From assembly GCA_040771825.1 (NCBI GenBank), contig JAXGZG010000005.1, forward strand, positions 99,640-163,639: a stretch of 64,000 bases of DNA, written 5' to 3'. This DNA is from Bacillota bacterium. GTDB taxonomy: Bacteria; Bacillota; Sulfobacillia; Fermentithermobacillales; Fermentithermobacillaceae. The notes beneath the pieces were generated by a model. That model saw only the letters and a list, made by a program, of their open reading frames with translations, did no database searches and was not told the DNA's origin. Shown piece by piece: positions 1 through 64,000 of the stretch. Every line of letters begins with the position of its first letter. Within the stretch, counting starts at the first letter, position 1. Both the position numbers and the translations under genes were made by a program.

Positions 1-82
1 CGAGGCCAGCCCTCAACAACGAGCTTGTGATGCTGTCAAGAGACAGGTATTCGGGATTGAGGCGAGAGACCCCTGCAAACTG

Positions 83-931
83 CTAGATGCACAGGAACCC
101 AAGGAGCACCTCGAGCCTAACATATTCTGTGAAGAGCCCTTCAGGGTTCAGACTCAGCAGAGAGCTGCCTACGTCCGCCTCAAATGCCATCCGACGGTCA
201 CCCAGCACCAGCGGTGAGCAGAACGAAGTCGAGTACAGGTATCCAATGATTCCCTCAATTGTCCACTGCCGCCGGTATCGGAACACGTGAGTCCGGCAGG
301 GACCGAAGGGTGAACGGTCAATGAGAGTCTCGTGCCGAATCGGCGGGACAGTATACGTAGAGCTGCCTGCGCGACGCTCCTGACCAAGCCACCTCTGCAC
401 AACGGACTTGACCTCCTGGCACCAAGGGGTGTTATGCGTCCAGAGACTCCCAGCACTGGCCACAGCCAATCCTCCCCCCGGTTCGACCATCCCTGACAGC
501 GTTTCCAAGGTTGCCTCCCGATTCATCCAGTGAAAAGAACTGCCCATCGTAACGAGCCGGAACATTCCCAGTTGACCTTGCAGATCTGGTAGATCCGCCG
601 AGCTCCCAAGCACAAAGTCAACGTTGGTGACTCCTGCTTCTAGCGCCATTCGCCTCCCTTCGTCCAGCATTTCTGATTCGGGATCCATGGCGATGACTTT
701 GTGGAAATCCCCGGCAAGCGGAAGGGCTATCTGCCCCGTCCCGCACCCCAGATCGAGCAAGTGCCCTAGCCTGTCGAGTTTGAATTCACGTTTGAGAAAC
801 GCGAAGAAGCCGCCGGGATAACCCGGTCTGAACCTGGAGTAGTACTGGGCCGTCCCTTTGAAGGCGTCAGAATACTGGCGAACCACGGCTATCCCCCCTA
901 CCACGCAAACGGCATGGCTATTCGGTCCCAT
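83..931 (-). CDS. class I SAM-dependent methyltransferase
   Basis: 282-aa ORF with the SAM-binding glycine loop LLDLGCGTGQ followed by an acidic AMDPESEM strand, typical of Rossmann-fold small-molecule methyltransferases. Confidence 0.75.
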   Translation of the reverse strand: MGPNSHAVCVVGGIAVVRQYSDAFKGTAQYYSRFRPGYPGGFFAFLKREFKLDRLGHLLDLGCGTGQIALPLAGDFHKVIAMDPESEMLDEGRRMALEAGVTNVDFVLGSSADLPDLQGQLGMFRLVTMGSSFHWMNREATLETLSGMVEPGGGLAVASAGSLWTHNTPWCQEVKSVVQRWLGQERRAGSSTYTVPPIRHETLIDRSPFGPCRTHVFRYRRQWTIEGIIGYLYSTSFCSPLVLGDRRMAFEADVGSSLLSLNPEGLFTEYVRLEVLLGFLCI

Positions 932-1349
932 CCGTCATCAATTGGTTTTCACCGTTTCCCCAGATCCTCCTCCATTCTGCTGGCAAGTGGTCCCGTGAAT
1001 TGCCGGTCGCAACACCCTATCCTGGAAGTCTGACATGCTCTGCGATGGCCGATTCAAGAACTGCCCCCAACTTCCAGAAAACGGGCTGTCCGCTAGAGGA
1101 CTTCGCTCACTTCGCCTTGAATCTCACAACATTGGGAAATCCACCCAGCGAACTGAGGGATTTGGGTAGAGATTATTCGACCCGATCATCCAGACAAACG
1201 GTCAATGCCGGCATGCCTGTCCTGGAAAGCGGCAGAAAGGAGGTGGCTTTGACGGCTGGGTCCGTCCATCTTACGGGGCGTGCCCAGAGTCCTGGACGTC
1301 TTGGTGCGCGTCGACGAGTTTCGAATTTGCTATCAGGAGGAATGAGAGA

Positions 1350-2537
1350 ATGAAACGTTCACTGTTCCTGGCGGTAGTGCTATCGCTGCTCGTGATGTCG
1401 ATTGCGGGCTGTGGCAAACCCACTGCTCCGGATGCTCCGGCCGGCAATCCCGTTGTGAAAATTGGTGTATTTGAACCGGCGTCCGGTGACAACGGCGCAG
1501 GCGGAAAACAGGAAACCCTTGGCATACTGTATGCCAAACACGTACAGCCTACCGTCGAAATAGGCGGTAAGACATACGATGTCGAGCTTGTCACAGTCGA
1601 CAACGAGAGTTCCAATGAAAAGGCTGCCACTGCGGCAAGCACCTTGGTTTCCGCGGGGGTCTCGGTGGTCCTAGGTTCCTACGGTTCCGGCGTCTCCATC
1701 GCGGGCGGTCCCACCTTCAAAGCCGCCGACATCCCGGTGGTGGGTGTGACTTGCACAAACCCCGCAGTCACCCAGGGCAACACCTACTACTTCAGGATTT
1801 GCTTCCTGGATCCATTCCAGGGAACGGTTTTGGCCAACTACGCATTCGGTGAGTTGAACGCCAGAAAGGCTTACACCCTGTCAAAACTGGGCGATGACTA
1901 CTCGGGCGGACTGGTGAAGTACTTTGTGGAGGCCTTCAAGAAGCTCGGCGGGGAATGCGTTGAGGAAACATTCCCCGAAGGGACCAGCGACTTTGCCTCT
2001 TATGTGGCCAACGCGAAGAACAGTGGAGCAGGCGTGTTCTTCTCGCCCGTATCCACTGAGGCCGCGCAGCTCATCATCGACCAGGCAAACGCCCAGAAGC
2101 TGGGGATGCCTCTTTTGGCTGGCGATACTTGGGATTCCAACGTCGTCCTTGCCGCCGCCAAGGGCAAGGACGTCCAAGTGACGGTTACTACCTTCTATCC
2201 GGAGGGCGCCGTCCCGGAGTTTGACTCCGGCATCAAGAAGTGGATCAACGCCGACGCCACCCGCCTAGCCAACAACAACGGCAACGATACTGTTGCCGCG
2301 GTCACCGCCATGGGTTACGATGCCTACTTCTTCGCCCTTGAGGCGTTGAAGAAAGCCGGCAGCACAGACTCAAAGGCTGTGATGTCGACGTTGTGGAAAA
2401 CGGAATACACCGGAATTTCTGGAAAGATCGCGTTGGATCAGATAAACGGTGACGCCATCCGGAATACGGCCTATGTGAAGCAGGCTGACACCGCTACCGG
2501 TACTTGGAAGGCGTTGCCGGCCGTCACCATCAAATGA
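1350..2537 (+). CDS. branched-chain amino acid ABC transporter substrate-binding lipoprotein (LivJ/LivK-like)
   Basis: 395-aa ORF with a signal peptide ending in the lipobox IAGC. AGGAGGA Shine-Dalgarno (SD) upstream. Type I periplasmic-binding-protein-like sequence. It heads a livHMGF-type operon. Confidence 0.85.
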   Translation: MKRSLFLAVVLSLLVMSIAGCGKPTAPDAPAGNPVVKIGVFEPASGDNGAGGKQETLGILYAKHVQPTVEIGGKTYDVELVTVDNESSNEKAATAASTLVSAGVSVVLGSYGSGVSIAGGPTFKAADIPVVGVTCTNPAVTQGNTYYFRICFLDPFQGTVLANYAFGELNARKAYTLSKLGDDYSGGLVKYFVEAFKKLGGECVEETFPEGTSDFASYVANAKNSGAGVFFSPVSTEAAQLIIDQANAQKLGMPLLAGDTWDSNVVLAAAKGKDVQVTVTTFYPEGAVPEFDSGIKKWINADATRLANNNGNDTVAAVTAMGYDAYFFALEALKKAGSTDSKAVMSTLWKTEYTGISGKIALDQINGDAIRNTAYVKQADTATGTWKALPAVTIK

Positions 2538-2557
2538 CAACTGACTGAGAGGTCCAT

Positions 2558-2581
2558 GGCGGGGGTCGGGCAGCCCCCGCC
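2558..2581 (+). terminator. GC-rich hairpin between binding-protein and permease genes (possible attenuator)
   Basis: GGCGGGGG-8 nt-CCCCCGCC perfect 8-bp stem, 20 nt after the stop codon. No T-tract follows, so it is at most a partial terminator or stabiliser. Confidence 0.3.
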
Positions 2582-2617
2582 CAAATCCTGGGCGAGCGCC
2601 CAACGGAGGAGTAATCT

Positions 2618-3508
2618 ATGGGGTTCATCCGTGGCAATCTGGCCTACTTGTTGGCAGGGATCTCCGTAGGCGGCCAATATGCGTTGATCGCCATAGGCTA
2701 CACCATGGTCTACGGCGTTCTCAGGCTCATCAACTTCGCCCACGGCGATGTATTCATGTTTGCCGGTTTGATGATGGTTTATATGTCCGCAACCATGCCT
2801 TTATGGTTCAGTATGCTGCTGGTGCTGATATTTACGGTGGCTCTTGGCTTTGTCATAGAGACAGTGGCATACATGCCTCTTCTCACGGCTCCTCGCACAT
2901 CTATCATGATCAGCGCCATCGGCGTCTCCTACTTGCTGCAAAACTGCGCTCTGTACTTCACGGGCGGGCTCGCGAAAGTCTATCCTAGCATACCGTGGCT
3001 TGCCCAAACGGTCACCATATGGGGCGAGGCAACGAAAATGGTGACCCTCGTCACCCCGGTTCTGACCGTGGTCTTGGTTGTGATTCTGGTGCTCCTTATC
3101 AGGTATACCAAAGTGGGTATGGCTATGCGGGCCGTGTCCAAAGACTTCGAGACTAGCCGGCTGATGGGCATTAACATTAACTCCGTCATAGGCGTCACCT
3201 TCATAATTGGCTCGCTCCTAGCGGGCGTGGGCAGTCTTCTGTACTTCACAAACTATGCTTCGGTTACGCCGATCTCAGGCAGCGCGCCGGGCTTGAAGTG
3301 CTTCGTAGCTGCCGTGTTCGGGGGCATAGGCAGTATCCCGGGGGCTGTGGTCGGTTCCTTCATCATCGGCATCTCCGAAAACATGATTAAGAGCGGCGGC
3401 TCGAGTTGGACGACCTTTTCCGATGCGTTTACTTTCTTGCTGCTCATCACCATCCTGTTGGTGAAGCCCACCGGCCTATTCGGCGAAAAGACAACGGACA
3501 AGGTGTGA
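2618..3508 (+). CDS. livH: branched-chain amino acid ABC transporter permease
   Basis: 296-aa polytopic ORF. The N-terminus GGQYALIAIGYTMVYGVLRLINFAHGD is the classic LivH signature. Confidence 0.9.
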   Translation: MGFIRGNLAYLLAGISVGGQYALIAIGYTMVYGVLRLINFAHGDVFMFAGLMMVYMSATMPLWFSMLLVLIFTVALGFVIETVAYMPLLTAPRTSIMISAIGVSYLLQNCALYFTGGLAKVYPSIPWLAQTVTIWGEATKMVTLVTPVLTVVLVVILVLLIRYTKVGMAMRAVSKDFETSRLMGININSVIGVTFIIGSLLAGVGSLLYFTNYASVTPISGSAPGLKCFVAAVFGGIGSIPGAVVGSFIIGISENMIKSGGSSWTTFSDAFTFLLLITILLVKPTGLFGEKTTDKV

Positions 3509-3509
3509 G

Positions 3510-4664
3510 GTGACAAACATGACAGGCGCCGCCAGAAACACACCGAAGTCCTCGCACACCTTCCTTGCCCTTGCCTTATCCCTTACAGCTCTCCTCATTT
3601 TGGAGAAGACCCTTCCCGGCACATCCATGTTGTTCACAGTGCTAAAGAAGGGCGCCATCTACGCCTTGGTGGCCGTGTCGATGAACCTCTTAAACGGCTT
3701 CACAGGCCTATTTAGCCTGGGGCAGGCAGGTTTCATGTTGGTCGGCGCCTACACATACGCCATCCTCACCATTCCCCTTCAGGTCAAGATGGGTGATTCG
3801 GTCTACCGGTATTATGAATGCGCCATCCATTTTGATATGGGCATTTTCCCTGCGCTCCTATCGGCAGGCTTGATTGCGGCGGTGTTCGCAGGGCTCATCG
3901 GGCTGCCTGTTCTTAGGCTCAAGTCGGACTACTTGGCCATAGCGACGTTGGGTTTCGCCGAGATCATCCGCTCCATTGTGCAGTGGGATAAGCTCGGCCC
4001 TGTGACAAACGGGGCCAACGTCCTGCGCAACTACCTAGACCTTACGACGCTGAAGATCCCGTTCACCGAGATTCCTTTCCCGCCAACTACCTTCGTCTTT
4101 CTAGTATCAGGCCTCTGCATCGCATTTATAGTCTTGGTGATAAACTCCTCCTACGGACGGGCTTTCAAGGCTATCCGCGACGACGAGATCACAGCGGAAG
4201 CCATGGGGATAAACCTATTCTGGCATAAAGAACTAAGCTTCATCGTGAGTTCCTTCTTCGCAGGAATCTCGGGTGGGCTCCTGGCCATGTTCCAGTACAC
4301 TGTGCAGGCCGCGCAGTTTCGGAGCGCAATGACTTACGAGATCCTGCTCATCGTCGTCATGGGCGGCATAGGCTCCATATCCGGCAGTTGCCTCGCTAGT
4401 TTCCTGTTCATCGCGTCCTCAGAGTGGTGGCTGCGGGGTCTGGACATGGGTAAATTCCTTGGCATCTCCGCCCCAACCCTGTTCCGTTCGGGTTTTCGCA
4501 AGCTAGTGTTTTCCGTCGTCATCATGATCATAGTCCTGTTCTTCCGCAGGGGCATTATGGGCGACAGGGAGCTTTCATGGGCATTCATTAGGGGATTGGC
4601 TAGACGCCCTCTCAGCTTCTTCGGCCGCAAGAGAAAAGAGAGGGAGGCGCAAAGCAATGGCTGA
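3510..4664 (+). CDS. livM: branched-chain amino acid ABC transporter permease
   Basis: 384-aa polytopic ORF starting 2 nt after livH. Contains the LNGFTGLFSLGQAGFMLVGAY LivM-type motif. Confidence 0.9.
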   Translation: MTNMTGAARNTPKSSHTFLALALSLTALLILEKTLPGTSMLFTVLKKGAIYALVAVSMNLLNGFTGLFSLGQAGFMLVGAYTYAILTIPLQVKMGDSVYRYYECAIHFDMGIFPALLSAGLIAAVFAGLIGLPVLRLKSDYLAIATLGFAEIIRSIVQWDKLGPVTNGANVLRNYLDLTTLKIPFTEIPFPPTTFVFLVSGLCIAFIVLVINSSYGRAFKAIRDDEITAEAMGINLFWHKELSFIVSSFFAGISGGLLAMFQYTVQAAQFRSAMTYEILLIVVMGGIGSISGSCLASFLFIASSEWWLRGLDMGKFLGISAPTLFRSGFRKLVFSVVIMIIVLFFRRGIMGDRELSWAFIRGLARRPLSFFGRKRKEREAQSNG

Positions 4665-5505
4665 TGTGGTGCTTCGCCTTGACGACCTCAGTATGCAATT
4701 CGGCGGCGTCGTTGCGGTCAACAACCTGAATGCGGAGGTGCATGAAGGCGAGATCGTGGCGCTCATAGGTCCAAACGGCGCAGGAAAGACGACGGCATTC
4801 AACTGTATAACCGGCGTCTACGAGCCGACCAATGGCATGGTGAGTTTCAACGGCAAGCCTATCGTATTGAATCATCCGCGCGGAAGAATGGCCAAACTCT
4901 ATGCGGGTGAGAACCCTGGCAAGTACGCATCAGCTCGGTCGATTACGCCGACCCCTGATGAGGTAACGAAACTCGGCATCGCCCGGACCTTCCAGAACAT
5001 CCGGCTCTGGAAGAGCATGACCGTGTTGGATAATGTGCTCACCGCAAAGCATATGCGGGCCAGACACAATTTCCTGTCCGCCGCCTTCCGCCTGACGTAC
5101 AGGGAAGAGAACAGAATGAGGTCGGAAGCCACTGCCCTCTTGGAAGAGCAGAATCTCGCCCAGTACAAAAACGAACTGGCCACAAGCCTACCGTACGGAT
5201 TGCAGCGCCGCTTGGAGATAGCTCGTGCGTTAGCAACCGGCCCCAAGCTCCTGCTGCTGGACGAACCGGCGGCGGGCATGAACCCGCTGGAGACAAGGGA
5301 GTTGGGCCAGTTTATCGTGGAGATCAAGAGAAGATATGCGCTGACAATCTTCATGATCGAACACCATATGGACTTGGTGATGCAGTTTTCGGACCGCATC
5401 TATGTGATCGATTTTGGCAAACTCATAAGCACCGGAACGCCAGGCGAGATCCAAAGCGATCAGCGTGTGATCGACGCCTACCTGGGGGTGGCCGCTGATG
5501 CCTGA
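4657..5505 (+). CDS. livG: branched-chain amino acid ABC transporter ATP-binding protein
   Basis: Walker A GPNGAGKTT, signature LPYGLQRRLEIA, Walker B LLLLDEPAAG. Overlaps livM by 8 nt. Confidence 0.9.
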   Translation: MADVVLRLDDLSMQFGGVVAVNNLNAEVHEGEIVALIGPNGAGKTTAFNCITGVYEPTNGMVSFNGKPIVLNHPRGRMAKLYAGENPGKYASARSITPTPDEVTKLGIARTFQNIRLWKSMTVLDNVLTAKHMRARHNFLSAAFRLTYREENRMRSEATALLEEQNLAQYKNELATSLPYGLQRRLEIARALATGPKLLLLDEPAAGMNPLETRELGQFIVEIKRRYALTIFMIEHHMDLVMQFSDRIYVIDFGKLISTGTPGEIQSDQRVIDAYLGVAADA

Positions 5506-6208
5506 AGCAGTGCTGACCATTGACGGTCTGAGAGTCAACTACGGCGGCATCGAGGCCGTGAAGGGCATTTCCTTTGAGGTTCCCAAGGGCGACATCGTAA
5601 CGCTAATAGGCGCCAATGGTGCAGGCAAAAGCACGACGTTGCGTGCTATCGCGGGTCTTGTTAGACCTAGAAGCGGGACGGTCGAATTCCTGGGCGAGGA
5701 TATCACTGGAAGGGACCCAACCGCTATAGTCAGGCGGGGCATCACCATGGTCCCGGAAGGTAGGCGCATATTTCCAAACCTCACCGTGCTGGAAAATTTG
5801 AAAATGGGCGCTTACGTGCGAAACGACGATCTTAGTGGTGATATCCGCTGGGTATACGACCTTTTTCCGCGCCTAAGAGAGCGCTCTTGGCAGATAGGCG
5901 GCACCCTTTCCGGTGGCGAGCAGCAGATGCTTGCCGTAGGTCGGGCTCTCATGAGCCGCCCAATACTGATGATGATGGACGAACCGAGTTTGGGGCTAGC
6001 GCCTTTGGTGGTGCAGAACATCTTTTCGATCATCCGCGAGATCAATAAACAGGGGGTGACCATCCTGCTCATCGAGCAGAACGCCAATATGGCGCTGAAG
6101 ACCGCGCAAACCGGACATGTTCTGGAGACCGGCCGCATGACTCTATCGGGCGCGGGAGAGGCACTTTTGGAGAACGCCGCAGTAAGGGCGGCTTACCTTG
6201 GGAAATGA
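5498..6208 (+). CDS. livF: branched-chain amino acid ABC transporter ATP-binding protein
   Basis: Walker A GANGAGKST, signature LSGGEQQMLAV, Walker B ILMMMDEPSLG. Overlaps livG by 8 nt. Confidence 0.9.
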   Translation: MPEAVLTIDGLRVNYGGIEAVKGISFEVPKGDIVTLIGANGAGKSTTLRAIAGLVRPRSGTVEFLGEDITGRDPTAIVRRGITMVPEGRRIFPNLTVLENLKMGAYVRNDDLSGDIRWVYDLFPRLRERSWQIGGTLSGGEQQMLAVGRALMSRPILMMMDEPSLGLAPLVVQNIFSIIREINKQGVTILLIEQNANMALKTAQTGHVLETGRMTLSGAGEALLENAAVRAAYLGK

Positions 6209-6219
6209 ACTAGTCAGCG

Positions 6220-7449
6220 TTAGCGGTGCGGTGATTCCTGCACTCCAAGCAGCCAATCAAGCAAGTTGACCTTCCGAATGCCTTGGTAATTCGCTTCCCC
6301 GAAGACCTCATCAAGCGTCAACAGATACTTGGGATGGTTGTCTGGGATTCTCCTTAGCGGCGCAAGTTCACGGCGCAGGACACTCTCATCCAGGGTAGTC
6401 GCGGCTACCTGGAAGTAGGAGGTCTTATTCGGAGCAACAGCCACTAAATCCACCTCACTGTCACCCATCTCGCCCACGCACACTTCGCATCCCCGTCGTA
6501 GTAGTTCCAGATACACGACGTTTTCCAGTATGTGCCCTATGTCGCTCTCACTGCTTGCCACTAAGGCGTTGCGCAGAGCGATATCCACGGCAAAGTACTT
6601 GCTCTGCGTGGTGAGGTACTGCTTTCCTTTGATGTTGTAGCGCCGCGCTTCATACAGCAGCATGGCATCGGTCAAGCCTCTGATGTACCTATCTACTGTT
6701 TTCTGGTCCACGCCCTTGCCCGCGGACTTCATCGTATTAGCGATTTTCGTGGGTGAGACCTTATTACCTATGTTGTGCAAGAGAAACCTCGTGACATTCT
6801 CAAGGCTGGTCACATCGGATATCCTCAATCGGGCCACAACATCCTTGAGCAGTACTGTATTGTAAATATCCCGGATATACTCCCTCGCTTCACGCTCGCC
6901 CAAGTTAAATCTCACTGTGTAGGGGAAGGAGCCAAGCGCCAGATAAGCGTTGAAACGCTGGCCTTTGGAAAGCTCACGAGTTCGGAGACCGGAACTGAAT
7001 TCCTGGAAGGATAGCGGGAGCATCCTAAGTTCCACATACCGGCCCGACAACATCGTCGCGAGCTCACCCGACATGAAATAGGCGTTGGAGCCTGTTATAT
7101 ATAGGTCCACATTAGGTTTGATGAAAAGACTATCCACGGCCTTCTCAAAACCCGTTACGTACTGGATCTCGTCCAGGAAAACGTAGGTCATCTTCTCTGG
7201 AACGAGCAGAGGCTTCACGTACTCATACAGAAGCCGGTAATCGGTCAGATGCCCAAATTCGATATCCTCGAAGTTGATGGCCACGATCTGCCGCTCATCT
7301 ACGCCGTTTTTGAGGAGGTAATCACGGTAGATGTCGAACATCGTGGACTTCCCGCAACGACGGACGCCGGACACAATCTTGATGATGTCCCGCTCTCGCC
7401 AACGAATGAGCCAATCAAGATACTGTTTGCGTTCTATAAATTCCACCAT
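6220..7449 (-). CDS. AAA-family ATPase with DUF4143-type C-terminal domain
   Basis: 409-aa ORF. Has the P-loop GVRRCGKST, Walker B YVFLDEIQY, and the C-terminal layout typical of the widespread ATPase/DUF4143 family. Confidence 0.75.
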   Translation of the reverse strand: MVEFIERKQYLDWLIRWRERDIIKIVSGVRRCGKSTMFDIYRDYLLKNGVDERQIVAINFEDIEFGHLTDYRLLYEYVKPLLVPEKMTYVFLDEIQYVTGFEKAVDSLFIKPNVDLYITGSNAYFMSGELATMLSGRYVELRMLPLSFQEFSSGLRTRELSKGQRFNAYLALGSFPYTVRFNLGEREAREYIRDIYNTVLLKDVVARLRISDVTSLENVTRFLLHNIGNKVSPTKIANTMKSAGKGVDQKTVDRYIRGLTDAMLLYEARRYNIKGKQYLTTQSKYFAVDIALRNALVASSESDIGHILENVVYLELLRRGCEVCVGEMGDSEVDLVAVAPNKTSYFQVAATTLDESVLRRELAPLRRIPDNHPKYLLTLDEVFGEANYQGIRKVNLLDWLLGVQESPHR

Positions 7450-7832
7450 GAATCACCCCCTTCAATTATGTGGAGTATATTCCTGAAATATGCCCGAGTC
7501 AACAGATTTACGGATTGCATTCCGTGCCCTCCGTAACCTGGGATGCTATAGACCAGTTCTCATAATCTTCTTTCGCTTGCTCGCTCTCGCCAAGCCGTCA
7601 GGCAGAGGGTTGCTCAAGACTACGCTCAGATCCGGATCAGCCAGGTCATCGGCTGGTTCGACAGGTTCTCCGTCTAGCAGCCCCTCGCCCGTCTCTGCCT
7701 GGGATCCGAACAAGGAAGCGAGTGAAACGCCATGTACAAGGGTCAAGGAGAACCCAGCCTTCTTTCGACAGATAAGGCGAACTGAGCGTGATATGTATCT
7801 ATCACTATGGACTTTGGGGAGGCGAGTGAATC

Positions 7833-8717
7833 TTGAGGAGACGGCTTTCTTGGCTTATTGTGTTCGTCCTGTTGTTCATGACCCCAACGGTAGCCCTGGC
7901 AGGTGCAAATGATACCCGTTCGAGAAGTCTGAAGAAGAACGATGCAATCGTGAAGCAAATTGCGGCTGGTAGTGATTATCTGGTTGGCGGGGGAGTACCC
8001 TTCGACGGCTCTACAGAATCCCAGGGTGAGCTTTCCATTCAGTGGGCAAGCGGGGGAGTAAATCACTCTCATCAGTATTTGACATCACGAGCCTTAACAA
8101 TACTGAAAAACGACAAGGGTGACACGACCGCCAATCTGCTTATCAAGTACGCCAGCATCCTATTGTCTAATTCTGACTGGCCCGACAGTTATGAAAAGGA
8201 CTTTGGCCTCTATCTCGGCCACTTCTATAATCCAGACACAGGAAGAACTATACTTGGTCTATCCAAACCCACCGCCATGAGCCGGTTTTTGGATCATACA
8301 CAGAAAGCAGCAACATACTACGCTAAGAACAAGAACGTCTCTATGCAGGAACTTGGTCGTGCTCTGCATTACCTGGCAGACATAAATACTCCGCACCATG
8401 CTGCCCTGTTAACAGCACTGAATTCTAACCACACGGCTTTCGAACAATTTGTTGACTCAACTCGCCTCGACTATTGTGTAGACACAACAAGCAAGTATAG
8501 TGGCCTGACTAGCGCAGATGCCGCAACCGATCTCAAGGGGTATTCTAGGGAAATCGTCAACTTGTCCGCAAGGTATGCCCTAAAATATAGAACTCAGGCA
8601 GCCTCAGGATCCGTTGAGGATATGCAGACTGCCGCCAAGGCCACTATGGAGTATTCCCAGGAGATCATGGCTGCGTTTCTTTTCAATTTCCTAAGAGCCG
8701 TCAAGGCTGTCAAATGA
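7833..8717 (+). CDS. secreted zinc-dependent phospholipase C family protein
   Basis: TTG start after a GGGGAGG SD. Signal peptide LIVFVLLFMTPTVALAGA. Zn-ligand-like motifs HSHQYLT and LHYLADINTPHHA. Confidence 0.65.
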   Translation: MRRRLSWLIVFVLLFMTPTVALAGANDTRSRSLKKNDAIVKQIAAGSDYLVGGGVPFDGSTESQGELSIQWASGGVNHSHQYLTSRALTILKNDKGDTTANLLIKYASILLSNSDWPDSYEKDFGLYLGHFYNPDTGRTILGLSKPTAMSRFLDHTQKAATYYAKNKNVSMQELGRALHYLADINTPHHAALLTALNSNHTAFEQFVDSTRLDYCVDTTSKYSGLTSADAATDLKGYSREIVNLSARYALKYRTQAASGSVEDMQTAAKATMEYSQEIMAAFLFNFLRAVKAVK

Positions 8718-8756
8718 GAGTGCGTATTCGGCTTCGAACCGTGGAGCGTGCAGATT

Positions 8757-8787
8757 CCGGGGGAGACTCCTTGGGGGCTCCCCCCGG
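8757..8787 (+). terminator. putative intrinsic terminator after the phospholipase C gene
   Basis: CCGGGGGAG...CTCCCCCCGG imperfect GC stem followed by TTCTTCGG. The T-tract is weak. Confidence 0.35.
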
Positions 8788-9017
8788 TTCTTCGGTACCC
8801 CACTGCTGGCTAGGCTGTCGTTGAAACAGTACCACCGAGGAAGGGAAACTAACCGGCGCCGAGAAATTCCCAAATAGGATTCCGGCAGGGCATCGGGTCC
8901 CCTTACGGACGTCGAGGAGTTCTTGCGTCAGATGCAGCGATTGGCGGGTGGATCACTCTGATGGTACAGCGCCTCCAAGCGGCAGCCCAACTAGATAGCA
9001 TGAGGGGACGGTTTCAG

Positions 9018-9731
9018 ATGAAGATCTCGTACGTCGGCCATAGCGGATTTCTGGTGGAGTGGGAAGCCTGCTACTGGCTTTTTGATTATCACACCGGAGA
9101 TATACCGCAGATGGATGAGGAGAAAAAGGTCTTCGTGTTTGTGAGCCACAAACACGGGGATCACCTAAACCCAAGAGTTTTCGATCTGCGTCATGAATAC
9201 CCCAATATCGAATACGTGCTGTCCTCGGATATCGAGGTGCCGCAGGGAGACTGGGTTTCCAAGCAAGTTACACGTGTGGAGCCCGAAAAGCGATATGAGC
9301 TATGCGACGGCGATAGCCAGATGGTTCTTCTAGCGACGCTCAGATCAACGGACTTGGGCGTCGCGTTTCTTCTGAGCTACCTCGGGAAAACCGTGTATCA
9401 TGCGGGCGATTTGAATCTCTGGATGTGGAAAGAGGAAACAAAACAGTACAACGAAGACATGGCGGCCGCGTTTAGGGAACAGATGAATCACCTGAAGGGT
9501 ATTGCCATCGACGTAGCGTTTGTCCCCCTTGACCCCAGGCAAGAGGAGTATTACTACTTAGGTCTGGAGGCTCTCTTGAACACAGCAAAGGTCAAGCGCG
9601 TGTTCCCCATGCATTTTGGCAGTGAGTTCTCGGTGATCGAGCGATACAAGATGAAAAGGGCAGCGAACCCTAGTGGAACGATTATCATGGATATCAGGCA
9701 AGCTGGGAAAGAGTGGGAGATCGATCTTTAG
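9018..9731 (+). CDS. MBL-fold metallo-hydrolase
   Basis: Internal ATG at 9018 preceded by a GAGGGGA SD. Sequence MKISYVGHSGF..., with the HxHxDH motif SHKHGDH. Confidence 0.8.
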   Translation: MKISYVGHSGFLVEWEACYWLFDYHTGDIPQMDEEKKVFVFVSHKHGDHLNPRVFDLRHEYPNIEYVLSSDIEVPQGDWVSKQVTRVEPEKRYELCDGDSQMVLLATLRSTDLGVAFLLSYLGKTVYHAGDLNLWMWKEETKQYNEDMAAAFREQMNHLKGIAIDVAFVPLDPRQEEYYYLGLEALLNTAKVKRVFPMHFGSEFSVIERYKMKRAANPSGTIIMDIRQAGKEWEIDL

Positions 9732-9751
9732 CGAAGAAAGGACGGATCTTC

Positions 9752-10123
9752 ATGAAGTTCAAAATGGTTCACGAGAACTATAACGTCTTCGACCTTGAGA
9801 GATCGCTGCGGTTCTACGAACAAGCGTTAGGCCTCACCGAAAAGAAGAGGATAACTGCCAAAGATGGCTCTTTTGTCATCGTATACGTCGGAAACGATAC
9901 GACGGATTTCCTGTTGGAACTGACTTGGCTTAGGGACCGGGATAGGCCGTATGAACTTGGGGACAACGAGTTCCATCTAGCGTTCAGAACGAGCCTTTTC
10001 CAAGAGGCGCACGCGCTCCACAAGGAAATGGGATGCATTTGTTATGAAAACCAGCAGATGGGCATCTATTTCATAGAAGATCCCGATGGATATTGGTTGG
10101 AGATCGTACCTGAAAGGCGGTAA
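9752..10123 (+). CDS. VOC family protein / lactoylglutathione lyase-like
   Basis: ATG at 9752 after AAAGGACGG. Glyoxalase-I-like N-terminus NVFDLERSLRFYEQALGL and C-terminal DPDGYWLEIV. Confidence 0.8.
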   Translation: MKFKMVHENYNVFDLERSLRFYEQALGLTEKKRITAKDGSFVIVYVGNDTTDFLLELTWLRDRDRPYELGDNEFHLAFRTSLFQEAHALHKEMGCICYENQQMGIYFIEDPDGYWLEIVPERR

Positions 10124-10273
10124 ATCGGGTGGGGCTGGCCCGGGCGGCGCTCATCCTGAAGCTCAATGAGGTCAAACTTGGCGTGGGCACCAAACGTTTC
10201 AGGCATTCCGCGGCATTGTACCACCACCTGCCGGCCCGTATGCCTGATCCCCAAATCCGACTCTTCGACTCTT

Positions 10274-11028
10274 CTACTTCGCCCTGTTTCGGACTGCCCC
10301 GCGCACTCTTACTGGAAGAACCTCCACGATGCTTTCCTGTTCAGTCAACTTGGTCAGGGGAGATTCGATGTCTGTAGAACCATTGACGAGAAGGTGGATA
10401 CCAACCAGTTGCTCACCCACTTCACGACGAATGTCCACAGAATCTATGTTGAACCCGCTTGGGCGATGGTGCTGCTCACCTGCGCGAGGACGCCTCTCTT
10501 GTCGTGACAGATGAGATCCAGCTGAGTGGCATCACTCTTGGAACGGAGGAGATGGTGTTCGACCAAGTCAAGCCCGTACATGGTCGCCAGTCCCGCAACT
10601 GTAGCCAATATCGACAGCCAGATCATCCCCGCCCCGGCCGCCAATCCTATCCCAGAAGACAACCATAGGCCGGCTGCGGTGGTAAGCCCTCGGACACTAC
10701 CTCCCTTAACAAAGATGAGGCCTCCTCCAAGAAAACCTATGCCGCTGACAACCTGGGCGGCGACTCGCGCCGGGTCGGAAGAAGCACCCGGGCCGACTAC
10801 AAACCTGAATCCATACTGGCTCACCACCATGATGAGAGCGGAACCAAGCCCCACCATCGTATAGGTCCGCAGTCCGGCGTCTTTGTTACGAACCTCCCGT
10901 TCCAGCCCTAGCAGAGCAGCTAGAAAGCCGGATAGGAGAACACGACCTGCCAGTTCCAGCGTAAGTCTAGCTTCCTGTGTCACAGAAACACCCTCTCCAT
11001 AATAATACTCAAGACCCGCCGTTGACAT
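10274..11028 (-). pseudogene. mgtC: MgtC/SapB family protein, interrupted by a 1-nt frameshift near 10446 (or an assembly error)
   Basis: MgtC core LSGFLAALLGLEREVRNKDAGLRTYTMVGLGSALIMVVS starts from the ATG at 11028. The ORF stops at 10444 in the middle of the ACT-like C-terminal domain (...STIAQAGST*). The rest of that domain (FNIDSVDIRREVGEQLVGIHLLVNGSTDIESPLTKLTEQESIVEV) continues in another frame down to ~10274. One extra G in the GGG run would restore the frame. Confidence 0.7.
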
Positions 11029-11310
11029 CGCACGAGTATTCTTGCCTATCTCCAAGATCAGTTCCACCAGCCGCCCTACTTCCTCCCGAGTAGTGCGCGG
11101 AGCGAGACCCGCTCTAAGCCACGAACCGGATTCGCTGATGCCTAGGACCAAAGCCAGAGTTGTCGCGTAAGACATAGAGGTGCTTTCGGTAGGCGAACCC
11201 TTCTTCACGATGGACCATACGACTCTGCCCTCCACGCTGGACGGCTCAAGCATGTAGGGTGCCAGCCGGGAGGGTGACAGGCTCGAAGCCGGTTCGTCTG
11301 AACACTGAGC

Positions 11311-13206
11311 CGTTACTTTGCGACAATTGTATCGTAGAGCAACACGGCAAGACATGGACCCGATATCCTCGACTTTGGAGGGAACTTTGTGAGCGCTAAA
11401 CGACGGAACTATACAGATCGGTCCGGCTTCACCGAAGACTTCTTCAAGGTGCGCGACTTCCTGAAGAGGATCCACCAGACTGGGTACAAAGACGAAAACT
11501 GGCTCTGGTCACGGTGGGAGTACATGTTTTCCCACCCGCAATTGGACGAGACCCATCTTTCCAGAATCGGTATTTGGGAATATGGAGACAAGATCGTCGC
11601 CCTCGCTAACTACGAGGACCGCCTCGGACACGCCTGGTTCTCCTTTGACAGAGCCTACGCGCACCTCAAACCCGAGTTGCTCGAGTACGCCGAACAGCAC
11701 CTCTCTCGTGAGAACGGAGACGGGACCAAGAACATCCGCGTTCTCATAAACGACCACGATCCCGAATTCCAAAGCATCGCGAAGGAGCATGGATTCGTCC
11801 AGACAGAGCGCGGCGAGCCAACCTCTGAGTACGTGCCGCCCGACACGTTCCCAGATACAACGCCGCCGAAGGGCTTTTCTATTGTCAGCCTGGCCGAGGA
11901 AAACGACCTAAAGAAGATCGACCGAGCGCTCTGGAGAGGGTTCGACCATCCCGGCGAACCTCCGGCGGATGGCATTGAAGATCGAAAGAAGATGCAGTCC
12001 GGCCCAGACTTTCGTAAGGACCTGACGATGGCCGTAAAAGCTCCCAACGGAAACTTCGTCTCTTTCTCTGGAATGTGGTATGTTCGAGACACGGACTATG
12101 CGCTGGTGGAGCCCGTAGCTACCGACCCCGATTACCGCGGGCTCGGCTTGGGCCGTTGCGCAGTTCTGGAAGGCATTCGACGCTGTGTGAACGAAGGATC
12201 CAAGGTAGCCTATGTGGGTTCATCACAACAGTTCTATCTCAGCATAGGATTCAGACTGCTATTCTACTCGCACTGGTGGGAGAAGGGGGTGTAGTGCGAG
12301 TAGGCATCGAGCGGGGCGCAGGCTTAACGCGCCGGTCCAATGATGCGTATTCCGAGACGTCAAAGGAGGTCATCGCAGATGTTGTCCAAATCGGCTAACA
12401 ATTACCCAAGTGATAAGGGGCAGCCATGTGCCGTTCTTCGTATGGAAAGACCAGAGGACTATCGCCTGGTCGAGGAACTCACTCGTGAGGCTTTCTGGGG
12501 CACCAATCATCCTAGTTGCGATGAGCATCTCCTGGTACATAAGCTCCGCAAGGTCCCTGCGTTCATACCAGAACTCGATTACGTCGCCGAGGTTGACGGG
12601 AAGATCGTCGGCAACATCATGTACTCCAAAGCAAAGGTTGTCGACGAAACGGGCAAAGAGCACGAGGTGGTTACCTTTGGCCCTATAAGCGTCCTGCCGC
12701 AGTATCAGAGCAAAGGCATAGGCAAAGCGCTCCTGAAGCATACCATCGCCGAAGCGAGGCGCCTCGGATATCGCGCAATCGTGTTCTTCGGCCATCCTGA
12801 CTACTATCCGAGAGTTGGGTTTAGGAGAGCCGAGGAGTTCAACATCACCACGGCAAGCGGCAAGAACTTCGACGCGTTCATGGCAATGCCGCTCTATGAC
12901 GGCGCGTTCGACGGCATAACGGGCCGATTCTACGAAGACCCCGTGTTCGAGGTCAATGCCAAAGAAACTCAGGAGTTCGACAAAGGTTTCCCTCACAAGG
13001 AAATGCGCATCCTGGAACCCATAGATGTCTTGCTGGAGAAACTGGATGCCCCGGCTCAAGCCGGGATTCGAGGGCACGGAGTGAAGGAGTTGGCCACGCT
13101 AAACCGCTACAGCGGGCGCGAGATCGCCTCGTGGCCGGGGATCGATGAAACGGCCAAGGCCGTCATAAACGCTACGCTCTTAGAGCATGGATACCATAGG
13201 AAGGTA
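11311..13206 (+). repeat. segmental duplication, copy 1 (two-gene GNAT cassette plus upstream leader)
   Basis: Collinear with 33061-35006 over ~1.9 kb. Both encoded proteins are roughly nine-in-ten identical by eye. Homology starts at C(C/G)GTTACTTT and ends exactly at the second stop codon. Confidence 0.85.
11389..12294 (+). CDS. GNAT family N-acetyltransferase (copy 1)
   Basis: GTG start 5 nt after GGAGGGA. Acetyl-CoA motif VATDPDYRGLGLGRCAVLEGI. Paralogue at 33172-34077. Confidence 0.7.
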   Translation: MSAKRRNYTDRSGFTEDFFKVRDFLKRIHQTGYKDENWLWSRWEYMFSHPQLDETHLSRIGIWEYGDKIVALANYEDRLGHAWFSFDRAYAHLKPELLEYAEQHLSRENGDGTKNIRVLINDHDPEFQSIAKEHGFVQTERGEPTSEYVPPDTFPDTTPPKGFSIVSLAEENDLKKIDRALWRGFDHPGEPPADGIEDRKKMQSGPDFRKDLTMAVKAPNGNFVSFSGMWYVRDTDYALVEPVATDPDYRGLGLGRCAVLEGIRRCVNEGSKVAYVGSSQQFYLSIGFRLLFYSHWWEKGV

Positions 13207-13212
13207 TTCTGA
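12379..13212 (+). CDS. GNAT family N-acetyltransferase with C-terminal extension (copy 1)
   Basis: ATG at 12379, 9 nt after AAAGGAGG; the same SD and start geometry occurs in copy 2. Motif A VLPQYQSKGIGKALLKH. Confidence 0.75.
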   Translation: MLSKSANNYPSDKGQPCAVLRMERPEDYRLVEELTREAFWGTNHPSCDEHLLVHKLRKVPAFIPELDYVAEVDGKIVGNIMYSKAKVVDETGKEHEVVTFGPISVLPQYQSKGIGKALLKHTIAEARRLGYRAIVFFGHPDYYPRVGFRRAEEFNITTASGKNFDAFMAMPLYDGAFDGITGRFYEDPVFEVNAKETQEFDKGFPHKEMRILEPIDVLLEKLDAPAQAGIRGHGVKELATLNRYSGREIASWPGIDETAKAVINATLLEHGYHRKVF

Positions 13213-13282
13213 GACAAACTCTATCAAGAACCTGTTCATCTCTTTCTCCGATGCCAAAGAAAGGGCGCGAACGCTCCGTGGG

Positions 13283-13990
13283 CTATATCGCGTTCCAGAA
13301 AAACATGAACACGAATACGGTTCCCCACGCGTTCCCGGTATGCTCCTTGGCTACAAGCATCCCGTAGATAATCGCGAAAACGGTAACCGCCTCCATCAAC
13401 GCGTCAGGAGTGACACCCACTAATCCGTGAATGACCAAGCAGAAGACGCCACAGACAATTGCTCCCCAGTTCAGCCATACACCTTTTGGAGGGTGCAGTT
13501 TGTTGATCTTGTCACTGACAAAAGCATAGTTGAACCCCTCAAAGAACCCCCAGGCGGTAGCTACAACGGCCATCCCTATCACGTTGACAGGAAATCCGCT
13601 CGCCAAGATCTCATTAGTGAAGTGGACCTGCCGAAAGGGCGTGTAGCTGGTTAGAGTACCCGTACCGGCCCGATACGCGAGGTGCGGAAAAGTGGCAAGA
13701 GCAGACAGCATGACAGCTTTTGGCAAGTTCGCCGACTTCAGACCATGCCCAATGAAACTCTCCTTGCGGAGCAAGGATACGATGGTGATGCCGAGTCCCG
13801 CTGTCCCGAACTGAAAAACCGCCACTGAAAGAAGACGCGTCAGGATATGCGCCTCTGGGTTTTCCGTGAGGGACGTAATCTGAGAGTTGAACGCCATAAA
13901 CAACGCCAATGGGACGATGGAGCAGATCGCGATTAGGGTCAGATCTACCTCGGTTCGCCTACGCTCTGTCTTGAGATTGGTACCAATCAC
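13283..13990 (-). CDS. polytopic membrane protein, function unknown
   Basis: 235-aa ORF with ~6 hydrophobic segments. A weak CPBP-like flavour (FFEGFNY, IHGLVG) is not sufficient for a family call. Confidence 0.55.
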   Translation of the reverse strand: MIGTNLKTERRRTEVDLTLIAICSIVPLALFMAFNSQITSLTENPEAHILTRLLSVAVFQFGTAGLGITIVSLLRKESFIGHGLKSANLPKAVMLSALATFPHLAYRAGTGTLTSYTPFRQVHFTNEILASGFPVNVIGMAVVATAWGFFEGFNYAFVSDKINKLHPPKGVWLNWGAIVCGVFCLVIHGLVGVTPDALMEAVTVFAIIYGMLVAKEHTGNAWGTVFVFMFFWNAI

Positions 13991-14217
13991 TGGGCGTCTC
14001 CTCCTCGGGCGGCATCCTTGCTAACTTCTTTTACATCCATAAGCCGAGAACGGTCAAGTGCAAGTCGGATCAACGATGCGCATCGTCGAGGTGTGCGCCA
14101 ACCCATCCAAAGGCGGATCGGCTGCAGGATATTAGGCGTAGCGCGTTTAACATGGTGTCGTTGCTATACACCTTGGCGCGAACGGTGCGGGCGCGAGAAC
14201 AGAAAGGAGACTCCGAC

Positions 14218-14685
14218 ATGAAAGGTGACGTATTCGCCGGACTTGGCGGTCTGATGAAGGGACTCACCGGCTTGATGCCGCAGGACGACCCGGAAGTGAA
14301 GAAAATGCAGGCTCAATCAGATCTCAATGACCTACGCAAACGGGAAACCGAGATCTACGCTGAGATCGGCAAGCAAGCATTATCGCGGAGCAGTGGCCAG
14401 TTCCCAGAATTGGAGAGCAAACTTAGATCGGTCCATGCCAGTCTAGCAGAAGCACAATCCAAGCTGGAGCAGGTCCAGGCAGAAGAAGCAAGGAAGAAAC
14501 AGGAAGAGCAACGAGCGAAGGAACAGCGCACTTGCGCACAATGCGGCTATCTTAACCAGGAGGGTGTGAAGTTCTGTCAGGAGTGCGGAGCAAAGATAGG
14601 AGCGTCCAAGTGCCGAAGCTGTGGCGCGACATTGTCCCCCGGCGTGCGCTTTTGCGGCGAATGTGGCGCAAAACAGGAAGCATAG
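14218..14685 (+). CDS. double zinc-ribbon domain protein with coiled-coil N-terminus
   Basis: ATG at 14218 after AAAGGAG. Has two CxxC...CxxC ribbons (CAQCGY..CQECGAKI and CRSCGA..CGECGAKQ). Confidence 0.7.
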   Translation: MKGDVFAGLGGLMKGLTGLMPQDDPEVKKMQAQSDLNDLRKRETEIYAEIGKQALSRSSGQFPELESKLRSVHASLAEAQSKLEQVQAEEARKKQEEQRAKEQRTCAQCGYLNQEGVKFCQECGAKIGASKCRSCGATLSPGVRFCGECGAKQEA

Positions 14686-15242
14686 TAGATACCGGAAGCC
14701 ATCCCACTGTGGCGGAAGGCGCTATGACTGCCGAGCTGTTACCATACAGTGTCGCTCTGCTAAGAGGCGCAGAAGCTTAGGCACCGCCCGTAGGCATCCG
14801 GAGGCTCTAGAGGAGTCTTCTACCGTTACCGATCAGCCTGGTCCAGGGCCCCACCAACAAACTCGATCGACAGCGTCCCGGCAAGTAAGCGGGCGAAAGG
14901 AGTCTGAAGAATGACTTCACACATCAACAACATTTCTATGAGGCATGCTATGGCTAACCTATGAAGGCTGCCTGAGTTCGCTTACTTACCACTCGGCGCG
15001 CAGTAATCCAAATAGCTACGCCGTGGCCACCGTCGACACGTTGTTTCACCAACCATGCGGGACGCATTGAGTGGTCTTGGAGGGTTTACAACTGCCTCTG
15101 CGTCGCCGTCCGTTCTGGACAGCGTGATCCCCGAGCTGACCTCTAGCAGATCTCGTTTCCCGATGAAGTTGCCTACGGCCATCTCGCACTCGGTCTGCGG
15201 CTAGCTCGCGCGTAGGCAAGGTCATGACTGCGACTCCACACC

Positions 15243-16556
15243 CTACGGCCGCCTCGCCCAGCAACAGTGCTTTGCCTTACGCCCGCTGCCGCAGGGACAC
15301 GGATCATTCCGTCCGACCCCTCGCCAGCGGGCTTGCGACTCGGCTCGCAGTTCGGTCATGATTGCCGCCGGCGCCCGTCCGAGTCGCCTCAGTTCCACGA
15401 TGCGCCTCAGAGGCTGCTCGACGTGGGCGAAAAATCTCTTCAGACCGCCACATAGATGGTTCAGTCCGGACTCGCCATCCTCCGCGGTGGCGAACCGGTC
15501 CTTGGGGCACCCGCCATTGCAGACCCCAAGCCATGTGCAGGCGCGGCACTGCTGCGGCAGGCGGTCCCGCTTGGCGTCACCGAATCGACGCTGTGCCGGC
15601 GAGTCGACCAACGCGCCAAGCGACGAGATCGCGATATCGTCCGATGCCAGGGTGCCGACATCACCCGAGGGTGAGGTCCCAATGTAGCCGATGCGGTGCT
15701 CCGTCGCGACGAAGTGATCGCAAGAATACACTGCGCCGTCCTGCTCAACGATCAGCACCCTCCCGCAGGTTGGAGCCATCCAGCAGAGGTTGGCGTCTCC
15801 TCCCGACCACACGAGGGCCATCTCGGCCACCTGCTGTATCTCCAGACGCCCGATATCGTTCTTGATCCACTCGTCGAAAACTGCGCAGAGAAAGTCGCCA
15901 TACCCCTCGGGAGTCACTGAGTCGGGTGCTACCTGTCCGTCCGGACCTCGCCGCACAATGGGGATGAACTGCATCCAGCCGGTATCCAGATCCCTTAGGG
16001 CCCGGTAGACGGCCACCGGTTCTTCCGCCCCCGTGGATGTCACCGTACACAGCAGGTCGGGCTGAATGCCGTGGGCTTGCAGACGTCGGGCAGCCGCGGC
16101 CACGCGTTCATGAGTGCCGCGGCCACCGTGGTCTCTTCTGTAGGTGTCATGCGTTCGCAGCGTGCCATCGATGCTCAGCCCGACGTCAAAGTTTGCCTCG
16201 GCCAAGAACGAACACCATGCCTCATCCAGCAGGGTGCCGTTTGTCTGCAAGTTATTCCAGCAACTCCACCCCGAAGGAAGGTAGCGCCGCTGTAACTCGA
16301 CCGCCTTACGGTAGAAGTCGAGTCCGGCCAGGGTCGGTTCTCCCCCGTGCCAAGTGAACGACACTACCGGCCCGGGGCTGGCTTCTATGTATTGACGGGT
16401 ATAGGTCTCCAGAAGACCATCCGACATCTTGGGAGGAAGCTTATCGCCGTAGATATCCTCGGTCTCCAGGTAATAGCAATAGCTGCAGGTCAGGTTACAG
16501 CGCGGCCCGACCGGTTTTGCCATGACGGTGAACGGATCCATAGCTTTTGCAGGCAT
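15243..16556 (-). CDS. radical SAM/SPASM maturase, anaerobic sulfatase-maturating-enzyme-like, with SEC-C-type C-terminal tail
   Basis: Radical-SAM cluster motif CNLTCSYCYY. Cys-rich SPASM region (CWMAPTCG, YSCDH, CRACTWLGVCNGGCPKD). Terminal DPCPCGSGRKAKHCC metal-binding motif. Confidence 0.8.
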   Translation of the reverse strand: MPAKAMDPFTVMAKPVGPRCNLTCSYCYYLETEDIYGDKLPPKMSDGLLETYTRQYIEASPGPVVSFTWHGGEPTLAGLDFYRKAVELQRRYLPSGWSCWNNLQTNGTLLDEAWCSFLAEANFDVGLSIDGTLRTHDTYRRDHGGRGTHERVAAAARRLQAHGIQPDLLCTVTSTGAEEPVAVYRALRDLDTGWMQFIPIVRRGPDGQVAPDSVTPEGYGDFLCAVFDEWIKNDIGRLEIQQVAEMALVWSGGDANLCWMAPTCGRVLIVEQDGAVYSCDHFVATEHRIGYIGTSPSGDVGTLASDDIAISSLGALVDSPAQRRFGDAKRDRLPQQCRACTWLGVCNGGCPKDRFATAEDGESGLNHLCGGLKRFFAHVEQPLRRIVELRRLGRAPAAIMTELRAESQARWRGVGRNDPCPCGSGRKAKHCCWARRP

Positions 16557-17323
16557 TAGCCGCTGAGATGCTTCCCGAAAAACTCAAAGACTTTCTCCCA
16601 TGAATCCATCGCCTGCCGCGGCCGGTAGCGTTCAGTATGATAATACCAGAACCCGTGCCCCGCGCCGTCGTAGCGATGGAACTCATAGGCCTTCCCATGC
16701 TGCTTAAGGGCCGCTTCGTGGATATCCACCTCTTCTGGCGGAGGAGACTGGTCGTCGTTGCCAAAGATCCCCAATAGGGGGCAGCCCAACTGATCGGTAT
16801 AGTCGATTGGCGCCACCGGTTGGGCAGGCGTCAGTTTCTCTTTGGAGGCAACCACACGGCCACCCCAGCAGTCGACGGCGGCATTGAGACCGCTCACCTT
16901 GCACGCCGCCAAGAATGCGTGGCGGCCGCCTGAGCACGTGCCGATCACGCCCACTCTGCCGCTTGAATAGGGCAAGCTCTTGAGGTGCCGCAGAGCGCCT
17001 TCGCAATCCCCCATCACGCTGTCGTCGGAGACGCCACCTGCCTCACGGGCCTTGGCCGCAATCTCCTCAGGCGTCCCGTGTCCAAATCGGCAGTAGATGT
17101 CGGGGCAAAGAGTCAGATAGCCGTGATGGGCGAAGCGGCGGGTCGTCTCGCGGTAGAACTCATCCCACCCGGGCATATGCGGGATCAAAATGATGCCTGG
17201 GTACGGACCTTCCCCAAGGGGGCGCGAGAAGTAGGCGTGGATGCTGTCGCCATTGTGGCCAGCCATACTGACTGTCTCAGCCAACATCCCTTCATAAGCA
17301 TCGGTTCGTCTGCTGTTCCACAT
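16556..17323 (-). CDS. dienelactone hydrolase family protein
   Basis: 255-aa alpha/beta-hydrolase with nucleophile elbow GTCSGGRHA and a C-terminal GAGHGF. Its stop overlaps the start of the downstream maturase gene by 1 nt. Confidence 0.8.
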   Translation of the reverse strand: MWNSRRTDAYEGMLAETVSMAGHNGDSIHAYFSRPLGEGPYPGIILIPHMPGWDEFYRETTRRFAHHGYLTLCPDIYCRFGHGTPEEIAAKAREAGGVSDDSVMGDCEGALRHLKSLPYSSGRVGVIGTCSGGRHAFLAACKVSGLNAAVDCWGGRVVASKEKLTPAQPVAPIDYTDQLGCPLLGIFGNDDQSPPPEEVDIHEAALKQHGKAYEFHRYDGAGHGFWYYHTERYRPRQAMDSWEKVFEFFGKHLSG

Positions 17324-17585
17324 AGCTAAACCTCCTTTCTGTGCTCCTGTCTATCTTTCCGCCAGCCCTGTTGCCAATCCTCCTGTGATCGCTCTAGTCT
17401 CCCCCCGCGTCCTAGTCAGTGCTCTCAAACGCTGTCCAATACTGATATGTCGGCGGGGAGTCCCCTCCCCGCCAACAACGTATCAAAACACAGCGCCCGA
17501 CCTGCGACCGTGCCCGGATTTGAAGCAAGGTTACATATTCAGAATCTCTACGGCCACGAATCCGAACACCATGCCTCTCTACCGC

Positions 17586-17656
17586 CCCTCATCAAGTTGA
17601 GTACGCTCCGCTCTGCACCTCATCATCATGAACCCATCCTTCCCTGCCCCTCATCA
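17586..17656 (+). repeat. three phased (C)CCTCATCA motifs, 31-nt period
   Basis: The motif occurs at 17586, 17617 and 17648 in a gene-free stretch. A second two-unit cluster with the same 31-nt spacing is at 19946 and 19977. Confidence 0.6.
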
Positions 17657-17830
17657 CAGTAAACTCGCTTCAAACCAGAGCGGCCACCTTCGGATGCTTC
17701 GCGCGAGCTTCTCCAAATCCCGGACCTCGCCTCAATCTAAGACACCCTCGCGTAGAGGCCTCCCCTCCCCGTACCTAATCGCGACGAAAGAGCTCGATAT
17801 CGTAGCTCCTACCGCAAACGGGGGGACAGG

Positions 17831-17939
17831 GGAGCTGAGGGGCAGGCAGAAGGAGGCGGGCTGAGCGGGCAGGCCAGAAGAGTGCGGGTTGAGGGGACTG
17901 GCCGAAGGGTGCGGACGAATGGGGGCGCGCCGAGGGTGC
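17831..17939 (+). repeat. four imperfect tandem ~27-bp G-rich repeats
   Basis: Units run 17831-17857, 17858-17885, 17886-17912 and 17913-17939, each of form GG.(C/T)TGAG(G/C)GG...GCC.GAAG.GTGC. They contain TGAGGGG, the reverse complement of the CCCCTCA core of the upstream motif array. Confidence 0.65.
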
Positions 17940-17966
17940 GGGGACAAACACCGCGCGGATGAAGGC

Positions 17967-18137
17967 TCATCCCCGTTCCGCGGTGCGTTTCTCCTCCGTA
18001 GCGGTTTTCTGCGTAGCCATCTTCTCGGCTCTATCAACCTTGGCCGCGTAGTTCTCGCAAATCCTGTTCAGCACCTTGATGTACGGGCCGTTCATATCGA
18101 CATACCCACGCTTGAGGTGGAGGATGGCCGCGTCCAT
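17967..18137 (-). CDS. small hypothetical protein (56 aa), below the ORF-track cut-off
   Basis: Reading the minus strend gives an ATG-to-TGA ORF: MDAAILHLKRGYVDMNGPYIKVLNRICENYAAKVDRAEKMATQKTATEEKRTAERG. It lies 66 nt downstream of the DUF503 gene. The composition is protein-like, but there is no clear SD. Confidence 0.3.
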   Translation of the reverse strand: MDAAILHLKRGYVDMNGPYIKVLNRICENYAAKVDRAEKMATQKTATEEKRTAERG

Positions 18138-18203
18138 TGAAATGAGCGAATTGCGGCAAAAGGACGAAGGACGTCTTCGTGGTTGCTCAAGTGACTGGGA
18201 TGG

Positions 18204-18485
18204 TTACCTGTGCTCGCGATCGATTGAGACGACTTGCGCCTCGCTGTTCGCCTCCACGAAGTGGATCACGCTATCGAGGATGCTATCTGCCTGCGCACCG
18301 TTGGCGGCAATGGCGGCGACGCCAATGATGATTGACTGATGGATATCCTGGTCGCCCACCTCGGCCGCAGATACATTGAACTGGCTGCGTACTCTGGAGA
18401 GCAGACTCCTAACCTCCATGCGTTTCTCCTTTAGGGAGTGAACCCACGGGACGTGCAGGCTTATGGTCATGGCTGCGATGATCAT
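18204..18485 (-). CDS. DUF503 family protein (YlxP-like)
   Basis: Internal ATG at 18485. The sequence MIIAAMTISLHVPWVHSLKEKRMEVRSLLSRVRSQFNVSAAEV matches the conserved DUF503 N-terminus. Confidence 0.75.
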   Translation of the reverse strand: MIIAAMTISLHVPWVHSLKEKRMEVRSLLSRVRSQFNVSAAEVGDQDIHQSIIIGVAAIAANGAQADSILDSVIHFVEANSEAQVVSIDREHR

Positions 18486-18610
18486 GTTGGCAGTATAGCA
18501 CATCAAGAAAGCGATCTGATTACCTTCGGCAGCATGCCGGAGACAACAAGGCATATCCCAGATCGAGCCAGACCACGGTATCTTCAGCATGCTAATGGCC
18601 GTCTTCCTGG

Positions 18611-18900
18611 GTGCTCCATGCCGCGTTCGAAGGAATCTTGAGATGGTCCATACAACTACTAGGTAAGAGGGACCTTTCGACAGAGCAAAAACTTGAAGAC
18701 TTGCGCTACCTGTTCGAGATCATACGGGACAACCATCCGTACATCGAGCTAAAAGCCCGGGTTGAGGGTTATAACTGGCTCGAGCACGAAAAGCAATTCG
18801 AGGATGCGGTCCGGGCCAGCCGAAACGATAGAGAATTCGCCCAGGCAATTCAGCGGATGCTGCTCATGCTTAACAACGGTCACACGTCCGGTGATACAAC
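18611..18900 (+). pseudogene. N-terminal fragment of an S41-type (tail-specific-like) peptidase
   Basis: LEDLRYLFEIIRDNHPYIELKARVEGYNWLEHEKQF...NDREFAQAIQRMLLMLNNGHTS resembles the N-terminal helical domain of S41 peptidases. The similarity stops about 90 residues in, and the frame then runs antisense into the convergent methyltransferase gene. No catalytic domain is present. Confidence 0.35.
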
Positions 18901-18946
18901 TCTCCTGGTGCTTTTGATTGACGCGGGTCTCCAATGGGGCCGCCTT

Positions 18947-19906
18947 TCACCTTTTCACGCCGGACGCCACCAGAGTATCCTTCCCCATCCCACAGACGGA
19001 CGGATGACGATCAAACCTATAGCACATATCCAGGAACTGCGTCCGCAAAGCAGGGGTAAACAGGAGCTTCTTCAGGAAAGGCTGGGGGATGCTCCGTGAC
19101 AGTGCCCCTGGGCCAGCTAATCTAATGTCTCGTAGCCCCGCCTCCTGCAAGACATGTGCCAGCTCCTCCGGCAAAAAGCAATATGTGACCGGCCAAGGCG
19201 TCCCGCCGCGCTCCATCTTCGCGTAGACTGCGTCCGGGTCTTCAAGCAGGCCAGTGTCAAGGAAGCGCTCTTGATCCTCGAAGTCAGGACACCATGCTTC
19301 CCACGTTTCCCTGGTTGGAGCCGGATACCACTTCAGGAGCGGGTCACCGTCGTCTTGCTCAACAAGATACTGGCGCTTCTGCGCCGGATTATACGAGTAT
19401 GGAAGAAACCCCAACCTGCCGGCCACGCTGACCACGACAGCCTTCCGAGCAACCCGGACAAGGTCAGAAAGCACTTGGTTCTGCTTCGGGTACACGTACG
19501 ATACGGGAGCATCGACGCTGACCACCAGGTCGAACCTGTCGTCGGGGTACCGAGCGAGGTCAGTGATGCGCGAGTTCACGAAGACCATACGATCAAGAAC
19601 TCCTGCCGCTTCAGCCAATTCTCTGGCCTTTGTCAGCATGGAATCAGATACGTCCAGATGAGTAACCTCCAAACCTCGTTTTGCCAGTGGTATGCTGAAT
19701 CGCCCTACTCCCGCCCCAGCATCAAGAACAGTAGTCAAACCGATCAACAAGGAATCGATCGCACGATCGAGATGGTCTTTCTGAATGATGTCATCCATGA
19801 ACAAGCTCTCTCGTCTGGATTCCTCTTCGCCTTTCGTGGGCAGATTCCAGAATCTCGCAGCTACATCCTCATAATCTCGTGACACTCGGCTCACTCCTCC
19901 ATCCAC
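18947..19906 (-). CDS. class I SAM-dependent methyltransferase
   Basis: 319-aa ORF with the SAM loop VLDAGAGVGRFS and an acidic HLDVSDSM strand. Confidence 0.8.
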   Translation of the reverse strand: MDGGVSRVSRDYEDVAARFWNLPTKGEEESRRESLFMDDIIQKDHLDRAIDSLLIGLTTVLDAGAGVGRFSIPLAKRGLEVTHLDVSDSMLTKARELAEAAGVLDRMVFVNSRITDLARYPDDRFDLVVSVDAPVSYVYPKQNQVLSDLVRVARKAVVVSVAGRLGFLPYSYNPAQKRQYLVEQDDGDPLLKWYPAPTRETWEAWCPDFEDQERFLDTGLLEDPDAVYAKMERGGTPWPVTYCFLPEELAHVLQEAGLRDIRLAGPGALSRSIPQPFLKKLLFTPALRTQFLDMCYRFDRHPSVCGMGKDTLVASGVKR

Positions 19907-20245
19907 AGTGTAAGTCTACTCCTCAACTCACCGTGCTCGGCCGTGCCCTCATCACCGTGAGGCCGCCCCTCCCCACCCCTCATCGCGGTGCGCCCGCTTC
20001 AAAAGGGAGCGTCCACCCAAGACCATCTAGCGGACCCCATCCTAGTCGCAGACGGATACCCGTTCGCGTTTACGGGCTATTTCCTCCTCCCCATACATCC
20101 ACAAGTATTCTTCTACCTCGAGGTCGAATCCGAGTCTTCTCGCCATTTCAAAAGCGGTCTTGTCAAAGGTATCTATGGAGAGACAACTCGGGCCGCGATA
20201 ATCCAGATTGCTGCGCCATCGCTGCGTTATTTGGTCGGGGCGATG

Positions 20246-23062
20246 TCATGAGAGTAATGAGACAAAACTGAGCGCCCTTTCATAGATCTCGGCATATTTC
20301 AGCCGCTTTGCAGAGGCCCAATGGGCTTCAAAATTAGATAGATATTCTCCCTTGTAAAGCGACAGGATCGTTTGCGCCCCTTTGCGGTTTCCATTTTGCT
20401 CAAAGTCCCGGGCGGCCTCCTCAAGAAGGTCGGCATCAGTCGCAATTTCGTCCCGCCGGATGCTGTAATGTCTCCCGATATTTACGACGGGGTTTTCCAG
20501 GCCGAGCGCGGAAAGGTCCTTTTTTATGTAGGACAGATTTACGCCGATCAGCTTCTTCACGTCGTTGGAGTCCGAGTCGTACCAAAGCGCCTCATAGATC
20601 TGTTCCTTTGTGACGCCCCTGTCCCCCGCGTCAAGTAGAAAGGCCAGAAGCTCGCGCTCTTTTTTCGAGTGCGTTTTGAGCGGTCTCCTTCTGTCCTGAT
20701 ACGGGAAAACGAAAAACCCGCCCAAGGTCGCAACATAGGCTTTTTTGACTGCAAAACCGGCGAAAGCCATCATCTCCCGCGTGATCTCGGGCTCAATCCC
20801 GCTAGACAAAGCAAATTCGAGGATGGGGTCATAAGCCTTTCGCATCCTAAAAAACTCATAGCTGCCGTTTTCATGACAGAGCGGCAGAAAACGCTTGGTA
20901 AGGCGGGAGGCCTCCTCATAGTCCCCGCGCGCCAGGGCGATCCTCGCCAGAAGGCCATAAGCCAGCGTCCCGATCATCATCATGTCCGCCCGCTCCCCGA
21001 TTTCTATGGAACGCTTCGCGCAGTCGGCGGCGCGTTCATAATCAGATACGATCCCGAAATAATGAAAAAGCCTGCCCAGCGCGATGGTCTTAAAATAATC
21101 GCTGACCTTGGGGATATCCTCACATATTTTGTCTATGATTTCTTCTTTGTCCCCGGCGGCAAACAAAAGGCCGTATATATTATACAGAAATTTCGCCAGA
21201 TTCATCTGCAGCTGGGTTTTCCTATAGAGCGGCGCATATTCGCTTGCCAGGGTAAAATACCGAACGGTCTTCTCAAAGGTCGCGCTACCCCCGTTTAGCC
21301 GATCGATGCTGGTGTTTTGGAAGTGTATTTCTGCCGCGAGCAAGTAACCCATCCAAAGCTCCTCATATCTTCCGGCACTCCTGAGTCGAGAGAGTTCGGC
21401 AGTCACCATGGCGACTGCCCTGTCACGCTGCCCGAGCATCTGATAAGCCTTTGCCACGCAGATATCGACACTGTGCATGTCCAGATATGATCGTTCGTTT
21501 GCCTGCATCTCCAAGGACTTTTCATAACAGTAAACGGAATCCTTCATCCGGCCCGCGACGAAATGAATCACGCTCAAATATCGCTCGTACCAGGCCCTTA
21601 CCTTGATATTGCCCGATTTGGCGCAGGCTTCGACCATCCGGCGGCAAAGGGCATAGGCTTCTTTTATCTGCGAGTTCCAGCACAGGTTATAGATCTTTTC
21701 GATCACAACGCCGTAGGAGCGCTCGGACGCGGGATCGTCAAGCTCTGCGATCAACTCGTCCAGCAGCTTGTTTGATTCCTCGAAGGAGATGAAGTTCCGA
21801 AGCACCCGCGCCTTGTGCGTCATGGCCTCAACATAAAGCTCGCGGTCGTCTTTACAAAGTTGCGGGATCGCCGCATCCAGGCAGGCGGAGGCTTCGGTGA
21901 AGTTCCCGATGCTAGATAAATAAACACCTTTTGCGACCAGAAGTTCCCGGTCTGAAGCCACGCCCTCGTCCCCGAGCGCCTGAAACCATACCCTCAGCTC
22001 ATGAAAACTGCCTTTCTTGACATAGTCCCGGTAGCAGATGAGGATAATCTGCCGGAGCCTTTGGCTGTCTTTCAATCGTATTGCGTATTTTGTGGCCTCG
22101 GAAAACTGCTTTCTTTCGAAGTAATAATCGGCAGCACGCTTCTGCAGCAGGTCGGATCGCGCACTGTCAGTATTTTTCAAGAGATAGTCCCGAAACAGGG
22201 TGTGATAGCGGTAATAACCGCCCTCGGTCTTGATCGTGAAAATATTGCGCGTCACAAGGCTTTCCAAAATAAGCCGTGTATTTTTTCGGTCCAGAAGCAC
22301 GTTTAGCATCTCGGGCTCAAGCTCCTCAAAGCACGCGGAGCTTTTGAGAAAATCTGCCGTTTCGGGTGAAAGACGGCTCAGGCACTCATAGAAAAGGTAG
22401 GAATAGAGCGCCTCGCTGCTACGGGCGCGGACATCGTCCATCGAGACGCCGTTTTCCAGAAGCACCTTAAAGGAACCGACAGCGATGGGCCATCCTTCCG
22501 TTAGGCGGTAGATGTCCGCATCGGCAAAGCCCAGGATTTTCGCAGTCTCGTCCATAGTGAAAGCAAGGTCCTTTTGCGCAAGCTCCAAAATGCCGCCCCT
22601 GACGCGGAAAGGCGCGAAATCCTGCCACGGGACCTCGCGGCTCGACAGACAGAAGCGGATGTGTTCGGGGCTGTATTTCACGATGCATGCGATCAGCGCG
22701 TGGACCTCTGGCGCATCTATGGTGTGGAGATCGTCCAGAAAAATCACGCACTCCTTGCGATAATTCTCGATGCTGCTGATGAAAGCGTTGGAAATGATTG
22801 TGATGAAGTTGCTGTTCTTTTCAAAAGGCAGATATTCCGACGCGTTAAAGGCATAATCGGGAAAGGTCTGCCGAATAGCCATGCTCAAGAGGTCGAGAAA
22901 GGAAAAAACGTCGCTTTCCCCGTCCAGGATGGCCCAAACGGAGCTCGGCGCGCAGAATGCAATCTGAGACAGCAGGGTGGTTTTGCCGTAGCCCGCCCCG
23001 GCGTGTATATAGGTAAGCTGCCTTGGGTTCTCCAACACGGCGTTGACAAGACCTTTTCTCAT
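20246..23062 (-). CDS. large STAND-type ATPase transcriptional regulator with C-terminal winged-helix + BTAD-like module
   Basis: Preferred start is the ATG at 23062, 4 nt after AGGAGAG. Walker A GAGYGKTTLLSQ, Walker B VIFLDDLH, and a long TPR-like helical region. The C-terminus has KERELLAFLLDAGDRGVTKEQIYEALW (OmpR/trans_reg_C-like wHTH) followed by a BTAD-like LYKGEYLSNFEAHWA... Confidence 0.75.
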   Translation of the reverse strand: MRKGLVNAVLENPRQLTYIHAGAGYGKTTLLSQIAFCAPSSVWAILDGESDVFSFLDLLSMAIRQTFPDYAFNASEYLPFEKNSNFITIISNAFISSIENYRKECVIFLDDLHTIDAPEVHALIACIVKYSPEHIRFCLSSREVPWQDFAPFRVRGGILELAQKDLAFTMDETAKILGFADADIYRLTEGWPIAVGSFKVLLENGVSMDDVRARSSEALYSYLFYECLSRLSPETADFLKSSACFEELEPEMLNVLLDRKNTRLILESLVTRNIFTIKTEGGYYRYHTLFRDYLLKNTDSARSDLLQKRAADYYFERKQFSEATKYAIRLKDSQRLRQIILICYRDYVKKGSFHELRVWFQALGDEGVASDRELLVAKGVYLSSIGNFTEASACLDAAIPQLCKDDRELYVEAMTHKARVLRNFISFEESNKLLDELIAELDDPASERSYGVVIEKIYNLCWNSQIKEAYALCRRMVEACAKSGNIKVRAWYERYLSVIHFVAGRMKDSVYCYEKSLEMQANERSYLDMHSVDICVAKAYQMLGQRDRAVAMVTAELSRLRSAGRYEELWMGYLLAAEIHFQNTSIDRLNGGSATFEKTVRYFTLASEYAPLYRKTQLQMNLAKFLYNIYGLLFAAGDKEEIIDKICEDIPKVSDYFKTIALGRLFHYFGIVSDYERAADCAKRSIEIGERADMMMIGTLAYGLLARIALARGDYEEASRLTKRFLPLCHENGSYEFFRMRKAYDPILEFALSSGIEPEITREMMAFAGFAVKKAYVATLGGFFVFPYQDRRRPLKTHSKKERELLAFLLDAGDRGVTKEQIYEALWYDSDSNDVKKLIGVNLSYIKKDLSALGLENPVVNIGRHYSIRRDEIATDADLLEEAARDFEQNGNRKGAQTILSLYKGEYLSNFEAHWASAKRLKYAEIYERALSFVSLLS

Positions 23063-23180
23063 TAACTCTCCTGCGGCAGCCTTAGGAACTGTCAGCCTGA
23101 CACTCGATATACTCACCCTTATCTCGCCCCCTACACATTTTGACATAATGCGATACGAATTTGCATGCATCTGGCCTTTA

Positions 23181-23215
23181 TTAGCGGTTTCGTTAGCGGT
23201 TTCATTAGCGGTTTT
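23181..23215 (+). promoter_or_regulatory. three tandem 12-bp direct repeats (TTAGCGGTTTCN) in the divergent intergenic region
   Basis: TTAGCGGTTTC occurs at 23181 and 23193, and TTAGCGGTTTT at 23205. The array lies between the regulator start (23062) and the small ORF / giant surface protein genes. It is a candidate operator for the adjacent wHTH regulator. Confidence 0.4.
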
Positions 23216-23291
23216 CGCTTTACAGTTAGAGCGGTCGGACCGTGGGGCCGGCTATCTTAACGTCGAACAGATTCTGAAGGGTGTTGGCGCG

Positions 23292-23579
23292 ATGGAAAAC
23301 AGAAAAGAGCAGGCCAAAAGACCCAGCGTCAAACCTGCGGAGCGGGCGCCGGAAACCTTGGGTCGCGCTTGTCCCTGCGGCGTACCGGAAAACGAGTTTC
23401 CGTGTATGGATAACTGCTTTCGGAAAAGCGCCGCCGCGCCGGACGGCGGGTACGAGGCGCTCTGCCCGCATTGCGGCATATGGACTTCCTTACCGGAGGG
23501 AGCGGCCCTCAAAGTGACCCGTATTTTTGACTGTGCCTTGATGGGTTATGGCAAGCGAGTAACCGAGGAGGATAGGTAA
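23292..23579 (+). CDS. small Cys-rich (zinc-ribbon-like) protein
   Basis: 95-aa ORF from the internal ATG at 23292. Cys pattern CPCG...C...C...CPHC...C. Its last codons carry the GAGGAGGA SD of the next gene, and its stop lies 1 nt before that gene's ATG, indicating translational coupling. Confidence 0.5.
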   Translation: MENRKEQAKRPSVKPAERAPETLGRACPCGVPENEFPCMDNCFRKSAAAPDGGYEALCPHCGIWTSLPEGAALKVTRIFDCALMGYGKRVTEEDR

Positions 23580-23580
23580 A

Positions 23581-26500
23581 ATGAACAAGAGAGCATTCCG
23601 CATTTTAACGATGTTATGCCTGACGATAGGCCTCCTTCTCACTTTGGCGACATCGGCCAACGCGGTGGACCTGACGACGAACTATTATATCAGTGGCAGC
23701 CCTGGCGCGTATTCTGTGGGTAGATCCGCGGGGGGTACGGAAATCGGCAAGGATTATGCCACGTTGGCCGAGGCGCTTTCCGCTTGCAGTAGTGATTGGG
23801 CCGAGCCCGGCACGCCTGTGATTCAGCTCGGTAGCGCGGACTCGCCGCTCTCCGTCAAGCGCGGCGACGGCGCGCTGATCTCAGCCACCTATACAGGCGC
23901 TGTAAATATCGAACATGCCTCCAGCACATACGGCCTTTGGGTGGGTAAAGATGCCCCGGTGGAGTTGCGTGACTTCACGCTGACAAACAGCTTGGAAGGC
24001 ATCGGCGGTGAATATAACGCCGTTTATGTGTACATCGGCGGCAAGCTGACCATCGGCTCCGGAACCAACATCATCGTGAAAGATGGCGGCGCTTACAACG
24101 CTAATCCCAACGCGCTGTACAATGATGGCACTGTTACTATTAACGGTGATGCCCTCCTTTCGATTGAGAATAAAGGCCGGGTTATTACTAATTGCGGTAC
24201 CTGTACCATCGGTGGAAATGCGGAAGACTGTATTGACATCTCCGCTTCGTCATCGAGCGGGAGCATCTTAAATTTCAATAGCGGAATTCTGACAATCGGC
24301 ACGGGGACCACAGTCAGCTCTAGTGCCGGATTGGAAAACTATAACATTGCCACCATTTCCGGCGGTACCCTTGTGTCATCCAAAACCACCGTCAAAAATG
24401 ACGGTCGCGGTACGCTATACATAAGCGGGGGAACAGTCAGAAATACCGACACGAATGGCTCATCCAACGCGCTGTATAACAACAGTACTGCCGTCGTCAG
24501 CGGGGGCGTAATCACCTCGGACAGCTCGTGTGCCATCTTGACAATGTACAGACTGACTCTCAAAGGCGACTGTCAAGTCGGCGCCCCAAACGGAACGGCT
24601 GTAGGTTCCAACACTAATACCAAGGCCAACAGCGAGATCATTATCCGAGAAAACGCATCGATCACCGGGAAGACCACCGGCGTTGAGGCTTCCGCCGCCA
24701 ACGGAAGCGGCGGAACTTCCACGCTGACAATCACAGGCGGTAGCATTTCCGGAAACACCCGTGCCGTGAAGACCTCCGCAAATACAGAAATTTCCGGCGG
24801 CACCCTTTCTGCGTCCGGCTCGAGCAGTACCAACAGTTTCGCGCTTGAATGTTCCGGCGGTGCCACGGTAAATATCAGCAGCGGTGAGCTCATTGCGGAC
24901 AGCGAGAGAAACTCCGCCTATGGGATATATAATAAAGGTTCTACCGTCAATTTTTCCGGCGGCAGTGTGGTGGCTGGTTGTACCACATCAGATGCTGTGA
25001 GGGTGTACGGCATTTATAATTATGATAATGCCACAACCAATATTAGCGGCGGCTCCGTCACCGCCAAGACAGACGTCAGCGCCCCGAATGCGCTAATATA
25101 CGGGCTTCATAACAAAAACTCCACCGCCAACATCACCGGAGGCACCATTTCGAGCGAAGGATCCAACAACGCGGCTTTCGCCGTGTACGATGAGGAAAGC
25201 GCGTCACCCAAGGGGGTTTTCATCCGCGACACGTCCGTTCTAAGATCCGTGTCGCCGAATACCGTCCGTCTGGAGAAGAGGGCTACGGATTCAGGCGCGC
25301 TCACCTATTTCGGAACTTCATTTTACTCCAATGCGAATGCTGTGGTTACCATTCAGGGTGCGCAAGACGAAGCAGCTGCCGCTTATGTAATAGACGGCAG
25401 CAACTTTGCCAACGCACAGGCATGCGCCCTGCCGGACGCAGGGTACGGCTCACCCCGGTGGACAAGCGACGCCGAAAGGACAAATATCCTCAGCGAGGCA
25501 AGCCCCGCCTCTCTCTCGACCCTGATGGCTGGTGGAAGTGCCTCGGTCTATCTCAGCGTGAAACGGATCTATACGGTCACAGTGAATCAGGGCGCTTACG
25601 GCACCGCGGGGGCCGACGTGAGCAGCCTGGCCGCAGGCGAGATCGTGACGCTGACCGCAACACCGCATTACGGCTACTCCTTTGCCGGATGGACTTCTGC
25701 CTCCGGCGTAGCCTTTACGGATGCCTCCGCCCCGAACACCACCTTCACCATGCCCGCGAATGCGGTAGCGGTTACGGCAAACTGGAGGGCAAATCAATAT
25801 ACCGTGACCTTCTCCCCAAACGGGGGCTCGGAAGTCTCACCGATAACGCAAGATTACAATACGAAGATTACTTCCGCACCCTACACGGGAAAGCCGGGAT
25901 ATACCTTTGCGGGCTGGTTTGCCGACGAGGGGCTTAACACGGCGGTTGGCTTTCCTTATATCATTGCCGGGAGTACAACCCTCTACGCCAAATGGACTCC
26001 AAATACATACACGCTGACATTCGACAGTAACGGTGGCTCCGCGGAGACCGCTATAACGGCCGCATACGGGGATGCCTTAACTCTTCCGACGCCCACGCGC
26101 CCAAATTTCGCATTTAGTGGATGGTATGAGAGCGAGACGGGCAACAACGGCAGCGGCATGGAGTTTACCGCGGCGGCAATGCCTGACCTGGGTGCCGATG
26201 GAACTACGAAGACTCTTTACGCAAAGTGGACAGCCAAAGAGGAAATCGGTTATGCCCCGGCGCCTCAGTCCTATACCTACGGCACACCCGGCGCGGCATA
26301 TACCGTAAGCCATCTATCGCTGTCCGGATTCACTGTGCAATACGATGCCGACAGCGCTTGGACAGCAACGCCGCCGACGGAGGCGGGGTCGTACAACGTC
26401 CGTATCACCCGTGCGGAGGATACAACATACGCCTCTTACGACTCGGGAACGCTTGACGACCACTTTGCAATTAACCCTGCAACACTTACGGTCACGATCA

Positions 26501-28578
26501 GGTCCGGACTCACTATTACAAAGGCTTATGACGAAAATGCGACGGTTGACGGCGTTCAGAGCGACTGGCTCCTCGTCAACGGGCTGAAGAACGGCGAGAC
26601 GGCAACAGCCGGCGGCACATGGAGCTACGCCAACGCCGACGCAGGAACCGGCAAGGCGGTCAATATCACCGGCATCAGCATTACCTACGGAACCGCGAGC
26701 AGCGGCAACTACACCTACACGCCCGCCTCGCTTTCCACGACGGGCGAAATCACCAATGCATCCCAGCCGGTGACGAGCGTAACGATTAACTACGCGGCAG
26801 AAATCGCTGATACCACCGTGCTCATGGAATACAGCGCAAACGGAACAGACTGGACTGACTGCACCGCGGATATGGTTATCGCCTCCGGCTGGTTTGGTGA
26901 CAACGTGTACTTCCGATTGAAAGCCAAACCCAATTACGACGCCGGCGCGACGCAGACGCTAAGTATCCCCGCAAGACCGACGACTCCCGCTGCGACGGGA
27001 ACAGATGAAACCTTCTTCGGGCAGGGTAACGGTTCCATATCGGGCGTAAGCGCCGTAATGGAGTACAAAGCCGGAGCGGACGGAAGCTGGCAGAACGTCA
27101 CCGGCACGGAACCAACCGGCCTTACGGCGGGGACCTATCACATCCGCGTAATGGCGACGGAAAGTAGCTTCAAAAGCCTTGAGCAGGAGCTTATTCTGCA
27201 AAACGGCCCGAAACTTACCGTGACCTTTGACGCGCAGGGCGGAAGCGCCGTGGACAGCTGCACCGACTTGAGCTATGGCACCTTGCTGCGGGAACCCGCC
27301 GCTCCCACAAGGGAGGGCTACACTTTCGCCGGCTGGCATAAGGAAAGCACGCTTGAAAACGCCTGGGATTTCGAAACTGACAGGGTGACGGCAAACATCA
27401 CCGTTTGGGCGAAGTGGACGCGTAACCCCGATGACAGCGAAGGCACAGTCACGCAACAACCCAAAACCATCACCGTTACCGAGACGTCGAGCAGCCTGTT
27501 CATGGGGAGCGAAGGGCATATCAGCGCCAGCGCCGATATGGATAAGGCCTTTGCAAGTTCGGTCGAGGTGAAGGTCACCGATACCAAGGAGGACAAAGCA
27601 GTATTCGGCTTTGCCGCCGGCGTTGAGGTTTACCCATTTGATATCTCCCTGTACATCAAAGGCACAAACCAAAAAACAGAGCCGGCGGCAGGCTATTCGG
27701 TAATAATCTCTTTGCCGGTGCCCAAAAGCCTCTTGGATGTAAAGGATCTTATCTCCGTCGTGCACAAGTCCGGAAGCGGCGCCGTGTCGACGCTGGCTTC
27801 AAGGCTTGAGCAGAAAAACGGCGCCTGGTACCTCACGTTCGAGGCGACGGAGTTCTCGCCCTACGCGCTGGTGGTTAGAAACGCCGGAAGCTACGACGAG
27901 TCGGCGGGTGTGCCGTATTATCTTGATGCGGAAGGAAGCAGGGTGTTCATCGGTTTTGCGGCAAACGGCAGATATATCTCCCCCGAAGGCGTGAGCGTGT
28001 ATGCGGCACAGAACGGTAAGAGCTTCACGGATGTCTCTGGGCACTGGGCGCAAAGCTATATCGGCTTTGTAACCGAGCGTGAGCTGTTCCTCGGCACAGG
28101 GGGCAATGCCTTCTCCCCGGATGCCGGGATGACCCGCGCCATGTTCGCGACTGTCGTGGGGCGGCTTTACGAACGCAGCTACGGTGAAATCGACGCCCCG
28201 AATACCCACACCTTCACCGACTGCGACTATTCCGATTATTACGGCAAATACGTGGACTGGGCGGCGAAGAACGGTATCATCGCGGGCTATGGAAACGGGG
28301 TCTTCGGCCCGGACGACTCCATCACCAGGGAGCAGATGGCGGCGATCCTGTATCGCTTCGCAGACTTCCTCAGGGTGTTGCCGAATGATATGGATGCTAC
28401 GCTTGATTATCTCGATGCGGGCAGCATTTCGAACTATGCGAAAGACGCGGCGCTCTACTGCCAGACTACCGGCGTCATCGGCGGACGCACCGGCGGGGTG
28501 TTTGCTCCGCAGGAAACCGGTACCCGTGCCGAAGTCGCGACGATAGTAAAGAGATTCGTTGAGTCAGTTGTGAAATAG
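23581..28578 (+). CDS. giant SLH-anchored cell-surface protein (beta-helix repeats, Listeria-Bacteroides/Flg_new repeats, three C-terminal SLH domains)
   Basis: Signal peptide ...LLLTLATSANA. About 600 aa of GG(T/S)-type parallel beta-helix-like repeats. Several YTVTF..NGG...GYTFAGW...LYAKWT repeats. The C-terminus carries FTDVSGHWAQSYIGFV, YGKYVDWAAKNGIIAGYGNGVFGP and ISNYAKDAALYCQTTGVIGG SLH modules. Confidence 0.9.
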   Translation: MNKRAFRILTMLCLTIGLLLTLATSANAVDLTTNYYISGSPGAYSVGRSAGGTEIGKDYATLAEALSACSSDWAEPGTPVIQLGSADSPLSVKRGDGALISATYTGAVNIEHASSTYGLWVGKDAPVELRDFTLTNSLEGIGGEYNAVYVYIGGKLTIGSGTNIIVKDGGAYNANPNALYNDGTVTINGDALLSIENKGRVITNCGTCTIGGNAEDCIDISASSSSGSILNFNSGILTIGTGTTVSSSAGLENYNIATISGGTLVSSKTTVKNDGRGTLYISGGTVRNTDTNGSSNALYNNSTAVVSGGVITSDSSCAILTMYRLTLKGDCQVGAPNGTAVGSNTNTKANSEIIIRENASITGKTTGVEASAANGSGGTSTLTITGGSISGNTRAVKTSANTEISGGTLSASGSSSTNSFALECSGGATVNISSGELIADSERNSAYGIYNKGSTVNFSGGSVVAGCTTSDAVRVYGIYNYDNATTNISGGSVTAKTDVSAPNALIYGLHNKNSTANITGGTISSEGSNNAAFAVYDEESASPKGVFIRDTSVLRSVSPNTVRLEKRATDSGALTYFGTSFYSNANAVVTIQGAQDEAAAAYVIDGSNFANAQACALPDAGYGSPRWTSDAERTNILSEASPASLSTLMAGGSASVYLSVKRIYTVTVNQGAYGTAGADVSSLAAGEIVTLTATPHYGYSFAGWTSASGVAFTDASAPNTTFTMPANAVAVTANWRANQYTVTFSPNGGSEVSPITQDYNTKITSAPYTGKPGYTFAGWFADEGLNTAVGFPYIIAGSTTLYAKWTPNTYTLTFDSNGGSAETAITAAYGDALTLPTPTRPNFAFSGWYESETGNNGSGMEFTAAAMPDLGADGTTKTLYAKWTAKEEIGYAPAPQSYTYGTPGAAYTVSHLSLSGFTVQYDADSAWTATPPTEAGSYNVRITRAEDTTYASYDSGTLDDHFAINPATLTVTIRSGLTITKAYDENATVDGVQSDWLLVNGLKNGETATAGGTWSYANADAGTGKAVNITGISITYGTASSGNYTYTPASLSTTGEITNASQPVTSVTINYAAEIADTTVLMEYSANGTDWTDCTADMVIASGWFGDNVYFRLKAKPNYDAGATQTLSIPARPTTPAATGTDETFFGQGNGSISGVSAVMEYKAGADGSWQNVTGTEPTGLTAGTYHIRVMATESSFKSLEQELILQNGPKLTVTFDAQGGSAVDSCTDLSYGTLLREPAAPTREGYTFAGWHKESTLENAWDFETDRVTANITVWAKWTRNPDDSEGTVTQQPKTITVTETSSSLFMGSEGHISASADMDKAFASSVEVKVTDTKEDKAVFGFAAGVEVYPFDISLYIKGTNQKTEPAAGYSVIISLPVPKSLLDVKDLISVVHKSGSGAVSTLASRLEQKNGAWYLTFEATEFSPYALVVRNAGSYDESAGVPYYLDAEGSRVFIGFAANGRYISPEGVSVYAAQNGKSFTDVSGHWAQSYIGFVTERELFLGTGGNAFSPDAGMTRAMFATVVGRLYERSYGEIDAPNTHTFTDCDYSDYYGKYVDWAAKNGIIAGYGNGVFGPDDSITREQMAAILYRFADFLRVLPNDMDATLDYLDAGSISNYAKDAALYCQTTGVIGGRTGGVFAPQETGTRAEVATIVKRFVESVVK

Positions 28579-28653
28579 GCGCGCTATAGGCACCTCAATC
28601 ATATGTTCCTTGCGGAAGATTATCGCCGCGGACGGCCAAAAGGGAGGTGAGTC

Positions 28654-28755
28654 TTGAAGCTTAACCGCCGCGACGCTGAGTGTTCTATCGGCCCGTGCGG
28701 CTGCAATCAACTCATCGCAGACAGTTCCGGTCTTCCGGGGCCATGCCCGGACTGA
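28654..28755 (+). CDS. speculative 33-aa Cys-rich small ORF
   Basis: TTG start 5 nt after a strong AAGGGAGGTGA SD. Peptide is MKLNRRDAECSIGPCGCNQLIADSSGLPGPCPD. There is no other support. Confidence 0.2.
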   Translation: MKLNRRDAECSIGPCGCNQLIADSSGLPGPCPD

Positions 28756-28977
28756 CAGCTCACTCGTGAAGTCTCCCCTTCTCGATGGGCTGTCGAAAGC
28801 CCTTTATGGTACGCCGCGGCTAGAAGACTTCCGAGAAGAGGCGATCCGCAATCGGCGCTTGGGACTGAGGTTACTCATCCTCGCAGGCCAAGCATGTTAT
28901 GCTGCATATTTGGGCGACATCGGCTCACCGGAGGACCGGCTATGAGCCCGTTCAAACTGGTGCCTTGAGTGTCGCCT

Positions 28978-30219
28978 CTACCTTGCCATCACGGCCTCAA
29001 TCTCGGCAATCGTTCTGGGAATACCGCGTGAAAGGTTCTCACAACCGTCCTGGGTGACCAGGCAGTTGTCCTCAAGGCGGAACCCGATGCCCCATTCCTC
29101 GCAATAGATACCGACATCAACACAAAAGATCATCCCGGGCTGCAGCGAGCCGCCGCGTACGACGTCATCGTGGACATCAAGGCCGACATGATGCGCTCCG
29201 CCGTGCCACATCAGTTTTCCGACCTCGTCATAAGTATCAACCAGGCCAAGCTGATGCAGAAGCTCGTAGTTGTACTCGCGCGCAAGACGATCCACGTCCG
29301 AGTGCGGCATACCCGGCCGAATTATCGAGAACATGTGGTCTGATGTACGCAGCGCGCACTCATACAAGAGACGTTGGCGCTCAGTGAATCTGCCATCACA
29401 TGGCCAAGCACGGGAGACATCGTTGACCATGCCTTCCCAACGCGCGCCGACATCGTTTAACACCATATCGCCTGCTTGCGCCTGCCCGGTGTAAGAGTAG
29501 TAATGGATGCAGAAGTTGTTCGCGCCGGCGCTGATGATAGGCGGAAAACCTGGCTCCAGTACACCGTGGTCCGTAAGCACGTGGTCAAAGATAGCTTTGT
29601 ACTGGTATTCCCACATGCCGGGGCGCGAGGCGCGCATCATGGCCTCAATAGCTTGCCCGGTGATGCGGATGGATTCGCGCATGGCCTCAATCTCGCACGG
29701 TTCTTTTATCGCACGCGCCTGACTAAAGCGCAGATGGATATTGTTGATGGGCAAAGCTGGGTACTCGTCTCGGCATCTGCGAGCGAAACGGTGCTCAGCA
29801 TTAGGCGGCTCATCGGCGGTAAGCTTGGTTAGGTCCAGGTATACCCGTTGGAAGTGACCGCCCATGGCGCGGGAATGGAACTCGCGTTTGAACTGGTCGA
29901 CATAAGCGATATGCAACACACCGGAGATGGCAGTGCATTCCTCCGCCTTGAGGCGCCTGCCAGACCACCTTTCTGCGAGCGGGTCCGGGCGCTGAATGTA
30001 GAGCGTCTCCGAGACAGTTCCTGCCCGTTTCTCAGCCAGGAACATGATTCCATCTTCGTCGCAGCCAGTCGCATAAAGAAAGTTTCGGTTACAGAAAAAG
30101 CGGTAGTACTGATCAGAACTTTGGCGGGGCGCATGTCCCGAGAAAAGCAGCAATAACGAGTCATCTTCCATGTCCTTATAGATGCGTTGGCGGTTACCGA
30201 CATAATAGGTTCGGTCCAC
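28978..30219 (-). CDS. Xaa-Pro aminopeptidase (M24B family)
   Basis: GTG start after GGAGGAGG. Has an N-terminal AMP_N-like region and a pita-bread catalytic domain with metal-ligand contexts (NDVGARWEG..NDVSR, HHVGLDVHD, EEWGIGFRLED). Confidence 0.85.
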   Translation of the reverse strand: MDRTYYVGNRQRIYKDMEDDSLLLLFSGHAPRQSSDQYYRFFCNRNFLYATGCDEDGIMFLAEKRAGTVSETLYIQRPDPLAERWSGRRLKAEECTAISGVLHIAYVDQFKREFHSRAMGGHFQRVYLDLTKLTADEPPNAEHRFARRCRDEYPALPINNIHLRFSQARAIKEPCEIEAMRESIRITGQAIEAMMRASRPGMWEYQYKAIFDHVLTDHGVLEPGFPPIISAGANNFCIHYYSYTGQAQAGDMVLNDVGARWEGMVNDVSRAWPCDGRFTERQRLLYECALRTSDHMFSIIRPGMPHSDVDRLAREYNYELLHQLGLVDTYDEVGKLMWHGGAHHVGLDVHDDVVRGGSLQPGMIFCVDVGIYCEEWGIGFRLEDNCLVTQDGCENLSRGIPRTIAEIEAVMAR

Positions 30220-30263
30220 GGTTAAAGGCCTCCTCCAAGTCTTTCTTGTCGATTTGGAATGGA

Positions 30264-30781
30264 CTAGCGCAGTAACACTTCCCCTCGCGCGGCGGCAAAT
30301 CCTTGAGTTGAGATCATGGTTGCCAGATCGAAGCGCTGTGCCTCGCCACTCGGGAGATAGTCTTGAGTAAGGTAGTCCTGGTAGATGTACTCGATATCAA
30401 GTCCCTGCTCGGTTGCGGCTCGACGGGCGTACTCGATTGACGCCTAGAATAATCGATCCCCGTAACCTTGAGACCCCTCTTAGCCAGCCGACTTGTGTAG
30501 AGACCAGGCCCGCAGCCTAGGTCTAGCACGCGGTCACCGGGCCTAAGGCGGAAATGCCCTACAAGCCAATCGCAGGTCAAGTCTATTGTGGCAGGCTTCC
30601 GACTGGCCGCGTCGATCTCCGGGTCCAGGTGCGCCTTCAGCATCTCGGAGGAGATGTGAGGATCGTCCCAGAACAAGGGCTCACCAGGCTCAAACAGCGT
30701 GGGTCTCTTGTCCAGGTTCCTAAGCTTACCTATTAGGAGCCCTCCATCGTTGCCGGTTGCTCTCCCGCCTATGTTCATCAT
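30264..30781 (-). pseudogene. SAM-dependent methyltransferase, frameshifted and 3'-truncated
   Basis: The N-terminal 115 aa are intact (FWDDPHISSEMLKAHL..., RVLDLGCGPGLYTSRLAKRGLKVTGIDYSRR). Near 30447 the sense frame switches to SIEYARRAATEQGLDIEYIYQDYLTQDYLPSGEAQRFDLATMI. The sequence ends ~45 nt before the aminopeptidase start, so roughly the last third of the enzyme is missing. Confidence 0.6.
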
Positions 30782-31500
30782 CGCTCAAAACCTCCTGTAC
30801 GCATGTTTCGCCAGAATCGGACGGCGAGCAACCCGGTGATGGCGTCAAGAACCGGACCCCAAGCCATAAAGCCGACAGCCGAAATCGGGCTGGCCAGCAC
30901 GAGCCCGAGAGCGCTTGTTAGGCCGAGCGCGCCGTAGGTAATGAACAGCCCGCGCAGCCACCGATCAACTGTTGTTGCAGTAAAGAGCGGAGCAGCGCAT
31001 AGGGCAGCAATGCCCATGAAAAAACCCCAGCCAAGGATTTCTAGCGAGAACATAACGGAGTCTGATCCATATGGCAGGAATATCTTCAGTTCCTCTACCG
31101 CACCGCGAGTCATACCCTGTCTAATCACTGTGAGCTGGACATAGCGGTTAATGCTGACCATCGCGGCAAACAAGACTGTAAAGACCAAAGCGCTAAGACT
31201 ATACACATGCAGTGTGCGGGGCGAGGTCTCATGGACACAAGCCATCAGGATCACAAGAAGCGGAGCAGCAATAATCGTCACGATACCACCGAAGAGCTGC
31301 ACAGGCTGGGTCGGTGGCATAACCAACTGTCCAAGAACCGCGAGTGCCCCCAACAAGGCGACATAGGCAACGCCCACGACGGTAATTGCCAGGGCCGATA
31401 GGAAGCCAAGCCAGTCAACCGCAGATCCTTTCCTGTGAACCGCAGTGCGAGGAAGACCCTTGCGTGGCAACAGGTGAATCACTCCCTCGATTACCGTCAT
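30778..31500 (-). CDS. polytopic membrane protein, function unknown
   Basis: Hydrophobic ORF with ~6 TM segments. The ATG at 31500 is preferred because the longer 31602 start overlaps the upstream fragment. ATGA stop/start overlap with the downstream methyltransferase remnant. Confidence 0.5.
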   Translation of the reverse strand: MTVIEGVIHLLPRKGLPRTAVHRKGSAVDWLGFLSALAITVVGVAYVALLGALAVLGQLVMPPTQPVQLFGGIVTIIAAPLLVILMACVHETSPRTLHVYSLSALVFTVLFAAMVSINRYVQLTVIRQGMTRGAVEELKIFLPYGSDSVMFSLEILGWGFFMGIAALCAAPLFTATTVDRWLRGLFITYGALGLTSALGLVLASPISAVGFMAWGPVLDAITGLLAVRFWRNMRTGGFER

Positions 31501-31583
31501 TGCGTGGATGGTTCTGCCTATGACAGGCTGATTCCTCTGCGATCTCGACCGAAGGGCGGGCGGAAGGCGCGTCTCCGGCGGCC

Positions 31584-31955
31584 CTATTGGATGCACATCC
31601 AACTGACCCGCTTCGCCATCGCCATGATAGTCATGATAGACGGGTTCCCCAAAGACTTGGGGAACAGCGTCGCGTCCGACACATAGAGGTTCTCCGGTAG
31701 ATGGCGGTGGTGAAAGGTTTGGGCCTCCTCAACAGTGAGCGGCAGCATCCCCCCAGGGTGTCCGCCGTTGATGGTGCCAAGGAATAGGCCGTCCTTGTTG
31801 ACTCCCAGGCGGGCCCAGATATCAGTGCAGACGGCCACGGCCTCAAGCTTGTCGAAGTAGGGCGAAAGGATATAGCCATCTTGCTGGACGACGAAGGGCA
31901 TCGTCATCTCCGTGTTCTGCATACTATCCGGCCACTTGACCGCCACAGTCAGCAC
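31584..31955 (-). pseudogene. C-terminal fragment of a GMC-type FAD oxidoreductase
   Basis: The 123-aa ORF ends in ENLYVSDATLFPKSLGNPSIMTIMAMAKRV, the conserved C-terminal substrate-domain motif of GMC oxidoreductases. No FAD-binding N-terminal domain lies upstream. Confidence 0.4.
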
Positions 31956-32244
31956 AGGGTCAATAAAGAGCCTGCTTTCGAGCCTCTTGCGGCGTGTTGA
32001 CTCGTAGGGTACGCCTGAGCTCCCGGCCTAGTTGGCAGGCGTTTTGGTACAGATGATTCCGTATGGCCACCAAGTCTTGGCTCAACCCGATGGCCTTCTC
32101 GGCTTCTTCTTTGGTAAACAGAGTATGTTGCGCCAGCATCTTGTCGTACGGAGACCTGGAGGTGTCGGGAACCTGGGCGTGGAATGCGTCGGCCGTGAGT
32201 GTGAACAGCTGCCTCATAGGTCTGCAAAGATTTGATGATCAGGC

Positions 32245-32598
32245 TCATCTTGCCACATTCCTGGCCTTGATCTTGCCGTAGAAGCACAGGGCAACGAAGC
32301 CGAACAGCCCATCTATTAAGCAGTTAGCCAGGTAGATCAAATATGGCCCATGCGCTAGGAACTGATACAGTGAGAGCGCGGCTGAAGCGAGTTTGGCATT
32401 GGCCAGCAAGAAAGGAAATTGCCCTTCATCGGGGTGACGGTACATCAGATAGGCCAAAAGCGTCACCAAGTACATGTAGGCCGCCGCCAGGATGAGGTAG
32501 AAACTCGCGCCAACGACCGGAGAGCGGTGAAAAGACTCGGTTCTGGGTTTGGGAATCGTCAAAGGGTTACATAGTACAAATACCTTCTCATGCTGCAT
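32245..32598 (-). CDS. small membrane protein, function unknown
   Basis: About 3 hydrophobic helices. A TTG at 32562 would form a TTGA stop/start overlap with the frame-corrected upstream gene. Confidence 0.4.
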   Translation of the reverse strand: MQHEKVFVLCNPLTIPKPRTESFHRSPVVGASFYLILAAAYMYLVTLLAYLMYRHPDEGQFPFLLANAKLASAALSLYQFLAHGPYLIYLANCLIDGLFGFVALCFYGKIKARNVAR

Positions 32599-33013
32599 CG
32601 GTCAGGGTCGTATAGGGTTGGGTCTCCAACTGACTGCGTGAAGGCGCTGCGATAGAGGCATTCATTTCCCTCCTGCATGTACTCCTCACGGAGTTGGATG
32701 GCCGCCTGTCGTTTGCGCTGCATAAGCTCGTAATCGGAGGTCGATCCCTGCGGTACCGCTCGGCTAGACTTGCGCCGGCATCAGTCAGCCGGTACTCCCC
32801 GCCGGCCAAGACAAGAATCCCCTTTTCCCGTAGCAGTTGATAAGCATCGCGCCAATCTACTAGGAACTCACCGAAGTACTTCGAGGCCTCCTCTAGGTCC
32901 TTCGGGTAAAAACCGTAGCTGTTATTGTTAGGAGTCTCGATGGGTCTCTCCAGTTCTACTACCGCTATCATGAGCTGAATCTCTGCTTCACTGAGGTTCG
33001 TCGTTGTCACCAC
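32559..33013 (-). pseudogene. hypothetical protein with an apparent 1-nt frameshift near 32745 (or assembly error)
   Basis: The first ~93 aa (…GEYRLTDAGASLAERYRRDRPP) are protein-like. The listed ORF then becomes low-complexity, while the adjacent frame reads DYELMQRKRQAAIQLREEYMQEGNECLYRSAFTQSVGDPTLYDPDRC. The switch sits at CCTCCGAT; one more C would restore the frame. Confidence 0.35.
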
Positions 33014-33171
33014 CCATCCACTCTACGGGGGTCGGGTCCGAACAGCTTATGCGTCTCCGACGGTTACTTTACCGCATTTGTATCGTAGAGTAACACTGCA
33101 AAACATTGATCTGCAAAACATTGATCTGGTATCCGGCAGCCCCGATCGAATACGATTTCGGAGGGAACTTT

Positions 33172-34077
33172 GTGAGCGCCAAACAACGGAACTACACAGA
33201 CCGGCCCGGCTTCACTGACGACTTCTTCAGAGTGCGCGACTTCCTAAAAAGGATCCACGAACCTGGGTACAAAGACGAAAACTGGCTATGGTCACGGTGG
33301 GAGTACATGTTTTCCCACCCTCAACTGGACGAAACCCATCTTTCCAGAATCGGTGTATGGGAGGACGGAGACAAGATCGTCGCCCTGGCCAACTACGAGG
33401 ATCTCCTCGGACACGCATGGTTCTCCTTTGACAAAGCCTACGCGCACCTCAAGCCCGAGTTGCTCGACTACGCCGCACAGCACCTCTCTCGGGAGAACGG
33501 GGACGGGACCAAGAGCGTCCGCGTCCTCATAAACGACCACGACACCGAGTTCCAAAGCATGGCGAAGGAGCACGGATTTGTCCAGACAGAGAGCGGCGAA
33601 CCAACTTCTGAGTACTTACCGCCCGCCACGTTCCCGGATACGACGCCGCCTAAGGGCTTTTCTATTGTCACCCTGGCCGATGAAAACGACCTAAGGAAGA
33701 TTGACCGCGCGCTTTGGAGAGGGTTCGACCATCCCGGCGAACCGCCTGCGGATGGAACTGAAGATCGGAAGAAGATGCAGTCAGGTCCAGACTTTCGTAG
33801 GGATCTGACGATAGCGGTAAAGGCTCCCGACGGAAACTTCGTCTCTTTCTGCGGAATGTGGTATGTTCGAGACACGGAGTATGCGCTGGTGGAGCCCGTA
33901 GCTACCGATCCCGATTACCGCGGACTAGGCTTGGGCCGATGCGCGGTTCTGGAAGGCATTCGACGCTCTGTGAACGAAGGAGCCAAGGTAGCCTACGTGG
34001 GTTCGTCTCAAGAGTTCTACCTCCGCATAGGCTTCAGACTGCTGTTTTACTCCCATTGGTGGGAGAAGCAGGTTTAG
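33172..34077 (+). CDS. GNAT family N-acetyltransferase (copy 2)
   Basis: GTG at 33172 after GGAGGGA, the same start context as copy 1. Motif VATDPDYRGLGLGRCAVLEGI is conserved. Confidence 0.7.
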   Translation: MSAKQRNYTDRPGFTDDFFRVRDFLKRIHEPGYKDENWLWSRWEYMFSHPQLDETHLSRIGVWEDGDKIVALANYEDLLGHAWFSFDKAYAHLKPELLDYAAQHLSRENGDGTKSVRVLINDHDTEFQSMAKEHGFVQTESGEPTSEYLPPATFPDTTPPKGFSIVTLADENDLRKIDRALWRGFDHPGEPPADGTEDRKKMQSGPDFRRDLTIAVKAPDGNFVSFCGMWYVRDTEYALVEPVATDPDYRGLGLGRCAVLEGIRRSVNEGAKVAYVGSSQEFYLRIGFRLLFYSHWWEKQV

Positions 34078-34172
34078 TGCGGGCAAGCACGGAACGGCAC
34101 ACGCTGTGACGCGCCGGTCCAAGAAGGCACATTTCGAGACGTTATTCGAGACGTTAAAGGAGGCCATCGCGA

Positions 34173-35006
34173 ATGTTTCCGGAACCGACTGACAATCACC
34201 CGAGTGATAAAGGGCAGCCGCATGCCCATCTTCGTCTGGAAAGACCAGAGGACTATCGCCTGGTCGAGGAACTGACTCGTGAGGCTTTCTGGGGCACCAA
34301 TAATCCGAGTTGCGATGAGCATCTCTTGGTACATAAGCTCCGCAAGGTTCCGGCGTTCATACCAGAACTTGATTTCGTCGCCGAGGTCGACGGCAAAATA
34401 GTCGGCAACATCATGTACTCCAAGGCAAAAATCGTCGACGAAGCCAGCAGAGAGCACGAGGTAATTACGTTTGGTCCTATAAGCGTGCTGCCGCAGTATC
34501 AGAACAAAGGCATCGGCAAGATGCTCTTGAGGCATACCATCGTTGAAGCGAAACGCCTCGGGTATCGCGCAATCGTGTTCTTCGGCCATCCCGACTACTA
34601 TCCACGAGTCGGGTTTCGGAGAGCCGAGGAGTTCAGTATCACCACGGCAAGCGGCAAGAACTTCGACGCGTTCATGGCGATGCCACTCTATGACGGCGCG
34701 TTCGACGGCATAACCGGCCGGTTCTACGAAGACCCGGTTTTCGAGGTCGATGCCGCGGAGGCTCTGGAGTTCGATAAGGGTTTCCCTCACAAGGAAACGA
34801 ATACCCTAAAACCGATAGACGTCTTGCTGGAGAAGCTAGGTGCCCCAGCACAGGCTGGTATTCGAGAACATGGAGTAAAAGCGTTGGCCGGGCTGAACTG
34901 CTACAGCGGACGCGAGATCGCCTCGTGGCCGGGGATCGATGAAACCGCAAAGACCGTCATCAACGCTACGCTGGTGGAGCATGGGTACCACAAGAAGGTG
35001 TTTTGA
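34173..35006 (+). CDS. GNAT family N-acetyltransferase with C-terminal extension (copy 2)
   Basis: ATG after AAAGGAGG. Motif A VLPQYQNKGIGKMLLRH. Paralogue of 12379-13212. Confidence 0.75.
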   Translation: MFPEPTDNHPSDKGQPHAHLRLERPEDYRLVEELTREAFWGTNNPSCDEHLLVHKLRKVPAFIPELDFVAEVDGKIVGNIMYSKAKIVDEASREHEVITFGPISVLPQYQNKGIGKMLLRHTIVEAKRLGYRAIVFFGHPDYYPRVGFRRAEEFSITTASGKNFDAFMAMPLYDGAFDGITGRFYEDPVFEVDAAEALEFDKGFPHKETNTLKPIDVLLEKLGAPAQAGIREHGVKALAGLNCYSGREIASWPGIDETAKTVINATLVEHGYHKKVF

Positions 35007-35183
35007 AGGGGATTCGACATCGATAAGTGACAACCACGCCTTGAGCGACTTCTCCACGGCCTGCTGCGCATGGAATCCGAAGACCTCATCAGCAAACACA
35101 TCGGGGTCGGTCATGCCGACCAGAGCTTTGAAGTCCCTACCTACAGCGAAAAGCATGTGACGAACCTGATCATAAGGCGCCAT
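35007..35183 (-). pseudogene. HEPN domain toxin gene, 3'-truncated at the duplication junction
   Basis: The first 59 codons are HEPN-like (…FGFHAQQAVEKSLKAWLSLIDVESP). From 35006 downward the frame is merely antisense to the GNAT gene. The start overlaps the MNT gene by 14 nt, as in MNT-HEPN operons. Confidence 0.6.
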
Positions 35184-35505
35184 ACAGGAATCGCCCCTCT
35201 TTCAGAGCCTTAGCTATTACATGGTTGCGGGAATCTCGCCAGCGATCCACCTCGTCTCTGCTGTAGACCAGGATATCTTTGGATACAGGGTACTTGGCGA
35301 GAGCCTTCCACAGAAGAGTCATTTTCTGACGCCTGCCATTCCCAGGACCGTAGGGCGCGGACTCGATAACCATAAGGTCGACGTCAGAATCCGCCGCAGC
35401 CCCATCAGTGGCTTGGGATCCGAAGAGAATAATCGCCTCAGGGCTGACCTGCCGCGCAATGACAGAGGCCATGTCGAGTATCATATCTTCCGTGATGCTT
35501 GGCAT
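35170..35505 (-). CDS. minimal nucleotidyltransferase (MNT-type antitoxin-like)
   Basis: ATG at 35505. Motif ILFGSQATDGAAADSDVDLMVI (GS...DxD polymerase-beta-type NTase). Confidence 0.75.
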   Translation of the reverse strand: MPSITEDMILDMASVIARQVSPEAIILFGSQATDGAAADSDVDLMVIESAPYGPGNGRRQKMTLLWKALAKYPVSKDILVYSRDEVDRWRDSRNHVIAKALKEGRFLYGAL

Positions 35506-35597
35506 CGTCCAACCTCCTCCACCATTGTCCTCGCAAGCCAATTGTCGCAGGCGCAGCCGTAAGGGTCAAACTCGCCGGCACATCACTTGTCCGCCGT

Positions 35598-38582
35598 CTA
35601 GTAGTACTGCTTTATATAGCCGTAAGCCCTGTCAAACAAATCCTGGTCAGTGTGGAGTTTGTACTTCAGCAGTGTCTTGCGGAGTTCCTTTTGTACTAGG
35701 CGCTCGCCCTGCGAAGTGTATTGCCATTCGGGGAAACGTACCTTCTTCACGATTTCGTCGATGTCGGCGACAATGCGCTCCACAATAATGTGAGTGTGAC
35801 TGCTTTTGGCCTCCATGAAGATCTCCGTAAGCGCTTCCTTGGCCCTATCCTGCTCTTCTTCTGGTTCCGTCTCTCGTTCGGCTTCAACAACCTCTCTGGC
35901 GATCTCAAGAATCTCCTTCAAGAACTCCAGACTGTTGGTGAACCCCTGTTCATGACGTTCTCGGATCCGCTCTAGCCTCTCGCCTAGAGCGGTGAATCGA
36001 GGATCTCTTTGGTGCTTGCGAAGTCGGGCGATGATCTTGATCTCGATCTCACGCGCTTTCTTCCCAGGCTCAGCATCCTTGAGGATCTTGGCCAAGACGT
36101 CAGCGTCCATGACCAGAGTCTCCACGTCATTACGCACAGACTCGACGTGAACATTCTGGTTAATGAGTTCAATGGTTTTCGCGCCCAAGGCATGCCACAA
36201 GAGCCTGCCATTACCGCTGGGAGGTTTGACCGACTCGTACACCTGGGTCAGCCAGCGGTAGTCTATCTCGTACTGACCTAGCATCGGACAAGGTGAGAGC
36301 GCCTCCCAAATGGTTCCCAACGCCGAGTATTCCGCCGCAAACCTATCACGGACTTCGTTGTTGGGAAGGCGCTGCTGCGCAGCCATTAGGCCTTCATATC
36401 CACCAACGTTGCGCTCCACGCCGGTGAAAAACGCCAAGCACCTCTGCATCTGTATGGGCAACAATCGCCGGAGTTCATCGATGTTCGATACCACTTGCTG
36501 CACGGCTTTCTCATCGAAATCGAGAGCATTAGCGACGTCATCGAAGATACCGACGTAGTCGACAATGAGGCCGTGGGTCTTCTCCTGGCCAAACGTGCGG
36601 TTGGTCCGGCAGATTGCCTGCAGTAGGCTGTGATCTTTCATCGGCTTATCGAGGTACATTACTTGGAGAATCGGAGCGTCAAAACCAGTCAGAAGCTTGT
36701 TGGTTACGATGACAAACTTCAAAGGATCGACCGGATCGCGAAAGCGGTCTAATAGCTTCTCCTCTGCTTCTTTATCACGGATGTGCGGTTTCCAGTCATC
36801 GGGGTCACCTTGCGCGCCGGTCATTACCACAGCGCTCGCTTCAGGGCAGATCAGTTGGTCCATTATGCTTTTGTAAAGAACGCAGCACTCACGGTCGAAC
36901 ACCACAACTTGAGCCTTGAACCCGTTGGGCTCTATCTTCGTCCGAAAGTGGTCGATTATGTGTTCGACCACAGCTCGCATGCGTTCGGGGTTCTTCACTA
37001 ACACTGCCATTTTCGCGGCCCGTTTGGCGAGATCGTCACGGTCTTGCTCGCCCAGATGACCGGTCATCTGTTCGTAGGCCTCGTCAATAGCAGCTTTGTC
37101 GATCTTGAGCCTTACTTCTGGCGCTTCGAAGTGGAGCGGCAGAGTCGCCTTGTCACGTATCGAATCCTGAAAGGAGTACCGGCTCATGTAACCGTGGACG
37201 TCCTCGTCGGCGCCAAAGGCCCAGAACGTGTTGTGGTCCGCCCTGTTAATGGGGGTACCCGTAAGTCCAAAAAGGAATGCGTTGGGTAGAGCCTCACGCA
37301 TCTTGCGCCCCAGATCGCCTTCCTGTGTGCGGTGAGCTTCATCGACCATGACAATGATGTTGGACCGTTCATTCAGCATACCCGAAGCTTCGCCGAATTT
37401 ATGGATGGTGGTGATAAGGACTTTTCGGACATCCTGAACAAGCAGCGTTTGCAGCTCCTGCCGGGCCATGACGCTAACCATATTGGGCACGTCGGAAGCG
37501 TTGAACGTCGCGGTGATCTGCGTGTCAAGGTCAACACGGTCGACCACTATCAGTACGGTGGGGTTACTCAGTTTCCGATGCATCCTCAGTTTCTGAGCGG
37601 CAAAGACCATAAGAAGGGATTTTCCGCTGCCCTGAAAGTGCCAAATGAGACCCTTTTTCGGGTAACCCTTTACTACCCTGTCAACAATCTGGTTGGTCGT
37701 AAAGTATTGCTGATATCGGCATATGAGCTTTATGCGTCGATGTTTCTTGTCCGTGGCGAAGAGGGTGAAGTTCTGCATGATGTCAAGCACAACGTCCGGA
37801 CGCAGCATACTGGCGACCGACGCCTTGACATGGTGCAATTGGCCTTCTGCCTGGTTTTCTTCGTCGCGCCATGGCCCCCACATATCAATAGGCATACGGA
37901 TGGAACCGTAGCGGAAGAGACGGCCTTCGGTGGCAAACGAGAAAACGTTAGGCACGAACATGGCAGGCACTTGCTTTTCATATATCTCATTCACCTGATA
38001 AGCGCCATCGAACCACGTGACTGCGCTGCGGGTAGGTGTCTTGGCCTCCCCGATTACCAGCGGAAGTCCGTTGACGATGAAGACTACGTCGAATCGCTTC
38101 TCAACTGAACCCGTCTGATAGGTCCATTGATTGGAGACCACAAATCGGTTGTTGGAGGGGCTGCCCGCGTCCACCAAACGGATGGTTACATGCTGGCCGT
38201 TTGGACCGAATGGCATCGACTTCTCGCCTCTGAGCCAAGCCATGAAGTTCTCGTTAGCCCGGACTAGCCCGTCAGCTCGCACAGATAGGATGCAAGCACG
38301 GAGGTTGTAGATTACCTCATCGGCTCGATCAGGCTGGGCAGCGATTTCGGGGTTGAGGTGGATAAGGGCTTCGCGCACCCATGACTCTACCATGACTTCG
38401 CCGGTCTGGCGGGGCAGTTGGGGGCCGGGCACGTAATCCCAGTGGAGGGGTTTGAGTTCGTGACCGAGTGAGCTGGCCCAGCCGGGGCCGTGCTCGCGGA
38501 CCTTCCAACGCTCTGCGCCACTGCCCTTAGTGACAGTGTCGAGGATCATCTTTTCGACGGTGTTGGACTCGTAGAAAGCCAT
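35598..38582 (-). CDS. hsdR: type I restriction endonuclease subunit R
   Basis: 994 aa. N-terminal nuclease-like region, SF2 motor with GSGKS and MVDEAHRTQEG (DEAH), and a helical C-terminal domain. Confidence 0.9.
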   Translation of the reverse strand: MAFYESNTVEKMILDTVTKGSGAERWKVREHGPGWASSLGHELKPLHWDYVPGPQLPRQTGEVMVESWVREALIHLNPEIAAQPDRADEVIYNLRACILSVRADGLVRANENFMAWLRGEKSMPFGPNGQHVTIRLVDAGSPSNNRFVVSNQWTYQTGSVEKRFDVVFIVNGLPLVIGEAKTPTRSAVTWFDGAYQVNEIYEKQVPAMFVPNVFSFATEGRLFRYGSIRMPIDMWGPWRDEENQAEGQLHHVKASVASMLRPDVVLDIMQNFTLFATDKKHRRIKLICRYQQYFTTNQIVDRVVKGYPKKGLIWHFQGSGKSLLMVFAAQKLRMHRKLSNPTVLIVVDRVDLDTQITATFNASDVPNMVSVMARQELQTLLVQDVRKVLITTIHKFGEASGMLNERSNIIVMVDEAHRTQEGDLGRKMREALPNAFLFGLTGTPINRADHNTFWAFGADEDVHGYMSRYSFQDSIRDKATLPLHFEAPEVRLKIDKAAIDEAYEQMTGHLGEQDRDDLAKRAAKMAVLVKNPERMRAVVEHIIDHFRTKIEPNGFKAQVVVFDRECCVLYKSIMDQLICPEASAVVMTGAQGDPDDWKPHIRDKEAEEKLLDRFRDPVDPLKFVIVTNKLLTGFDAPILQVMYLDKPMKDHSLLQAICRTNRTFGQEKTHGLIVDYVGIFDDVANALDFDEKAVQQVVSNIDELRRLLPIQMQRCLAFFTGVERNVGGYEGLMAAQQRLPNNEVRDRFAAEYSALGTIWEALSPCPMLGQYEIDYRWLTQVYESVKPPSGNGRLLWHALGAKTIELINQNVHVESVRNDVETLVMDADVLAKILKDAEPGKKAREIEIKIIARLRKHQRDPRFTALGERLERIRERHEQGFTNSLEFLKEILEIAREVVEAERETEPEEEQDRAKEALTEIFMEAKSSHTHIIVERIVADIDEIVKKVRFPEWQYTSQGERLVQKELRKTLLKYKLHTDQDLFDRAYGYIKQYY

Positions 38583-38634
38583 ACCGCTGCCCCCTCAAAT
38601 GCTCTTCAAACACAGGATGCATTAGGTTCTTCAC

Positions 38635-41361
38635 TTAGTCACGAGTGAGGAAACTGTCAATCAGCGACCGCTTGAGCGTGTGCAAAACATCCCCTGAACG
38701 CACGCATGCGCCAAGGGTCGCATCAAAGGCATCGAGCGATTGAGTCACTTGATACTGTTCCGCGCGAGTCATGACTGGCAATGGGAAATCAGCAAAGTGT
38801 CTGAAGTACAGGTGGCGAACCTTACTTCCTTCGCATCGGTTCTCCACGAGCCTTCGGAATCTAGTAGTCTGCAGACAGCGGAATAGAAACTTCGGATCCA
38901 TGTCAGTCTCAATGATGAACCTGCCAATCCGCTGGTTAAGCATGCCCTCGTCGGAGTCACGCGTGAAGCAGACTCGACCCATAAAGCCATCTTCCAAAGA
39001 TTGCGCCGTCAGGTTGATCAATACCTGGTCTTGTTCAATGTACCAGTTCAGATTCTCAGTCCGCCACCAATCGGGCAATGTCACGGTCGCTGATGGCGAC
39101 CAATCTAGGGTTCCATCCGGAGCGAGATTACCCGGGCGTATTAGGCGGACACCGAGTTCGTCGTGCTTTTGGTATACCGCACTCGGAAAAGGGCGCCCAT
39201 TCTGCATCGTCGCCACTGCGTCGAGTCGCACAAAGTTCTCGTCGAAACACGCACGTTCGGGGGAAGGGATTATCCCATCAATCGCAGCAAGCCTGGCCGT
39301 CGATACACTCCTACTGAGAGAGGAATATCTCTGTTCTACCTCATCTAGGGCCCATAGAACCCCCGCGATCCGCCTCTGCTGGTCCAATGGGGGAAGGTCG
39401 AACTCGAATCTGGCAAGGCTACTCCAATTGGTACGAGGCGAAAGCGAGCCTGCAGAAGTCTCTACCGCATGCTGATAGAACCTCTCTGTGAGGCACAGGA
39501 AGGGTAGCAGCTCTGGCAAGAGCCGATGGTCTTTCGGCGCTAGAACGTAAATGTCTCCAGAAACCACCGCATCGAATTCCGCAACTGCCACTTTGCGTTG
39601 GTATGCCCGGCGCTTACCAAAAAGCACCTGCCCAGGACGACACCGGCGCCTGAAGGTGGTGCCATCGGCTATATTGCCCCACTTTCCGATATGAAGAGAG
39701 CCGGGCTCGATATGCTCCAGCCCGACGAACCGCTCCAACCCAGCCTCAATGGGACTGGATACCGTATCATTAAGGTTTTCGACAACATCCCCGAATCGAA
39801 CCAGCGGCCACGCGGCCTTGCCCTTCAGCAGTTCATGAGTATCCGCCGAGATAGAACTGTACTCCAAACCTGGTAACTCGAAGCCCTCAAGTATGCTTCC
39901 CAGAGCTTCTTCAAGACTGCTTCGTGAGCACAACCAAGCGTCTATGGATTCAGCCAGGGCAGAGATCCCGACTCCATTGGGCCTACCATTGGCAGGCGGA
40001 GGTTCTACGTACAGGGGAATACTGAGGTTGCTATCGTGTCTGAGGATTTCGGTAAGCTTGGCTACGTGGGCGAGGCCTTCAACCTCTCCGAATCCGCCAT
40101 AGGCTTGAGCAATACGCTCAATGTGGTCCGCAGTAAGGAAACTCTGGGCACGCTCACGCGTAACCTCGCCAACCGCATTGATAAAAAGGACTTTGCCTCT
40201 GCGCTCAGGAGGCTTCGATGTCTTGCAGATGATAACGCAAGCTTCCATCGGAGAGTTGTAGAAAAGGTTCGGCCCAAGCCCTATTACACATTCGATCAGG
40301 TCCGCCTCGATCAACTTCTGCCGCATCTCCGCTTCTTCCTGACGGAATAGAACTCCATGCGGGAAGAGGATGGCACACCGACCCGTGTCAGGCTTGAGAC
40401 TGGCCAGAATGTGCTGCCAGAATGCGTAGTCAGCTCTCCCCTGTGGCGGGGTACCGTAAAGATTGCGTCCCCATGGGTCTGAGGAAAAGGCATCACGGTC
40501 CCACTGCTTGATGGAATAAGGTGGGTTCGCCAGGATGACGTCGAATTGCATCAGGCGGTCTCCCTGAACGAACTTGGGTTCAGATAGGGTGTCGCCACGG
40601 ACGATCTGGAAGTCCTCGATGCCGTGAAGAAAGCAGTTCATCCGTGCGATTGAGGAGGTCATCAGGTTCTTCTCTTGGCCATAGAGCCTGACATTTCGCC
40701 ACTCCTGACCGTTACGACGCAAGTGAGCAATGCAGGACAACAGCATGCCTCCGGATCCGCAAGTGGGATCGTAAATGGACTCTCCCGGTTGGGGCTGGAG
40801 GAGCTCAGTCATGAGGTGGACTACCGTCCGGTTTGTATAGAACTCAGCGGCAGTATGACCTGAATCATCGGCAAATTTCTTTATCAAGTATTCGTAGCCC
40901 TGACCCAACTCGTCCTCGGGAAGATTGGCCAAGCTCAGTTCCAGGGCACTAAAATGCTCGACTAGATCCCTCAACATGGCATCATTGAGTCGATCCTTGT
41001 TCGTCCACTGGGCATCGCCGAAGATGCCGTACAGTTTTTCGGGATTCGCAGTCTCAATCGCCCGCATCGCGTTCTGGAGGGCCTGCCCGACATTGTTCGA
41101 CACCTGGCGAACCCGGCTCCAATGAGCGTCAAGAGGGATCTGAAAACGGTGGTTCTCCGGGTAAGCAGCAAACAGAGCGTCGCCGCCAGACTCTGCAAGG
41201 GCGGCCTCCGTCTCCTCATCAAAGACATCACAGAGTCGCTTGTAGAACAAAAGCGGGAATATGAACTGCTTGTAATCGCCGGCGTCTATAGTGCCGCGCA
41301 GCAAGACGGCGGCTCCCCAAAGGTATGATTCGAGTTGCTGTTGGGAGATTGGTCCGCTCAC
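38635..41361 (-). CDS. type I R-M methyltransferase subunit fused to a complete specificity subunit (HsdM-HsdS fusion)
   Basis: 908 aa with a GTG start in a GTGA overlap with upstream hsdM. HsdM_N-like QLESYLWGAAVLLRGTIDAGDYKQFIFPLLFYKR. SAM motif DPTCGSGGML and catalytic ILANPPYSIKQW. These are followed by two target-recognition domains with the conserved spacer LPPLDQQRRIAGVLWALDEV. Confidence 0.85.
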   Translation of the reverse strand: MSGPISQQQLESYLWGAAVLLRGTIDAGDYKQFIFPLLFYKRLCDVFDEETEAALAESGGDALFAAYPENHRFQIPLDAHWSRVRQVSNNVGQALQNAMRAIETANPEKLYGIFGDAQWTNKDRLNDAMLRDLVEHFSALELSLANLPEDELGQGYEYLIKKFADDSGHTAAEFYTNRTVVHLMTELLQPQPGESIYDPTCGSGGMLLSCIAHLRRNGQEWRNVRLYGQEKNLMTSSIARMNCFLHGIEDFQIVRGDTLSEPKFVQGDRLMQFDVILANPPYSIKQWDRDAFSSDPWGRNLYGTPPQGRADYAFWQHILASLKPDTGRCAILFPHGVLFRQEEAEMRQKLIEADLIECVIGLGPNLFYNSPMEACVIICKTSKPPERRGKVLFINAVGEVTRERAQSFLTADHIERIAQAYGGFGEVEGLAHVAKLTEILRHDSNLSIPLYVEPPPANGRPNGVGISALAESIDAWLCSRSSLEEALGSILEGFELPGLEYSSISADTHELLKGKAAWPLVRFGDVVENLNDTVSSPIEAGLERFVGLEHIEPGSLHIGKWGNIADGTTFRRRCRPGQVLFGKRRAYQRKVAVAEFDAVVSGDIYVLAPKDHRLLPELLPFLCLTERFYQHAVETSAGSLSPRTNWSSLARFEFDLPPLDQQRRIAGVLWALDEVEQRYSSLSRSVSTARLAAIDGIIPSPERACFDENFVRLDAVATMQNGRPFPSAVYQKHDELGVRLIRPGNLAPDGTLDWSPSATVTLPDWWRTENLNWYIEQDQVLINLTAQSLEDGFMGRVCFTRDSDEGMLNQRIGRFIIETDMDPKFLFRCLQTTRFRRLVENRCEGSKVRHLYFRHFADFPLPVMTRAEQYQVTQSLDAFDATLGACVRSGDVLHTLKRSLIDSFLTRD

Positions 41362-42857
41362 CTGAGTATCCCCTCCCGCTTGAGAATGGCTATAAGCTTC
41401 TCTTCTGCGGCAAAGGCCCTCTGAGCGCTCTCTTTCAGTCGGCGCATCGCTTCCTCCACAGTGAGCACTTCCGACTCGACTTGCGGTGTGATATAGCGTG
41501 GGATATTGAGGTTATGGTCGTTGGCAGCGATCTCGTCGAGCGTCACCACACGGGCGACACCCTCGACATCCTCATACCGCTGATACCAGCAATGGATACG
41601 ATCAACATGCTCGGGAAGGAGCTCGTTTTGTGCGCGACCGGTTTTGAACTCGCGGGAAGCGTCCACAAAGAGAATCCTGTTCCTTCGATCGTTCTTCTTT
41701 CGCTGGCGAAAGATGCAGATACATGCTGCAAGGCCCGTACCATAGAAAAGATTAGGTCCTAGCCCAATGACTGCTTCAAGAACGTCCATCTGTAGGATCT
41801 TCTTGCGGATGTCACCTTCCTTACCCATTCGGAAGAGCGCTCCGTGAGGCAGCACCACAGCCATACGTCCGGTGACTGCGGCCATGGACTTGATCATATG
41901 CTGAACCCAAGCGTAGTCACCGCTCTTGGAAGGTGGCATCCCGGCAAAGCTGCGACCGTAAGGGTCACCGGCCCAGACCTCCTCCCCCCATTTCTGGAGC
42001 GAGAACGGTGGATTAGCGATGACGCAGTCAAACGTGGCGAGATTGTCGCCAGAGAAAAACGCAGGCTGACGCAATGTATCTCCACGCACGATTTCGAAAT
42101 CCGAGGCCCCGTGCAGAAAGAGGTTCATCCGCGCAATGGCAGAGGTAGTGAGGTTCTTCTCCTGACCAAAAAGCTTGCCCCAGAGAGTACGGTCGTCCCC
42201 TTCATTGTCACAGACGTGGCGAACAGCTTCTAGAAGCATACCACCCGTTCCACAAGCGGGATCATAGATGGTCTCACCTTCCTTGGGGTCTAGGATCTTA
42301 ACCATAAGACGTACCACAGAGCGCGGGGTGTAAAACTCCCCCGCCTTTTTGTTTGCAAGATCTGCAAACTTCTTGATCAGGTACTCGTATGCCTGGCCCA
42401 TAATGTCGTCCTGGGCAGCTTGATTGCCAAGCCAGACTCGGGAGAAGTGCTCCATCAGGTCGCGGAGCAGCGAATCAGGCAAGCGCTCTTTATTGGTCCA
42501 CGGCGCATCACCAAAAATGCCGTAGAGCGTGTCTTGGTTGGCTCGTTCGATGTCATGCATGGCCCTTTGTAAGGCTTGACCAACATTGGCGGTGACAATA
42601 CGGACATCGTTCCAGTGGGCGCCCTCGGCGACCTGGAACCGATAGTTTTGGGGAAACCGGGCATACTCCTGGTCGCCGCCTGATTCGGCTAGCGCCGCAT
42701 CATATTCCTCGTCATAGACGTCCGATATGCGCTTGAAAAAAAGGAGCGGAAAGATATAGGTCTTGAAGTCAGCAGCATCAACTGTTCCGCGCAGGATGTT
42801 TGCCGCTTCCCAGAGGTGGGATTCGAGTTGGCTTTGCGTTGTGGAGCTAATAGTCAT
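41358..42857 (-). CDS. hsdM: type I restriction-modification system methyltransferase subunit
   Basis: Preferred ATG at 42857, 7 nt after GAGGTGA. QLESHLWEAANILRGTVDAADFKTYIFPLLFFKR, DPACGTGGML, VIANPPFSLQKW. Confidence 0.9.
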   Translation of the reverse strand: MTISSTTQSQLESHLWEAANILRGTVDAADFKTYIFPLLFFKRISDVYDEEYDAALAESGGDQEYARFPQNYRFQVAEGAHWNDVRIVTANVGQALQRAMHDIERANQDTLYGIFGDAPWTNKERLPDSLLRDLMEHFSRVWLGNQAAQDDIMGQAYEYLIKKFADLANKKAGEFYTPRSVVRLMVKILDPKEGETIYDPACGTGGMLLEAVRHVCDNEGDDRTLWGKLFGQEKNLTTSAIARMNLFLHGASDFEIVRGDTLRQPAFFSGDNLATFDCVIANPPFSLQKWGEEVWAGDPYGRSFAGMPPSKSGDYAWVQHMIKSMAAVTGRMAVVLPHGALFRMGKEGDIRKKILQMDVLEAVIGLGPNLFYGTGLAACICIFRQRKKNDRRNRILFVDASREFKTGRAQNELLPEHVDRIHCWYQRYEDVEGVARVVTLDEIAANDHNLNIPRYITPQVESEVLTVEEAMRRLKESAQRAFAAEEKLIAILKREGILR

Positions 42858-43056
42858 GGGATGATCACCTCTGATACGCATAACGGCGTCTCTTACGGAC
42901 ACCGCATCCCAAGGACGAAAAGTCGTCCAGCGATAGGGAGGGTCTGGTAACCTACATCACTTCTTCCCTACCATCACTCAGATTTCCTGTCGATTCAGAG
43001 GAGGTGGGGTGGACAAGATGGGGTGGACAGAATTGGTTGGCCATCTGACTAGAGAG

Positions 43057-43245
43057 TCAATGGTTGCGCATTGGCCCCTGAATGCACGCCTCGGCAGCAC
43101 GCACTACAGTCTCGGCGTCCCTCATCGCTCTTTTGGCATCTTCGGAAGTGTATTCGAGCGTGGGTATCATATCAACCTCACCGTAGAACGAAAACTCACG
43201 CTCCTTGCGAAGCCACCGAGTAACTCTGAGCCAGGCTAATGTTAT
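43057..43245 (-). pseudogene. HEPN-like C-terminal remnant, in frame directly behind the stop of the upstream nucleotidyltransferase gene
   Basis: Continuing the NTase frame past its TGA gives ITLAWLRVTRWLRKEREFSFYGEVDMIPTLEYTSEDAKRAMRDAETVVRAAEACIQ. This resembles the C-terminal helices of HEPN-type partners. There is no own start codon, and no N-terminal half in any frame. Confidence 0.35.
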
Positions 43246-43788
43246 TCATAACTCAAACACCTCCCCCGGCTTAAGGTCAGGCTTAATCACCCAATGCCAG
43301 CTGTTTCCCCGCCATACTCTCACGGCGTTCATGGCCAAGAGTCTGGCTGAAAACCCATCTATGAACTTGCGGAAAAAGTCTTCCTTATCTAGCAGGATCA
43401 GCGAGTCTTCGGTCATGTCGAGGAAGATGGGACCGCCCAGGCCCATCTCGCACTCTGTCCTGAAAAGAGGTGACAACCTCGTGCAAACGCCTACTTCCTG
43501 CGCTCTTTCCAGATCGATCACCATACGGTCCTCGATCTCATCAAACTGGCGCACGCGCGGCATTCGACCCGAGGGAAGGCTCTTGGCGATGAGTAGGATA
43601 TCGATGTCCGAGTTATGGTTAGGCGTTCCTCGCCCGACAGAACCGAAAATGATCAGACTAGTGAGGTTGTCGCCATACACATGGACACACTCCTCGCGAA
43701 GACGCAAGAGGAGCCGGTCAAACACTGCTGCGAGAACACTATTCTCACGTTCGCCCCGACCCATTAGTCGCCCCCCTTTCCCCTGCAT
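43246..43788 (-). CDS. nucleotidyltransferase domain protein
   Basis: 180-aa ORF with LIIFGSVGRGTPNHNSDIDILLI (GS...DxD). Confidence 0.75.
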   Translation of the reverse strand: MQGKGGRLMGRGERENSVLAAVFDRLLLRLREECVHVYGDNLTSLIIFGSVGRGTPNHNSDIDILLIAKSLPSGRMPRVRQFDEIEDRMVIDLERAQEVGVCTRLSPLFRTECEMGLGGPIFLDMTEDSLILLDKEDFFRKFIDGFSARLLAMNAVRVWRGNSWHWVIKPDLKPGEVFEL

Positions 43789-43818
43789 GACCCTTAAAGC
43801 ACGGCCATTTGGAAAATC

Positions 43819-43836
43819 CTACTATTGCAATAGTAG
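43819..43836. promoter_or_regulatory. perfect 18-bp palindrome upstream of the nucleotidyltransferase gene
   Basis: CTACTATTGCAATAGTAG lies 31 nt upstream of the 43788 start. Candidate operator. Confidence 0.35.
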
Positions 43837-44436
43837 CACAGACGAACATCCCAGGCAAAAGCGACAGACTGCCTTGACAAGCCGCCCGGTTGATTGACAT
43901 CTGACATCTGGTCGGGAACTCGCCGTTAGCGATGATACGGTTCTCCGTATCACACTATCTGCGAGAAGCCGCACCAAACGAAGCAGGTGACCGTCTTTCG
44001 TGGGTCGCCCTCTTGTCAGGATCATCTCCGGAGCTGAACGAGAATCTCACTAGCCTTGTTCTTCTCCGCCAGTCGGCAGCAGAAATCAAGATCATCGACC
44101 TCTCGCAGCATTTCTACGGTTTCAATGGCGTAGTTCACTGTCGATTCCTCGTGTCCACTAAAATTTCCCTGTTGTGGCACCCCGGCTCGGTGGCCATGAG
44201 ATCCTGAAAGCTACCCGTCCAAGAGTCCTCAAGGCGTCAGCTGATGCTATCATGTCTTGCGTGGTCTTTCTGGAAAGCAGACGCGACCTCAAGCCGCCTC
44301 CCCTGGCAGACTGGATTCCCCAAGCGAGCAGTGTCGCTGAGGATTACATAAGAATCTGGGATGCTGTTGAGGAAGCAATTGAAGACCTGCCAGATTCCCC
44401 AGAGCTGAGGGAATTCAGGCGACATTTGAACCGGCG

Positions 44437-44763
44437 TTACAACCGAAGAGTCAAGGGTCTTTCTGATCCTGATAGAAGACAGAAAAGCAAAGGCGAGGGT
44501 AAGTATGTACCCTGATGTGCAGGCGAATTTGGGAGAACAACGTAGACAACGCACTCACGGTCCATAAGTCTGTAGATTACTCGGTGTTCCCCAGTAGTCG
44601 TTGTCACGGGCAAGCTTCGGAGCCCCTCGTGCCCGCGCAACGATTTCCCCAGATTAGGAGTCTCGGATAGGCGTTTGAAGGCACGCGAGTATGCTTTGCG
44701 GACTTCGCGGTCGAATCCGGCAATTAGCTTGGCCACTCTCTGGCTACCCCGAACCTCCCACAT
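44437..44763 (-). CDS. RelE/ParE-family type II toxin
   Basis: ATG at 44763, 5 nt after the antitoxin stop. MWEVRGSQRVAKLIAGFDREVRKAYSRAFKRLSETPNLGKSLRGHEGLRSLPVTTTTGEHRVIYRLMDRECVVYVV fits the RelE/ParE pattern. The last ~30 residues look atypical. Confidence 0.6.
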   Translation of the reverse strand: MWEVRGSQRVAKLIAGFDREVRKAYSRAFKRLSETPNLGKSLRGHEGLRSLPVTTTTGEHRVIYRLMDRECVVYVVLPNSPAHQGTYLPSPLLFCLLSGSERPLTLRL

Positions 44764-44767
44764 CAGG

Positions 44768-45118
44768 CTACTTCCCCTTTCGTGGCCAGAGAGGAACAGT
44801 TCTTCCCTCATCCCAATCTCGATCAGCGTCGGCAATGCTATCGCGTAGTTCCTCTTCAAGAGCCTTTAGTAAAGCTCTCTTCCTCTCCCGAACCTTCTCC
44901 GCAGCTTCGCCTCCTGTGTAGCCTTCTTTGGCCACATCCCGTGCAATGAGATCGCCAAACTCCTCTGTAAAGGTCACTGGCTCTAGGACTGCCCGGCCGT
45001 TCTTGAGGCTTAGGTAAACATAGTCCCCGGAAAAGAGACTCTCGCGGAGCCTCCGCGGAATTGTTATTTGCCCTTTGGGGCTGATCTTCAAGCGCAAGCG
45101 CTCTGACAATACGATCAC
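44768..45118 (-). CDS. AbrB/MazE/SpoVT-family antitoxin
   Basis: N-terminal swapped-hairpin motif ISPKGQITIPRRLRESL, followed by an acidic helical tail. Confidence 0.7.
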   Translation of the reverse strand: MIVLSERLRLKISPKGQITIPRRLRESLFSGDYVYLSLKNGRAVLEPVTFTEEFGDLIARDVAKEGYTGGEAAEKVRERKRALLKALEEELRDSIADADRDWDEGRTVPLWPRKGK

Positions 45119-45130
45119 CTCTCAGTGATC

Positions 45131-45158
45131 GTATTACATTTGAAGTAAAATGTAATAC
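45131..45158. promoter_or_regulatory. 11-bp perfect inverted repeat upstream of the antitoxin gene
   Basis: GTATTACATTT-6 nt-AAATGTAATAC starts 13 nt upstream of the 45118 start codon. Candidate TA operator. Confidence 0.4.
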
Positions 45159-45537
45159 CGATTTTGCTCGCAATCCACGTGCGGGGGCATTTCTACTGCC
45201 TGCGTCATATCGGTCGTGTGACTGGGCAGCCGCCACGTAAGAAAGTCCTGGTTGATAAGGTTCAGGTTGCGGAAGCCTGCCATTGGCCCCATACTATGGT
45301 GGTCGATCACATTGCGTCGTATGCTATGCTCCATCCGACTCGCCAATCCAGTAACGGTCCATGGAAATGACCCGCATGCCTGTCGCGGTACCGTACTAAT
45401 GCATAGCCATCCGCTCTGGTGTCGCCATGCTGCCCGACGGCGACTTGGTCTGCCACGGGGACCTCAACGTATCCGTGCATAGCTGTGGAGTCCCTGTCTC
45501 GACTTCTCACGCCGGAGATCTCGGACACATACTCGCT

Positions 45538-46020
45538 TCAACGATGATACGGTTCCCCCTCCCCTATCTTCACCGCCCTGTACAACTGCTCTAGCAGGAG
45601 AAGGGGCATGAACTGATGGGGAAAGGTCATCGGACCCATCGAGAGTCTGAACCGGGCCCTGGTAAGCACAGCGTCAGACAGCCCGGTCGTCCCTCCTATC
45701 ACAAACGCCAAGCTGGATTCGCCTGCTAAACTGCGCTCCTGCAGCCACCTACTTAGGTCCTCTGACGATATCTGCTTCCCGCGGATGTCCATGGCTACAA
45801 GGTAGTCACCGTCGCGCACTGCTCGTAGGATGCGCTCGGCTTCGACATCCCTAGCACTGGCCAAGTCCTTCTCTGAGGCGCGCTCCGGCACAGGCTCATC
45901 CTGAACCTCCACCAACTCAATCTTGGCGTAAGGACCCAGCCGCTTTAGATACTCGGAAGCCCCTTCCCGCAAGTACCTCTCGCGCACCTTGCCAGCTATG
46001 ACAACTTTGATGTGTAGTAT
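45538..46020 (-). CDS. rlmH: 23S rRNA (pseudouridine1915-N3)-methyltransferase
   Basis: SPOUT-type RlmH sequence (…HIKVVIAGKVRERYLREGASEYLKRL…GGTTGLSD…TFPHQFMPLLLLEQLYRA). The conserved N-terminal strand lies upstream of the track's GTG start. The only start-like codon is ATA at 46020, 6 nt after AAGGGAGGG and just after an in-frame TAG. Confidence 0.8.
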   Translation of the reverse strand: MLHIKVVIAGKVRERYLREGASEYLKRLGPYAKIELVEVQDEPVPERASEKDLASARDVEAERILRAVRDGDYLVAMDIRGKQISSEDLSRWLQERSLAGESSLAFVIGGTTGLSDAVLTRARFRLSMGPMTFPHQFMPLLLLEQLYRAVKIGEGEPYHR

Positions 46021-46206
46021 AAGGCACCCTCCCTTGCGCTATCGGCCCAGTCTCGACTAACCGTCCAACGGCCCCCTAGCGCCGTAGAGCAGGACGTAGA
46101 CCGCGCCTACCATCCCGCATCCCACTCTGCCTCCCGCCTATTCTACCACCCCAAGCCCCTCAGACATCTCCCATACGACCTCCTGCGTCACGCCCTTGGC
46201 GCTAAG

Positions 46207-46254
46207 TCGAATGGCGAGGGTTGCTGTCGGTCGAATGGCGAGGGTTGCTGTCGC
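46207..46254 (+). repeat. 24-bp tandem duplication
   Basis: TCGAATGGCGAGGGTTGCTGTCG(G/C) occurs twice in a row, just downstream of the VOC gene. Confidence 0.85.
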
Positions 46255-46268
46255 TGGATGGCCTTGAG

Positions 46269-46787
46269 CTAGACCTTCCCTAGCGGGCCTCCTAGATCGT
46301 GTGCCAGACCAAGGCTTTCCCACCATCCCAAAGAAGGGTCGCAGACAATCTCGAGGATGCAGCCTACGGTCGCCCGAGTGTCCATGTACGCCCACCCGTA
46401 CCGCGTATCGTCGCGGTAGTTGACCTGGAGAGAAGATATGCCTTGCTTGCGCCACCTTTCCAGTTCCCTGTCCAGCGGCGGCGGCGCCTTGAAGCCGATG
46501 TGGTGGATACCCTCCCCGTGAGCATCCAAAAACTCCTTGTAGGCGGTGCGCCCTTCGGCGGTTTCGGCCAGCTCAATGACGATGGTAGCTGTCTTTGCGT
46601 AAGCAAACTTCACGACGTACCTTTCGTGTTGGCCCTGTACTAGTGCCCGCTCGCTGGGTGTCTCAATCACTCTCACCTGAAACGGCCCGATGCCGAACAA
46701 GTCAGCATACGCGTTCGCCGTCTTCTCGACGTCCCGCACAACCACGCACACATGGGTGGGGTCCCCCAACAGGATGCGACTACCCAT
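46269..46787 (-). CDS. VOC family (glyoxalase/dioxygenase-fold) protein
   Basis: ATG at 46787 is preferred; the 46835 start has no SD. Motifs THVCVVVRDVEKT and GEGIHHIGFK. Confidence 0.7.
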   Translation of the reverse strand: MGSRILLGDPTHVCVVVRDVEKTANAYADLFGIGPFQVRVIETPSERALVQGQHERYVVKFAYAKTATIVIELAETAEGRTAYKEFLDAHGEGIHHIGFKAPPPLDRELERWRKQGISSLQVNYRDDTRYGWAYMDTRATVGCILEIVCDPSLGWWESLGLAHDLGGPLGKV

Positions 46788-46922
46788 GATGATCTCGGTC
46801 CCTTCGATTCTCACGGATTTCACCTCCAGCCGCATTCATGTAAAGCCTGGAGCACTTCCTCGCAGTCTCGCAACACAGGACCCATCCCCCTTTGCGGTTA
46901 GCCTCATCCGCCGAGACCCGGT

Positions 46923-48335
46923 TCATGAAGAAGGAACAAACCGCTCCAGCACGGCCGGCTTGTAGGCCAAGAAAGATTCCTCCTGGTACACCGCCCCATG
47001 CTTCTCGATATCGTGAGCCAGCCTCCTCAAGTCCTCGTTTCCTGCACTTAGGTAGTCTTCGGGGACTTCAATCATTCGACCGGTGGCACCTGGATGCGGA
47101 ACCACAGTAATAGTTGAATACTTGGCAGGCCCGGTAGCCAGGTCCGAGTCTGCCTGCCCCACGAGGTCGGCCGAGCGACTATCAAACCAGGCCAACAGCC
47201 GTTCGGCTATTCTCAGTCCTCCCAGGTCCCAATCAGTCCAGATGAGGACATCCATGCCTGAAAGCCCGCTCATCTTCTCTAGAAGGTAATAAAGCCCGTG
47301 CTTCGGCATGCCGTCGGTGCACACAACCAACCACCCTTCGCGGGCAACATTCTCTTCCGCAAGGATGTCGAGAGCAGCTCGGTTCTCAACCAAGACCAAC
47401 AGGCGAGCAGAGGTATCGACCGCAGAAGCCGCTCTGAGATCCCGAGTTGATATGGTCGGGACGGTACCCCAGATGGACTGCCCATCCACCGCAAGGCCTC
47501 CATGAAATGGGATCCAATAGAGAAGGTGAGCGCCTCTCACCCCGAGTTCCTCTAGGGAGATCCCGAGGTCCGATTCTGCCACCTGGGCTATGGGCCCGCG
47601 CAGACTCTCCAAATGTTTGACCGAATCTCGCTCCCCAAGATGAAGCCGGCCTGAAATCTCCTTGAACTCAAGGGAGACATCCTCCGGCTGAGAACCAAGG
47701 TAAGCGAAGAACTCAAGAATACGAAGGTAGTTGCGGCTTGCCTTGGGCGATAGGTAGTCAATCTGGGAGTCTACCTCCTGCAGAAAGAACACCGGTCCCC
47801 CCGAGCGAACCGCATCCAATTGCCTTGACAAGAACTGGTGAATTACCGGCCTGCGACACTCTGAGAGATACTTTTCTAGCCTGCCTGCCAAATCCTCTCT
47901 AGGACCTGGGGGAACGGTGCCAAACGCGGCGTCCAGATGCTTCCATCCAACTTCGGTCACGGTCAAGTAGGAACGAATTGGTGTGTTGGCACGGTCTAAG
48001 GTTTCTTCTCGCTCAAGTATGCCGAGTCCGATGAGAGAATCGACAATAGCCTGTGTGTTGACCTGCTTGCGGCCGCGTCTGGATAATCGGTTTCTGAAGG
48101 AACTCTCGCTAAGGCGCTTTGTGCCCTTCGTGCGTGACTCATTGAGCAGTCTAAGAGCGTCATGAACTCCAGCTTTCGATGACAAGTCAGCTACAAGGGC
48201 ATGGGATTCGCCGGATGGCCGCCTGGTTACTCGCCGTACCGGCTTGGCACCGGAACGTGAGGAGTTGTAGTAGGTTACGACCTCTAGCGACCCGGAAAGC
48301 CTTGTATCCGAGAATAGAGGCTCGCGCGAAGGCAC
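46923..48335 (-). CDS. JetD/MksG-like protein: wHTH-like N-terminal part plus C-terminal Toprim-like domain
   Basis: GTG start 7 nt after GAGGTGA. The C-terminus has LLVLVENRAALDIL...VVCTDGMPKHG...VLIWTDWDLGGLRIAERL, i.e. a conserved Glu plus DxD, as in the DUF2220-type Toprim of Wadjet JetD. Confidence 0.65.
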   Translation of the reverse strand: MPSREPLFSDTRLSGSLEVVTYYNSSRSGAKPVRRVTRRPSGESHALVADLSSKAGVHDALRLLNESRTKGTKRLSESSFRNRLSRRGRKQVNTQAIVDSLIGLGILEREETLDRANTPIRSYLTVTEVGWKHLDAAFGTVPPGPREDLAGRLEKYLSECRRPVIHQFLSRQLDAVRSGGPVFFLQEVDSQIDYLSPKASRNYLRILEFFAYLGSQPEDVSLEFKEISGRLHLGERDSVKHLESLRGPIAQVAESDLGISLEELGVRGAHLLYWIPFHGGLAVDGQSIWGTVPTISTRDLRAASAVDTSARLLVLVENRAALDILAEENVAREGWLVVCTDGMPKHGLYYLLEKMSGLSGMDVLIWTDWDLGGLRIAERLLAWFDSRSADLVGQADSDLATGPAKYSTITVVPHPGATGRMIEVPEDYLSAGNEDLRRLAHDIEKHGAVYQEESFLAYKPAVLERFVPSS

Positions 48336-48373
48336 GGCCCATCACCTCAATTGTAGAGTCTTCTTTTGGCCTC

Positions 48374-51300
48374 CTACGCCTTGCGCCTGAAAACCCGGGT
48401 TTTGGAGCCTTCTTCCGGAGAACGATACACTCCAATCCCAAACTCTGTCTGGGCAAGATGGCTCTTGTTCAGCCTGTGAGAGATGATGATGTACTTACGG
48501 TCAAGTTCTTCTCTCAGGATTGCCGACAGCCTAAGCACGTTGGCCGGATCCAACGATTGATCGATTTCATCGAAAATGTAGAAGGGCCTACGGTACTCTT
48601 TCACCATTGCCAGAGTCAGTAGCGCAGCTATTGCGCTAGTCTCCCCTCCCGAACGGTTCCTTAGGAGAGGCTTGGGTTCTACGCCTTCGTACACCGACAC
48701 GTGTATGTTCAGTTCGAACTGAGCACCCTGTATCGGCTCGACCGTCAGATGCCCCCGCCAGCCAAAACGCTCCATGTACTTTTGGAAACGCGCTGAAATG
48801 TTAGTGAACGTCTGCTGCATAAGGTTTCTGAAGTTGTCTTGGGCGGCGCTTTCCTTGCCGGAGGCATCCTCGAAGGCGGCTTGCACGCGTTCAAGGTCGG
48901 ACTGTGATTTCTCAAATTGGTCCTTGGCCGCCTTGTAATCCTCCTCAGCGGTTGAGATAACGTTATCCTTCAGCGCCAAAACTGCGGGTTTGACTTCGGC
49001 CATGCGCTTAACCCACCTGGCGCGTTGCGCCTCGCTGGCGCCCCGTGAGGCCTTGGCAGCTTCAGAGCCCTTAGAACTTACTTCGTCGTCGGTCATCCCG
49101 GGCGTATCGAAGGCACTGCGCCACACATCGAAGATAGCGCCAGAAGACGCCTGTACGTCTCTGAGACTACGCCTCTTCTCCTCCACACGCTGGCGCAGGT
49201 CAGCCACCGTCGGCCCGACGTCAGTCAACCTAGATGATACATATTCAAGATGGATCCCGGTCTCGGAGATCTTCTGAGAGAGTCCGAAAACTGTACTGTT
49301 GAGCTCATCCCTCTCTTGCTGAGCGGCGTCCGCCTCTCTGCGGGCCTGGCCTTCCTTTGCCCTGAGTTCCGCCACGTTCTGCTTCATCACCGGCAGCTGG
49401 CCGTACTGCTTTAGTTTTTCCAACCGTCTCCCCGCAGCCTCGAGACTGTCCGCGGTTCGCGCTAGATGCACCTTCAAGTCGGTCAGGGATTCGCGGACGT
49501 TCGCGAGCTCACTTTGGAGCGCCTGAAATTGCTCTTCAAAGCCGGTCAACCGTGAAGTGTCATCGGGGATGCGATCCGCCAAGTCGTCTACCTGACTTCT
49601 GGCCTCTCGAGCTTTCGCCAAGCGAGCATCAAGTGTTCTGACCCGCTGTGAAAGAGTCTCCTTTTCCTTGAGAGCCTCGTCGACGTCTGCCTGTGCCGAC
49701 CTTCGCTCTTCCTCCGCCCTCTCCAAAGCCATTTCGTAAGCTTCCTGTCCCAGCCGGAAGTCGTTGGGGACCGAGTACCTCCGCCCGTACCTGTCATAGC
49801 GGTACCCGTCGGATGTATATGCAGTAAATCCTTTAGAAGCCATGGCCATAGCAGTTTCGTGGCCTTGGACAAAGATGACGGAGTCCAAAATCCGCGTCAG
49901 CATATCGGAGATGGACTGAGGAAGCCCGGTAGCCTGTGTAAGCACTCGGGTGACAGAAGTCACGTCCGGTAGCGGCGCGTCGGCTTCCCCGGCAACGCCA
50001 AGCATCTCAGCCTCACCGAAGTCACAGATAGTGTACTCTGAGTAGTCCACTAGGACGCGGCCGTCTTCCACCAAGACCGCCCACCGCAAGTCGCCTAGGG
50101 CACCCTCAAGCGCACGCCGCTTTTCTACCGGCATGCCGGTCGGAGGCGAAACACATTCGCCAAGCACCGCTGCTTCTGTTCCTCCGGCGATGAACCTGTC
50201 TCTAGCCTCTATTGCGTTAGGCGGCGTGGCAGTGCGCTGCTTCAAGAGAGCATCGACCTCGCGCTCTGCCTTCTGCACACGCTCCTTGCCCAGAGCCAAC
50301 CGCTCCTGAACCGCCGCGAGGCGTGGTCTCTCCCTTTCGAGATTACCCGCGATAGACTCGGGGCTTCCGTAGGATGACAGCACTTCCCGGGACCTTTTTA
50401 GGTCATCTGCCATCCGCTCCAGCGACTGCCGCAAAGACACTACCGACTCCTGAGACTTCCTAGTCGCTGCTTCCAGCTCCTCAACCTTGGTGCCGGCAGT
50501 GCGGATGTCTGCCTCCACTGAAGTTTTCTTCGCTTCAAGGTCCAAAACAGCACGCTGAGCTTCTTCCAAGGTCAACCCCTCAGAAAGCGCGACTTCAATT
50601 TCGGACACCTGCCTTTGCAGATCGTCCGCCTGCCTCCGGAAATCATTGCGCTGGGAAGTTGCCGACGCATGGAGACTGACCGCTTCTTGCAGGTCCTTGT
50701 CAGCTTCTCTGCGCTCGTCTTCCAACCGAGCTTTCTCGAAGCCGTACGTCTCCTTTTCCTTCAGTAGATTAGATTGCTTCTCCGTCTCCTCCGAAAGCCG
50801 GGCCGCGGAGCTTCTCTCTTCTTCGATCGCCTGCTCCAACGCATGAATGTGCCTTATCAACTCATCTTGAGCCACTGAACGCCGCAGACCGTCATATTCC
50901 GCCGATAGCGTCCTGAACTCTTCCAAGTTCATCCAGGCCCTCTCTTTCTGAGCAAGCCCGTCGCGAAGCGTCACGTTCTGCATCTGGGCATTCCTGAGTT
51001 CCGTCAGCGCAAGGTTCTTGGCGTCAAGAGTATCCTGCCATCGCCTCTCCAGATCCTCCAAGCCCAGGAACTGCTTCATTGTCTCGTACCGCAACCTGGG
51101 CTTCATCTGGACCAGCGCCGTGCTTTCGCCCTGTTGGATGAACATGAATCGATCGTCGGGCTGAATGTTGAAAGGCGGACGTCGAAAAATGTCCTCGTAC
51201 TCCTGGTGCGTCCGGTAGACCTGACGCTTGCCGTCTATCGCCGTGTAGTATCTGGAGAACGGCCTGGCGTTCTCGTATCCAAACTCCAACCCCAGCACAA

Positions 51301-51583
51301 CCGTTTCCGGCCAGTCCGGATTCCAAAGATCATCGCGTCTATTCAGGACGGTGAGTTCAGCCACTGCCCGCTTGTTCACCCTGCCGGTACGCTCATCCAG
51401 GTAGCTTTGATGCAAGTCGGAAGGGGGGTCGCCCATCAGAGCCTGAATCATCCGGGCAACAGTGCTCTTCCCGGAACCATTGGGGCCAAACATGATCACT
51501 TCCTTGACATCGGCTCCGCCGAGGCTGATGGCGTGGTTTCCGTAAGCCCGCACACCTGACAACCGCAACTCAAGGGGTATCAT
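48374..51583 (-). CDS. SMC-like ATPase (JetC/MksB position)
   Basis: 1069 aa. Walker A GPNGSGKST at the N-terminus. Two long coiled-coil arms flank a ~130-aa globular middle segment. C-terminal SGGETS signature, Walker B FYIFDEIDQSLD and IIISH. Confidence 0.85.
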   Translation of the reverse strand: MIPLELRLSGVRAYGNHAISLGGADVKEVIMFGPNGSGKSTVARMIQALMGDPPSDLHQSYLDERTGRVNKRAVAELTVLNRRDDLWNPDWPETVVLGLEFGYENARPFSRYYTAIDGKRQVYRTHQEYEDIFRRPPFNIQPDDRFMFIQQGESTALVQMKPRLRYETMKQFLGLEDLERRWQDTLDAKNLALTELRNAQMQNVTLRDGLAQKERAWMNLEEFRTLSAEYDGLRRSVAQDELIRHIHALEQAIEEERSSAARLSEETEKQSNLLKEKETYGFEKARLEDERREADKDLQEAVSLHASATSQRNDFRRQADDLQRQVSEIEVALSEGLTLEEAQRAVLDLEAKKTSVEADIRTAGTKVEELEAATRKSQESVVSLRQSLERMADDLKRSREVLSSYGSPESIAGNLERERPRLAAVQERLALGKERVQKAEREVDALLKQRTATPPNAIEARDRFIAGGTEAAVLGECVSPPTGMPVEKRRALEGALGDLRWAVLVEDGRVLVDYSEYTICDFGEAEMLGVAGEADAPLPDVTSVTRVLTQATGLPQSISDMLTRILDSVIFVQGHETAMAMASKGFTAYTSDGYRYDRYGRRYSVPNDFRLGQEAYEMALERAEEERRSAQADVDEALKEKETLSQRVRTLDARLAKAREARSQVDDLADRIPDDTSRLTGFEEQFQALQSELANVRESLTDLKVHLARTADSLEAAGRRLEKLKQYGQLPVMKQNVAELRAKEGQARREADAAQQERDELNSTVFGLSQKISETGIHLEYVSSRLTDVGPTVADLRQRVEEKRRSLRDVQASSGAIFDVWRSAFDTPGMTDDEVSSKGSEAAKASRGASEAQRARWVKRMAEVKPAVLALKDNVISTAEEDYKAAKDQFEKSQSDLERVQAAFEDASGKESAAQDNFRNLMQQTFTNISARFQKYMERFGWRGHLTVEPIQGAQFELNIHVSVYEGVEPKPLLRNRSGGETSAIAALLTLAMVKEYRRPFYIFDEIDQSLDPANVLRLSAILREELDRKYIIISHRLNKSHLAQTEFGIGVYRSPEEGSKTRVFRRKA

Positions 51584-52869
51584 GAGGCACCTCCGTCTTC
51601 GCTCGAGCCGCCACTGGCGGTGATTTCCACTTCTGCCTCGGCGTCTTGTACGGCTTCATCCACTGCCTCGTCACCCGCCTCTTCAGCGTCTGTGGCTGAC
51701 ACCTGGTCCATTGCCAGCACCTGCTCGAAGTTGACCTCGACAAACTCTCGCAGATGGTCCACGATTTCGGGCCCTGGTCTCAGGTTCAAAGCCAGCGATA
51801 GGGCCATCTTCCCCGCAGGAGTCATCCCGAGTCTCCCTGTTCGCGAGATGGAGATCCACCCCTTCTTCGCCAGTACGGAGAGAGTTCGGGACAAAAACCG
51901 GCTCGGGCCCTTGACCCTCCCTGTGAAAACGGGCAACAGTTGGGAACGATTGAGCCTTCGCCGCCCGGACTCGCACAGATACCAGATGTAGGCAGCCAGA
52001 GCTACCGCGGCGGAGGTCACTGGGTTCAAACCCGCCTGGAACACCCTGGAAGCGTCCACCAAGGCCACAACCCTATCGTCGGAAACCTTTATCCGAAAGT
52101 AGCGGTCGAAGCCCTGTCCCAGGCAGTACGACTCGAAGCCGTTCAGAGAGTCCTCACCCAAGGAGCGCAGCGCGGAAGCGACGGTCGGGGGCCGGCCGCA
52201 GGCGGTACCCACAATCACCCTACGTATCAGCTTCTCGTATTTGGGTTCCGGCCCGGAAAAGTCAAACAGACTGGGCGGAAGGACTACCTGCTTCCTATCC
52301 TCACGGCGGCCTGACCCGAAAAACGCCGCCACTTCGGCAGGTCTAAAGTCTCTGCCCTGCGACTCGGATACAATCTTTTGAAGAAACACGGGACCCATGG
52401 ACTCCATGCCCACCGGGGTCGGCTCGTAAGTATACTGGCCATCGAATTGGGACTTATCGACCCAATAGAGCCGCTCAAGTTCGTCAAGCGCCCGCGCCAC
52501 ACTCCTGCTTGCGCTCCGCTCCGCGGAGACAAACTGTTCAATAATGACGGACTTGGGCACGGGGATGGAGTTGTCCTGCCGCCACTTGGCGACAAACAAG
52601 AACACGGCAATGGCTTGGGCGGAAATGGGAGACTCCCTAGAAATCAGCTCTCGGGAAGCGATCCCTAGAGTTACGGTACGGCCGTCGGCGAGAACACGGA
52701 AATACCTACCAAGACACGAGGACCGAATGTAAGAGAAGAAGCCCGTGAGGTCATCGTCACCGATAAGCCGTTGAACCGCGCTTTGAGTGATGGACTTGCC
52801 TAGACTTGTCCCACACAGGATAGCCCGGATGGCCAGATCATACTTATCGTTATACATCGCGATGCTCAA
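51580..52869 (-). CDS. internally duplicated winged-helix protein (JetB/MksE/ScpB position)
   Basis: 429 aa. Residues ~5-150 and ~205-350 align to each other (YDLAIRAILCGT...GRYFRVLADGRTVTLGIASR vs YEKLIRRVIVGT...DRYFRIKVSDDRVVALVDAS). Acidic C-terminal tail. ATGA overlap with the ATPase gene. Confidence 0.55.
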   Translation of the reverse strand: MSIAMYNDKYDLAIRAILCGTSLGKSITQSAVQRLIGDDDLTGFFSYIRSSCLGRYFRVLADGRTVTLGIASRELISRESPISAQAIAVFLFVAKWRQDNSIPVPKSVIIEQFVSAERSASRSVARALDELERLYWVDKSQFDGQYTYEPTPVGMESMGPVFLQKIVSESQGRDFRPAEVAAFFGSGRREDRKQVVLPPSLFDFSGPEPKYEKLIRRVIVGTACGRPPTVASALRSLGEDSLNGFESYCLGQGFDRYFRIKVSDDRVVALVDASRVFQAGLNPVTSAAVALAAYIWYLCESGRRRLNRSQLLPVFTGRVKGPSRFLSRTLSVLAKKGWISISRTGRLGMTPAGKMALSLALNLRPGPEIVDHLREFVEVNFEQVLAMDQVSATDAEEAGDEAVDEAVQDAEAEVEITASGGSSEDGGAS

Positions 52870-54238
52870 GGGCTTCCATCACCGCCTTTCTTCTTATCAG
52901 GATCTCGCCCAACATCACCAATCTGTCAGACTCATACACTTCACACGAGTGCCTGCCCGAGGCCATGCCTTTGGTGACTACCTCGCCGGCTGCAGCGGCG
53001 GACATGAGAATGTCATCCCATCGTTCTACAGCCTTCAGAAGATGGGACTCGTGGACTTCGCCTTGGATTGGCAGAGAGGCTAGTACCCGATCGACGTAGG
53101 GAGCAAAGTCTTCGTCAAATTCCCCTTCTTCGTAGGAGTTCAGGTCTCCTTCGATGGAAGACGTAATCTCAGGTTCCGGCGGTATTGCTCCCGGGGCGGC
53201 GTGTTCTCTGCCCAAAGTATCTGCTACAAACTCCTCCAGCTGATCGTAGCTGGGATAGCCCGGAAGGTATATCGGGAGCGTCACATCGCCAGCCTCTCCG
53301 GCCATTTCAAGAAGCCTATCTCCGGCGAACACACTACAAAGCCAATTATAGAACTTGGTCTTGTTGATCAGGTTCATCTCCGAAAGGGCCTTCCCGGTAG
53401 AGTGGGAGAGCACTCCGGTCATTGCTTTGAAAGCCACCCCGAGGGCTCCTGTCCGTGCCTTCTCGACCCTATCGACGATAGGCAAAGCGTACCTAAAGCC
53501 CTGCTTCTTTTGGTCATCCAGAACACCTTGCACAAAATCGTACCTGTCCAGTATGGCCTTTATCTGTTCTATGGCCACGCCTTCCATTATGTAGTCATAG
53601 AGGCGGCGCTCTACGTCCCGGTAACCCTTCTCCAGGAAGCTGAGAGCGCGGTTCAGACTACCGGCTTCATAGCCCTTGCCTTCATAGGCACCCATGAGCT
53701 CGATCTCACGCTGGCTCTGGAACAAAAGCTGCTCTATGGGGTTTTTCCGGTGGAAGCCATACCAATCCTGAAGAACACGGTGAACAGTGCCGAGGAGGCG
53801 GCTTCCCTTGGTCGTCAACTGGACGGACACATCCTTGTTGATCAGGCTCAGGCGATGGCAAGTCGTCAGAAAGCCCGAAGGATCCGCTTTTGGTGCGGCG
53901 CCCCATCTCTCCTTGAACCGGTTCTGGAGGCCTATGTGGCCTCCTACCCCTCCGCCGGTGGCGTACTCTTCTTCCTGTATCAGGAGTAGCATCTTAACTG
54001 CGTCGATTAGCTTCTCCGGGTTTCTGCCGTCATCGCTGACTGCATAAGCGAGACTCGCAAGATCAGACAGGTCCCGCGCGGCCAGTATGAGGGCGTTGGG
54101 AGAATCACCCGTTAGGAAGTCGGTCTTTTGGACCGATGGATCCTCCTGACCCTGCTCCATGTGGGCTGCGGCTTCTCCCGGCTTGGGCGCCATCGGAAGC
54201 GCAGGTTGGTCTTGAAAATCGAACTGGTCAGGAGACAT
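52850..54238 (-). CDS. hypothetical protein in the JetA/MksF (kleisin) position
   Basis: 462 aa, first gene of the operon, GGAGG SD 8 nt upstream. Overlaps the next gene by 20 nt. I recognise no named motif, so the call rests on position and size only. Confidence 0.4.
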   Translation of the reverse strand: MSPDQFDFQDQPALPMAPKPGEAAAHMEQGQEDPSVQKTDFLTGDSPNALILAARDLSDLASLAYAVSDDGRNPEKLIDAVKMLLLIQEEEYATGGGVGGHIGLQNRFKERWGAAPKADPSGFLTTCHRLSLINKDVSVQLTTKGSRLLGTVHRVLQDWYGFHRKNPIEQLLFQSQREIELMGAYEGKGYEAGSLNRALSFLEKGYRDVERRLYDYIMEGVAIEQIKAILDRYDFVQGVLDDQKKQGFRYALPIVDRVEKARTGALGVAFKAMTGVLSHSTGKALSEMNLINKTKFYNWLCSVFAGDRLLEMAGEAGDVTLPIYLPGYPSYDQLEEFVADTLGREHAAPGAIPPEPEITSSIEGDLNSYEEGEFDEDFAPYVDRVLASLPIQGEVHESHLLKAVERWDDILMSAAAAGEVVTKGMASGRHSCEVYESDRLVMLGEILIRRKAVMEALEHRDV

Positions 54239-54288
54239 CAGAAAACCTCCGGAGAAAGGTCCGTGTGAACGACTATTGTAACAAGTTG

Positions 54289-54297
54289 ATTATACCA
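54289..54297 (-). promoter_or_regulatory. extended -10 promoter element (TGGTATAAT) for the SMC/Toprim operon
   Basis: The reverse complement of 54289-54297 reads TGGTATAAT, ~50 nt upstream of the 54238 start codon. No convincing -35 element. Confidence 0.3.
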
Positions 54298-54642
54298 TTT
54301 GGGGAGGCACACCCTCCGATACTTCTGATTCCTACTGCTTGATCTTGGCACCCTTACTTCGGGGTCTTTGAGCGAGTGACGATTTTCGCCTTCATGGTCT
54401 GCTCTTTGTCGTTTCACGACACCTAACCTCAGCTCAGCGCGGGCGGTGCGGAGCATAGCCGTAGATGAAAGCGTACACGTCGAGGCCACACCCAATAACG
54501 GATATGCTTTCATCTCGGTTCAGGGCGTGAACCCACGTGCCTACTCGTTTGGCGTCGGTGACCGTTCTTCGGGGACGTCCTATTTGACACGCAAGGCGGC
54601 GCTGTGGTATGTATTTCTCTCAGTCTCCACGGAGGTACCGCC

Positions 54643-55764
54643 ATGACCTTGTCGGTGCGGAAGTATTGGGTGCTCGCGTCCAAGGGGTTCATGCAGAACC
54701 TGCAGTACTCCGCGTCGCACCTCATCAACACCCTTGCAAGCGCTATCTTCGGTGTCATCTACATTTACCTGTGGAAAAGCGTTACGCCCCCCGCCGGGTT
54801 TGGGGAGTACACACCTCACCTTGTGACCTCGTACATCGCGGTCAATCAGGCTACAATGTGGTTCACCCAGTTCCCGCTTCGCGTCCACGTAAAGATTAGA
54901 GACTCCATCCGCTCCGGCAACATAGCCACAGAACTCACGCGCCCCGTGGACTTCTTTTGGTACAGAATCACCACCGAATATGGCTCAATGGTGTACAGCC
55001 AAATATTCCGGGGCCTCCCTGTCGGACTAATGCTGTCTGCATTTGGCCTGTACCTCCCGCAAAGGGCAACGACTTGGGGATGGACCCTGCTCGCCCTACT
55101 ATTCGGCGCCTACATTTCGATTGTTGAGTCCTACCTGGTGGGCGTTGCGGCCTTCTGGACCACCGAGACTAGGACGGCCTGGTATGTGGTATCCACTTTG
55201 AACCTTACGCTTGGCGGAGGATCGATGCCGCTGGAGGTGCTGCCGGCCCCCATCTATCAACTGGCAAGGTGGTCCCCCTTTGCGTGCCTCACATACAATC
55301 CTTCGCGCATCTACCTTGAACTTTCTGGACCCGGTCCGATCCTGCCGGCTTCGGCGTGGGCTGTCGCCCTCACGGTGTTGGCGCGCCATGTCACCCGCAT
55401 CGCACGAGCGAAACTGGAGGTGCAGGGGGATGAAAACCGCCATGTCCCGCGTTTTTGCCGGCATGCGGCTCTACTGGCTGCTGGTCTCGGCAAGCGTCCG
55501 GGCCAAAATGCAGTACAAACTGGACTTCATCTCGTCCGTCATCATACAGGCAATCATGGGAGTATACGACTACTTCGTAATCGCAGTGGTGCTGTGGAAG
55601 TTCGGGTCCATAAAAGGCTGGGACATCAGGGAGATCGGCATCCTCTATGCGGTGTCCCGCGTGGGGTTCGGGATCTACCGGACTATAGGCGAGGAACTAG
55701 AGCGCTTCGAGAACTACATCGTGGGAGGCAACTTCGACTCGGTCCTCATCCGACCTTGGCCTAG
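54643..55764 (+). CDS. ABC-2 family transporter permease (stop apparently lost at a G5 run)
   Basis: ATG at 54643 after GGAGG. Typical ABC-2/DUF990-like membrane protein up to ...RIARAKLEVQG. The remaining ~110 codons are Arg-rich and lie out of frame over the next permease gene. A G6 instead of G5 at 55425-55429 would give ...EVQGG-stop in an ATGA overlap with the next start. Confidence 0.65.
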   Translation: MTLSVRKYWVLASKGFMQNLQYSASHLINTLASAIFGVIYIYLWKSVTPPAGFGEYTPHLVTSYIAVNQATMWFTQFPLRVHVKIRDSIRSGNIATELTRPVDFFWYRITTEYGSMVYSQIFRGLPVGLMLSAFGLYLPQRATTWGWTLLALLFGAYISIVESYLVGVAAFWTTETRTAWYVVSTLNLTLGGGSMPLEVLPAPIYQLARWSPFACLTYNPSRIYLELSGPGPILPASAWAVALTVLARHVTRIARAKLEVQGDENRHVPRFCRHAALLAAGLGKRPGQNAVQTGLHLVRHHTGNHGSIRLLRNRSGAVEVRVHKRLGHQGDRHPLCGVPRGVRDLPDYRRGTRALRELHRGRQLRLGPHPTLA

Positions 55765-56248
55765 CCTGTTTGTGCTGCTCTCGAGGAACGTGGATCTGGG
55801 CAGACTTAGCTGGGTCGTGCAGGGCGCTACGCTGGGATGGATATCCGCCGTCCCCCTGTTGCGGAGCGGCGAACTCACCTGGCTTGGCGTTGGCCACCTC
55901 ACGCTGGCGTGCGTTTGGACCGCGTTCCTTTACCTTGCCGTTAGCATCGTGACGGCTGCGGCAGCGTTCAGGATAGTGCGGATCGAGGAGCTTCAGGTGT
56001 TCACAATCAACCTAGGGGGAACCGCAACGCTATACCCGCTGGACATATATCCGAGGTGGCTCAAGCGCTTCCTCACGTCGGTCATCCCGCTTGGAGTTGG
56101 CAATTACGTCCCTGTGAGGTACGTCTTGGGCAAGGGCGGGGCTTGGTGGAGACTGGTGTTACCGCCGGTTGTGGCAGCCTTCTGTCTGGCGGCTGCCGCT
56201 AGGACTTGGAAACTAGGTGAGGCCAGGTATCACAGCACCGGCTCGTAG
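55430..56248 (+). CDS. ABC-2 family transporter permease
   Basis: Internal ATG at 55430 (MKTAMSRVFAGMRLYWLL...). A 272-aa polytopic protein. Confidence 0.8.
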   Translation: MKTAMSRVFAGMRLYWLLVSASVRAKMQYKLDFISSVIIQAIMGVYDYFVIAVVLWKFGSIKGWDIREIGILYAVSRVGFGIYRTIGEELERFENYIVGGNFDSVLIRPWPSLFVLLSRNVDLGRLSWVVQGATLGWISAVPLLRSGELTWLGVGHLTLACVWTAFLYLAVSIVTAAAAFRIVRIEELQVFTINLGGTATLYPLDIYPRWLKRFLTSVIPLGVGNYVPVRYVLGKGGAWWRLVLPPVVAAFCLAAAARTWKLGEARYHSTGS

Positions 56249-56263
56249 AGAGGGGGAACAACC

Positions 56264-57316
56264 GTGCCTATATCCGAGAAGAGGCTAGCTGTCAGAACCG
56301 TCGGATTGAGCAAGTCCTACTTCGTCCAGATCAGGAAAGGAGGCTTCCTCGGCGGCCTGCGGACGTTGATATCGCAGGAACAGAAGGAAGTCCGGGCCGT
56401 GCAGGACGTCTCGTTCAACATAAGGAAAGGCGAGTTCGTGGGCTACATCGGCCCCAATGGAGCAGGAAAGTCCACCACCGTCAAGATGCTGACTGGGATC
56501 CTCCACCCCACCTCCGGTGAGGCACGTGTCAACGGGCTTTCCCCGCAACGCGACAGGCAGCGGCTTGCCCGCGAGATCGGCGTAGTGTTCGGCCATAGGA
56601 CTCAGCTTTGGTGGGACCTGCCCACAATCGACTCATTCGACATCCTGTCGGCGATGTACGACATCCCCAGGCAGGAGTACAGGGCGTTCGTCAAGGAATT
56701 TGACGGCCTTTTGGGCGTAGGTGAGTTTCTGGACACCCCTGTGCGGCGCCTTTCGCTTGGACAAAGGATGCGAGCGGACCTGGCAGCGGCCTTGATCCAC
56801 CGCCCCGATGTGTTGTTCCTGGACGAGCCGACTATAGGGCTGGATGTGGTCGGGAAAGGCCGCATTCGGGAATTCCTTGCGCGGCTTAACCGGGAGCGCG
56901 GCGTTACCATCCTGCTGACAACCCACGATCTTAGGGACATTGAGGAGCTTTGCTCTAGAGTCATGATGATTAATCACGGAAGCCTAGTCTACGACGGTAC
57001 TCTTGATTCCCTACGCGACCAGGCAGGCCTCCCGACAATGCTGTCGGTGAAGTACGCAGGCGTACCCTCTCTGCTAAAACCGGGCAAGTTCGTGGGCCGC
57101 CAAGGTCAAGTGCTGGATGCCCCCGAAAACGGCGCATGGCGCGTAGAGTCAGTTGACGCACATTCCAAAACAGTGGGGGTGATTTTCGACCGCAGCCAGT
57201 CAACAGCCCCTACGGTCATCATGGCGATGCAGGTGTTGGGCGAAATCCGGGATGTCTCCCTTGCCGAGCCGCTCATTGAGGACATCATAAAGCGACTTTT
57301 GGAACGGCAGGGCTAA
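56264..57316 (+). CDS. ABC transporter ATP-binding protein
   Basis: Walker A GPNGAGKST, signature LSLGQRMRADLA, Walker B VLFLDEPTIGLD, plus a C-terminal accessory domain. Confidence 0.9.
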   Translation: MPISEKRLAVRTVGLSKSYFVQIRKGGFLGGLRTLISQEQKEVRAVQDVSFNIRKGEFVGYIGPNGAGKSTTVKMLTGILHPTSGEARVNGLSPQRDRQRLAREIGVVFGHRTQLWWDLPTIDSFDILSAMYDIPRQEYRAFVKEFDGLLGVGEFLDTPVRRLSLGQRMRADLAAALIHRPDVLFLDEPTIGLDVVGKGRIREFLARLNRERGVTILLTTHDLRDIEELCSRVMMINHGSLVYDGTLDSLRDQAGLPTMLSVKYAGVPSLLKPGKFVGRQGQVLDAPENGAWRVESVDAHSKTVGVIFDRSQSTAPTVIMAMQVLGEIRDVSLAEPLIEDIIKRLLERQG

Positions 57317-57337
57317 TCAGTTGTGCCTCGCTGCCTC

Positions 57338-57589
57338 CTAGTCACCAGTCAACTTATCGGGTTCCCACGCAAGTTTCACACGCAGACCGTTCATGGCGCT
57401 GAACGGGATCTTCCCATCATGCTGGAGCCTTCCGACAACAATACCGGGGTGAACCCCTATCGCACGAGCGAATCGCTTGGCCGAGGCCACCGTGACTGTG
57501 TCGTCGGCCAGGTAGAAACGATAGGCTCTGCTAGGAATAAGCTGCTCAGATGCGAAAACGAAATGCCACAGGCAGAACGGTCGGTACAT
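57338..57589 (-). pseudogene. C-terminal fragment of an ImmA/IrrE-type or HigA-associated protein
   Basis: FASEQLIP...AKRFARAIGVHPGIVVGRLQHDGKIPFSAMNGLRVKL matches the conserved C-terminal part of ImmA/IrrE-like proteins. No HExxH metalloprotease core or HTH is found upstream in any frame. Confidence 0.4.
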
Positions 57590-57871
57590 AGTCGAGCGGC
57601 GACCCCGAAGAAGGACCTTAGGTTGAGAACCCTAGCATGCGGTTCTATGGTGGCGGGCACAGCACCAAATCTAGCCAGCGAAGCATACGGAAACTGCTCT
57701 GCCATCCTGCATTCAGCCTTGATCGACTGCTGGCTGTCAAGGCGAGCTTTTGTCTCCTGGAAATTCGCTTCAACCGGCCCCAGTGGGGTCCACGTCTTTG
57801 AAACCAAACTTCTGGTAGAGATGCCGAGCCCGCTCGCGGGGAAGCATGATCCTAGCGATAGGTTTCCGCTG

Positions 57872-58363
57872 TCACGGTATCCTTTTCCTTGCTACATGCC
57901 CCTTGAGTATCGTTGAGGGAGATGCCCATCCCATGTACCTGGGTTGGGTCCACCCCGAGGCGGGCTCAAGACCCTGAACCTCAAGATAGTCGTCCTCTCT
58001 GACCTTTTCCCAGGCATGAATCAGACGCCCGTTCCCCACGGAAATTCCGACATGCCCCCAGTCCTGCTTCACTCCGTGAACCATCCCTTCGCACTGGTAG
58101 AACACAAAAGCGCCTACAGGCGGCGGCATGGGATCGCTAGTCACCCCGTACATCCGCGCCGACTCGGTTGCCGACAACCCTCCAAATACCTCAATGCCGT
58201 TGCCTTCCTCGTAGCAGTCCTCAACAAAAGCAAGGCACCGGAGGGGATAGTCTGTAGAGCCAATCTTTGAGCGAGCCCATCTGATCGCGCCCCCAACGTA
58301 CCGTTCGTGCTCTTGTGTAGACATAGCGGGCCACTCCCCCAGGATGATTTTCCTATGCTTCAC
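57872..58363 (-). CDS. NlpC/P60 (C40) family peptidase-like protein
   Basis: Catalytic-Cys context DYPLRCLAFVEDCY and His context GHVGISVGNGRLIHAW. Confidence 0.65.
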   Translation of the reverse strand: MKHRKIILGEWPAMSTQEHERYVGGAIRWARSKIGSTDYPLRCLAFVEDCYEEGNGIEVFGGLSATESARMYGVTSDPMPPPVGAFVFYQCEGMVHGVKQDWGHVGISVGNGRLIHAWEKVREDDYLEVQGLEPASGWTQPRYMGWASPSTILKGHVARKRIP

Positions 58364-58441
58364 ACCCTGCGTGAAGCCATATCAACGATCTTGCTAACGG
58401 TTTCTGCAATTAGCCTCTCTCGTTTGAGCTGGCTGGCACAT

Positions 58442-58792
58442 CTACCCCTTTTGAGCGGCAGATCTCCTGTGCCGCCCTACTCCTAGAGTCAGGAACAAAA
58501 CCCCGATGAGAAACGGCGGTACTGAAATGGCCAGGAAACTAGCTGGCTGCTTATAGGTGTCGAAGTGTAGCGTGAAGGCGATGCTTGCCAGAAGAAAAGC
58601 CAGTCCGCCGTATGCCGGGCGGTTCCACGCCAGCGCAAGAAAGGCCAACAGAACAAACGAAGGGATCAGGTGAATGAGAAAACCGAGCAGCTTCGCCGAA
58701 AACGAAGCTGCGCCCGAAAACGCATCCAGTGCAAATGCGGACACGAACAGGATAAACAGGATTGCCGCCACCCTAGGAATCCATCGGCTCAT
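58442..58792 (-). CDS. small membrane protein, function unknown
   Basis: 116 aa with four hydrophobic segments. Confidence 0.5.
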   Translation of the reverse strand: MSRWIPRVAAILFILFVSAFALDAFSGAASFSAKLLGFLIHLIPSFVLLAFLALAWNRPAYGGLAFLLASIAFTLHFDTYKQPASFLAISVPPFLIGVLFLTLGVGRHRRSAAQKG

Positions 58793-58984
58793 CCCGGCAC
58801 CCTCTTTCCAATACTTGGTCCGCCACTACTATACTACATGACATGGCGCTAGAGGCTGGAGTGTCACAAGACCCCTGCGATGCGCAGGTCACGTTATGGG
58901 AAGCAACTCGCGTCAACAATGATACAGTTCTCCGCATCACTCCATCGGCGAGAGGTTCGCGAAAGTGATACGAAGGCTCGTCAA

Positions 58985-60004
58985 TCACGCTTTGCCAAGC
59001 GGGTACGCCCTCATCACTCTCAGCGCTCTTAGGGTATTCCATCGGCTGGGTTCGCCTGTCTTCTCCATGTCGAAGTGAACGTTGCCCGTGTGTTTATGCT
59101 GCAAGGGCCAAGTGCCGTCGGAGCGCCTCTTTTTCAGGAGGACGGCCAACGCCGGCGCCATCCTTTCATCGTAAAGGACTCCCGCCGCCTGGAAGTAATC
59201 CAATCCCCTTAGAATGTCGTAGTGCCACCGCGAAGGATACGAAAGCATTAGGAACTGCGGGTTAATGACCTCGTTTGTATGATCGGAGAGGAACAGACGG
59301 TGACGAAGGATGAACTCTATGCCTCGCGCTTCAGCTTGCCGGATTCCCTCAAGCCGTGCGTGGACCCAAGCAGCTTCAGGAAAGGCGGTAGGGATAGACG
59401 CATGGTCTTCCGCCGCTATGGTCTCTTGCTCTGCCCACCTTCGAAACTCAAGCAAGCCCTCCAGCACCGATATCGTGGTGTGCAGAGAAGAGTGGGCTGC
59501 CCCGCGGATGAACTCGCAGTTCCAACCGTAGCCCGGCATCTCTACTCGCAGCAGGTAATCGACGATGCCTTGAATTCGCGGGTCAGCCACACGGAAGTAC
59601 GAAGCGTAGCCCAAAGCCATCCCGTTGATACACACGTCAGGCGGACGCTTGGTTACAGCGTAGTTGACCGCACCCTCACCGTCTATAGACAGATCGAACA
59701 TCATGTGGACCGCCCGTCGCGCAGAAGGGTTATTACGAGGGAGTCCCAGGCTTTTGAGGTCAAGTAACGTGTAGTGGGTTGACGTCCACTTAGGCTGGTA
59801 AAAACCCCTGCCCCAGTGCCCGTTAGCGTTCTGCCTTGCAAGAAACTGTGCTCCCCAGCCTTCCTGGCTTATGCGGCGCTGGAGCGCGGCAAGCGTTGGA
59901 GGATCCGCGCCCAGCAAGTCCCTATGTGCCTGGTACTGGATGGAAACGTCGCCTTCCAGAAGCCACGATATGATTGCCTCTTTGGGTCTCTGTAGAGGGT
60001 TCAC
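58985..60004 (-). CDS. hypothetical protein, possibly alpha/alpha-toroid (prenyltransferase/terpene-cyclase-like) fold
   Basis: 339-aa soluble ORF with repeated aromatic-rich helices (GWG..F...Q..NGHWG). The fold assignment is tentative. Confidence 0.4.
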   Translation of the reverse strand: MNPLQRPKEAIISWLLEGDVSIQYQAHRDLLGADPPTLAALQRRISQEGWGAQFLARQNANGHWGRGFYQPKWTSTHYTLLDLKSLGLPRNNPSARRAVHMMFDLSIDGEGAVNYAVTKRPPDVCINGMALGYASYFRVADPRIQGIVDYLLRVEMPGYGWNCEFIRGAAHSSLHTTISVLEGLLEFRRWAEQETIAAEDHASIPTAFPEAAWVHARLEGIRQAEARGIEFILRHRLFLSDHTNEVINPQFLMLSYPSRWHYDILRGLDYFQAAGVLYDERMAPALAVLLKKRRSDGTWPLQHKHTGNVHFDMEKTGEPSRWNTLRALRVMRAYPLGKA

Positions 60005-60129
60005 GAAAACACCTCACCCCGCGTTCTGCGAAGAAATCGGACCGAACAACTCCCGTGGTTGATTTTCCAACGCACGCTCCCAGCAACTGAACGTGGATTC
60101 AGCATTCGACGCGGAAGCCCGCAATCCTT

Positions 60130-60261
60130 GCTGCCCTGTTAACAGTACTGGATTATAACCACACGGCTTTCGGACAATTTGTTGACTCGACTCGCCGTAG
60201 CCTGACTAGCGCAGATACCGCAAGAGACCTCAAGGGGTATTTCCTAAGAGCCGTCAAAGCG
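60130..60261 (+). pseudogene. relic of the 3' end of the phospholipase C gene at 7833-8717
   Basis: GCTGCCCTGTTAACAG(C/T)ACTG(A/G)ATT(C/A)TAACCACACGGCTTTCG(A/G)ACAATTTGTTGACTC(A/G)ACTCGCC matches 8400-8466. CCTGACTAGCGCAGAT(G/A)CCGCAA...CTCAAGGGGTATT matches 8503-8545. TTCCTAAGAGCCGTCAA(G/A)GC matches 8687-8706. Same orientation, with two internal deletions. Confidence 0.7.
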
Positions 60262-60345
60262 AACCCCCAGGCCATGCAGTGCCGGGGTTCGCTTCGTTCT
60301 GGGGCTGGACTCAACCAGCCCGTCGCAAGAAGGAGCCTGCCGAAC

Positions 60346-62820
60346 CTAGTTCCAGGCAGGCTCCTCTGTACCGCTTGGACCCACTCGATAGGGCATCCAC
60401 ACCAAAGCGACTGCTTTCACGCTGATGTCCTTCTTGGCAGGCCTTACGACATACTGTTGGAAGGTTTCATTCAGCGGGCTAAGCTTCTCCGAAAGTTCCA
60501 GGGTCTCGCGCCGAAGATCATCTTCTAGCACCTTCATGTCATTCTGGAGAGCTGCCAAAGACTCTGCCGAGCGCTGAACATCGGTTTGCTCCTTCATGTA
60601 CCTGCTAGCACCCCTGGCCGCTGTCGTCGCTCTCCCCAAAGTGGACGTGCTTCGGGCCTTGGTTCCAAGGAAGGACGTAAGAAGCGTAGAGCCTATCGAA
60701 ATCGCCGTCTGCATCTGTTGCTGCTTAGCCTGCATCTTCTCCCGCTCAACGGCGGCCTCGGCTCGACGGATCTTATCCATCAAGGAGTTCGTCTTGGCCG
60801 CGTACTTCTTCCGGATGGCGTCCACAGCTTCTTCGCGCTTTTCGCGGAAATCCTGGTCAAGTCGCACTCGGAAATCGCGCTCAGACTCACCCATCCTGGA
60901 AAACGCTTTGGCCACCGAACTCTGCATGAGGACTATCTGCTGCGTCCTATAAAGCCAATCTGCGAAGGCCTTGGCCCACTGGGCATAGCTTCTGGATGAT
61001 CCGGCCGAAGCAGCCAGGGGAGCGAATGAGACACCTGAGAGGCCGGAAGTCTCCAGGTCGGAGATGCTACTCTCAGCGGGGAATGCGGCATCCCAGTCGA
61101 TGCCCTGTACATCATCGGGAACAGGAACGGCAAAGGAGAGCTCCTCGGTTGAGTTGACTCCGCTTTTCATGTCAAGGAAACGTACAAGCGAATTGCCCAG
61201 TGTGGCAGGACGATAAATGAATTCGTCGGGCCTCCCGCGCCCACGTAGCGGTAGGAAGTACTGTCTCACGTCAGGCGGCAGCACCGGGGGATCAGAGGCC
61301 GTCAGACGCTGAGACGGGTAAGCGGGCTCTGGAGGCGCCCATACGGGCTGTTGTGCCGGCGGATACCCAGGCGCTTGCGGCGGCTGCCAGCTTGTTAGCT
61401 GGGGTGACTTCTTGCTCACAGCGAGGCTTTGTATCTGACTTCGCGACAACGGCCCCGCTAGATATGACATGACCCACCGCGTCTCGAATACAGTCGGCGC
61501 ATCTTCCCGAACGTTGTTCATGAGGAAAACTCTTTGCCCCAAACCGGCAAGGATTGCCTCCATCTTGGCCTTATCAAACCGCGCGCCCTGAGATAGGGCG
61601 GCTCCCTCCAGTCCTTCCAAGACCCTCATCTTATCGCGCTCGGTCTGCAGCCTTCCTATGAACCACGTACCTGTGTTGGAGAGACCCTTGTAGTCCAGAT
61701 CCACAGGGTTCTGAGTGGTCAGCATGACTCCAAGGCCAAACGCTCTAGCCTGCTTGAGAAGAGTCAGCAAGGGAGCCTTGGTCGGAGGGTTGGCCACAGG
61801 GGGGAAGTAGCCGTAGATCTCATCCATGTAGAGCAGTGCGCGCAGGCTTGTGGTGCCGGTCTGAACGCGGGTCCAGCTAAGAACCTGGTTAAGCAGAAGT
61901 GCCACAAAGAACATCCTCTCAGCCTCAGACAGATGGGCTATGGAGAAGATAGAGATCTTAGGCTTCCCCGTTGGCGTGTGGAGGATGCTGTCTACATCAA
62001 GAGATTCCCCCTGCATCCAAGCTGCAAAACCCGGAGAAGCCAACAGGTTGTTGAACTGAATGGCTAAGGCAAATCGGTCCTTGGATGGGTAGAAAGATTC
62101 CAGACTCATCACGCCAATCTGGCCAACCGGCGGAGAGTTTATCTGCTGTATTAGCGTGGCAAGGTCAAGATCCTGCCCTCTCTGCCACGCGTACGAGAGT
62201 ATAGTGGAGATAAGGATATGCTCCCGGCTCCTTATCGGATCCGCCGTGATGCCTACGAGCCCGAGGAGACTGCTTGCGGTACCGCTAACCCGCTCATTCA
62301 AGAGTTCCATATCCTCGATGATTGCTCTTGACGGAGCCGCGAAGGACTTGAGAATCGATATCGGGACACCCGCCGTGCTGCCCGGAGTGTAGATCACAAA
62401 CTCGGCAGAATCACGAAGCCGTTTTATCCGCTCGCCGTCCTGACCCCAAGAGGCCAGGCCCTTCTTCCATAGTTCCGCTTGGGATACCGCGTACTCCTCG
62501 GGAGACATATTCTTACGTCTCGCATCATCCTCGTTGATCCATGGCCTGAAGTCCTCGGGACAAAGGTCAGGGAACGTGAGGAGGAGATTCGCCATATCTC
62601 CTTTGGGGTCAATGACAATGGCGGGAACACCGTCTATGGCCGCTTCCTCCAAGAGGGCAACGCAAAGACCCGTCTTGCCACTTCCGGTCATGCCGACGCA
62701 GACTCCGTGGGTGACCATGTCTTTTGAGCTGTATAGGAGGTACCCATCACCGAGGCTTCTCTTTTCTAGATCATAGGGGCGACCGAGGTAGAAGACGCCC
62801 AGTTTCTCGTATGAGTCCAT
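60346..62820 (-). CDS. HerA/FtsK-like P-loop ATPase with Pro-rich linker and long coiled-coil C-terminal region
   Basis: Preferred ATG at 62820, 8 nt after GGGAG. Walker A GMTGSGKTG, Walker B LRALLYMDEIYGY. Linker SWQPPQAPGYPPAQQPVWAPPEPAYP. The C-terminal ~350 aa include a KKYAAKTNSLMDKIRRAEAAVEREKMQAKQQQMQ coiled coil. Confidence 0.7.
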   Translation of the reverse strand: MDSYEKLGVFYLGRPYDLEKRSLGDGYLLYSSKDMVTHGVCVGMTGSGKTGLCVALLEEAAIDGVPAIVIDPKGDMANLLLTFPDLCPEDFRPWINEDDARRKNMSPEEYAVSQAELWKKGLASWGQDGERIKRLRDSAEFVIYTPGSTAGVPISILKSFAAPSRAIIEDMELLNERVSGTASSLLGLVGITADPIRSREHILISTILSYAWQRGQDLDLATLIQQINSPPVGQIGVMSLESFYPSKDRFALAIQFNNLLASPGFAAWMQGESLDVDSILHTPTGKPKISIFSIAHLSEAERMFFVALLLNQVLSWTRVQTGTTSLRALLYMDEIYGYFPPVANPPTKAPLLTLLKQARAFGLGVMLTTQNPVDLDYKGLSNTGTWFIGRLQTERDKMRVLEGLEGAALSQGARFDKAKMEAILAGLGQRVFLMNNVREDAPTVFETRWVMSYLAGPLSRSQIQSLAVSKKSPQLTSWQPPQAPGYPPAQQPVWAPPEPAYPSQRLTASDPPVLPPDVRQYFLPLRGRGRPDEFIYRPATLGNSLVRFLDMKSGVNSTEELSFAVPVPDDVQGIDWDAAFPAESSISDLETSGLSGVSFAPLAASAGSSRSYAQWAKAFADWLYRTQQIVLMQSSVAKAFSRMGESERDFRVRLDQDFREKREEAVDAIRKKYAAKTNSLMDKIRRAEAAVEREKMQAKQQQMQTAISIGSTLLTSFLGTKARSTSTLGRATTAARGASRYMKEQTDVQRSAESLAALQNDMKVLEDDLRRETLELSEKLSPLNETFQQYVVRPAKKDISVKAVALVWMPYRVGPSGTEEPAWN

Positions 62821-62854
62821 GCGCTCAACTCCCATGAGGTTTATGTGCGTAGTA

Positions 62855-63139
62855 TTACTCCAAACGGGGGGCGTCTTCCTGCGACAGAAGGTAAGGCGTC
62901 ACGCCGCCGGCATCATGCTCAACCTGAGGTAGGGCGCCGAGAGTGGCAAAACCTGCAGGCACCCCAAAAGACCGCAAGGCATGATTCTCCTCTCCCCACC
63001 GTGGCACGGTAAACATCCCATTCGGCCACGCCTCGACAAATCGAAACTTTTCGTGCTTCGACGTCGTCTTAAACGTATGGCATGTTGCGTCTATGGAGGT
63101 ATGCGAGATGCGCAAGTCTTTGATCGCGTGGGAAGTCAT
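62855..63139 (-). CDS. small hypothetical protein upstream of the HerA-like ATPase
   Basis: The ORF ends 34 nt before the ATPase start. The C-terminal part (FVEAWPNGMFTVPRWGEENHALRSFGVPAGFATLGALPQVEHDAGGVTPYLL) looks protein-like. The start is uncertain (63139 or 63016), and the longer forms overlap the divergent lipoprotein gene. Confidence 0.3.
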   Translation of the reverse strand: MTSHAIKDLRISHTSIDATCHTFKTTSKHEKFRFVEAWPNGMFTVPRWGEENHALRSFGVPAGFATLGALPQVEHDAGGVTPYLLSQEDAPRLE

Positions 63140-63995
63140 GGCCCTGGTCACCTCTGTAGTCCTGGCGATCGCCTTGGCGGGATGCTCCGCGCCAATCAGA
63201 CTGATCGAACTGACAGACGACGCCCTACTCAAGGCGGCTTTGTCCGGCACCTACAAGCTGGGCAGCGATATTGTGAAACTCACCGCCGGACAGGGGGTTT
63301 GGGATAAGCCCGTGCTCGGCGACGTGAACGGGGATGGCTGGAAGGATGCTGCGCTTATCGTCACCAACTCGTTGAGCGACACGGGCGTCTCCTACTACCT
63401 AGCGGTCTACGAGCAGAGCAAGAACAGCAAGAAGCCCGTCGACATGAGCGCCGTTCTCCTCGGCGATGCAGTTGAGGTCCGGAGCCTCGCCATTGAAAAT
63501 GGCAGCATCATGGTGTCGTACACAGGCCGCTCGAAGGGCGTCCCCATGACGTCGGAACCTGATATCGTCCTCGACACAACCTTTAGGATGGAGGGCACCG
63601 AGCTCAAGCAGTCATCGAGCCAGACCTATACCAGTTTCGAGAAGTACATCCCATACCTTGGGATGACCAAGACAGAGGTCATCCAGGCGGTCGGCGAGGA
63701 GCCGACGACCATCGATGAAGGAGGGGTGGACTTCGCCACGGCTGCCCTGCGTCTGTGGTTCGATGAGAACGGGAAGGTGCGGGATATCTCGTTTGGGGCG
63801 CCGGATGTCGACTTCAACGGAGCCAGGTACGGCCAGAAGTTCGATGCGTTCCATCAGGCCCTTGGCGACTGGTTCCAAAGAGACGAGAACTCTGCCTATG
63901 CCGTTTTCCACTACAGAGACATCGACGTGGACGTCGACTACGACCCGAAGACGCAGGTCGTCGTAAGCGTGCACATTCTGAGCGAGTGGAAGTAG
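63108..63995 (+). CDS. lipoprotein, function unknown
   Basis: ATG at 63108, 8 nt after GGAGG. Signal peptide with lipobox LAGC. Contains a VLGDVNGDGWKDAALIV FG-GAP/VCBS-like stretch. Confidence 0.7.
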   Translation: MRKSLIAWEVMALVTSVVLAIALAGCSAPIRLIELTDDALLKAALSGTYKLGSDIVKLTAGQGVWDKPVLGDVNGDGWKDAALIVTNSLSDTGVSYYLAVYEQSKNSKKPVDMSAVLLGDAVEVRSLAIENGSIMVSYTGRSKGVPMTSEPDIVLDTTFRMEGTELKQSSSQTYTSFEKYIPYLGMTKTEVIQAVGEEPTTIDEGGVDFATAALRLWFDENGKVRDISFGAPDVDFNGARYGQKFDAFHQALGDWFQRDENSAYAVFHYRDIDVDVDYDPKTQVVVSVHILSEWK

Positions 63996-64000
63996 AGCCG

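Follow-up and report, generated by a model that had tools for sequence, protein, structure and literature searches.

A rare, divergent operon with a tandem KITE subunit, most probably a branch of Wadjet type III

The type III Wadjet operon JetABCD of B. thuringiensis restricts plasmids and requires its Toprim glutamate to do so (bioRxiv 10.1101/2022.10.04.510915). Other type III systems are those of Heyndrickxia sporothermodurans and Ammoniphilus oxalaticus. Type I Wadjet, or MksBEFG (E. coli GF4-3, P. aeruginosa, C. glutamicum), has a JetB homodimer. To our knowledge, a tandem KITE was previously known only from type II Wadjet. In that type, a single tandem KITE with four winged helices stands in for the KITE dimer, as in nvJET-II of N. 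vireti (PDB 9QE0/9QE1; bioRxiv 10.1101/2025.03.10.642339).

Here we analyse an operon at 46923-54238 of the window, the whole 64-kb stretch of DNA under study. The operon is most probably a Wadjet JetABCD plasmid-restriction system that represents a rare, deeply divergent branch of type III, with an A-BB-C-D arrangement and a KITE fusion of its own. What is new is this tandem KITE fusion within the JetB3 lineage, apparently separate from the published type II fusion.

Open reading frames show four close-packed minus-strand genes (Table 1), and the co-directional layout, junctions and motifs of the original prediction each match the sequence. Genes 1 and 2 overlap by 20 nt when gene 2 is read from its TTG; an alternative in-frame ATG at 52857 would shorten the overlap to 8 nt. 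Genes 2 and 3 meet in an ATGA overlap (51580-51583). Genes 3 and 4 are 38 nt apart, and GAGGTGA precedes the gene 4 GTG by 6 nt. Upstream of gene 1 lies TGGTATAAT, a putative promoter-like element for which a search found no -35 hexamer. Matches to TGNTATAAT number 2 in the window against 0.47 expected.

Table 1. Features of the operon in window coordinates
Feature	Nucleotides	Strand	Residues	Details
Gene 1, JetA-type kleisin	52850-54238	(-)	462 aa	ATG start; PADLOC JetA3, BLASTP, AF2 model and Foldseek
N-terminal winged helix			~74-141	AF2 model
Helical bundle			143-316	AF2 model
Disordered linker			318-373	AF2 model
C-terminal winged helix			379-450	AF2 model
Gene 2, tandem KITE	51580-52869	(-)	429 aa	TTG start
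Lobe 1	52261-52869	(-)	1-203	WHD1 8-70, WHD2 84-150
L-F-D motif	52261-52269	(-)	201-203	Disordered inter-lobe linker, end of lobe 1 tail
Lobe 2	51580-52260	(-)	204-429 + stop codon	WHD3 210-270, WHD4 286-349
Acidic tail, disordered		(-)	389-429	End of lobe 2
Gene 3, JetC SMC ATPase	48374-51583	(-)	1069 aa	PADLOC JetC3, Pfam SMC_N, BLASTP
Walker A GPNGSGKST	51461-51487	(-)	33-41	
Q-loop		(-)	~148-153	
Globular hinge	~49709-50230	(-)	~452-625	
Signature SGGETS	48635-48652	(-)	978-983	
Walker B/D-loop FYIFDEIDQSLD	48548-48583	(-)	1001-1012	
H-loop IIISH	48476-48490	(-)	1032-1036	
Gene 4, JetD nuclease	46923-48335	(-)	470 aa	GTG start; Pfam DUF2399, PADLOC JetD3, BLASTP
N-terminal CAP-like/wHTH region		(-)		
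C-terminal Toprim		(-)	~295-454	
E317 in LVENR	47385-47387	(-)	317	
D368xD370 in WTDWDLGG	47226-47234	(-)	368-370	
TGGTATAAT, extended -10 promoter-like element	54289-54297	(-)		~50 nt upstream of gene 1 ATG
GGAGG ribosome-binding site	54246-54250	(-)		7 nt before gene 1 ATG

Relationship of the subunits to type III Wadjet

All four proteins match the PADLOC type III models (JetA3, JetB3, JetC3 and JetD3) either exclusively or best, with the matches of the JetA, JetB and JetD products each weak and partial in coverage. The expectation of a Wadjet-type JetABCD operon is borne out, as is that of a lineage outside the curated Pfam and NCBIfam Wadjet models for JetA, JetB and JetC. The proteins are also pairwise homologous to those of the type III-like operon of Ammoniphilus. 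The window operon scores 33/27/133/38 bits (JetA3/B3/C3/D3), Ammoniphilus 224/122/459/187 and Heyndrickxia 795/395/1465/608, so that 27-133 bits here compare with 395-1465 bits for the canonical system. These type III scores fall as a gradient from Heyndrickxia through Ammoniphilus to the window operon.

JetA, JetC and JetD are similar in size to their type III counterparts (462, 1069 and 470 aa, where the profiles span 474, 1068 and 437), whereas JetB is ~230 aa there and a 429-aa tandem fusion here. Pfam has no family for JetA or JetB of type III, as is also the case here. Gene order differs: A-BB-C-D lies on one strand in the window, Heyndrickxia has D-A-B-C, and in Ammoniphilus A-B-C is accompanied by a D gene on the other strand. 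Sequence searches with the family profiles recovered no solved JetA, JetB or JetD chain.

Gene 1 had been considered unrecognisable and without a link to JetA. It matches JetA3 (E 7.6e-9) and aligns with Ammoniphilus JetA3 (24% identity over 301 aa, E 6e-19, BLASTP); Pfam and NCBIfam gave no match. The AF2 model, whose confidence is moderate (pLDDT 63), is laid out like a kleisin. Foldseek ranks E. coli JetA (8q72_E) first, at a marginal E-value of 0.016, ahead of an SMC5/6 core chain and MukF. The modelled C-terminal domain resembles Scc1-C and ScpA-C (Foldseek probability 0.98-0.99). Because the type III model matches and pairwise homology extends to the Ammoniphilus operon, we assign gene 1 as a JetA kleisin.

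Gene 3 matches JetC3 (PDLC00580) at E 4e-39, whereas no type I JetC model scores above 22.7 bits. BLASTP aligns both parts of its head with Ammoniphilus JetC3 (E 6e-18 and 2e-16). The head passes Pfam SMC_N (68.7 bits, cut-off 40). Heads of Smc, cohesin and condensin lead its 33 PDB matches, which include neither a JetC nor a MukB chain. In sequence it lies nearer to canonical Smc heads than to JetC of types I and II, as first proposed. The proposal that this marks a departure from Wadjet fails, since Ammoniphilus JetC3 also matches SMC_N (60.5 bits) and likewise has a non-MukB head; canonical Heyndrickxia JetC3 scores a sub-threshold 15.9 bits. Judged from these matches, type III shares the SMC-like head at least in its Ammoniphilus branch. 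The hinge had no match in Pfam, including SMC_hinge, or among PDB sequences.

Gene 4 passes Pfam DUF2399 (34.7 bits, cut-off 23.4), and a DUF2399-like Toprim JetD is common to type III and type II. In PADLOC it matches JetD3 at 2.9e-10 and JetD2 at 1.2e-9, and it shares 27% identity with Ammoniphilus JetD3 over 132 aa (E 2e-8, BLASTP). Across 14 homologues, E317, CTDGMPK and D368/D370 are invariant and a C-terminal YQEE motif nearly so. The catalytic Glu and DxD are shared with type I, as is the four-part logic. In contrast to type I, the window operon has no DUF3375 or DUF4194 matches, and the N-terminal IFDR motif of type I JetB is absent.

The tandem KITE and its relation to type II

Gene 2 matches JetB3 as a whole protein (E 7.6e-7) and through lobe 1 alone (E 6e-6). 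Its AF2 model, also of moderate confidence (pLDDT 71), contains four WHDs. Foldseek places the type II tandem JetB of N. vireti first (9qe0_D; 415 columns, probability 1.0), at a marginal E-value of 1.1e-3; ScpB, MukE and Nse1 follow. The predicted internal duplication is confirmed by BLASTP between the halves (29% identity, 129 aa, E 4e-15) and by hhalign between lobe 1 and lobe 2 family profiles (probability 99.5%, E 3.5e-23, 151 columns). Doubling as such is no departure from Wadjet, contrary to the original prediction, given the published type II protein.

The lobes were compared with P0046, a single-lobe protein whose gene is flanked by JetA-like and JetC-like genes and whose lineage is represented by a single 2-kb contig. 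Lobe 1 shares 32% identity with P0046 over 180 aa (E 1e-32). Both lobe HMMs pick up P0046 strongly, lobe 2 at 1.4e-24; the lobe 1 HMM finds JetB3 at 5e-15 and 8e-14, and the lobe 2 HMM does so only marginally. Against a JetB2 from a verified type II operon, neither HMM gave a match. In a simple neighbour-joining tree of 190 columns, lobe 1, lobe 2 and P0046 form a clade (100% bootstrap) nested in the JetB3 lineage. Ammoniphilus and Bacillaceae JetB3 fall outside this clade, and lobe 1 and lobe 2 are each monophyletic (100%). Support for the three branching orders within this clade is 29/28.5/42.5%, and therefore the P0046 lineage may have lost one lobe secondarily. Since the lobes nest in the JetB3 lineage and lack sequence similarity to type II JetB2, the fusion is apparently independent of the type II fusion.

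A type II operon that inherited its doubled gene 2 from a type II ancestor would account for the top fold hit of that protein, for the A-B-C-D order, for the passing DUF2399 score of gene 4, a family found at the C-terminus of type II JetD, and for the closeness of the JetD2 and JetD3 scores of gene 4. We consider this very unlikely. Both lobes group with single-lobe relatives of JetB3 descent, and a sub-threshold DUF2399 signal is also present in type III JetD proteins. Genes 1 and 2 have no JetA2 or JetB2 match at E<=1 and no NCBIfam family listed, and JetC2 reaches 5.7 bits. TIGR02680 is absent among the best 25 gene 3 matches listed, and TIGR02679 reaches 26.6 bits where its cut-off is 196. 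JetC here is ~300 aa shorter than in type II (1069 aa against about 1370 aa) and is SMC_N-like, not MukB-like. Finally, the lobes here remain alike by BLAST, whereas those of nvJetB are described as substantially diverged.

The two lobes have evolved unevenly. Within-family identity is 44.9% for lobe 2 and 55.8% for lobe 1, which marks lobe 2 as the faster-evolving. The LFD motif is invariant in the gene 2 family alignment, occurs as (T/S)LF(D/E) in 12/12 tandem proteins and corresponds to the C-terminal end of P0046 (...LAMFD); hypothetically, it could serve in docking.

Distribution and genomic context

About 8 independent loci, mainly in Bacillota/Fermentithermobacillaceae MAGs, carry the A-BB-C-D operon, which is conserved among them at 44-61% identity. 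Among its variable neighbours are cas1/2/4, HEPN-NTase and UvrD-PDDEXK genes, several sites being defence-rich. The type I R-M and TA-type neighbours anticipated in the window are present (R-M at 35598-42902, a MazE-like antitoxin gene at 44768-45118).

The chromosomal site beside rlmH and the head sequence closest to canonical Smc would also suit an Smc-ScpAB-like or MksBEF-like condensin that acquired JetD, as the original prediction entertained, and whose main role is to organise the chromosome rather than to defend the cell. This is highly improbable. Each subunit in turn is homologous to type III JetABCD, in co-linear order, and the kleisin has a MukF/JetA N-terminal winged helix and bundle, unlike the ScpA layout. 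ScpA, ScpB and SMC_hinge Pfam matches are absent, and the TIGR02168 score of 129.5 bits falls short of the cut-off (567). The catalytic residues of JetD do not vary, and the operon is rare (about 6 of 185,579 species genomes) with differing neighbourhoods, which fits a mobile accessory system.

Another SMC-like defence system with a superficial Wadjet likeness (a Lamassu LmuB-like or MADS-type module) is barely credible: gene 3 matches LmuB (7.7e-25) and mad3 (4.5e-20) in PADLOC, but less strongly than JetC3, true JetC3 proteins show the same two secondary matches, and Lamassu lacks the kleisin, KITE and Toprim set that genes 1, 2 and 4 match in type III.

Proposed action of the complex

The comparisons and models show which proteins are homologous, how their domains are laid out, what is conserved and the course of the duplication. 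The stoichiometry of the complex, the extrusion of loops, the specificity for plasmids and the cleavage of DNA are inferred from homology to described systems. Two JetC ATPases would pair via the hinge and the JetA kleisin would span their heads, as homology suggests; the N-terminal winged helix of JetA, together with its helical bundle, probably couples two motors. One tandem-KITE polypeptide, with its four winged helices, would replace the usual JetB homodimer on the central segment of the kleisin. The motor would extrude DNA loops, and its stalling on small circular DNA could lead to cleavage by the JetD Toprim (E317, D368, D370).

The tandem KITE probably had a single origin in the clade, through duplication and fusion of a JetB3-type gene. 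It is now asymmetric, with a conservative lobe 1 that retains the linker LFD motif and a faster-evolving lobe 2 that retains the acidic tail. By analogy only, this resembles the Smc5/6 Nse1-Nse3 heterodimer, in which two diverged KITE units per kleisin permit asymmetric roles, although those KITEs are separate polypeptides in a eukaryotic complex without a Toprim nuclease. A MAGE-G1/Nse1 structure is among the gene 2 fold matches.

The operon and its relation to known Wadjet types

Four co-directional minus-strand ORFs are present exactly as described in the original prediction. The junctions it described are also found in the sequence. With a TTG start, gene 2 overlaps gene 1 over 20 nt (an alternative in-frame ATG at 52857 would reduce the overlap to 8 nt), genes 2 and 3 share an ATGA, and the GTG of gene 4 is preceded by a 38-nt spacer carrying GAGGTGA. 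About 50 nt upstream of gene 1 lies TGGTATAAT, followed by a GGAGG ribosome-binding site; TGNTATAAT occurs twice in the 64-kb window, against a chance expectation of 0.47. A sigma-70 two-hexamer scan upstream of gene 1 returned no promoter and no -35 element, the only element there being an extended -10. Taken together, ORF calls, PADLOC, structural models and fold matches place a kleisin (JetA), a KITE protein (JetB), an SMC ATPase (JetC) and a Toprim nuclease (JetD) in one operon.

Features of the operon and its surroundings; domain boundaries in genes 1 and 2 are from AF2 models
Feature	Position (nt)	Strand	Residues	Length (aa)
Gene 1 (predicted JetA kleisin)	52850-54238	minus		462
Gene 1 N-terminal winged helix			~74-141	
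Gene 1 long helical bundle			143-316	
Gene 1 disordered linker			318-373	
Gene 1 C-terminal winged helix			379-450	
Gene 2 (tandem-KITE JetB)	51580-52869	minus		429
Gene 2 winged helices			8-70, 84-150, 210-270, 286-349	
Gene 2 disordered linker			186-209	
Gene 3 (JetC ATPase)	48374-51583	minus		1069
Gene 4 (JetD nuclease)	46923-48335	minus		470
Gene 4 basic N-terminal segment	48156-48335	minus	1-60	
Type I R-M genes	35598-42902	minus		
Plain HsdM	41358-42902	minus		514
HsdM fused to specificity (HsdS) domain	38635-41361	minus		908
HsdR	35598-38582	minus		
MazE/AbrB-like antitoxin ORF	44768-45118	minus		
ORF overlapping the antitoxin ORF	44437-44859			140
Region with HerA/mad8-like ATPase	60346-63250	minus		829 (ATPase)
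ORF adjoining the ATPase	62855-63250			131
Regulator and surface protein	20246-28578	minus (regulator)		974, 1665

All four subunits scored higher on type III than on type I or II PADLOC profiles, at low scores and with partial coverage. The best models were JetA3 for gene 1 (E 7.6e-9), JetB3 for gene 2 (E 7.6e-7), JetC3 for gene 3 (E 4e-39) and JetD3 for gene 4 (E 2.9e-10). Genes 1 and 2 matched JetA3 and JetB3 only. For gene 3, JetC3 reached 132.6 bits, the best type I model 22.7 and the type II model 5.7; gene 4 was a near tie between JetD3 (37.7 bits) and JetD2 (36.1 bits, E 1.2e-9). Pfam recognises only gene 3 (SMC_N, 68.7 bits, cut-off 40) and gene 4 (DUF2399, 34.7 bits, cut-off 23.4), and no NCBIfam model reached its curated cut-off with any of the four proteins.

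The weak type III scores were calibrated with two reference operons, a canonical one from Heyndrickxia sporothermodurans and an intermediate one from Ammoniphilus oxalaticus. Against JetA3, JetB3, JetC3 and JetD3, Heyndrickxia scored 795, 395, 1465 and 608 bits, Ammoniphilus 224, 122, 459 and 187, and the window operon 33, 27, 133 and 38; the Heyndrickxia JetB3 value was measured on P0050, representative of the protein cluster holding its JetB. By BLASTP, gene 1 aligns with Ammoniphilus JetA (24% identity, 301 aa, E 6e-19), gene 3 with both head halves of its JetC (E 6e-18 and 2e-16) and gene 4 with the Toprim region of its JetD (E 2e-8). The graded scores and these alignments indicate that the window operon is a far type III outlier and not an unrelated assembly. 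It departs from type III in its JetB, which would be expected as a single-lobe homodimer of ~230 aa (229-236 aa in canonical JetB3), whereas gene 2 encodes 429 aa with two homologous lobes. It shares the A-B-C-D gene order with types I and II. Within the type III lineage the order varies, being D-A-B-C in Heyndrickxia (L018 5382-11886) and A-B-C in Ammoniphilus (L016 6521-13290), with JetD on the opposite strand overlapping the JetC end by 4 nt. PemK/MazE, Fic, DUF3800 and IS21 genes surround the Heyndrickxia operon.

Type definitions were taken second-hand from PMC10586767 and two Gruber-lab preprints (bioRxiv 10.1101/2022.10.04.510915; 10.1101/2025.03.10.642339), and these preprints document restriction of circular plasmids, dependent on the ATPase and on the Toprim, by type I, II and III representatives. 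Membership in type II, with which the window operon shares a four-WHD (winged-helix domain) tandem KITE, probably by convergence, was rejected. Pfam, PADLOC and NCBIfam gave no matches to JetA2 (DUF2397/TIGR02677), JetB2 (DUF2398/TIGR02678) or JetC2 (TIGR02680), HMMs of the two gene 2 lobes gave no hit to JetB2 from a verified type II operon (Ilumatobacteraceae, L014), and JetC2 is MukB-like and ~1360 aa long versus 1069 aa in the window. An Smc-ScpAB complex with a captured JetD was also rejected: TIGR02168 gave 129.5 bits against a cut-off of 567, Pfam found no SMC_hinge, ScpA or ScpB, and ScpB and ScpA-C turn up only as generic fold relatives of the window proteins. Lamassu and MADS identities were considered and rejected. 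We conclude that the operon is a Wadjet system from a rare, very divergent type III-derived clade; it is not a hybrid with Smc-ScpAB, nor does it form a new category of system.

Predicted subunit structures

In kleisins of the MukF/JetA type, an N-terminal winged helix and a helical bundle form the dimerisation module, a flexible linker binds the KITE protein and a C-terminal winged helix binds the SMC cap. The AF2 model of gene 1 was built with 16 homologues as input and has a pLDDT of 63. Its predicted layout is the MukF/JetA layout of the two Gruber-lab preprints (bioRxiv 10.1101/2022.10.04.510915; 10.1101/2025.03.10.642339). E. coli JetA (8q72_E) ranked first among fold matches, followed by an SMC5/6 core chain (7tve_G) and MukF(1-287). 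These top matches are kleisins, but their global E-values were 0.016 or worse. The absence of a significant global match to solved structures is expected for a flexible multi-domain protein. The C-terminal domain matched Scc1-C and ScpA-C with fold-match probabilities of 0.98-0.99, and gene 1 is, as modelled, a kleisin. PDB sequence searches with genes 1, 2 and 4, as single sequences and as family profiles, returned no JetA, JetB, JetD, MukE or MukF chain; the link to those chains was made by fold comparison only.

Gene 2 is a tandem KITE. Its two halves, lobes 1 and 2, align to each other by BLASTP (29% identity, 129 aa, E 4e-15), and the two lobe family profiles align over 151 columns covering both winged helices (probability 99.5%, E 3.5e-23). 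The AF2 model (pLDDT 71) has four winged helices and leaves the C-terminal acidic tail disordered. Its best PDB fold match is the type II tandem-KITE JetB of N. vireti (9qe0_D, 415 columns, probability 1.0), with ScpB, MukE and MAGE-G1/Nse1 further down. A tandem KITE in place of a KITE dimer has been described for type II alone (bioRxiv 10.1101/2025.03.10.642339), in the one paper of the literature searched that uses the phrase "tandem KITE".

Every ATPase motif quoted for gene 3 in the original prediction was found (residues 33-41, 978-983, 1001-1012 and 1032-1036). Walker A, signature, Walker B and H-loop are intact, two coiled-coil arms and a hinge are present, and Pfam SMC_N covers residues 5-1050. 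The observation of an SMC-type head was correct, since the 33 PDB sequence matches include Pyrococcus and Bacillus Smc, cohesin and condensin heads and no JetC or MukB chain. Reading this head as a departure from Wadjet was not, as the Ammoniphilus JetC3 head also matches SMC_N (60.5 bits). With Heyndrickxia JetC3 matching AAA_23 at 46 bits and SMC_N below threshold at 15.9 bits, a non-MukB head appears to be a trait of the type III lineage. The hinge (~452-625) is a globular insert that, searched in isolation, had no match among Pfam families, SMC_hinge included, or PDB sequences.

The catalytic residues of the JetD Toprim domain, E317 (within LVENR) and D368/D370 (within WTDWDLGG), show no variation across 14 homologues. 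Gene 4 also has a conserved basic N-terminal segment with the consensus EVTT...R.GARP.RR. Several shorter homologue calls do not include it; it may be a docking arm, or the starts of those homologues may be mis-called.

Origin and asymmetry of the tandem KITE

When 1.84 billion representative proteins were scanned exhaustively with a profile, 10 relatives of gene 2 came back: tandem proteins 392-422 aa long, fragments, and three proteins with a single lobe. Two of these three are JetB3 proteins, from Bacillaceae (P0050, canonical) and Ammoniphilus (P0049). The third is P0046 (213 aa), from a 2-kb contig where its neighbours are a JetA-like gene on one side (29% identical to gene 1, E 1e-31) and, beginning 18 nt downstream, a JetC-like gene on the other (34% identical to gene 3, E 1e-28). 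No relatives of P0046 were found in a metagenome scan, and tblastn of a canonical JetB3 against plasmids gave no match.

In a neighbour-joining tree of lobes, the lobe 1 copies and the lobe 2 copies are each monophyletic with 100% bootstrap. Both lobes and P0046 form a 100%-supported clade without the Ammoniphilus and Bacillaceae JetB3, and within it the three split with no supported branching order. P0046 was detected by the lobe 1 HMM at 1.5e-38 and by the lobe 2 HMM at 1.4e-24. The JetB3 proteins were detected by lobe 1 at 5e-15 and 8e-14, and by lobe 2 only marginally (2e-3 for Heyndrickxia, 1.5 for Ammoniphilus). These results are most simply read as one duplication-fusion event that took place in the type III lineage and converged on the type II arrangement.

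The lobes are asymmetric. Lobe 1 is nearer to the single-lobe relatives and has a mean within-family identity of 55.8%, versus 44.9% for lobe 2. At the C-terminal end of P0046 and P0049, a hydrophobic-acidic motif (LAMFD, LGFFE...) comes after an acidic tail. In the tandem proteins (12/12), lobe 1 has a roughly neutral tail with (T/S)LF(D/E) at its end, and the tail of lobe 2 is acidic and does not carry this motif. The ancestral tail looks to have been partitioned between the lobes. We speculate that the linker motif (LFD, gene 2 residues 201-203) has a docking role, perhaps for JetD or JetC. An equivalence with the IFDR motif through which type I JetB contacts JetD was dropped; because IFDR is N-terminal in type I (PMC10586767), the resemblance is an analogy.

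We lean slightly towards regarding the clade as an unclassified fourth Wadjet architecture: its subunits would derive from type III, its gene order (A-B-C-D) is the one seen in types I and II, and its tandem KITE would stem from a second, independent duplication-fusion whose lobes are already splitting roles, lobe 1 being conservative, with a linker LFD that may dock JetD or JetC, and lobe 2 fast-evolving, with an acidic tail. Extrapolating from type I/II biochemistry and type III genetics, a JetC dimer closed by JetA would extrude DNA, the tandem KITE, a built-in pseudo-heterodimer, would sit on the central segment of the kleisin, and on small circular DNA the motors would stall and a JetD Toprim dimer would cleave. 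This mechanism is drawn by homology from bioRxiv 10.1101/2022.10.04.510915 and 10.1101/2025.03.10.642339.

[quoted passage not shown] A 2025 report presented the tandem KITE as a feature that sets type II apart and with which the part played by each winged helix in loop extrusion can be dissected. A second, apparently independent one with a surviving single-lobe sister would make KITE fusion and asymmetry recurrent and not a one-off. If so, asymmetry that arose repeatedly, in type II, the window clade and eukaryotic Nse1/Nse3, would point to a preference of SMC motors for asymmetric KITE pairs. Because its single-lobe sister lineage exists, the window clade would offer a natural before-and-after comparison, and since its lobes are still alignable (23-29% identity), subfunctionalisation should be easier to trace than in type II. 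The basic picture of Wadjet action is unchanged; what the clade apparently adds is an independently evolved tandem KITE within a type III-derived lineage, of moderate relevance to specialists in SMC complexes and defence systems.

Distribution and neighbourhoods

About eight independent loci carry the A-BB-C-D operon with the same gene order and 44-61% identity, and it occurs in ~6/185,579 species genomes. Carriers are Ca. Fermentithermobacillaceae MAGs, other Bacillota MAGs and one MAG labelled Ignavibacteriales. With current defence-finder profiles barely reaching the clade, counts understate how diverse Wadjet is in uncultured Bacillota. Flanks vary by locus and include cas1/cas2/cas4, HEPN-nucleotidyltransferase and UvrD-PDDEXK genes, with one locus flanked by metabolic genes only, which fits a mobile accessory defence module. 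The Ignavibacteriales-labelled copy (L008 4244-11392; 44-58% identity), whose MAG is assigned to a phylum different from that of all other carriers, reflects either horizontal transfer or a binning error. In the NCBI MAG JANLGA01 (L003/L012 14497-15828), the JetD homologue is broken into two ORFs (305 and 132 aa), whereas a near-identical JGI contig (L004 6826-8175) has an intact 450-aa gene; the break reflects either a frameshift in the assembly or recent pseudogenisation.

The defence neighbourhood of the original prediction was borne out by the type I R-M genes and a MazE-like antitoxin gene, and rlmH, a glyoxalase-family gene and ABC-2 transporter genes are also nearby. The R-M locus has two consecutive methyltransferase genes, a plain HsdM and an HsdM-HsdS fusion, with HsdR after the fusion gene. 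The 140-aa ORF that overlaps the antitoxin ORF on the minus strand had no match in Pfam or PADLOC and may be an unclassified toxin partner. Near the window edge, an 829-aa ATPase has weak HerA/mad8 matches (PADLOC 1.8e-12; Pfam DUF87) and adjoins a 131-aa ORF with no match; this region could be another defence module. Elsewhere in the window, a 974-aa STAND-like regulator (AAA_16, TPR, Trans_reg_C) adjoins a 1665-aa surface protein with SLH, Listeria-Bacteroides repeat and YDG domains.

Follow-up and report, generated by a model that had tools for sequence, protein, structure and literature searches.

We consider it likely that the operon described here is a Wadjet operon of a type III-related lineage, in which the JetB homodimer has been replaced by a fused tandem JetB. 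The jetB gene of this operon is internally duplicated and lies between genes for a kleisin-like protein and an SMC ATPase, and its product has a KITE-like fold. The family was found to be rare and to be linked by sequence to type III Wadjet but not to type II. The tandem-KITE idea itself has already been published, in 2025 for type II, and the original prediction, in which no doubled KITE was known as the standard arrangement of Wadjet, is thereby superseded on this point; what is new is its occurrence in a lineage other than type II.

Gene organization of the operon

In the window, i.e., the whole stretch of 64,000 nucleotides analyzed, the tandem-KITE jetB gene is located at 51580..52869 on the minus strand and encodes 429 aa including the TTG start (52869). 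The stop codon is at 51580-51582, and an alternative ATG is found at 52857, four codons downstream of the TTG. The first gene of the operon encodes a JetA-like kleisin (52850..54238, minus strand, 462 aa; PADLOC JetA3, E = 7.6e-9), and its stop overlaps the jetB start. The jetB stop is in turn overlapped (ATGA) by the ATG of jetC, which encodes the SMC ATPase (48374..51583, minus strand, 1069 aa; Pfam SMC_N, 6.5e-19). Last is jetD, encoding the Toprim nuclease subunit (46923..48335, minus strand, 470 aa; Pfam DUF2399, 1.9e-8, above the gathering score, and JetD_C, 4.5e-3). By PADLOC and Pfam the Wadjet set of kleisin, KITE, SMC ATPase and Toprim JetD is complete at the locus. The gene order JetA-like kleisin, tandem JetB, JetC and JetD was kept in five genome loci (L003-L007), in all of which a jetA 47-61% identical to that of the window lies directly upstream of a doubled jetB. 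Since a JetA-like kleisin and a JetC SMC gene flank the tandem jetB, with the JetD Toprim nuclease gene next to them, the locus is by its sequence a four-gene Wadjet (JetABCD) operon.

The PADLOC models JetA3, JetB3, JetC3 and JetD3 were the best or only Wadjet matches of the four genes. Whole JetB matched JetB3 at 7.6e-7. JetC matched JetC3 (PDLC00580, 1068 positions) at 4e-39, compared to 6e-6 for JetC1 and 0.67 for JetC2, while the scores for JetD were 2.9e-10 for JetD3, 1.2e-9 for JetD2 and 2.7e-7 for JetD1. Nothing significant was found for JetA and JetB in Pfam or NCBIfam; the match of JetB to HVO_A0261_N of Pfam is to a generic wHTH and below the gathering score. The operon represents a very rare, unannotated Wadjet lineage whose JetA and JetB are missed by the present Pfam and NCBIfam models.

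Internal duplication of JetB

The two halves of the 429-aa protein had been predicted to align over ~140 residues, and this was confirmed by BLASTP: residues 9-141 align with residues 210-343 with 39 of 134 positions identical (29%), 53% positives, one gap and E = 8e-17. The self-alignment was also significant by two other methods. The Smith-Waterman score of one half against the other was 163, compared to 31.6 ± 5.0 for 500 shuffles of the C-terminal half (z = 26), and hhalign of lobe 1 and lobe 2 profiles, built from 12 family members, gave a probability of 99.5% and E = 3.5e-23 over 151 columns spanning both winged-helix domains (WHDs) of each lobe. No direct repeats were found at the DNA level inside jetB, which indicates that the duplication is old.

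Homologous operons were surveyed for the size of jetB. The doubled ORF was found unbroken in all 12 full-length homologues (392-429 aa), which come from independent assemblies, and in the five genome loci as well; it is therefore the result of neither a frameshift nor an assembly artefact.

Lobe 1 (52261..52869, minus strand; residues 1-203) comprises WHD-1 (residues ~8-70), WHD-2 (~84-150), helices at 152-184 and a disordered linker. Lobe 2 (51685..52260, minus strand; residues 204-395) comprises WHD-3 (~209-270), WHD-4 (~286-349) and helices at 351-395. The inter-lobe linker (52252-52317, minus strand; residues 185-206) was modelled with pLDDT <50. Lobe 2 is followed by a disordered C-terminal tail (51583..51684, minus strand; residues 396-429, pLDDT 25-33), which is acidic yet poorly conserved within the family.

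The two lobes differ in conservation. Lobe 2 evolves faster and lobe 1 is more conserved, the mean identity within the family being 46.9 and 57.6%, respectively. Lobe 1 (residues 32-184) matches PADLOC JetB3 with E = 4.9e-6, while lobe 2 alone had no PADLOC match. Lobe 1 is also the lobe closest to the single-size relatives P0015 (30.6% identity) and P0018 (20.7%). Where lobe 1 and the single-size JetBs have a helix of the type SQGR..F...EV..FF, lobe 2 carries a different C-terminal extension, LRPGP...EFVE.

At the junction of the lobes, inside the low-confidence linker, lies the motif L201-F202-D203 (52261..52269, minus strand). Among 13-14 tandem proteins L201 and F202 were invariant and D203 nearly so. 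The single-size proteins P0015 and P0018-P0021 carry a motif of the type L-x-[LF]-F-[DE] a few residues before their C-terminus, and the retention of this C-terminal motif at the junction indicates an end-to-end fusion. We also considered the junction motif as an equivalent of the JetD-binding motif IFDR of type I JetB. The JetD-binding element of type I has been described as an N-terminal helix of JetB, so the likeness is compositional only and the equivalence is kept as speculation.

Predicted fold of the tandem JetB

Two AlphaFold2 models were made, one from 9 sequences (pTM 0.37) and one from a 13-sequence alignment (pTM 0.66, pLDDT 72.5). Both contain the pattern H-H-H-E-E four times, i.e., four consecutive WHDs with two in each lobe. 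Both WHDs of lobe 2 were modelled with pLDDT 80-91. For both models the best match in the PDB by Foldseek was chain D of 9QE0, the tandem JetB of the Neobacillus vireti type II Wadjet, colinear over 412-415 columns with a probability of 1.00, and the next matches were ScpB, MukE, Nse1/Nse3 and JetB. Superposition of the monomer models on the kleisin-bound 9QE0_D was poor (TM 0.27-0.34, rmsd 12-19 Å), and the larger alignment gave no better global fit. Single lobes matched KITE structures with TM(target) 0.4-0.57 and probabilities of ~1.0 (6JUV, 3RPU, 7DG2, 8DK1_E, and 8AS8_C); 8DK1_E and 8AS8_C are JetB structures. A search of PDB sequences with the family profile gave one chance match at E = 1 and did not find 9QE0. 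Homology to solved KITEs is visible at the fold level only.

These results bear out the original prediction of a KITE subunit: each half consists of two WHDs, lobe 1 matches JetB3, the gene keeps its kleisin and SMC gene partners in L003-L007, and both lobes match KITEs, with ScpB and MukE matched by single lobes. Three family members also match Pfam MksE. The KITE dimers MukE2, ScpB2, type I JetB2 and Nse1/Nse3 have the same two-WHD fold per lobe. They are, however, separate chains that dimerise non-covalently, while the tandem JetB is one chain. In Nse1/Nse3 the two KITE halves diverge as separate genes, whereas here they diverge within one chain.

Relationship to type III Wadjet

When 1.84 billion (1.84e9) representatives were searched exhaustively by HMMER with the family profile, 9 proteins were found, and the family is thus very rare. 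Two of the nine are single-size, P0015 (213 aa, E = 2.8e-27) and P0018 (229 aa, E = 5.3e-5), while all other complete members are doubled. P0018, which the tandem-family profile thus picked up, serves as JetB in an operon of Ammoniphilus oxalaticus (L002) that is clearly a type III Wadjet (PADLOC JetA3 1e-66, JetB3 6.5e-36, JetC3 1.4e-137, and JetD3 1.8e-55). This operon has the same four gene families, with jetD on the opposite strand. A word-index search for more type III JetBs with P0018 as query gave four proteins, all single-size or truncated.

The type III model JetB3 (PDLC00570) was the only defence-system model to match the tandem JetB, and it did so on lobe 1. Type III JetBs and lobe 1 share the SQG[RG]...EV..FF helix and the terminal L-F-D/E motif. 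Type III JetBs (213-232 aa; profile of 228 positions) are single-size, however, and would act as homodimers, whereas two JetB-like copies are fused here in 429 aa. Identity to P0018 was low (~21% for lobe 1 and ~15% for lobe 2), and divergence is strong in the partner subunits as well, JetC being 22.5% identical. The proteins of the window matched the type III models more weakly than those of A. oxalaticus (JetA 7.6e-9, JetB 7.6e-7, JetC 4e-39, and JetD 2.9e-10). Judged from these similarities, "type III-derived" should be read as closest to type III and not as confident membership; the operon appears to belong to a divergent sister lineage.

Relationship to the tandem KITE of type II Wadjet

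A tandem KITE with four WHDs that replaces the KITE dimer has been solved for the N. vireti type II Wadjet, and its authors suggest that most or all type II systems have one (bioRxiv 10.1101/2025.03.10.642339). The lobes of this protein, nvJetB, are substantially diverged and were aligned by structure, and they occupy both KITE positions on one kleisin (bioRxiv 10.1101/2025.03.10.642339). Like the JetB studied here, nvJetB (388 aa; PDB 9QE0/9QE1) has four WHDs in two lobes of one chain, with a longer linker, and its gene sits between those for the kleisin and the SMC protein in a JetABCD operon.

At the sequence level no relationship to nvJetB could be detected. Identity to nvJetB in the Foldseek structural alignment was 9-10%, and none of the family members matched the type II JetB models (DUF2398, TIGR02678, and JetB2), with 0 of 13 matching DUF2398; the dissimilarity is thus defined by negative HMM results and by the percent identity from Foldseek. 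The lobes of the present protein can still be aligned by plain BLASTP (E = 8e-17), whereas structure was used to align those of nvJetB, and the global geometry of nvJetB was not reproduced by the model (TM ~0.3). The partner subunits match type III models instead. JetA, JetB and JetC were found not to belong to the type II families (PADLOC JetA2/JetB2/JetC2, Pfam DUF2397/DUF2398, and TIGR02677/8/80 were checked), JetA and JetB being without a match at E ≤ 1. JetC has 1069 aa, like JetC3, and is ~300 aa shorter than the type II JetC2 models (~1360 positions); the long JetC of type II is marked by an elbow-distal coiled coil that is extended. Only JetD matches type II families (DUF2399 and JetD2), about as well as it matches JetD3. 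The Pfam family DUF2399 was presumably built on type II-like JetD.

Origin of the fusion

All bootstraps (100%) recovered lobe 1 and lobe 2 as separate monophyletic groups whose internal branching was congruent, which indicates that the duplication took place once, at the clade's base. With respect to the single-size P0015, the lobes grouped together in 58.5% of bootstraps, lobe 1 with P0015 in 24% and lobe 2 with P0015 in 17.5%. Since this branch order is weakly supported, the duplication could predate P0015, with a later loss of one lobe. The lobes are 23-29% identical to each other but only about 10% identical to type II JetB, which argues for an independent and younger duplication and fusion. 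From these sequence comparisons it seems that tandem JetB had a second origin, separate from that in type II, in a rare lineage related to type III. Most likely the fusion took place once, when a type III-like jetB of single size was doubled at the base of a small clade of Bacillota. Lobe 1 would since have kept the ancestral features, including the once C-terminal and now internal L-F-D motif, while lobe 2 would have diverged faster and gained its different C-terminal extension and the acidic tail.

Proposed function and stoichiometry

The JetB homodimer would be replaced by one chain in which two JetB copies follow each other head to tail, with a disordered linker of ~20 residues between them. 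With the solved type II tandem KITE and KITE dimers as the analogy, each JetA kleisin is expected to be bound in its central part by a single tandem JetB. The dimer interface of KITEs is made by their N-terminal WHDs; here the central contact of the pseudo-dimer would lie between WHD-1 and WHD-3, with lobe 1 on the N-proximal segment of the kleisin and lobe 2 on the C-proximal one. The tandem JetB would help to clamp DNA on the JetC heads as loops are extruded, and JetD would then cleave small circular DNA. The original reading of a covalent pseudo-dimer is supported by the place of the gene in the operon, the WHDs and the KITE folds; the pseudo-dimer geometry and the stoichiometry of one polypeptide per kleisin we infer from the analogy. 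Restriction of plasmids by the operon, in an ATP-dependent manner as for Wadjet, is likewise presumed.

Alternative explanations

It seems unlikely that the duplication is real but the product not a simple pseudo-dimer, either because lobe 2 has taken up a new role or because the tandem protein itself dimerises. The new role might lie in binding JetD, JetC or DNA or in decoy resistance, and dimerisation would give a stoichiometry other than one per kleisin. This explanation would account for the faster evolution of lobe 2 (46.9% compared to 57.6% mean identity), its loss of the SQGR...FF helix and the L-F-D motif, its gain of another extension and an acidic tail, the failure of any JetB model to recognise lobe 2 alone, and a modelled inter-lobe geometry that does not superpose on 9QE0_D (TM ~0.3). 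However, lobe 2 keeps both WHDs (pLDDT 80-91) and aligns to lobe 1 across both, and the lobes of the type II tandem KITE, although equally diverged, still fill both KITE positions on one kleisin. Somewhat less probable again is a single tandem-KITE origin shared with type II, which would make the operon a type II relative that has diverged strongly. The type II tandem JetB is indeed the best structural match of the whole protein, colinear over four WHDs, and JetD matches DUF2399 and, nearly as well as JetD3, PADLOC JetD2. Under such an origin one would expect lobe 1 to resemble type II lobe 1 no less than it resembles lobe 2 of the same protein, and the opposite was seen: the lobes are 23-29% mutually identical compared to ~10%, with no HMM-detectable similarity to type II JetB. 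JetA, JetB and JetC furthermore match type III models only or best, JetC has the length of JetC3, and through the single-size relatives the family is connected to a system that is bona fide type III.

That the protein is a generic multi-wHTH transcription factor encoded beside an SMC-like ATPase, and not a KITE, is very improbable. Weak Pfam matches to wHTH regulators (HVO_A0261_N, MarR, GntR, and LexA_DNA_bind) and fold matches that include MecI, BlaI and MarR-type repressors would fit a regulator, but not the fixed slot that the gene occupies at every locus, where it lies between the kleisin-like gene and the SMC gene and shares overlaps of start and stop codons with them. The PADLOC JetB3 match, the Pfam MksE matches of three members, and top fold matches that are KITEs over two WHDs per lobe instead of a single wHTH also argue against it. 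We give even less credence to the doubled ORF being an artefact, i.e., a wrongly called ORF, or two adjacent jetB paralogues that were merged through an error in sequencing or assembly. The source looks like a metagenome-type assembly, and nothing else speaks in favour of an artefact, which is already refuted by conservation of the ORF: it is continuous, with a conserved in-frame junction, in 12 full-length homologues (37-57% identity), and the same doubled ORF is present in five GTDB genomes.

Implications for KITE evolution

We slightly favour the view that Wadjet systems acquired a covalent KITE pseudo-dimer on two or more occasions, one in type II and a later one in a rare type III-related Bacillota lineage that kept the L-F-D peptide internally. 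Were this indeed a second fusion, apparently independent and less diverged than the first, the transition would be shown to recur, and selection for it would be probable. Tandem KITEs bear on the question of why symmetric KITE dimers turn asymmetric, as in eukaryotic Nse1/Nse3 and in nvJetB of type II. They also allow the four WHDs of an SMC motor to be mutated singly, and homologous positions in the two lobes of the present tandem JetB can still be matched by sequence. Should L-F-D be a docking peptide for JetD or JetC, the fusion would halve the copy number of the motif per motor and hard-wire an asymmetry between the two KITE positions. If this is true, the lineage would be a natural "young" model for specialisation of KITE halves, perhaps under pressure from anti-Wadjet inhibitors.

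Genomic surroundings

Apart from the tandem JetB and the rarity of the lineage, this is an ordinary defence operon within a defence island. Two small ORFs upstream of jetA (54238-54513 and 54510-54758) were considered as further operon genes; they are not conserved in the related loci, have no family matches and are probably spurious. A plasmid origin is unsupported, because blastn of the whole operon against a plasmid collection gave no match. A type I R-M cluster was located ~4 kb from the Wadjet operon, and a HerA-like ATPase was also found nearby.

Identity and Organization of the Operon

The four genes of the operon are tightly packed on the minus strand. The first encodes a JetA-like kleisin of 462 aa (54238..52850; PADLOC JetA3 7.6e-9). 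It is followed by the tandem jetB of 429 codons (52869..51580; JetB3 7.6e-7, with the match confined to residues 32-184), by jetC, encoding an SMC protein of 1069 aa (51583..48374; JetC3 4e-39, Pfam SMC_N), and by jetD, encoding a Toprim nuclease of 470 aa (48335..46923; JetD3 2.9e-10, JetD2 1.2e-9; Pfam DUF2399, above gathering score, and JetD_C). JetA and JetB had no significant family in Pfam or NCBIfam. Based on the PADLOC and Pfam matches of its four products, the locus is a Wadjet-type SMC operon, comprising kleisin, KITE, SMC and Toprim nuclease. The jetA stop codon overlaps the start of jetB, and the jetB stop overlaps the jetC ATG as ATGA. The jetB start codon is TTG; an alternative ATG lies four codons into the gene. 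Translation of 52869..51580 gave the protein quoted in the original prediction.

JetB Contains Two KITE-like Lobes

The KITE subunit had been proposed to be an internal tandem duplication, i.e., a covalent pseudo-dimer replacing the KITE homodimer. Its two halves were found to align at the protein level, which confirms the duplication. BLASTP aligned residues 9-141 with 210-343 (29% identity, 53% positives, 134 positions, one gap, E=8e-17), and the Smith-Waterman score of half against half was 163, compared to 31.6 ± 5.0 for 500 shuffles (z=26). Profiles of lobe 1 (residues 1-203) and lobe 2 (residues 204-395), made from 12 family members cut at the junction, were matched by hhalign with a probability of 99.5% (E=3.5e-23, 151 columns). 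No repeat is left in jetB at the DNA level, and the duplication is therefore ancient.

We surveyed nine proteins in alignment A1, three from an exhaustive search and five genome loci. The complete homologues were 392-429 aa long with a conserved in-frame junction, which rules out that the doubled reading frame is an artefact. The doubling held for all complete homologues found except P0015 and P0018, two relatives of single size.

Two AlphaFold2 models, made from 9 sequences (pLDDT 66, pTM 0.37) and 13 sequences (pLDDT 72.5, pTM 0.66), both predicted four winged-helix-like units (residues ~8-70, 84-150, 209-270, and 286-349), additional helices after units 2 and 4, and disorder in the linker (185-206) and the acidic tail (390-429). 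The top PDB match of both in Foldseek was 9QE0 chain D, which is JetB from the type II Wadjet complex of Neobacillus vireti (nvJetB; E=1.5e-5 and 5e-4, probability 1.00, 412-415 aligned columns). ScpB, MukE, Nse1/Nse3, MAGE and type I JetB (8DK1_E, 8AS8_C) came next, matching single lobes with a TM(target) of 0.4-0.57. Since the global TM to 9QE0_D was only 0.27-0.34, the models support the predicted domain order and KITE fold, but not the inter-lobe geometry.

nvJetB (388 aa; PDB 9QE0, 9QE1) was described as a "tandem KITE" with four winged-helix domains (WHDs) in place of a KITE dimer, in [quoted passage not shown] (bioRxiv 10.1101/2025.03.10.642339). WHD-1 touches WHD-3 centrally, the lobes are joined by a longer linker and bind different parts of the kleisin, and the tandem form is probable for most or all type II JetBs (bioRxiv 10.1101/2025.03.10.642339). 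The mechanistic idea behind the original prediction is therefore correct and already published. In the literature searched, we found no description of a tandem KITE outside type II and no use of the term beyond this preprint. The concept is already known, and the occurrence here is a second, less diverged one, seemingly independent, and belongs to a very rare, type III-related Wadjet lineage.

The Lobe Junction

The single-size relatives have an acidic linker at their end and, a few residues before the C-terminus, a short hydrophobic-acidic motif (P0015, ...QLAMFD; P0018, ...QLGFFEGTVD; P0019, ...QLMLFEGGND; P0021, ...QMMLFDEGGD). A conserved L-x-[LF]-F-[DE] motif was noted after the acidic linker in P0015 and P0018-P0021, near the extreme C-terminus. 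In the tandem proteins L201-F202-D203 (52261-52269) lies exactly at the lobe junction, with L and F invariant and D nearly so, and all of these proteins keep the motif within the disordered stretch between the lobes. Lobe 2 begins ~6 residues further on with PKYE..., which corresponds to NxRYDL at the N-terminus. As judged from sequence, a C-terminal motif followed by a second N-terminus is the signature of two complete genes fused end to end.

The helix SQGR.F...EV..FF is common to lobe 1 and the single-size JetBs. Lobe 2 has LRPGP...L.EFVE..F and the acidic tail in its place. The L-F-D motif is absent from lobe 2, so that a tandem JetB has one copy where a homodimer would have two. In type I JetB an IFDR motif, described as an N-terminal element, binds the aCAP domain of JetD, whereas the L-F-D motif is located at the junction or C-terminally. 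That it serves as a docking peptide is speculation.

Origin of the Fusion and Relation to Wadjet Types

We aligned 24 lobes with P0015 and P0018 over 185 core columns. Mean identity was 57.6% among lobes 1, 46.9% among lobes 2 and 22.9% between lobes 1 and 2; lobe 2 is the faster-evolving lobe. Identities to P0015 were 30.6% (lobe 1) and 22.5% (lobe 2), and to P0018 20.7% and 15.3%. By neighbour-joining each lobe was monophyletic in 100% of bootstraps with congruent internal topology, which suggests that the tandem family descends from one basal duplication, with no gene conversion afterwards. For the placement of P0015, 58.5% of bootstraps grouped the two lobes together, 24% grouped P0015 with lobe 1 and 17.5% with lobe 2.

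Descent of the fusion from a tandem ancestor common to this family and type II would predict that each lobe is no less similar to the corresponding type II lobe than to its sister lobe. Structural alignment by Foldseek gave an identity to nvJetB of 9-10%, below that between sister lobes, and no HMM detected similarity of the lobes to type II JetB. The fusion thus probably arose independently of that in type II. JetA, JetB and JetC also speak against a plain type II system. JetA from the window had no match at E<=1 to PADLOC JetA2, Pfam DUF2397 or TIGR02677, and neither window JetB nor 13 family members had one to JetB2, DUF2398 or TIGR02678. JetC scored 4e-39 on JetC3 versus 0.67 on JetC2, and its length resembles the 1068-position JetC3 model, unlike the ~1360-position JetC2 models. 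JetD is the sole subunit ambiguous between types II and III.

An exhaustive HMMER search of 1.84 billion representative proteins with the tandem-family profile gave nine matches: three full-length doubled proteins, four fragments and two of single size. P0015 (213 aa, E=2.8e-27) is encoded on a 2 kb contig between partial JetA-like and JetC-like genes. P0018 (229 aa, E=5.3e-5), from Ammoniphilus oxalaticus, belongs to an unambiguous type III operon (JetA3 1e-66, JetB3 6.5e-36, JetC3 1.4e-137, JetD3 1.8e-55). Through these two matches the tandem family is linked in sequence to type III JetBs of single size, and the description that suits the tandem-KITE operons best is that of a rare and divergent type III sister lineage. 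The orientation of jetD differs: in A. oxalaticus (locus L002) jetD (L002:12001-13290) is convergent with jetABC and overlaps the end of jetC by four bases, whereas in the window and the related tandem-KITE loci L003-L007 it follows jetC on the same strand.

The hosts are Bacillota metagenome-assembled genomes, including Candidatus Fermentithermobacillaceae, and one bin labelled Ignavibacteriales. The latter (L007, JBLNBR010000027.1) is one of five genomes with the operon, the others all being Bacillota, and the JetB it encodes shares 57% identity with window JetB. This could reflect horizontal transfer or a binning error.

Proposed Mechanism

Most likely, one tandem JetB would sit on the central region of one JetA, its lobes filling both KITE positions, and together with the JetC heads would clamp DNA during ATP-driven loop extrusion. 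In types I and II a stalled motor dimer was shown to offer bent DNA to JetD, which cleaves it, and small circular DNA would probably be dealt with likewise here. The fusion would set the stoichiometry and free the two KITE positions to specialise. The locus should be of moderate interest to SMC and Wadjet specialists, and of moderate to low interest to general readers.

Genomic Neighbourhood

The operon has the same GC content as the rest of the window. Its surroundings look like a defence island, since a type I restriction-modification cluster of unusual composition lies ~4 kb from jetD (35598-42902, minus strand). It encodes a 994-aa HsdR, a 908-aa HsdM-S fusion in which HsdM_N and N6_Mtase are combined with a specificity domain (Methylase_S), and another, separate HsdM of 514 aa. 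A HerA/DUF87-like ATPase of 829 aa (60346-62835, minus strand; PADLOC mad8 1.8e-12, HerA models to 3e-9, Pfam DUF87 1.5e-5) could belong to a further defence system; the adjoining 339-aa reading frame (58985-60004) matched no defence model. Two small reading frames of 91 and 82 aa abutting the jetA start (54238-54758, minus strand) are probably not genes, because their composition is odd and they lack family matches and conservation in related loci. Within 20246-28578 a 974-aa AAA_16/TPR/Trans_reg_C regulator on the minus strand adjoins a surface protein of 1665 aa that carries Listeria-Bacteroides repeats together with one YDG and three SLH domains, a pair that fits a Bacillota-type cell envelope.
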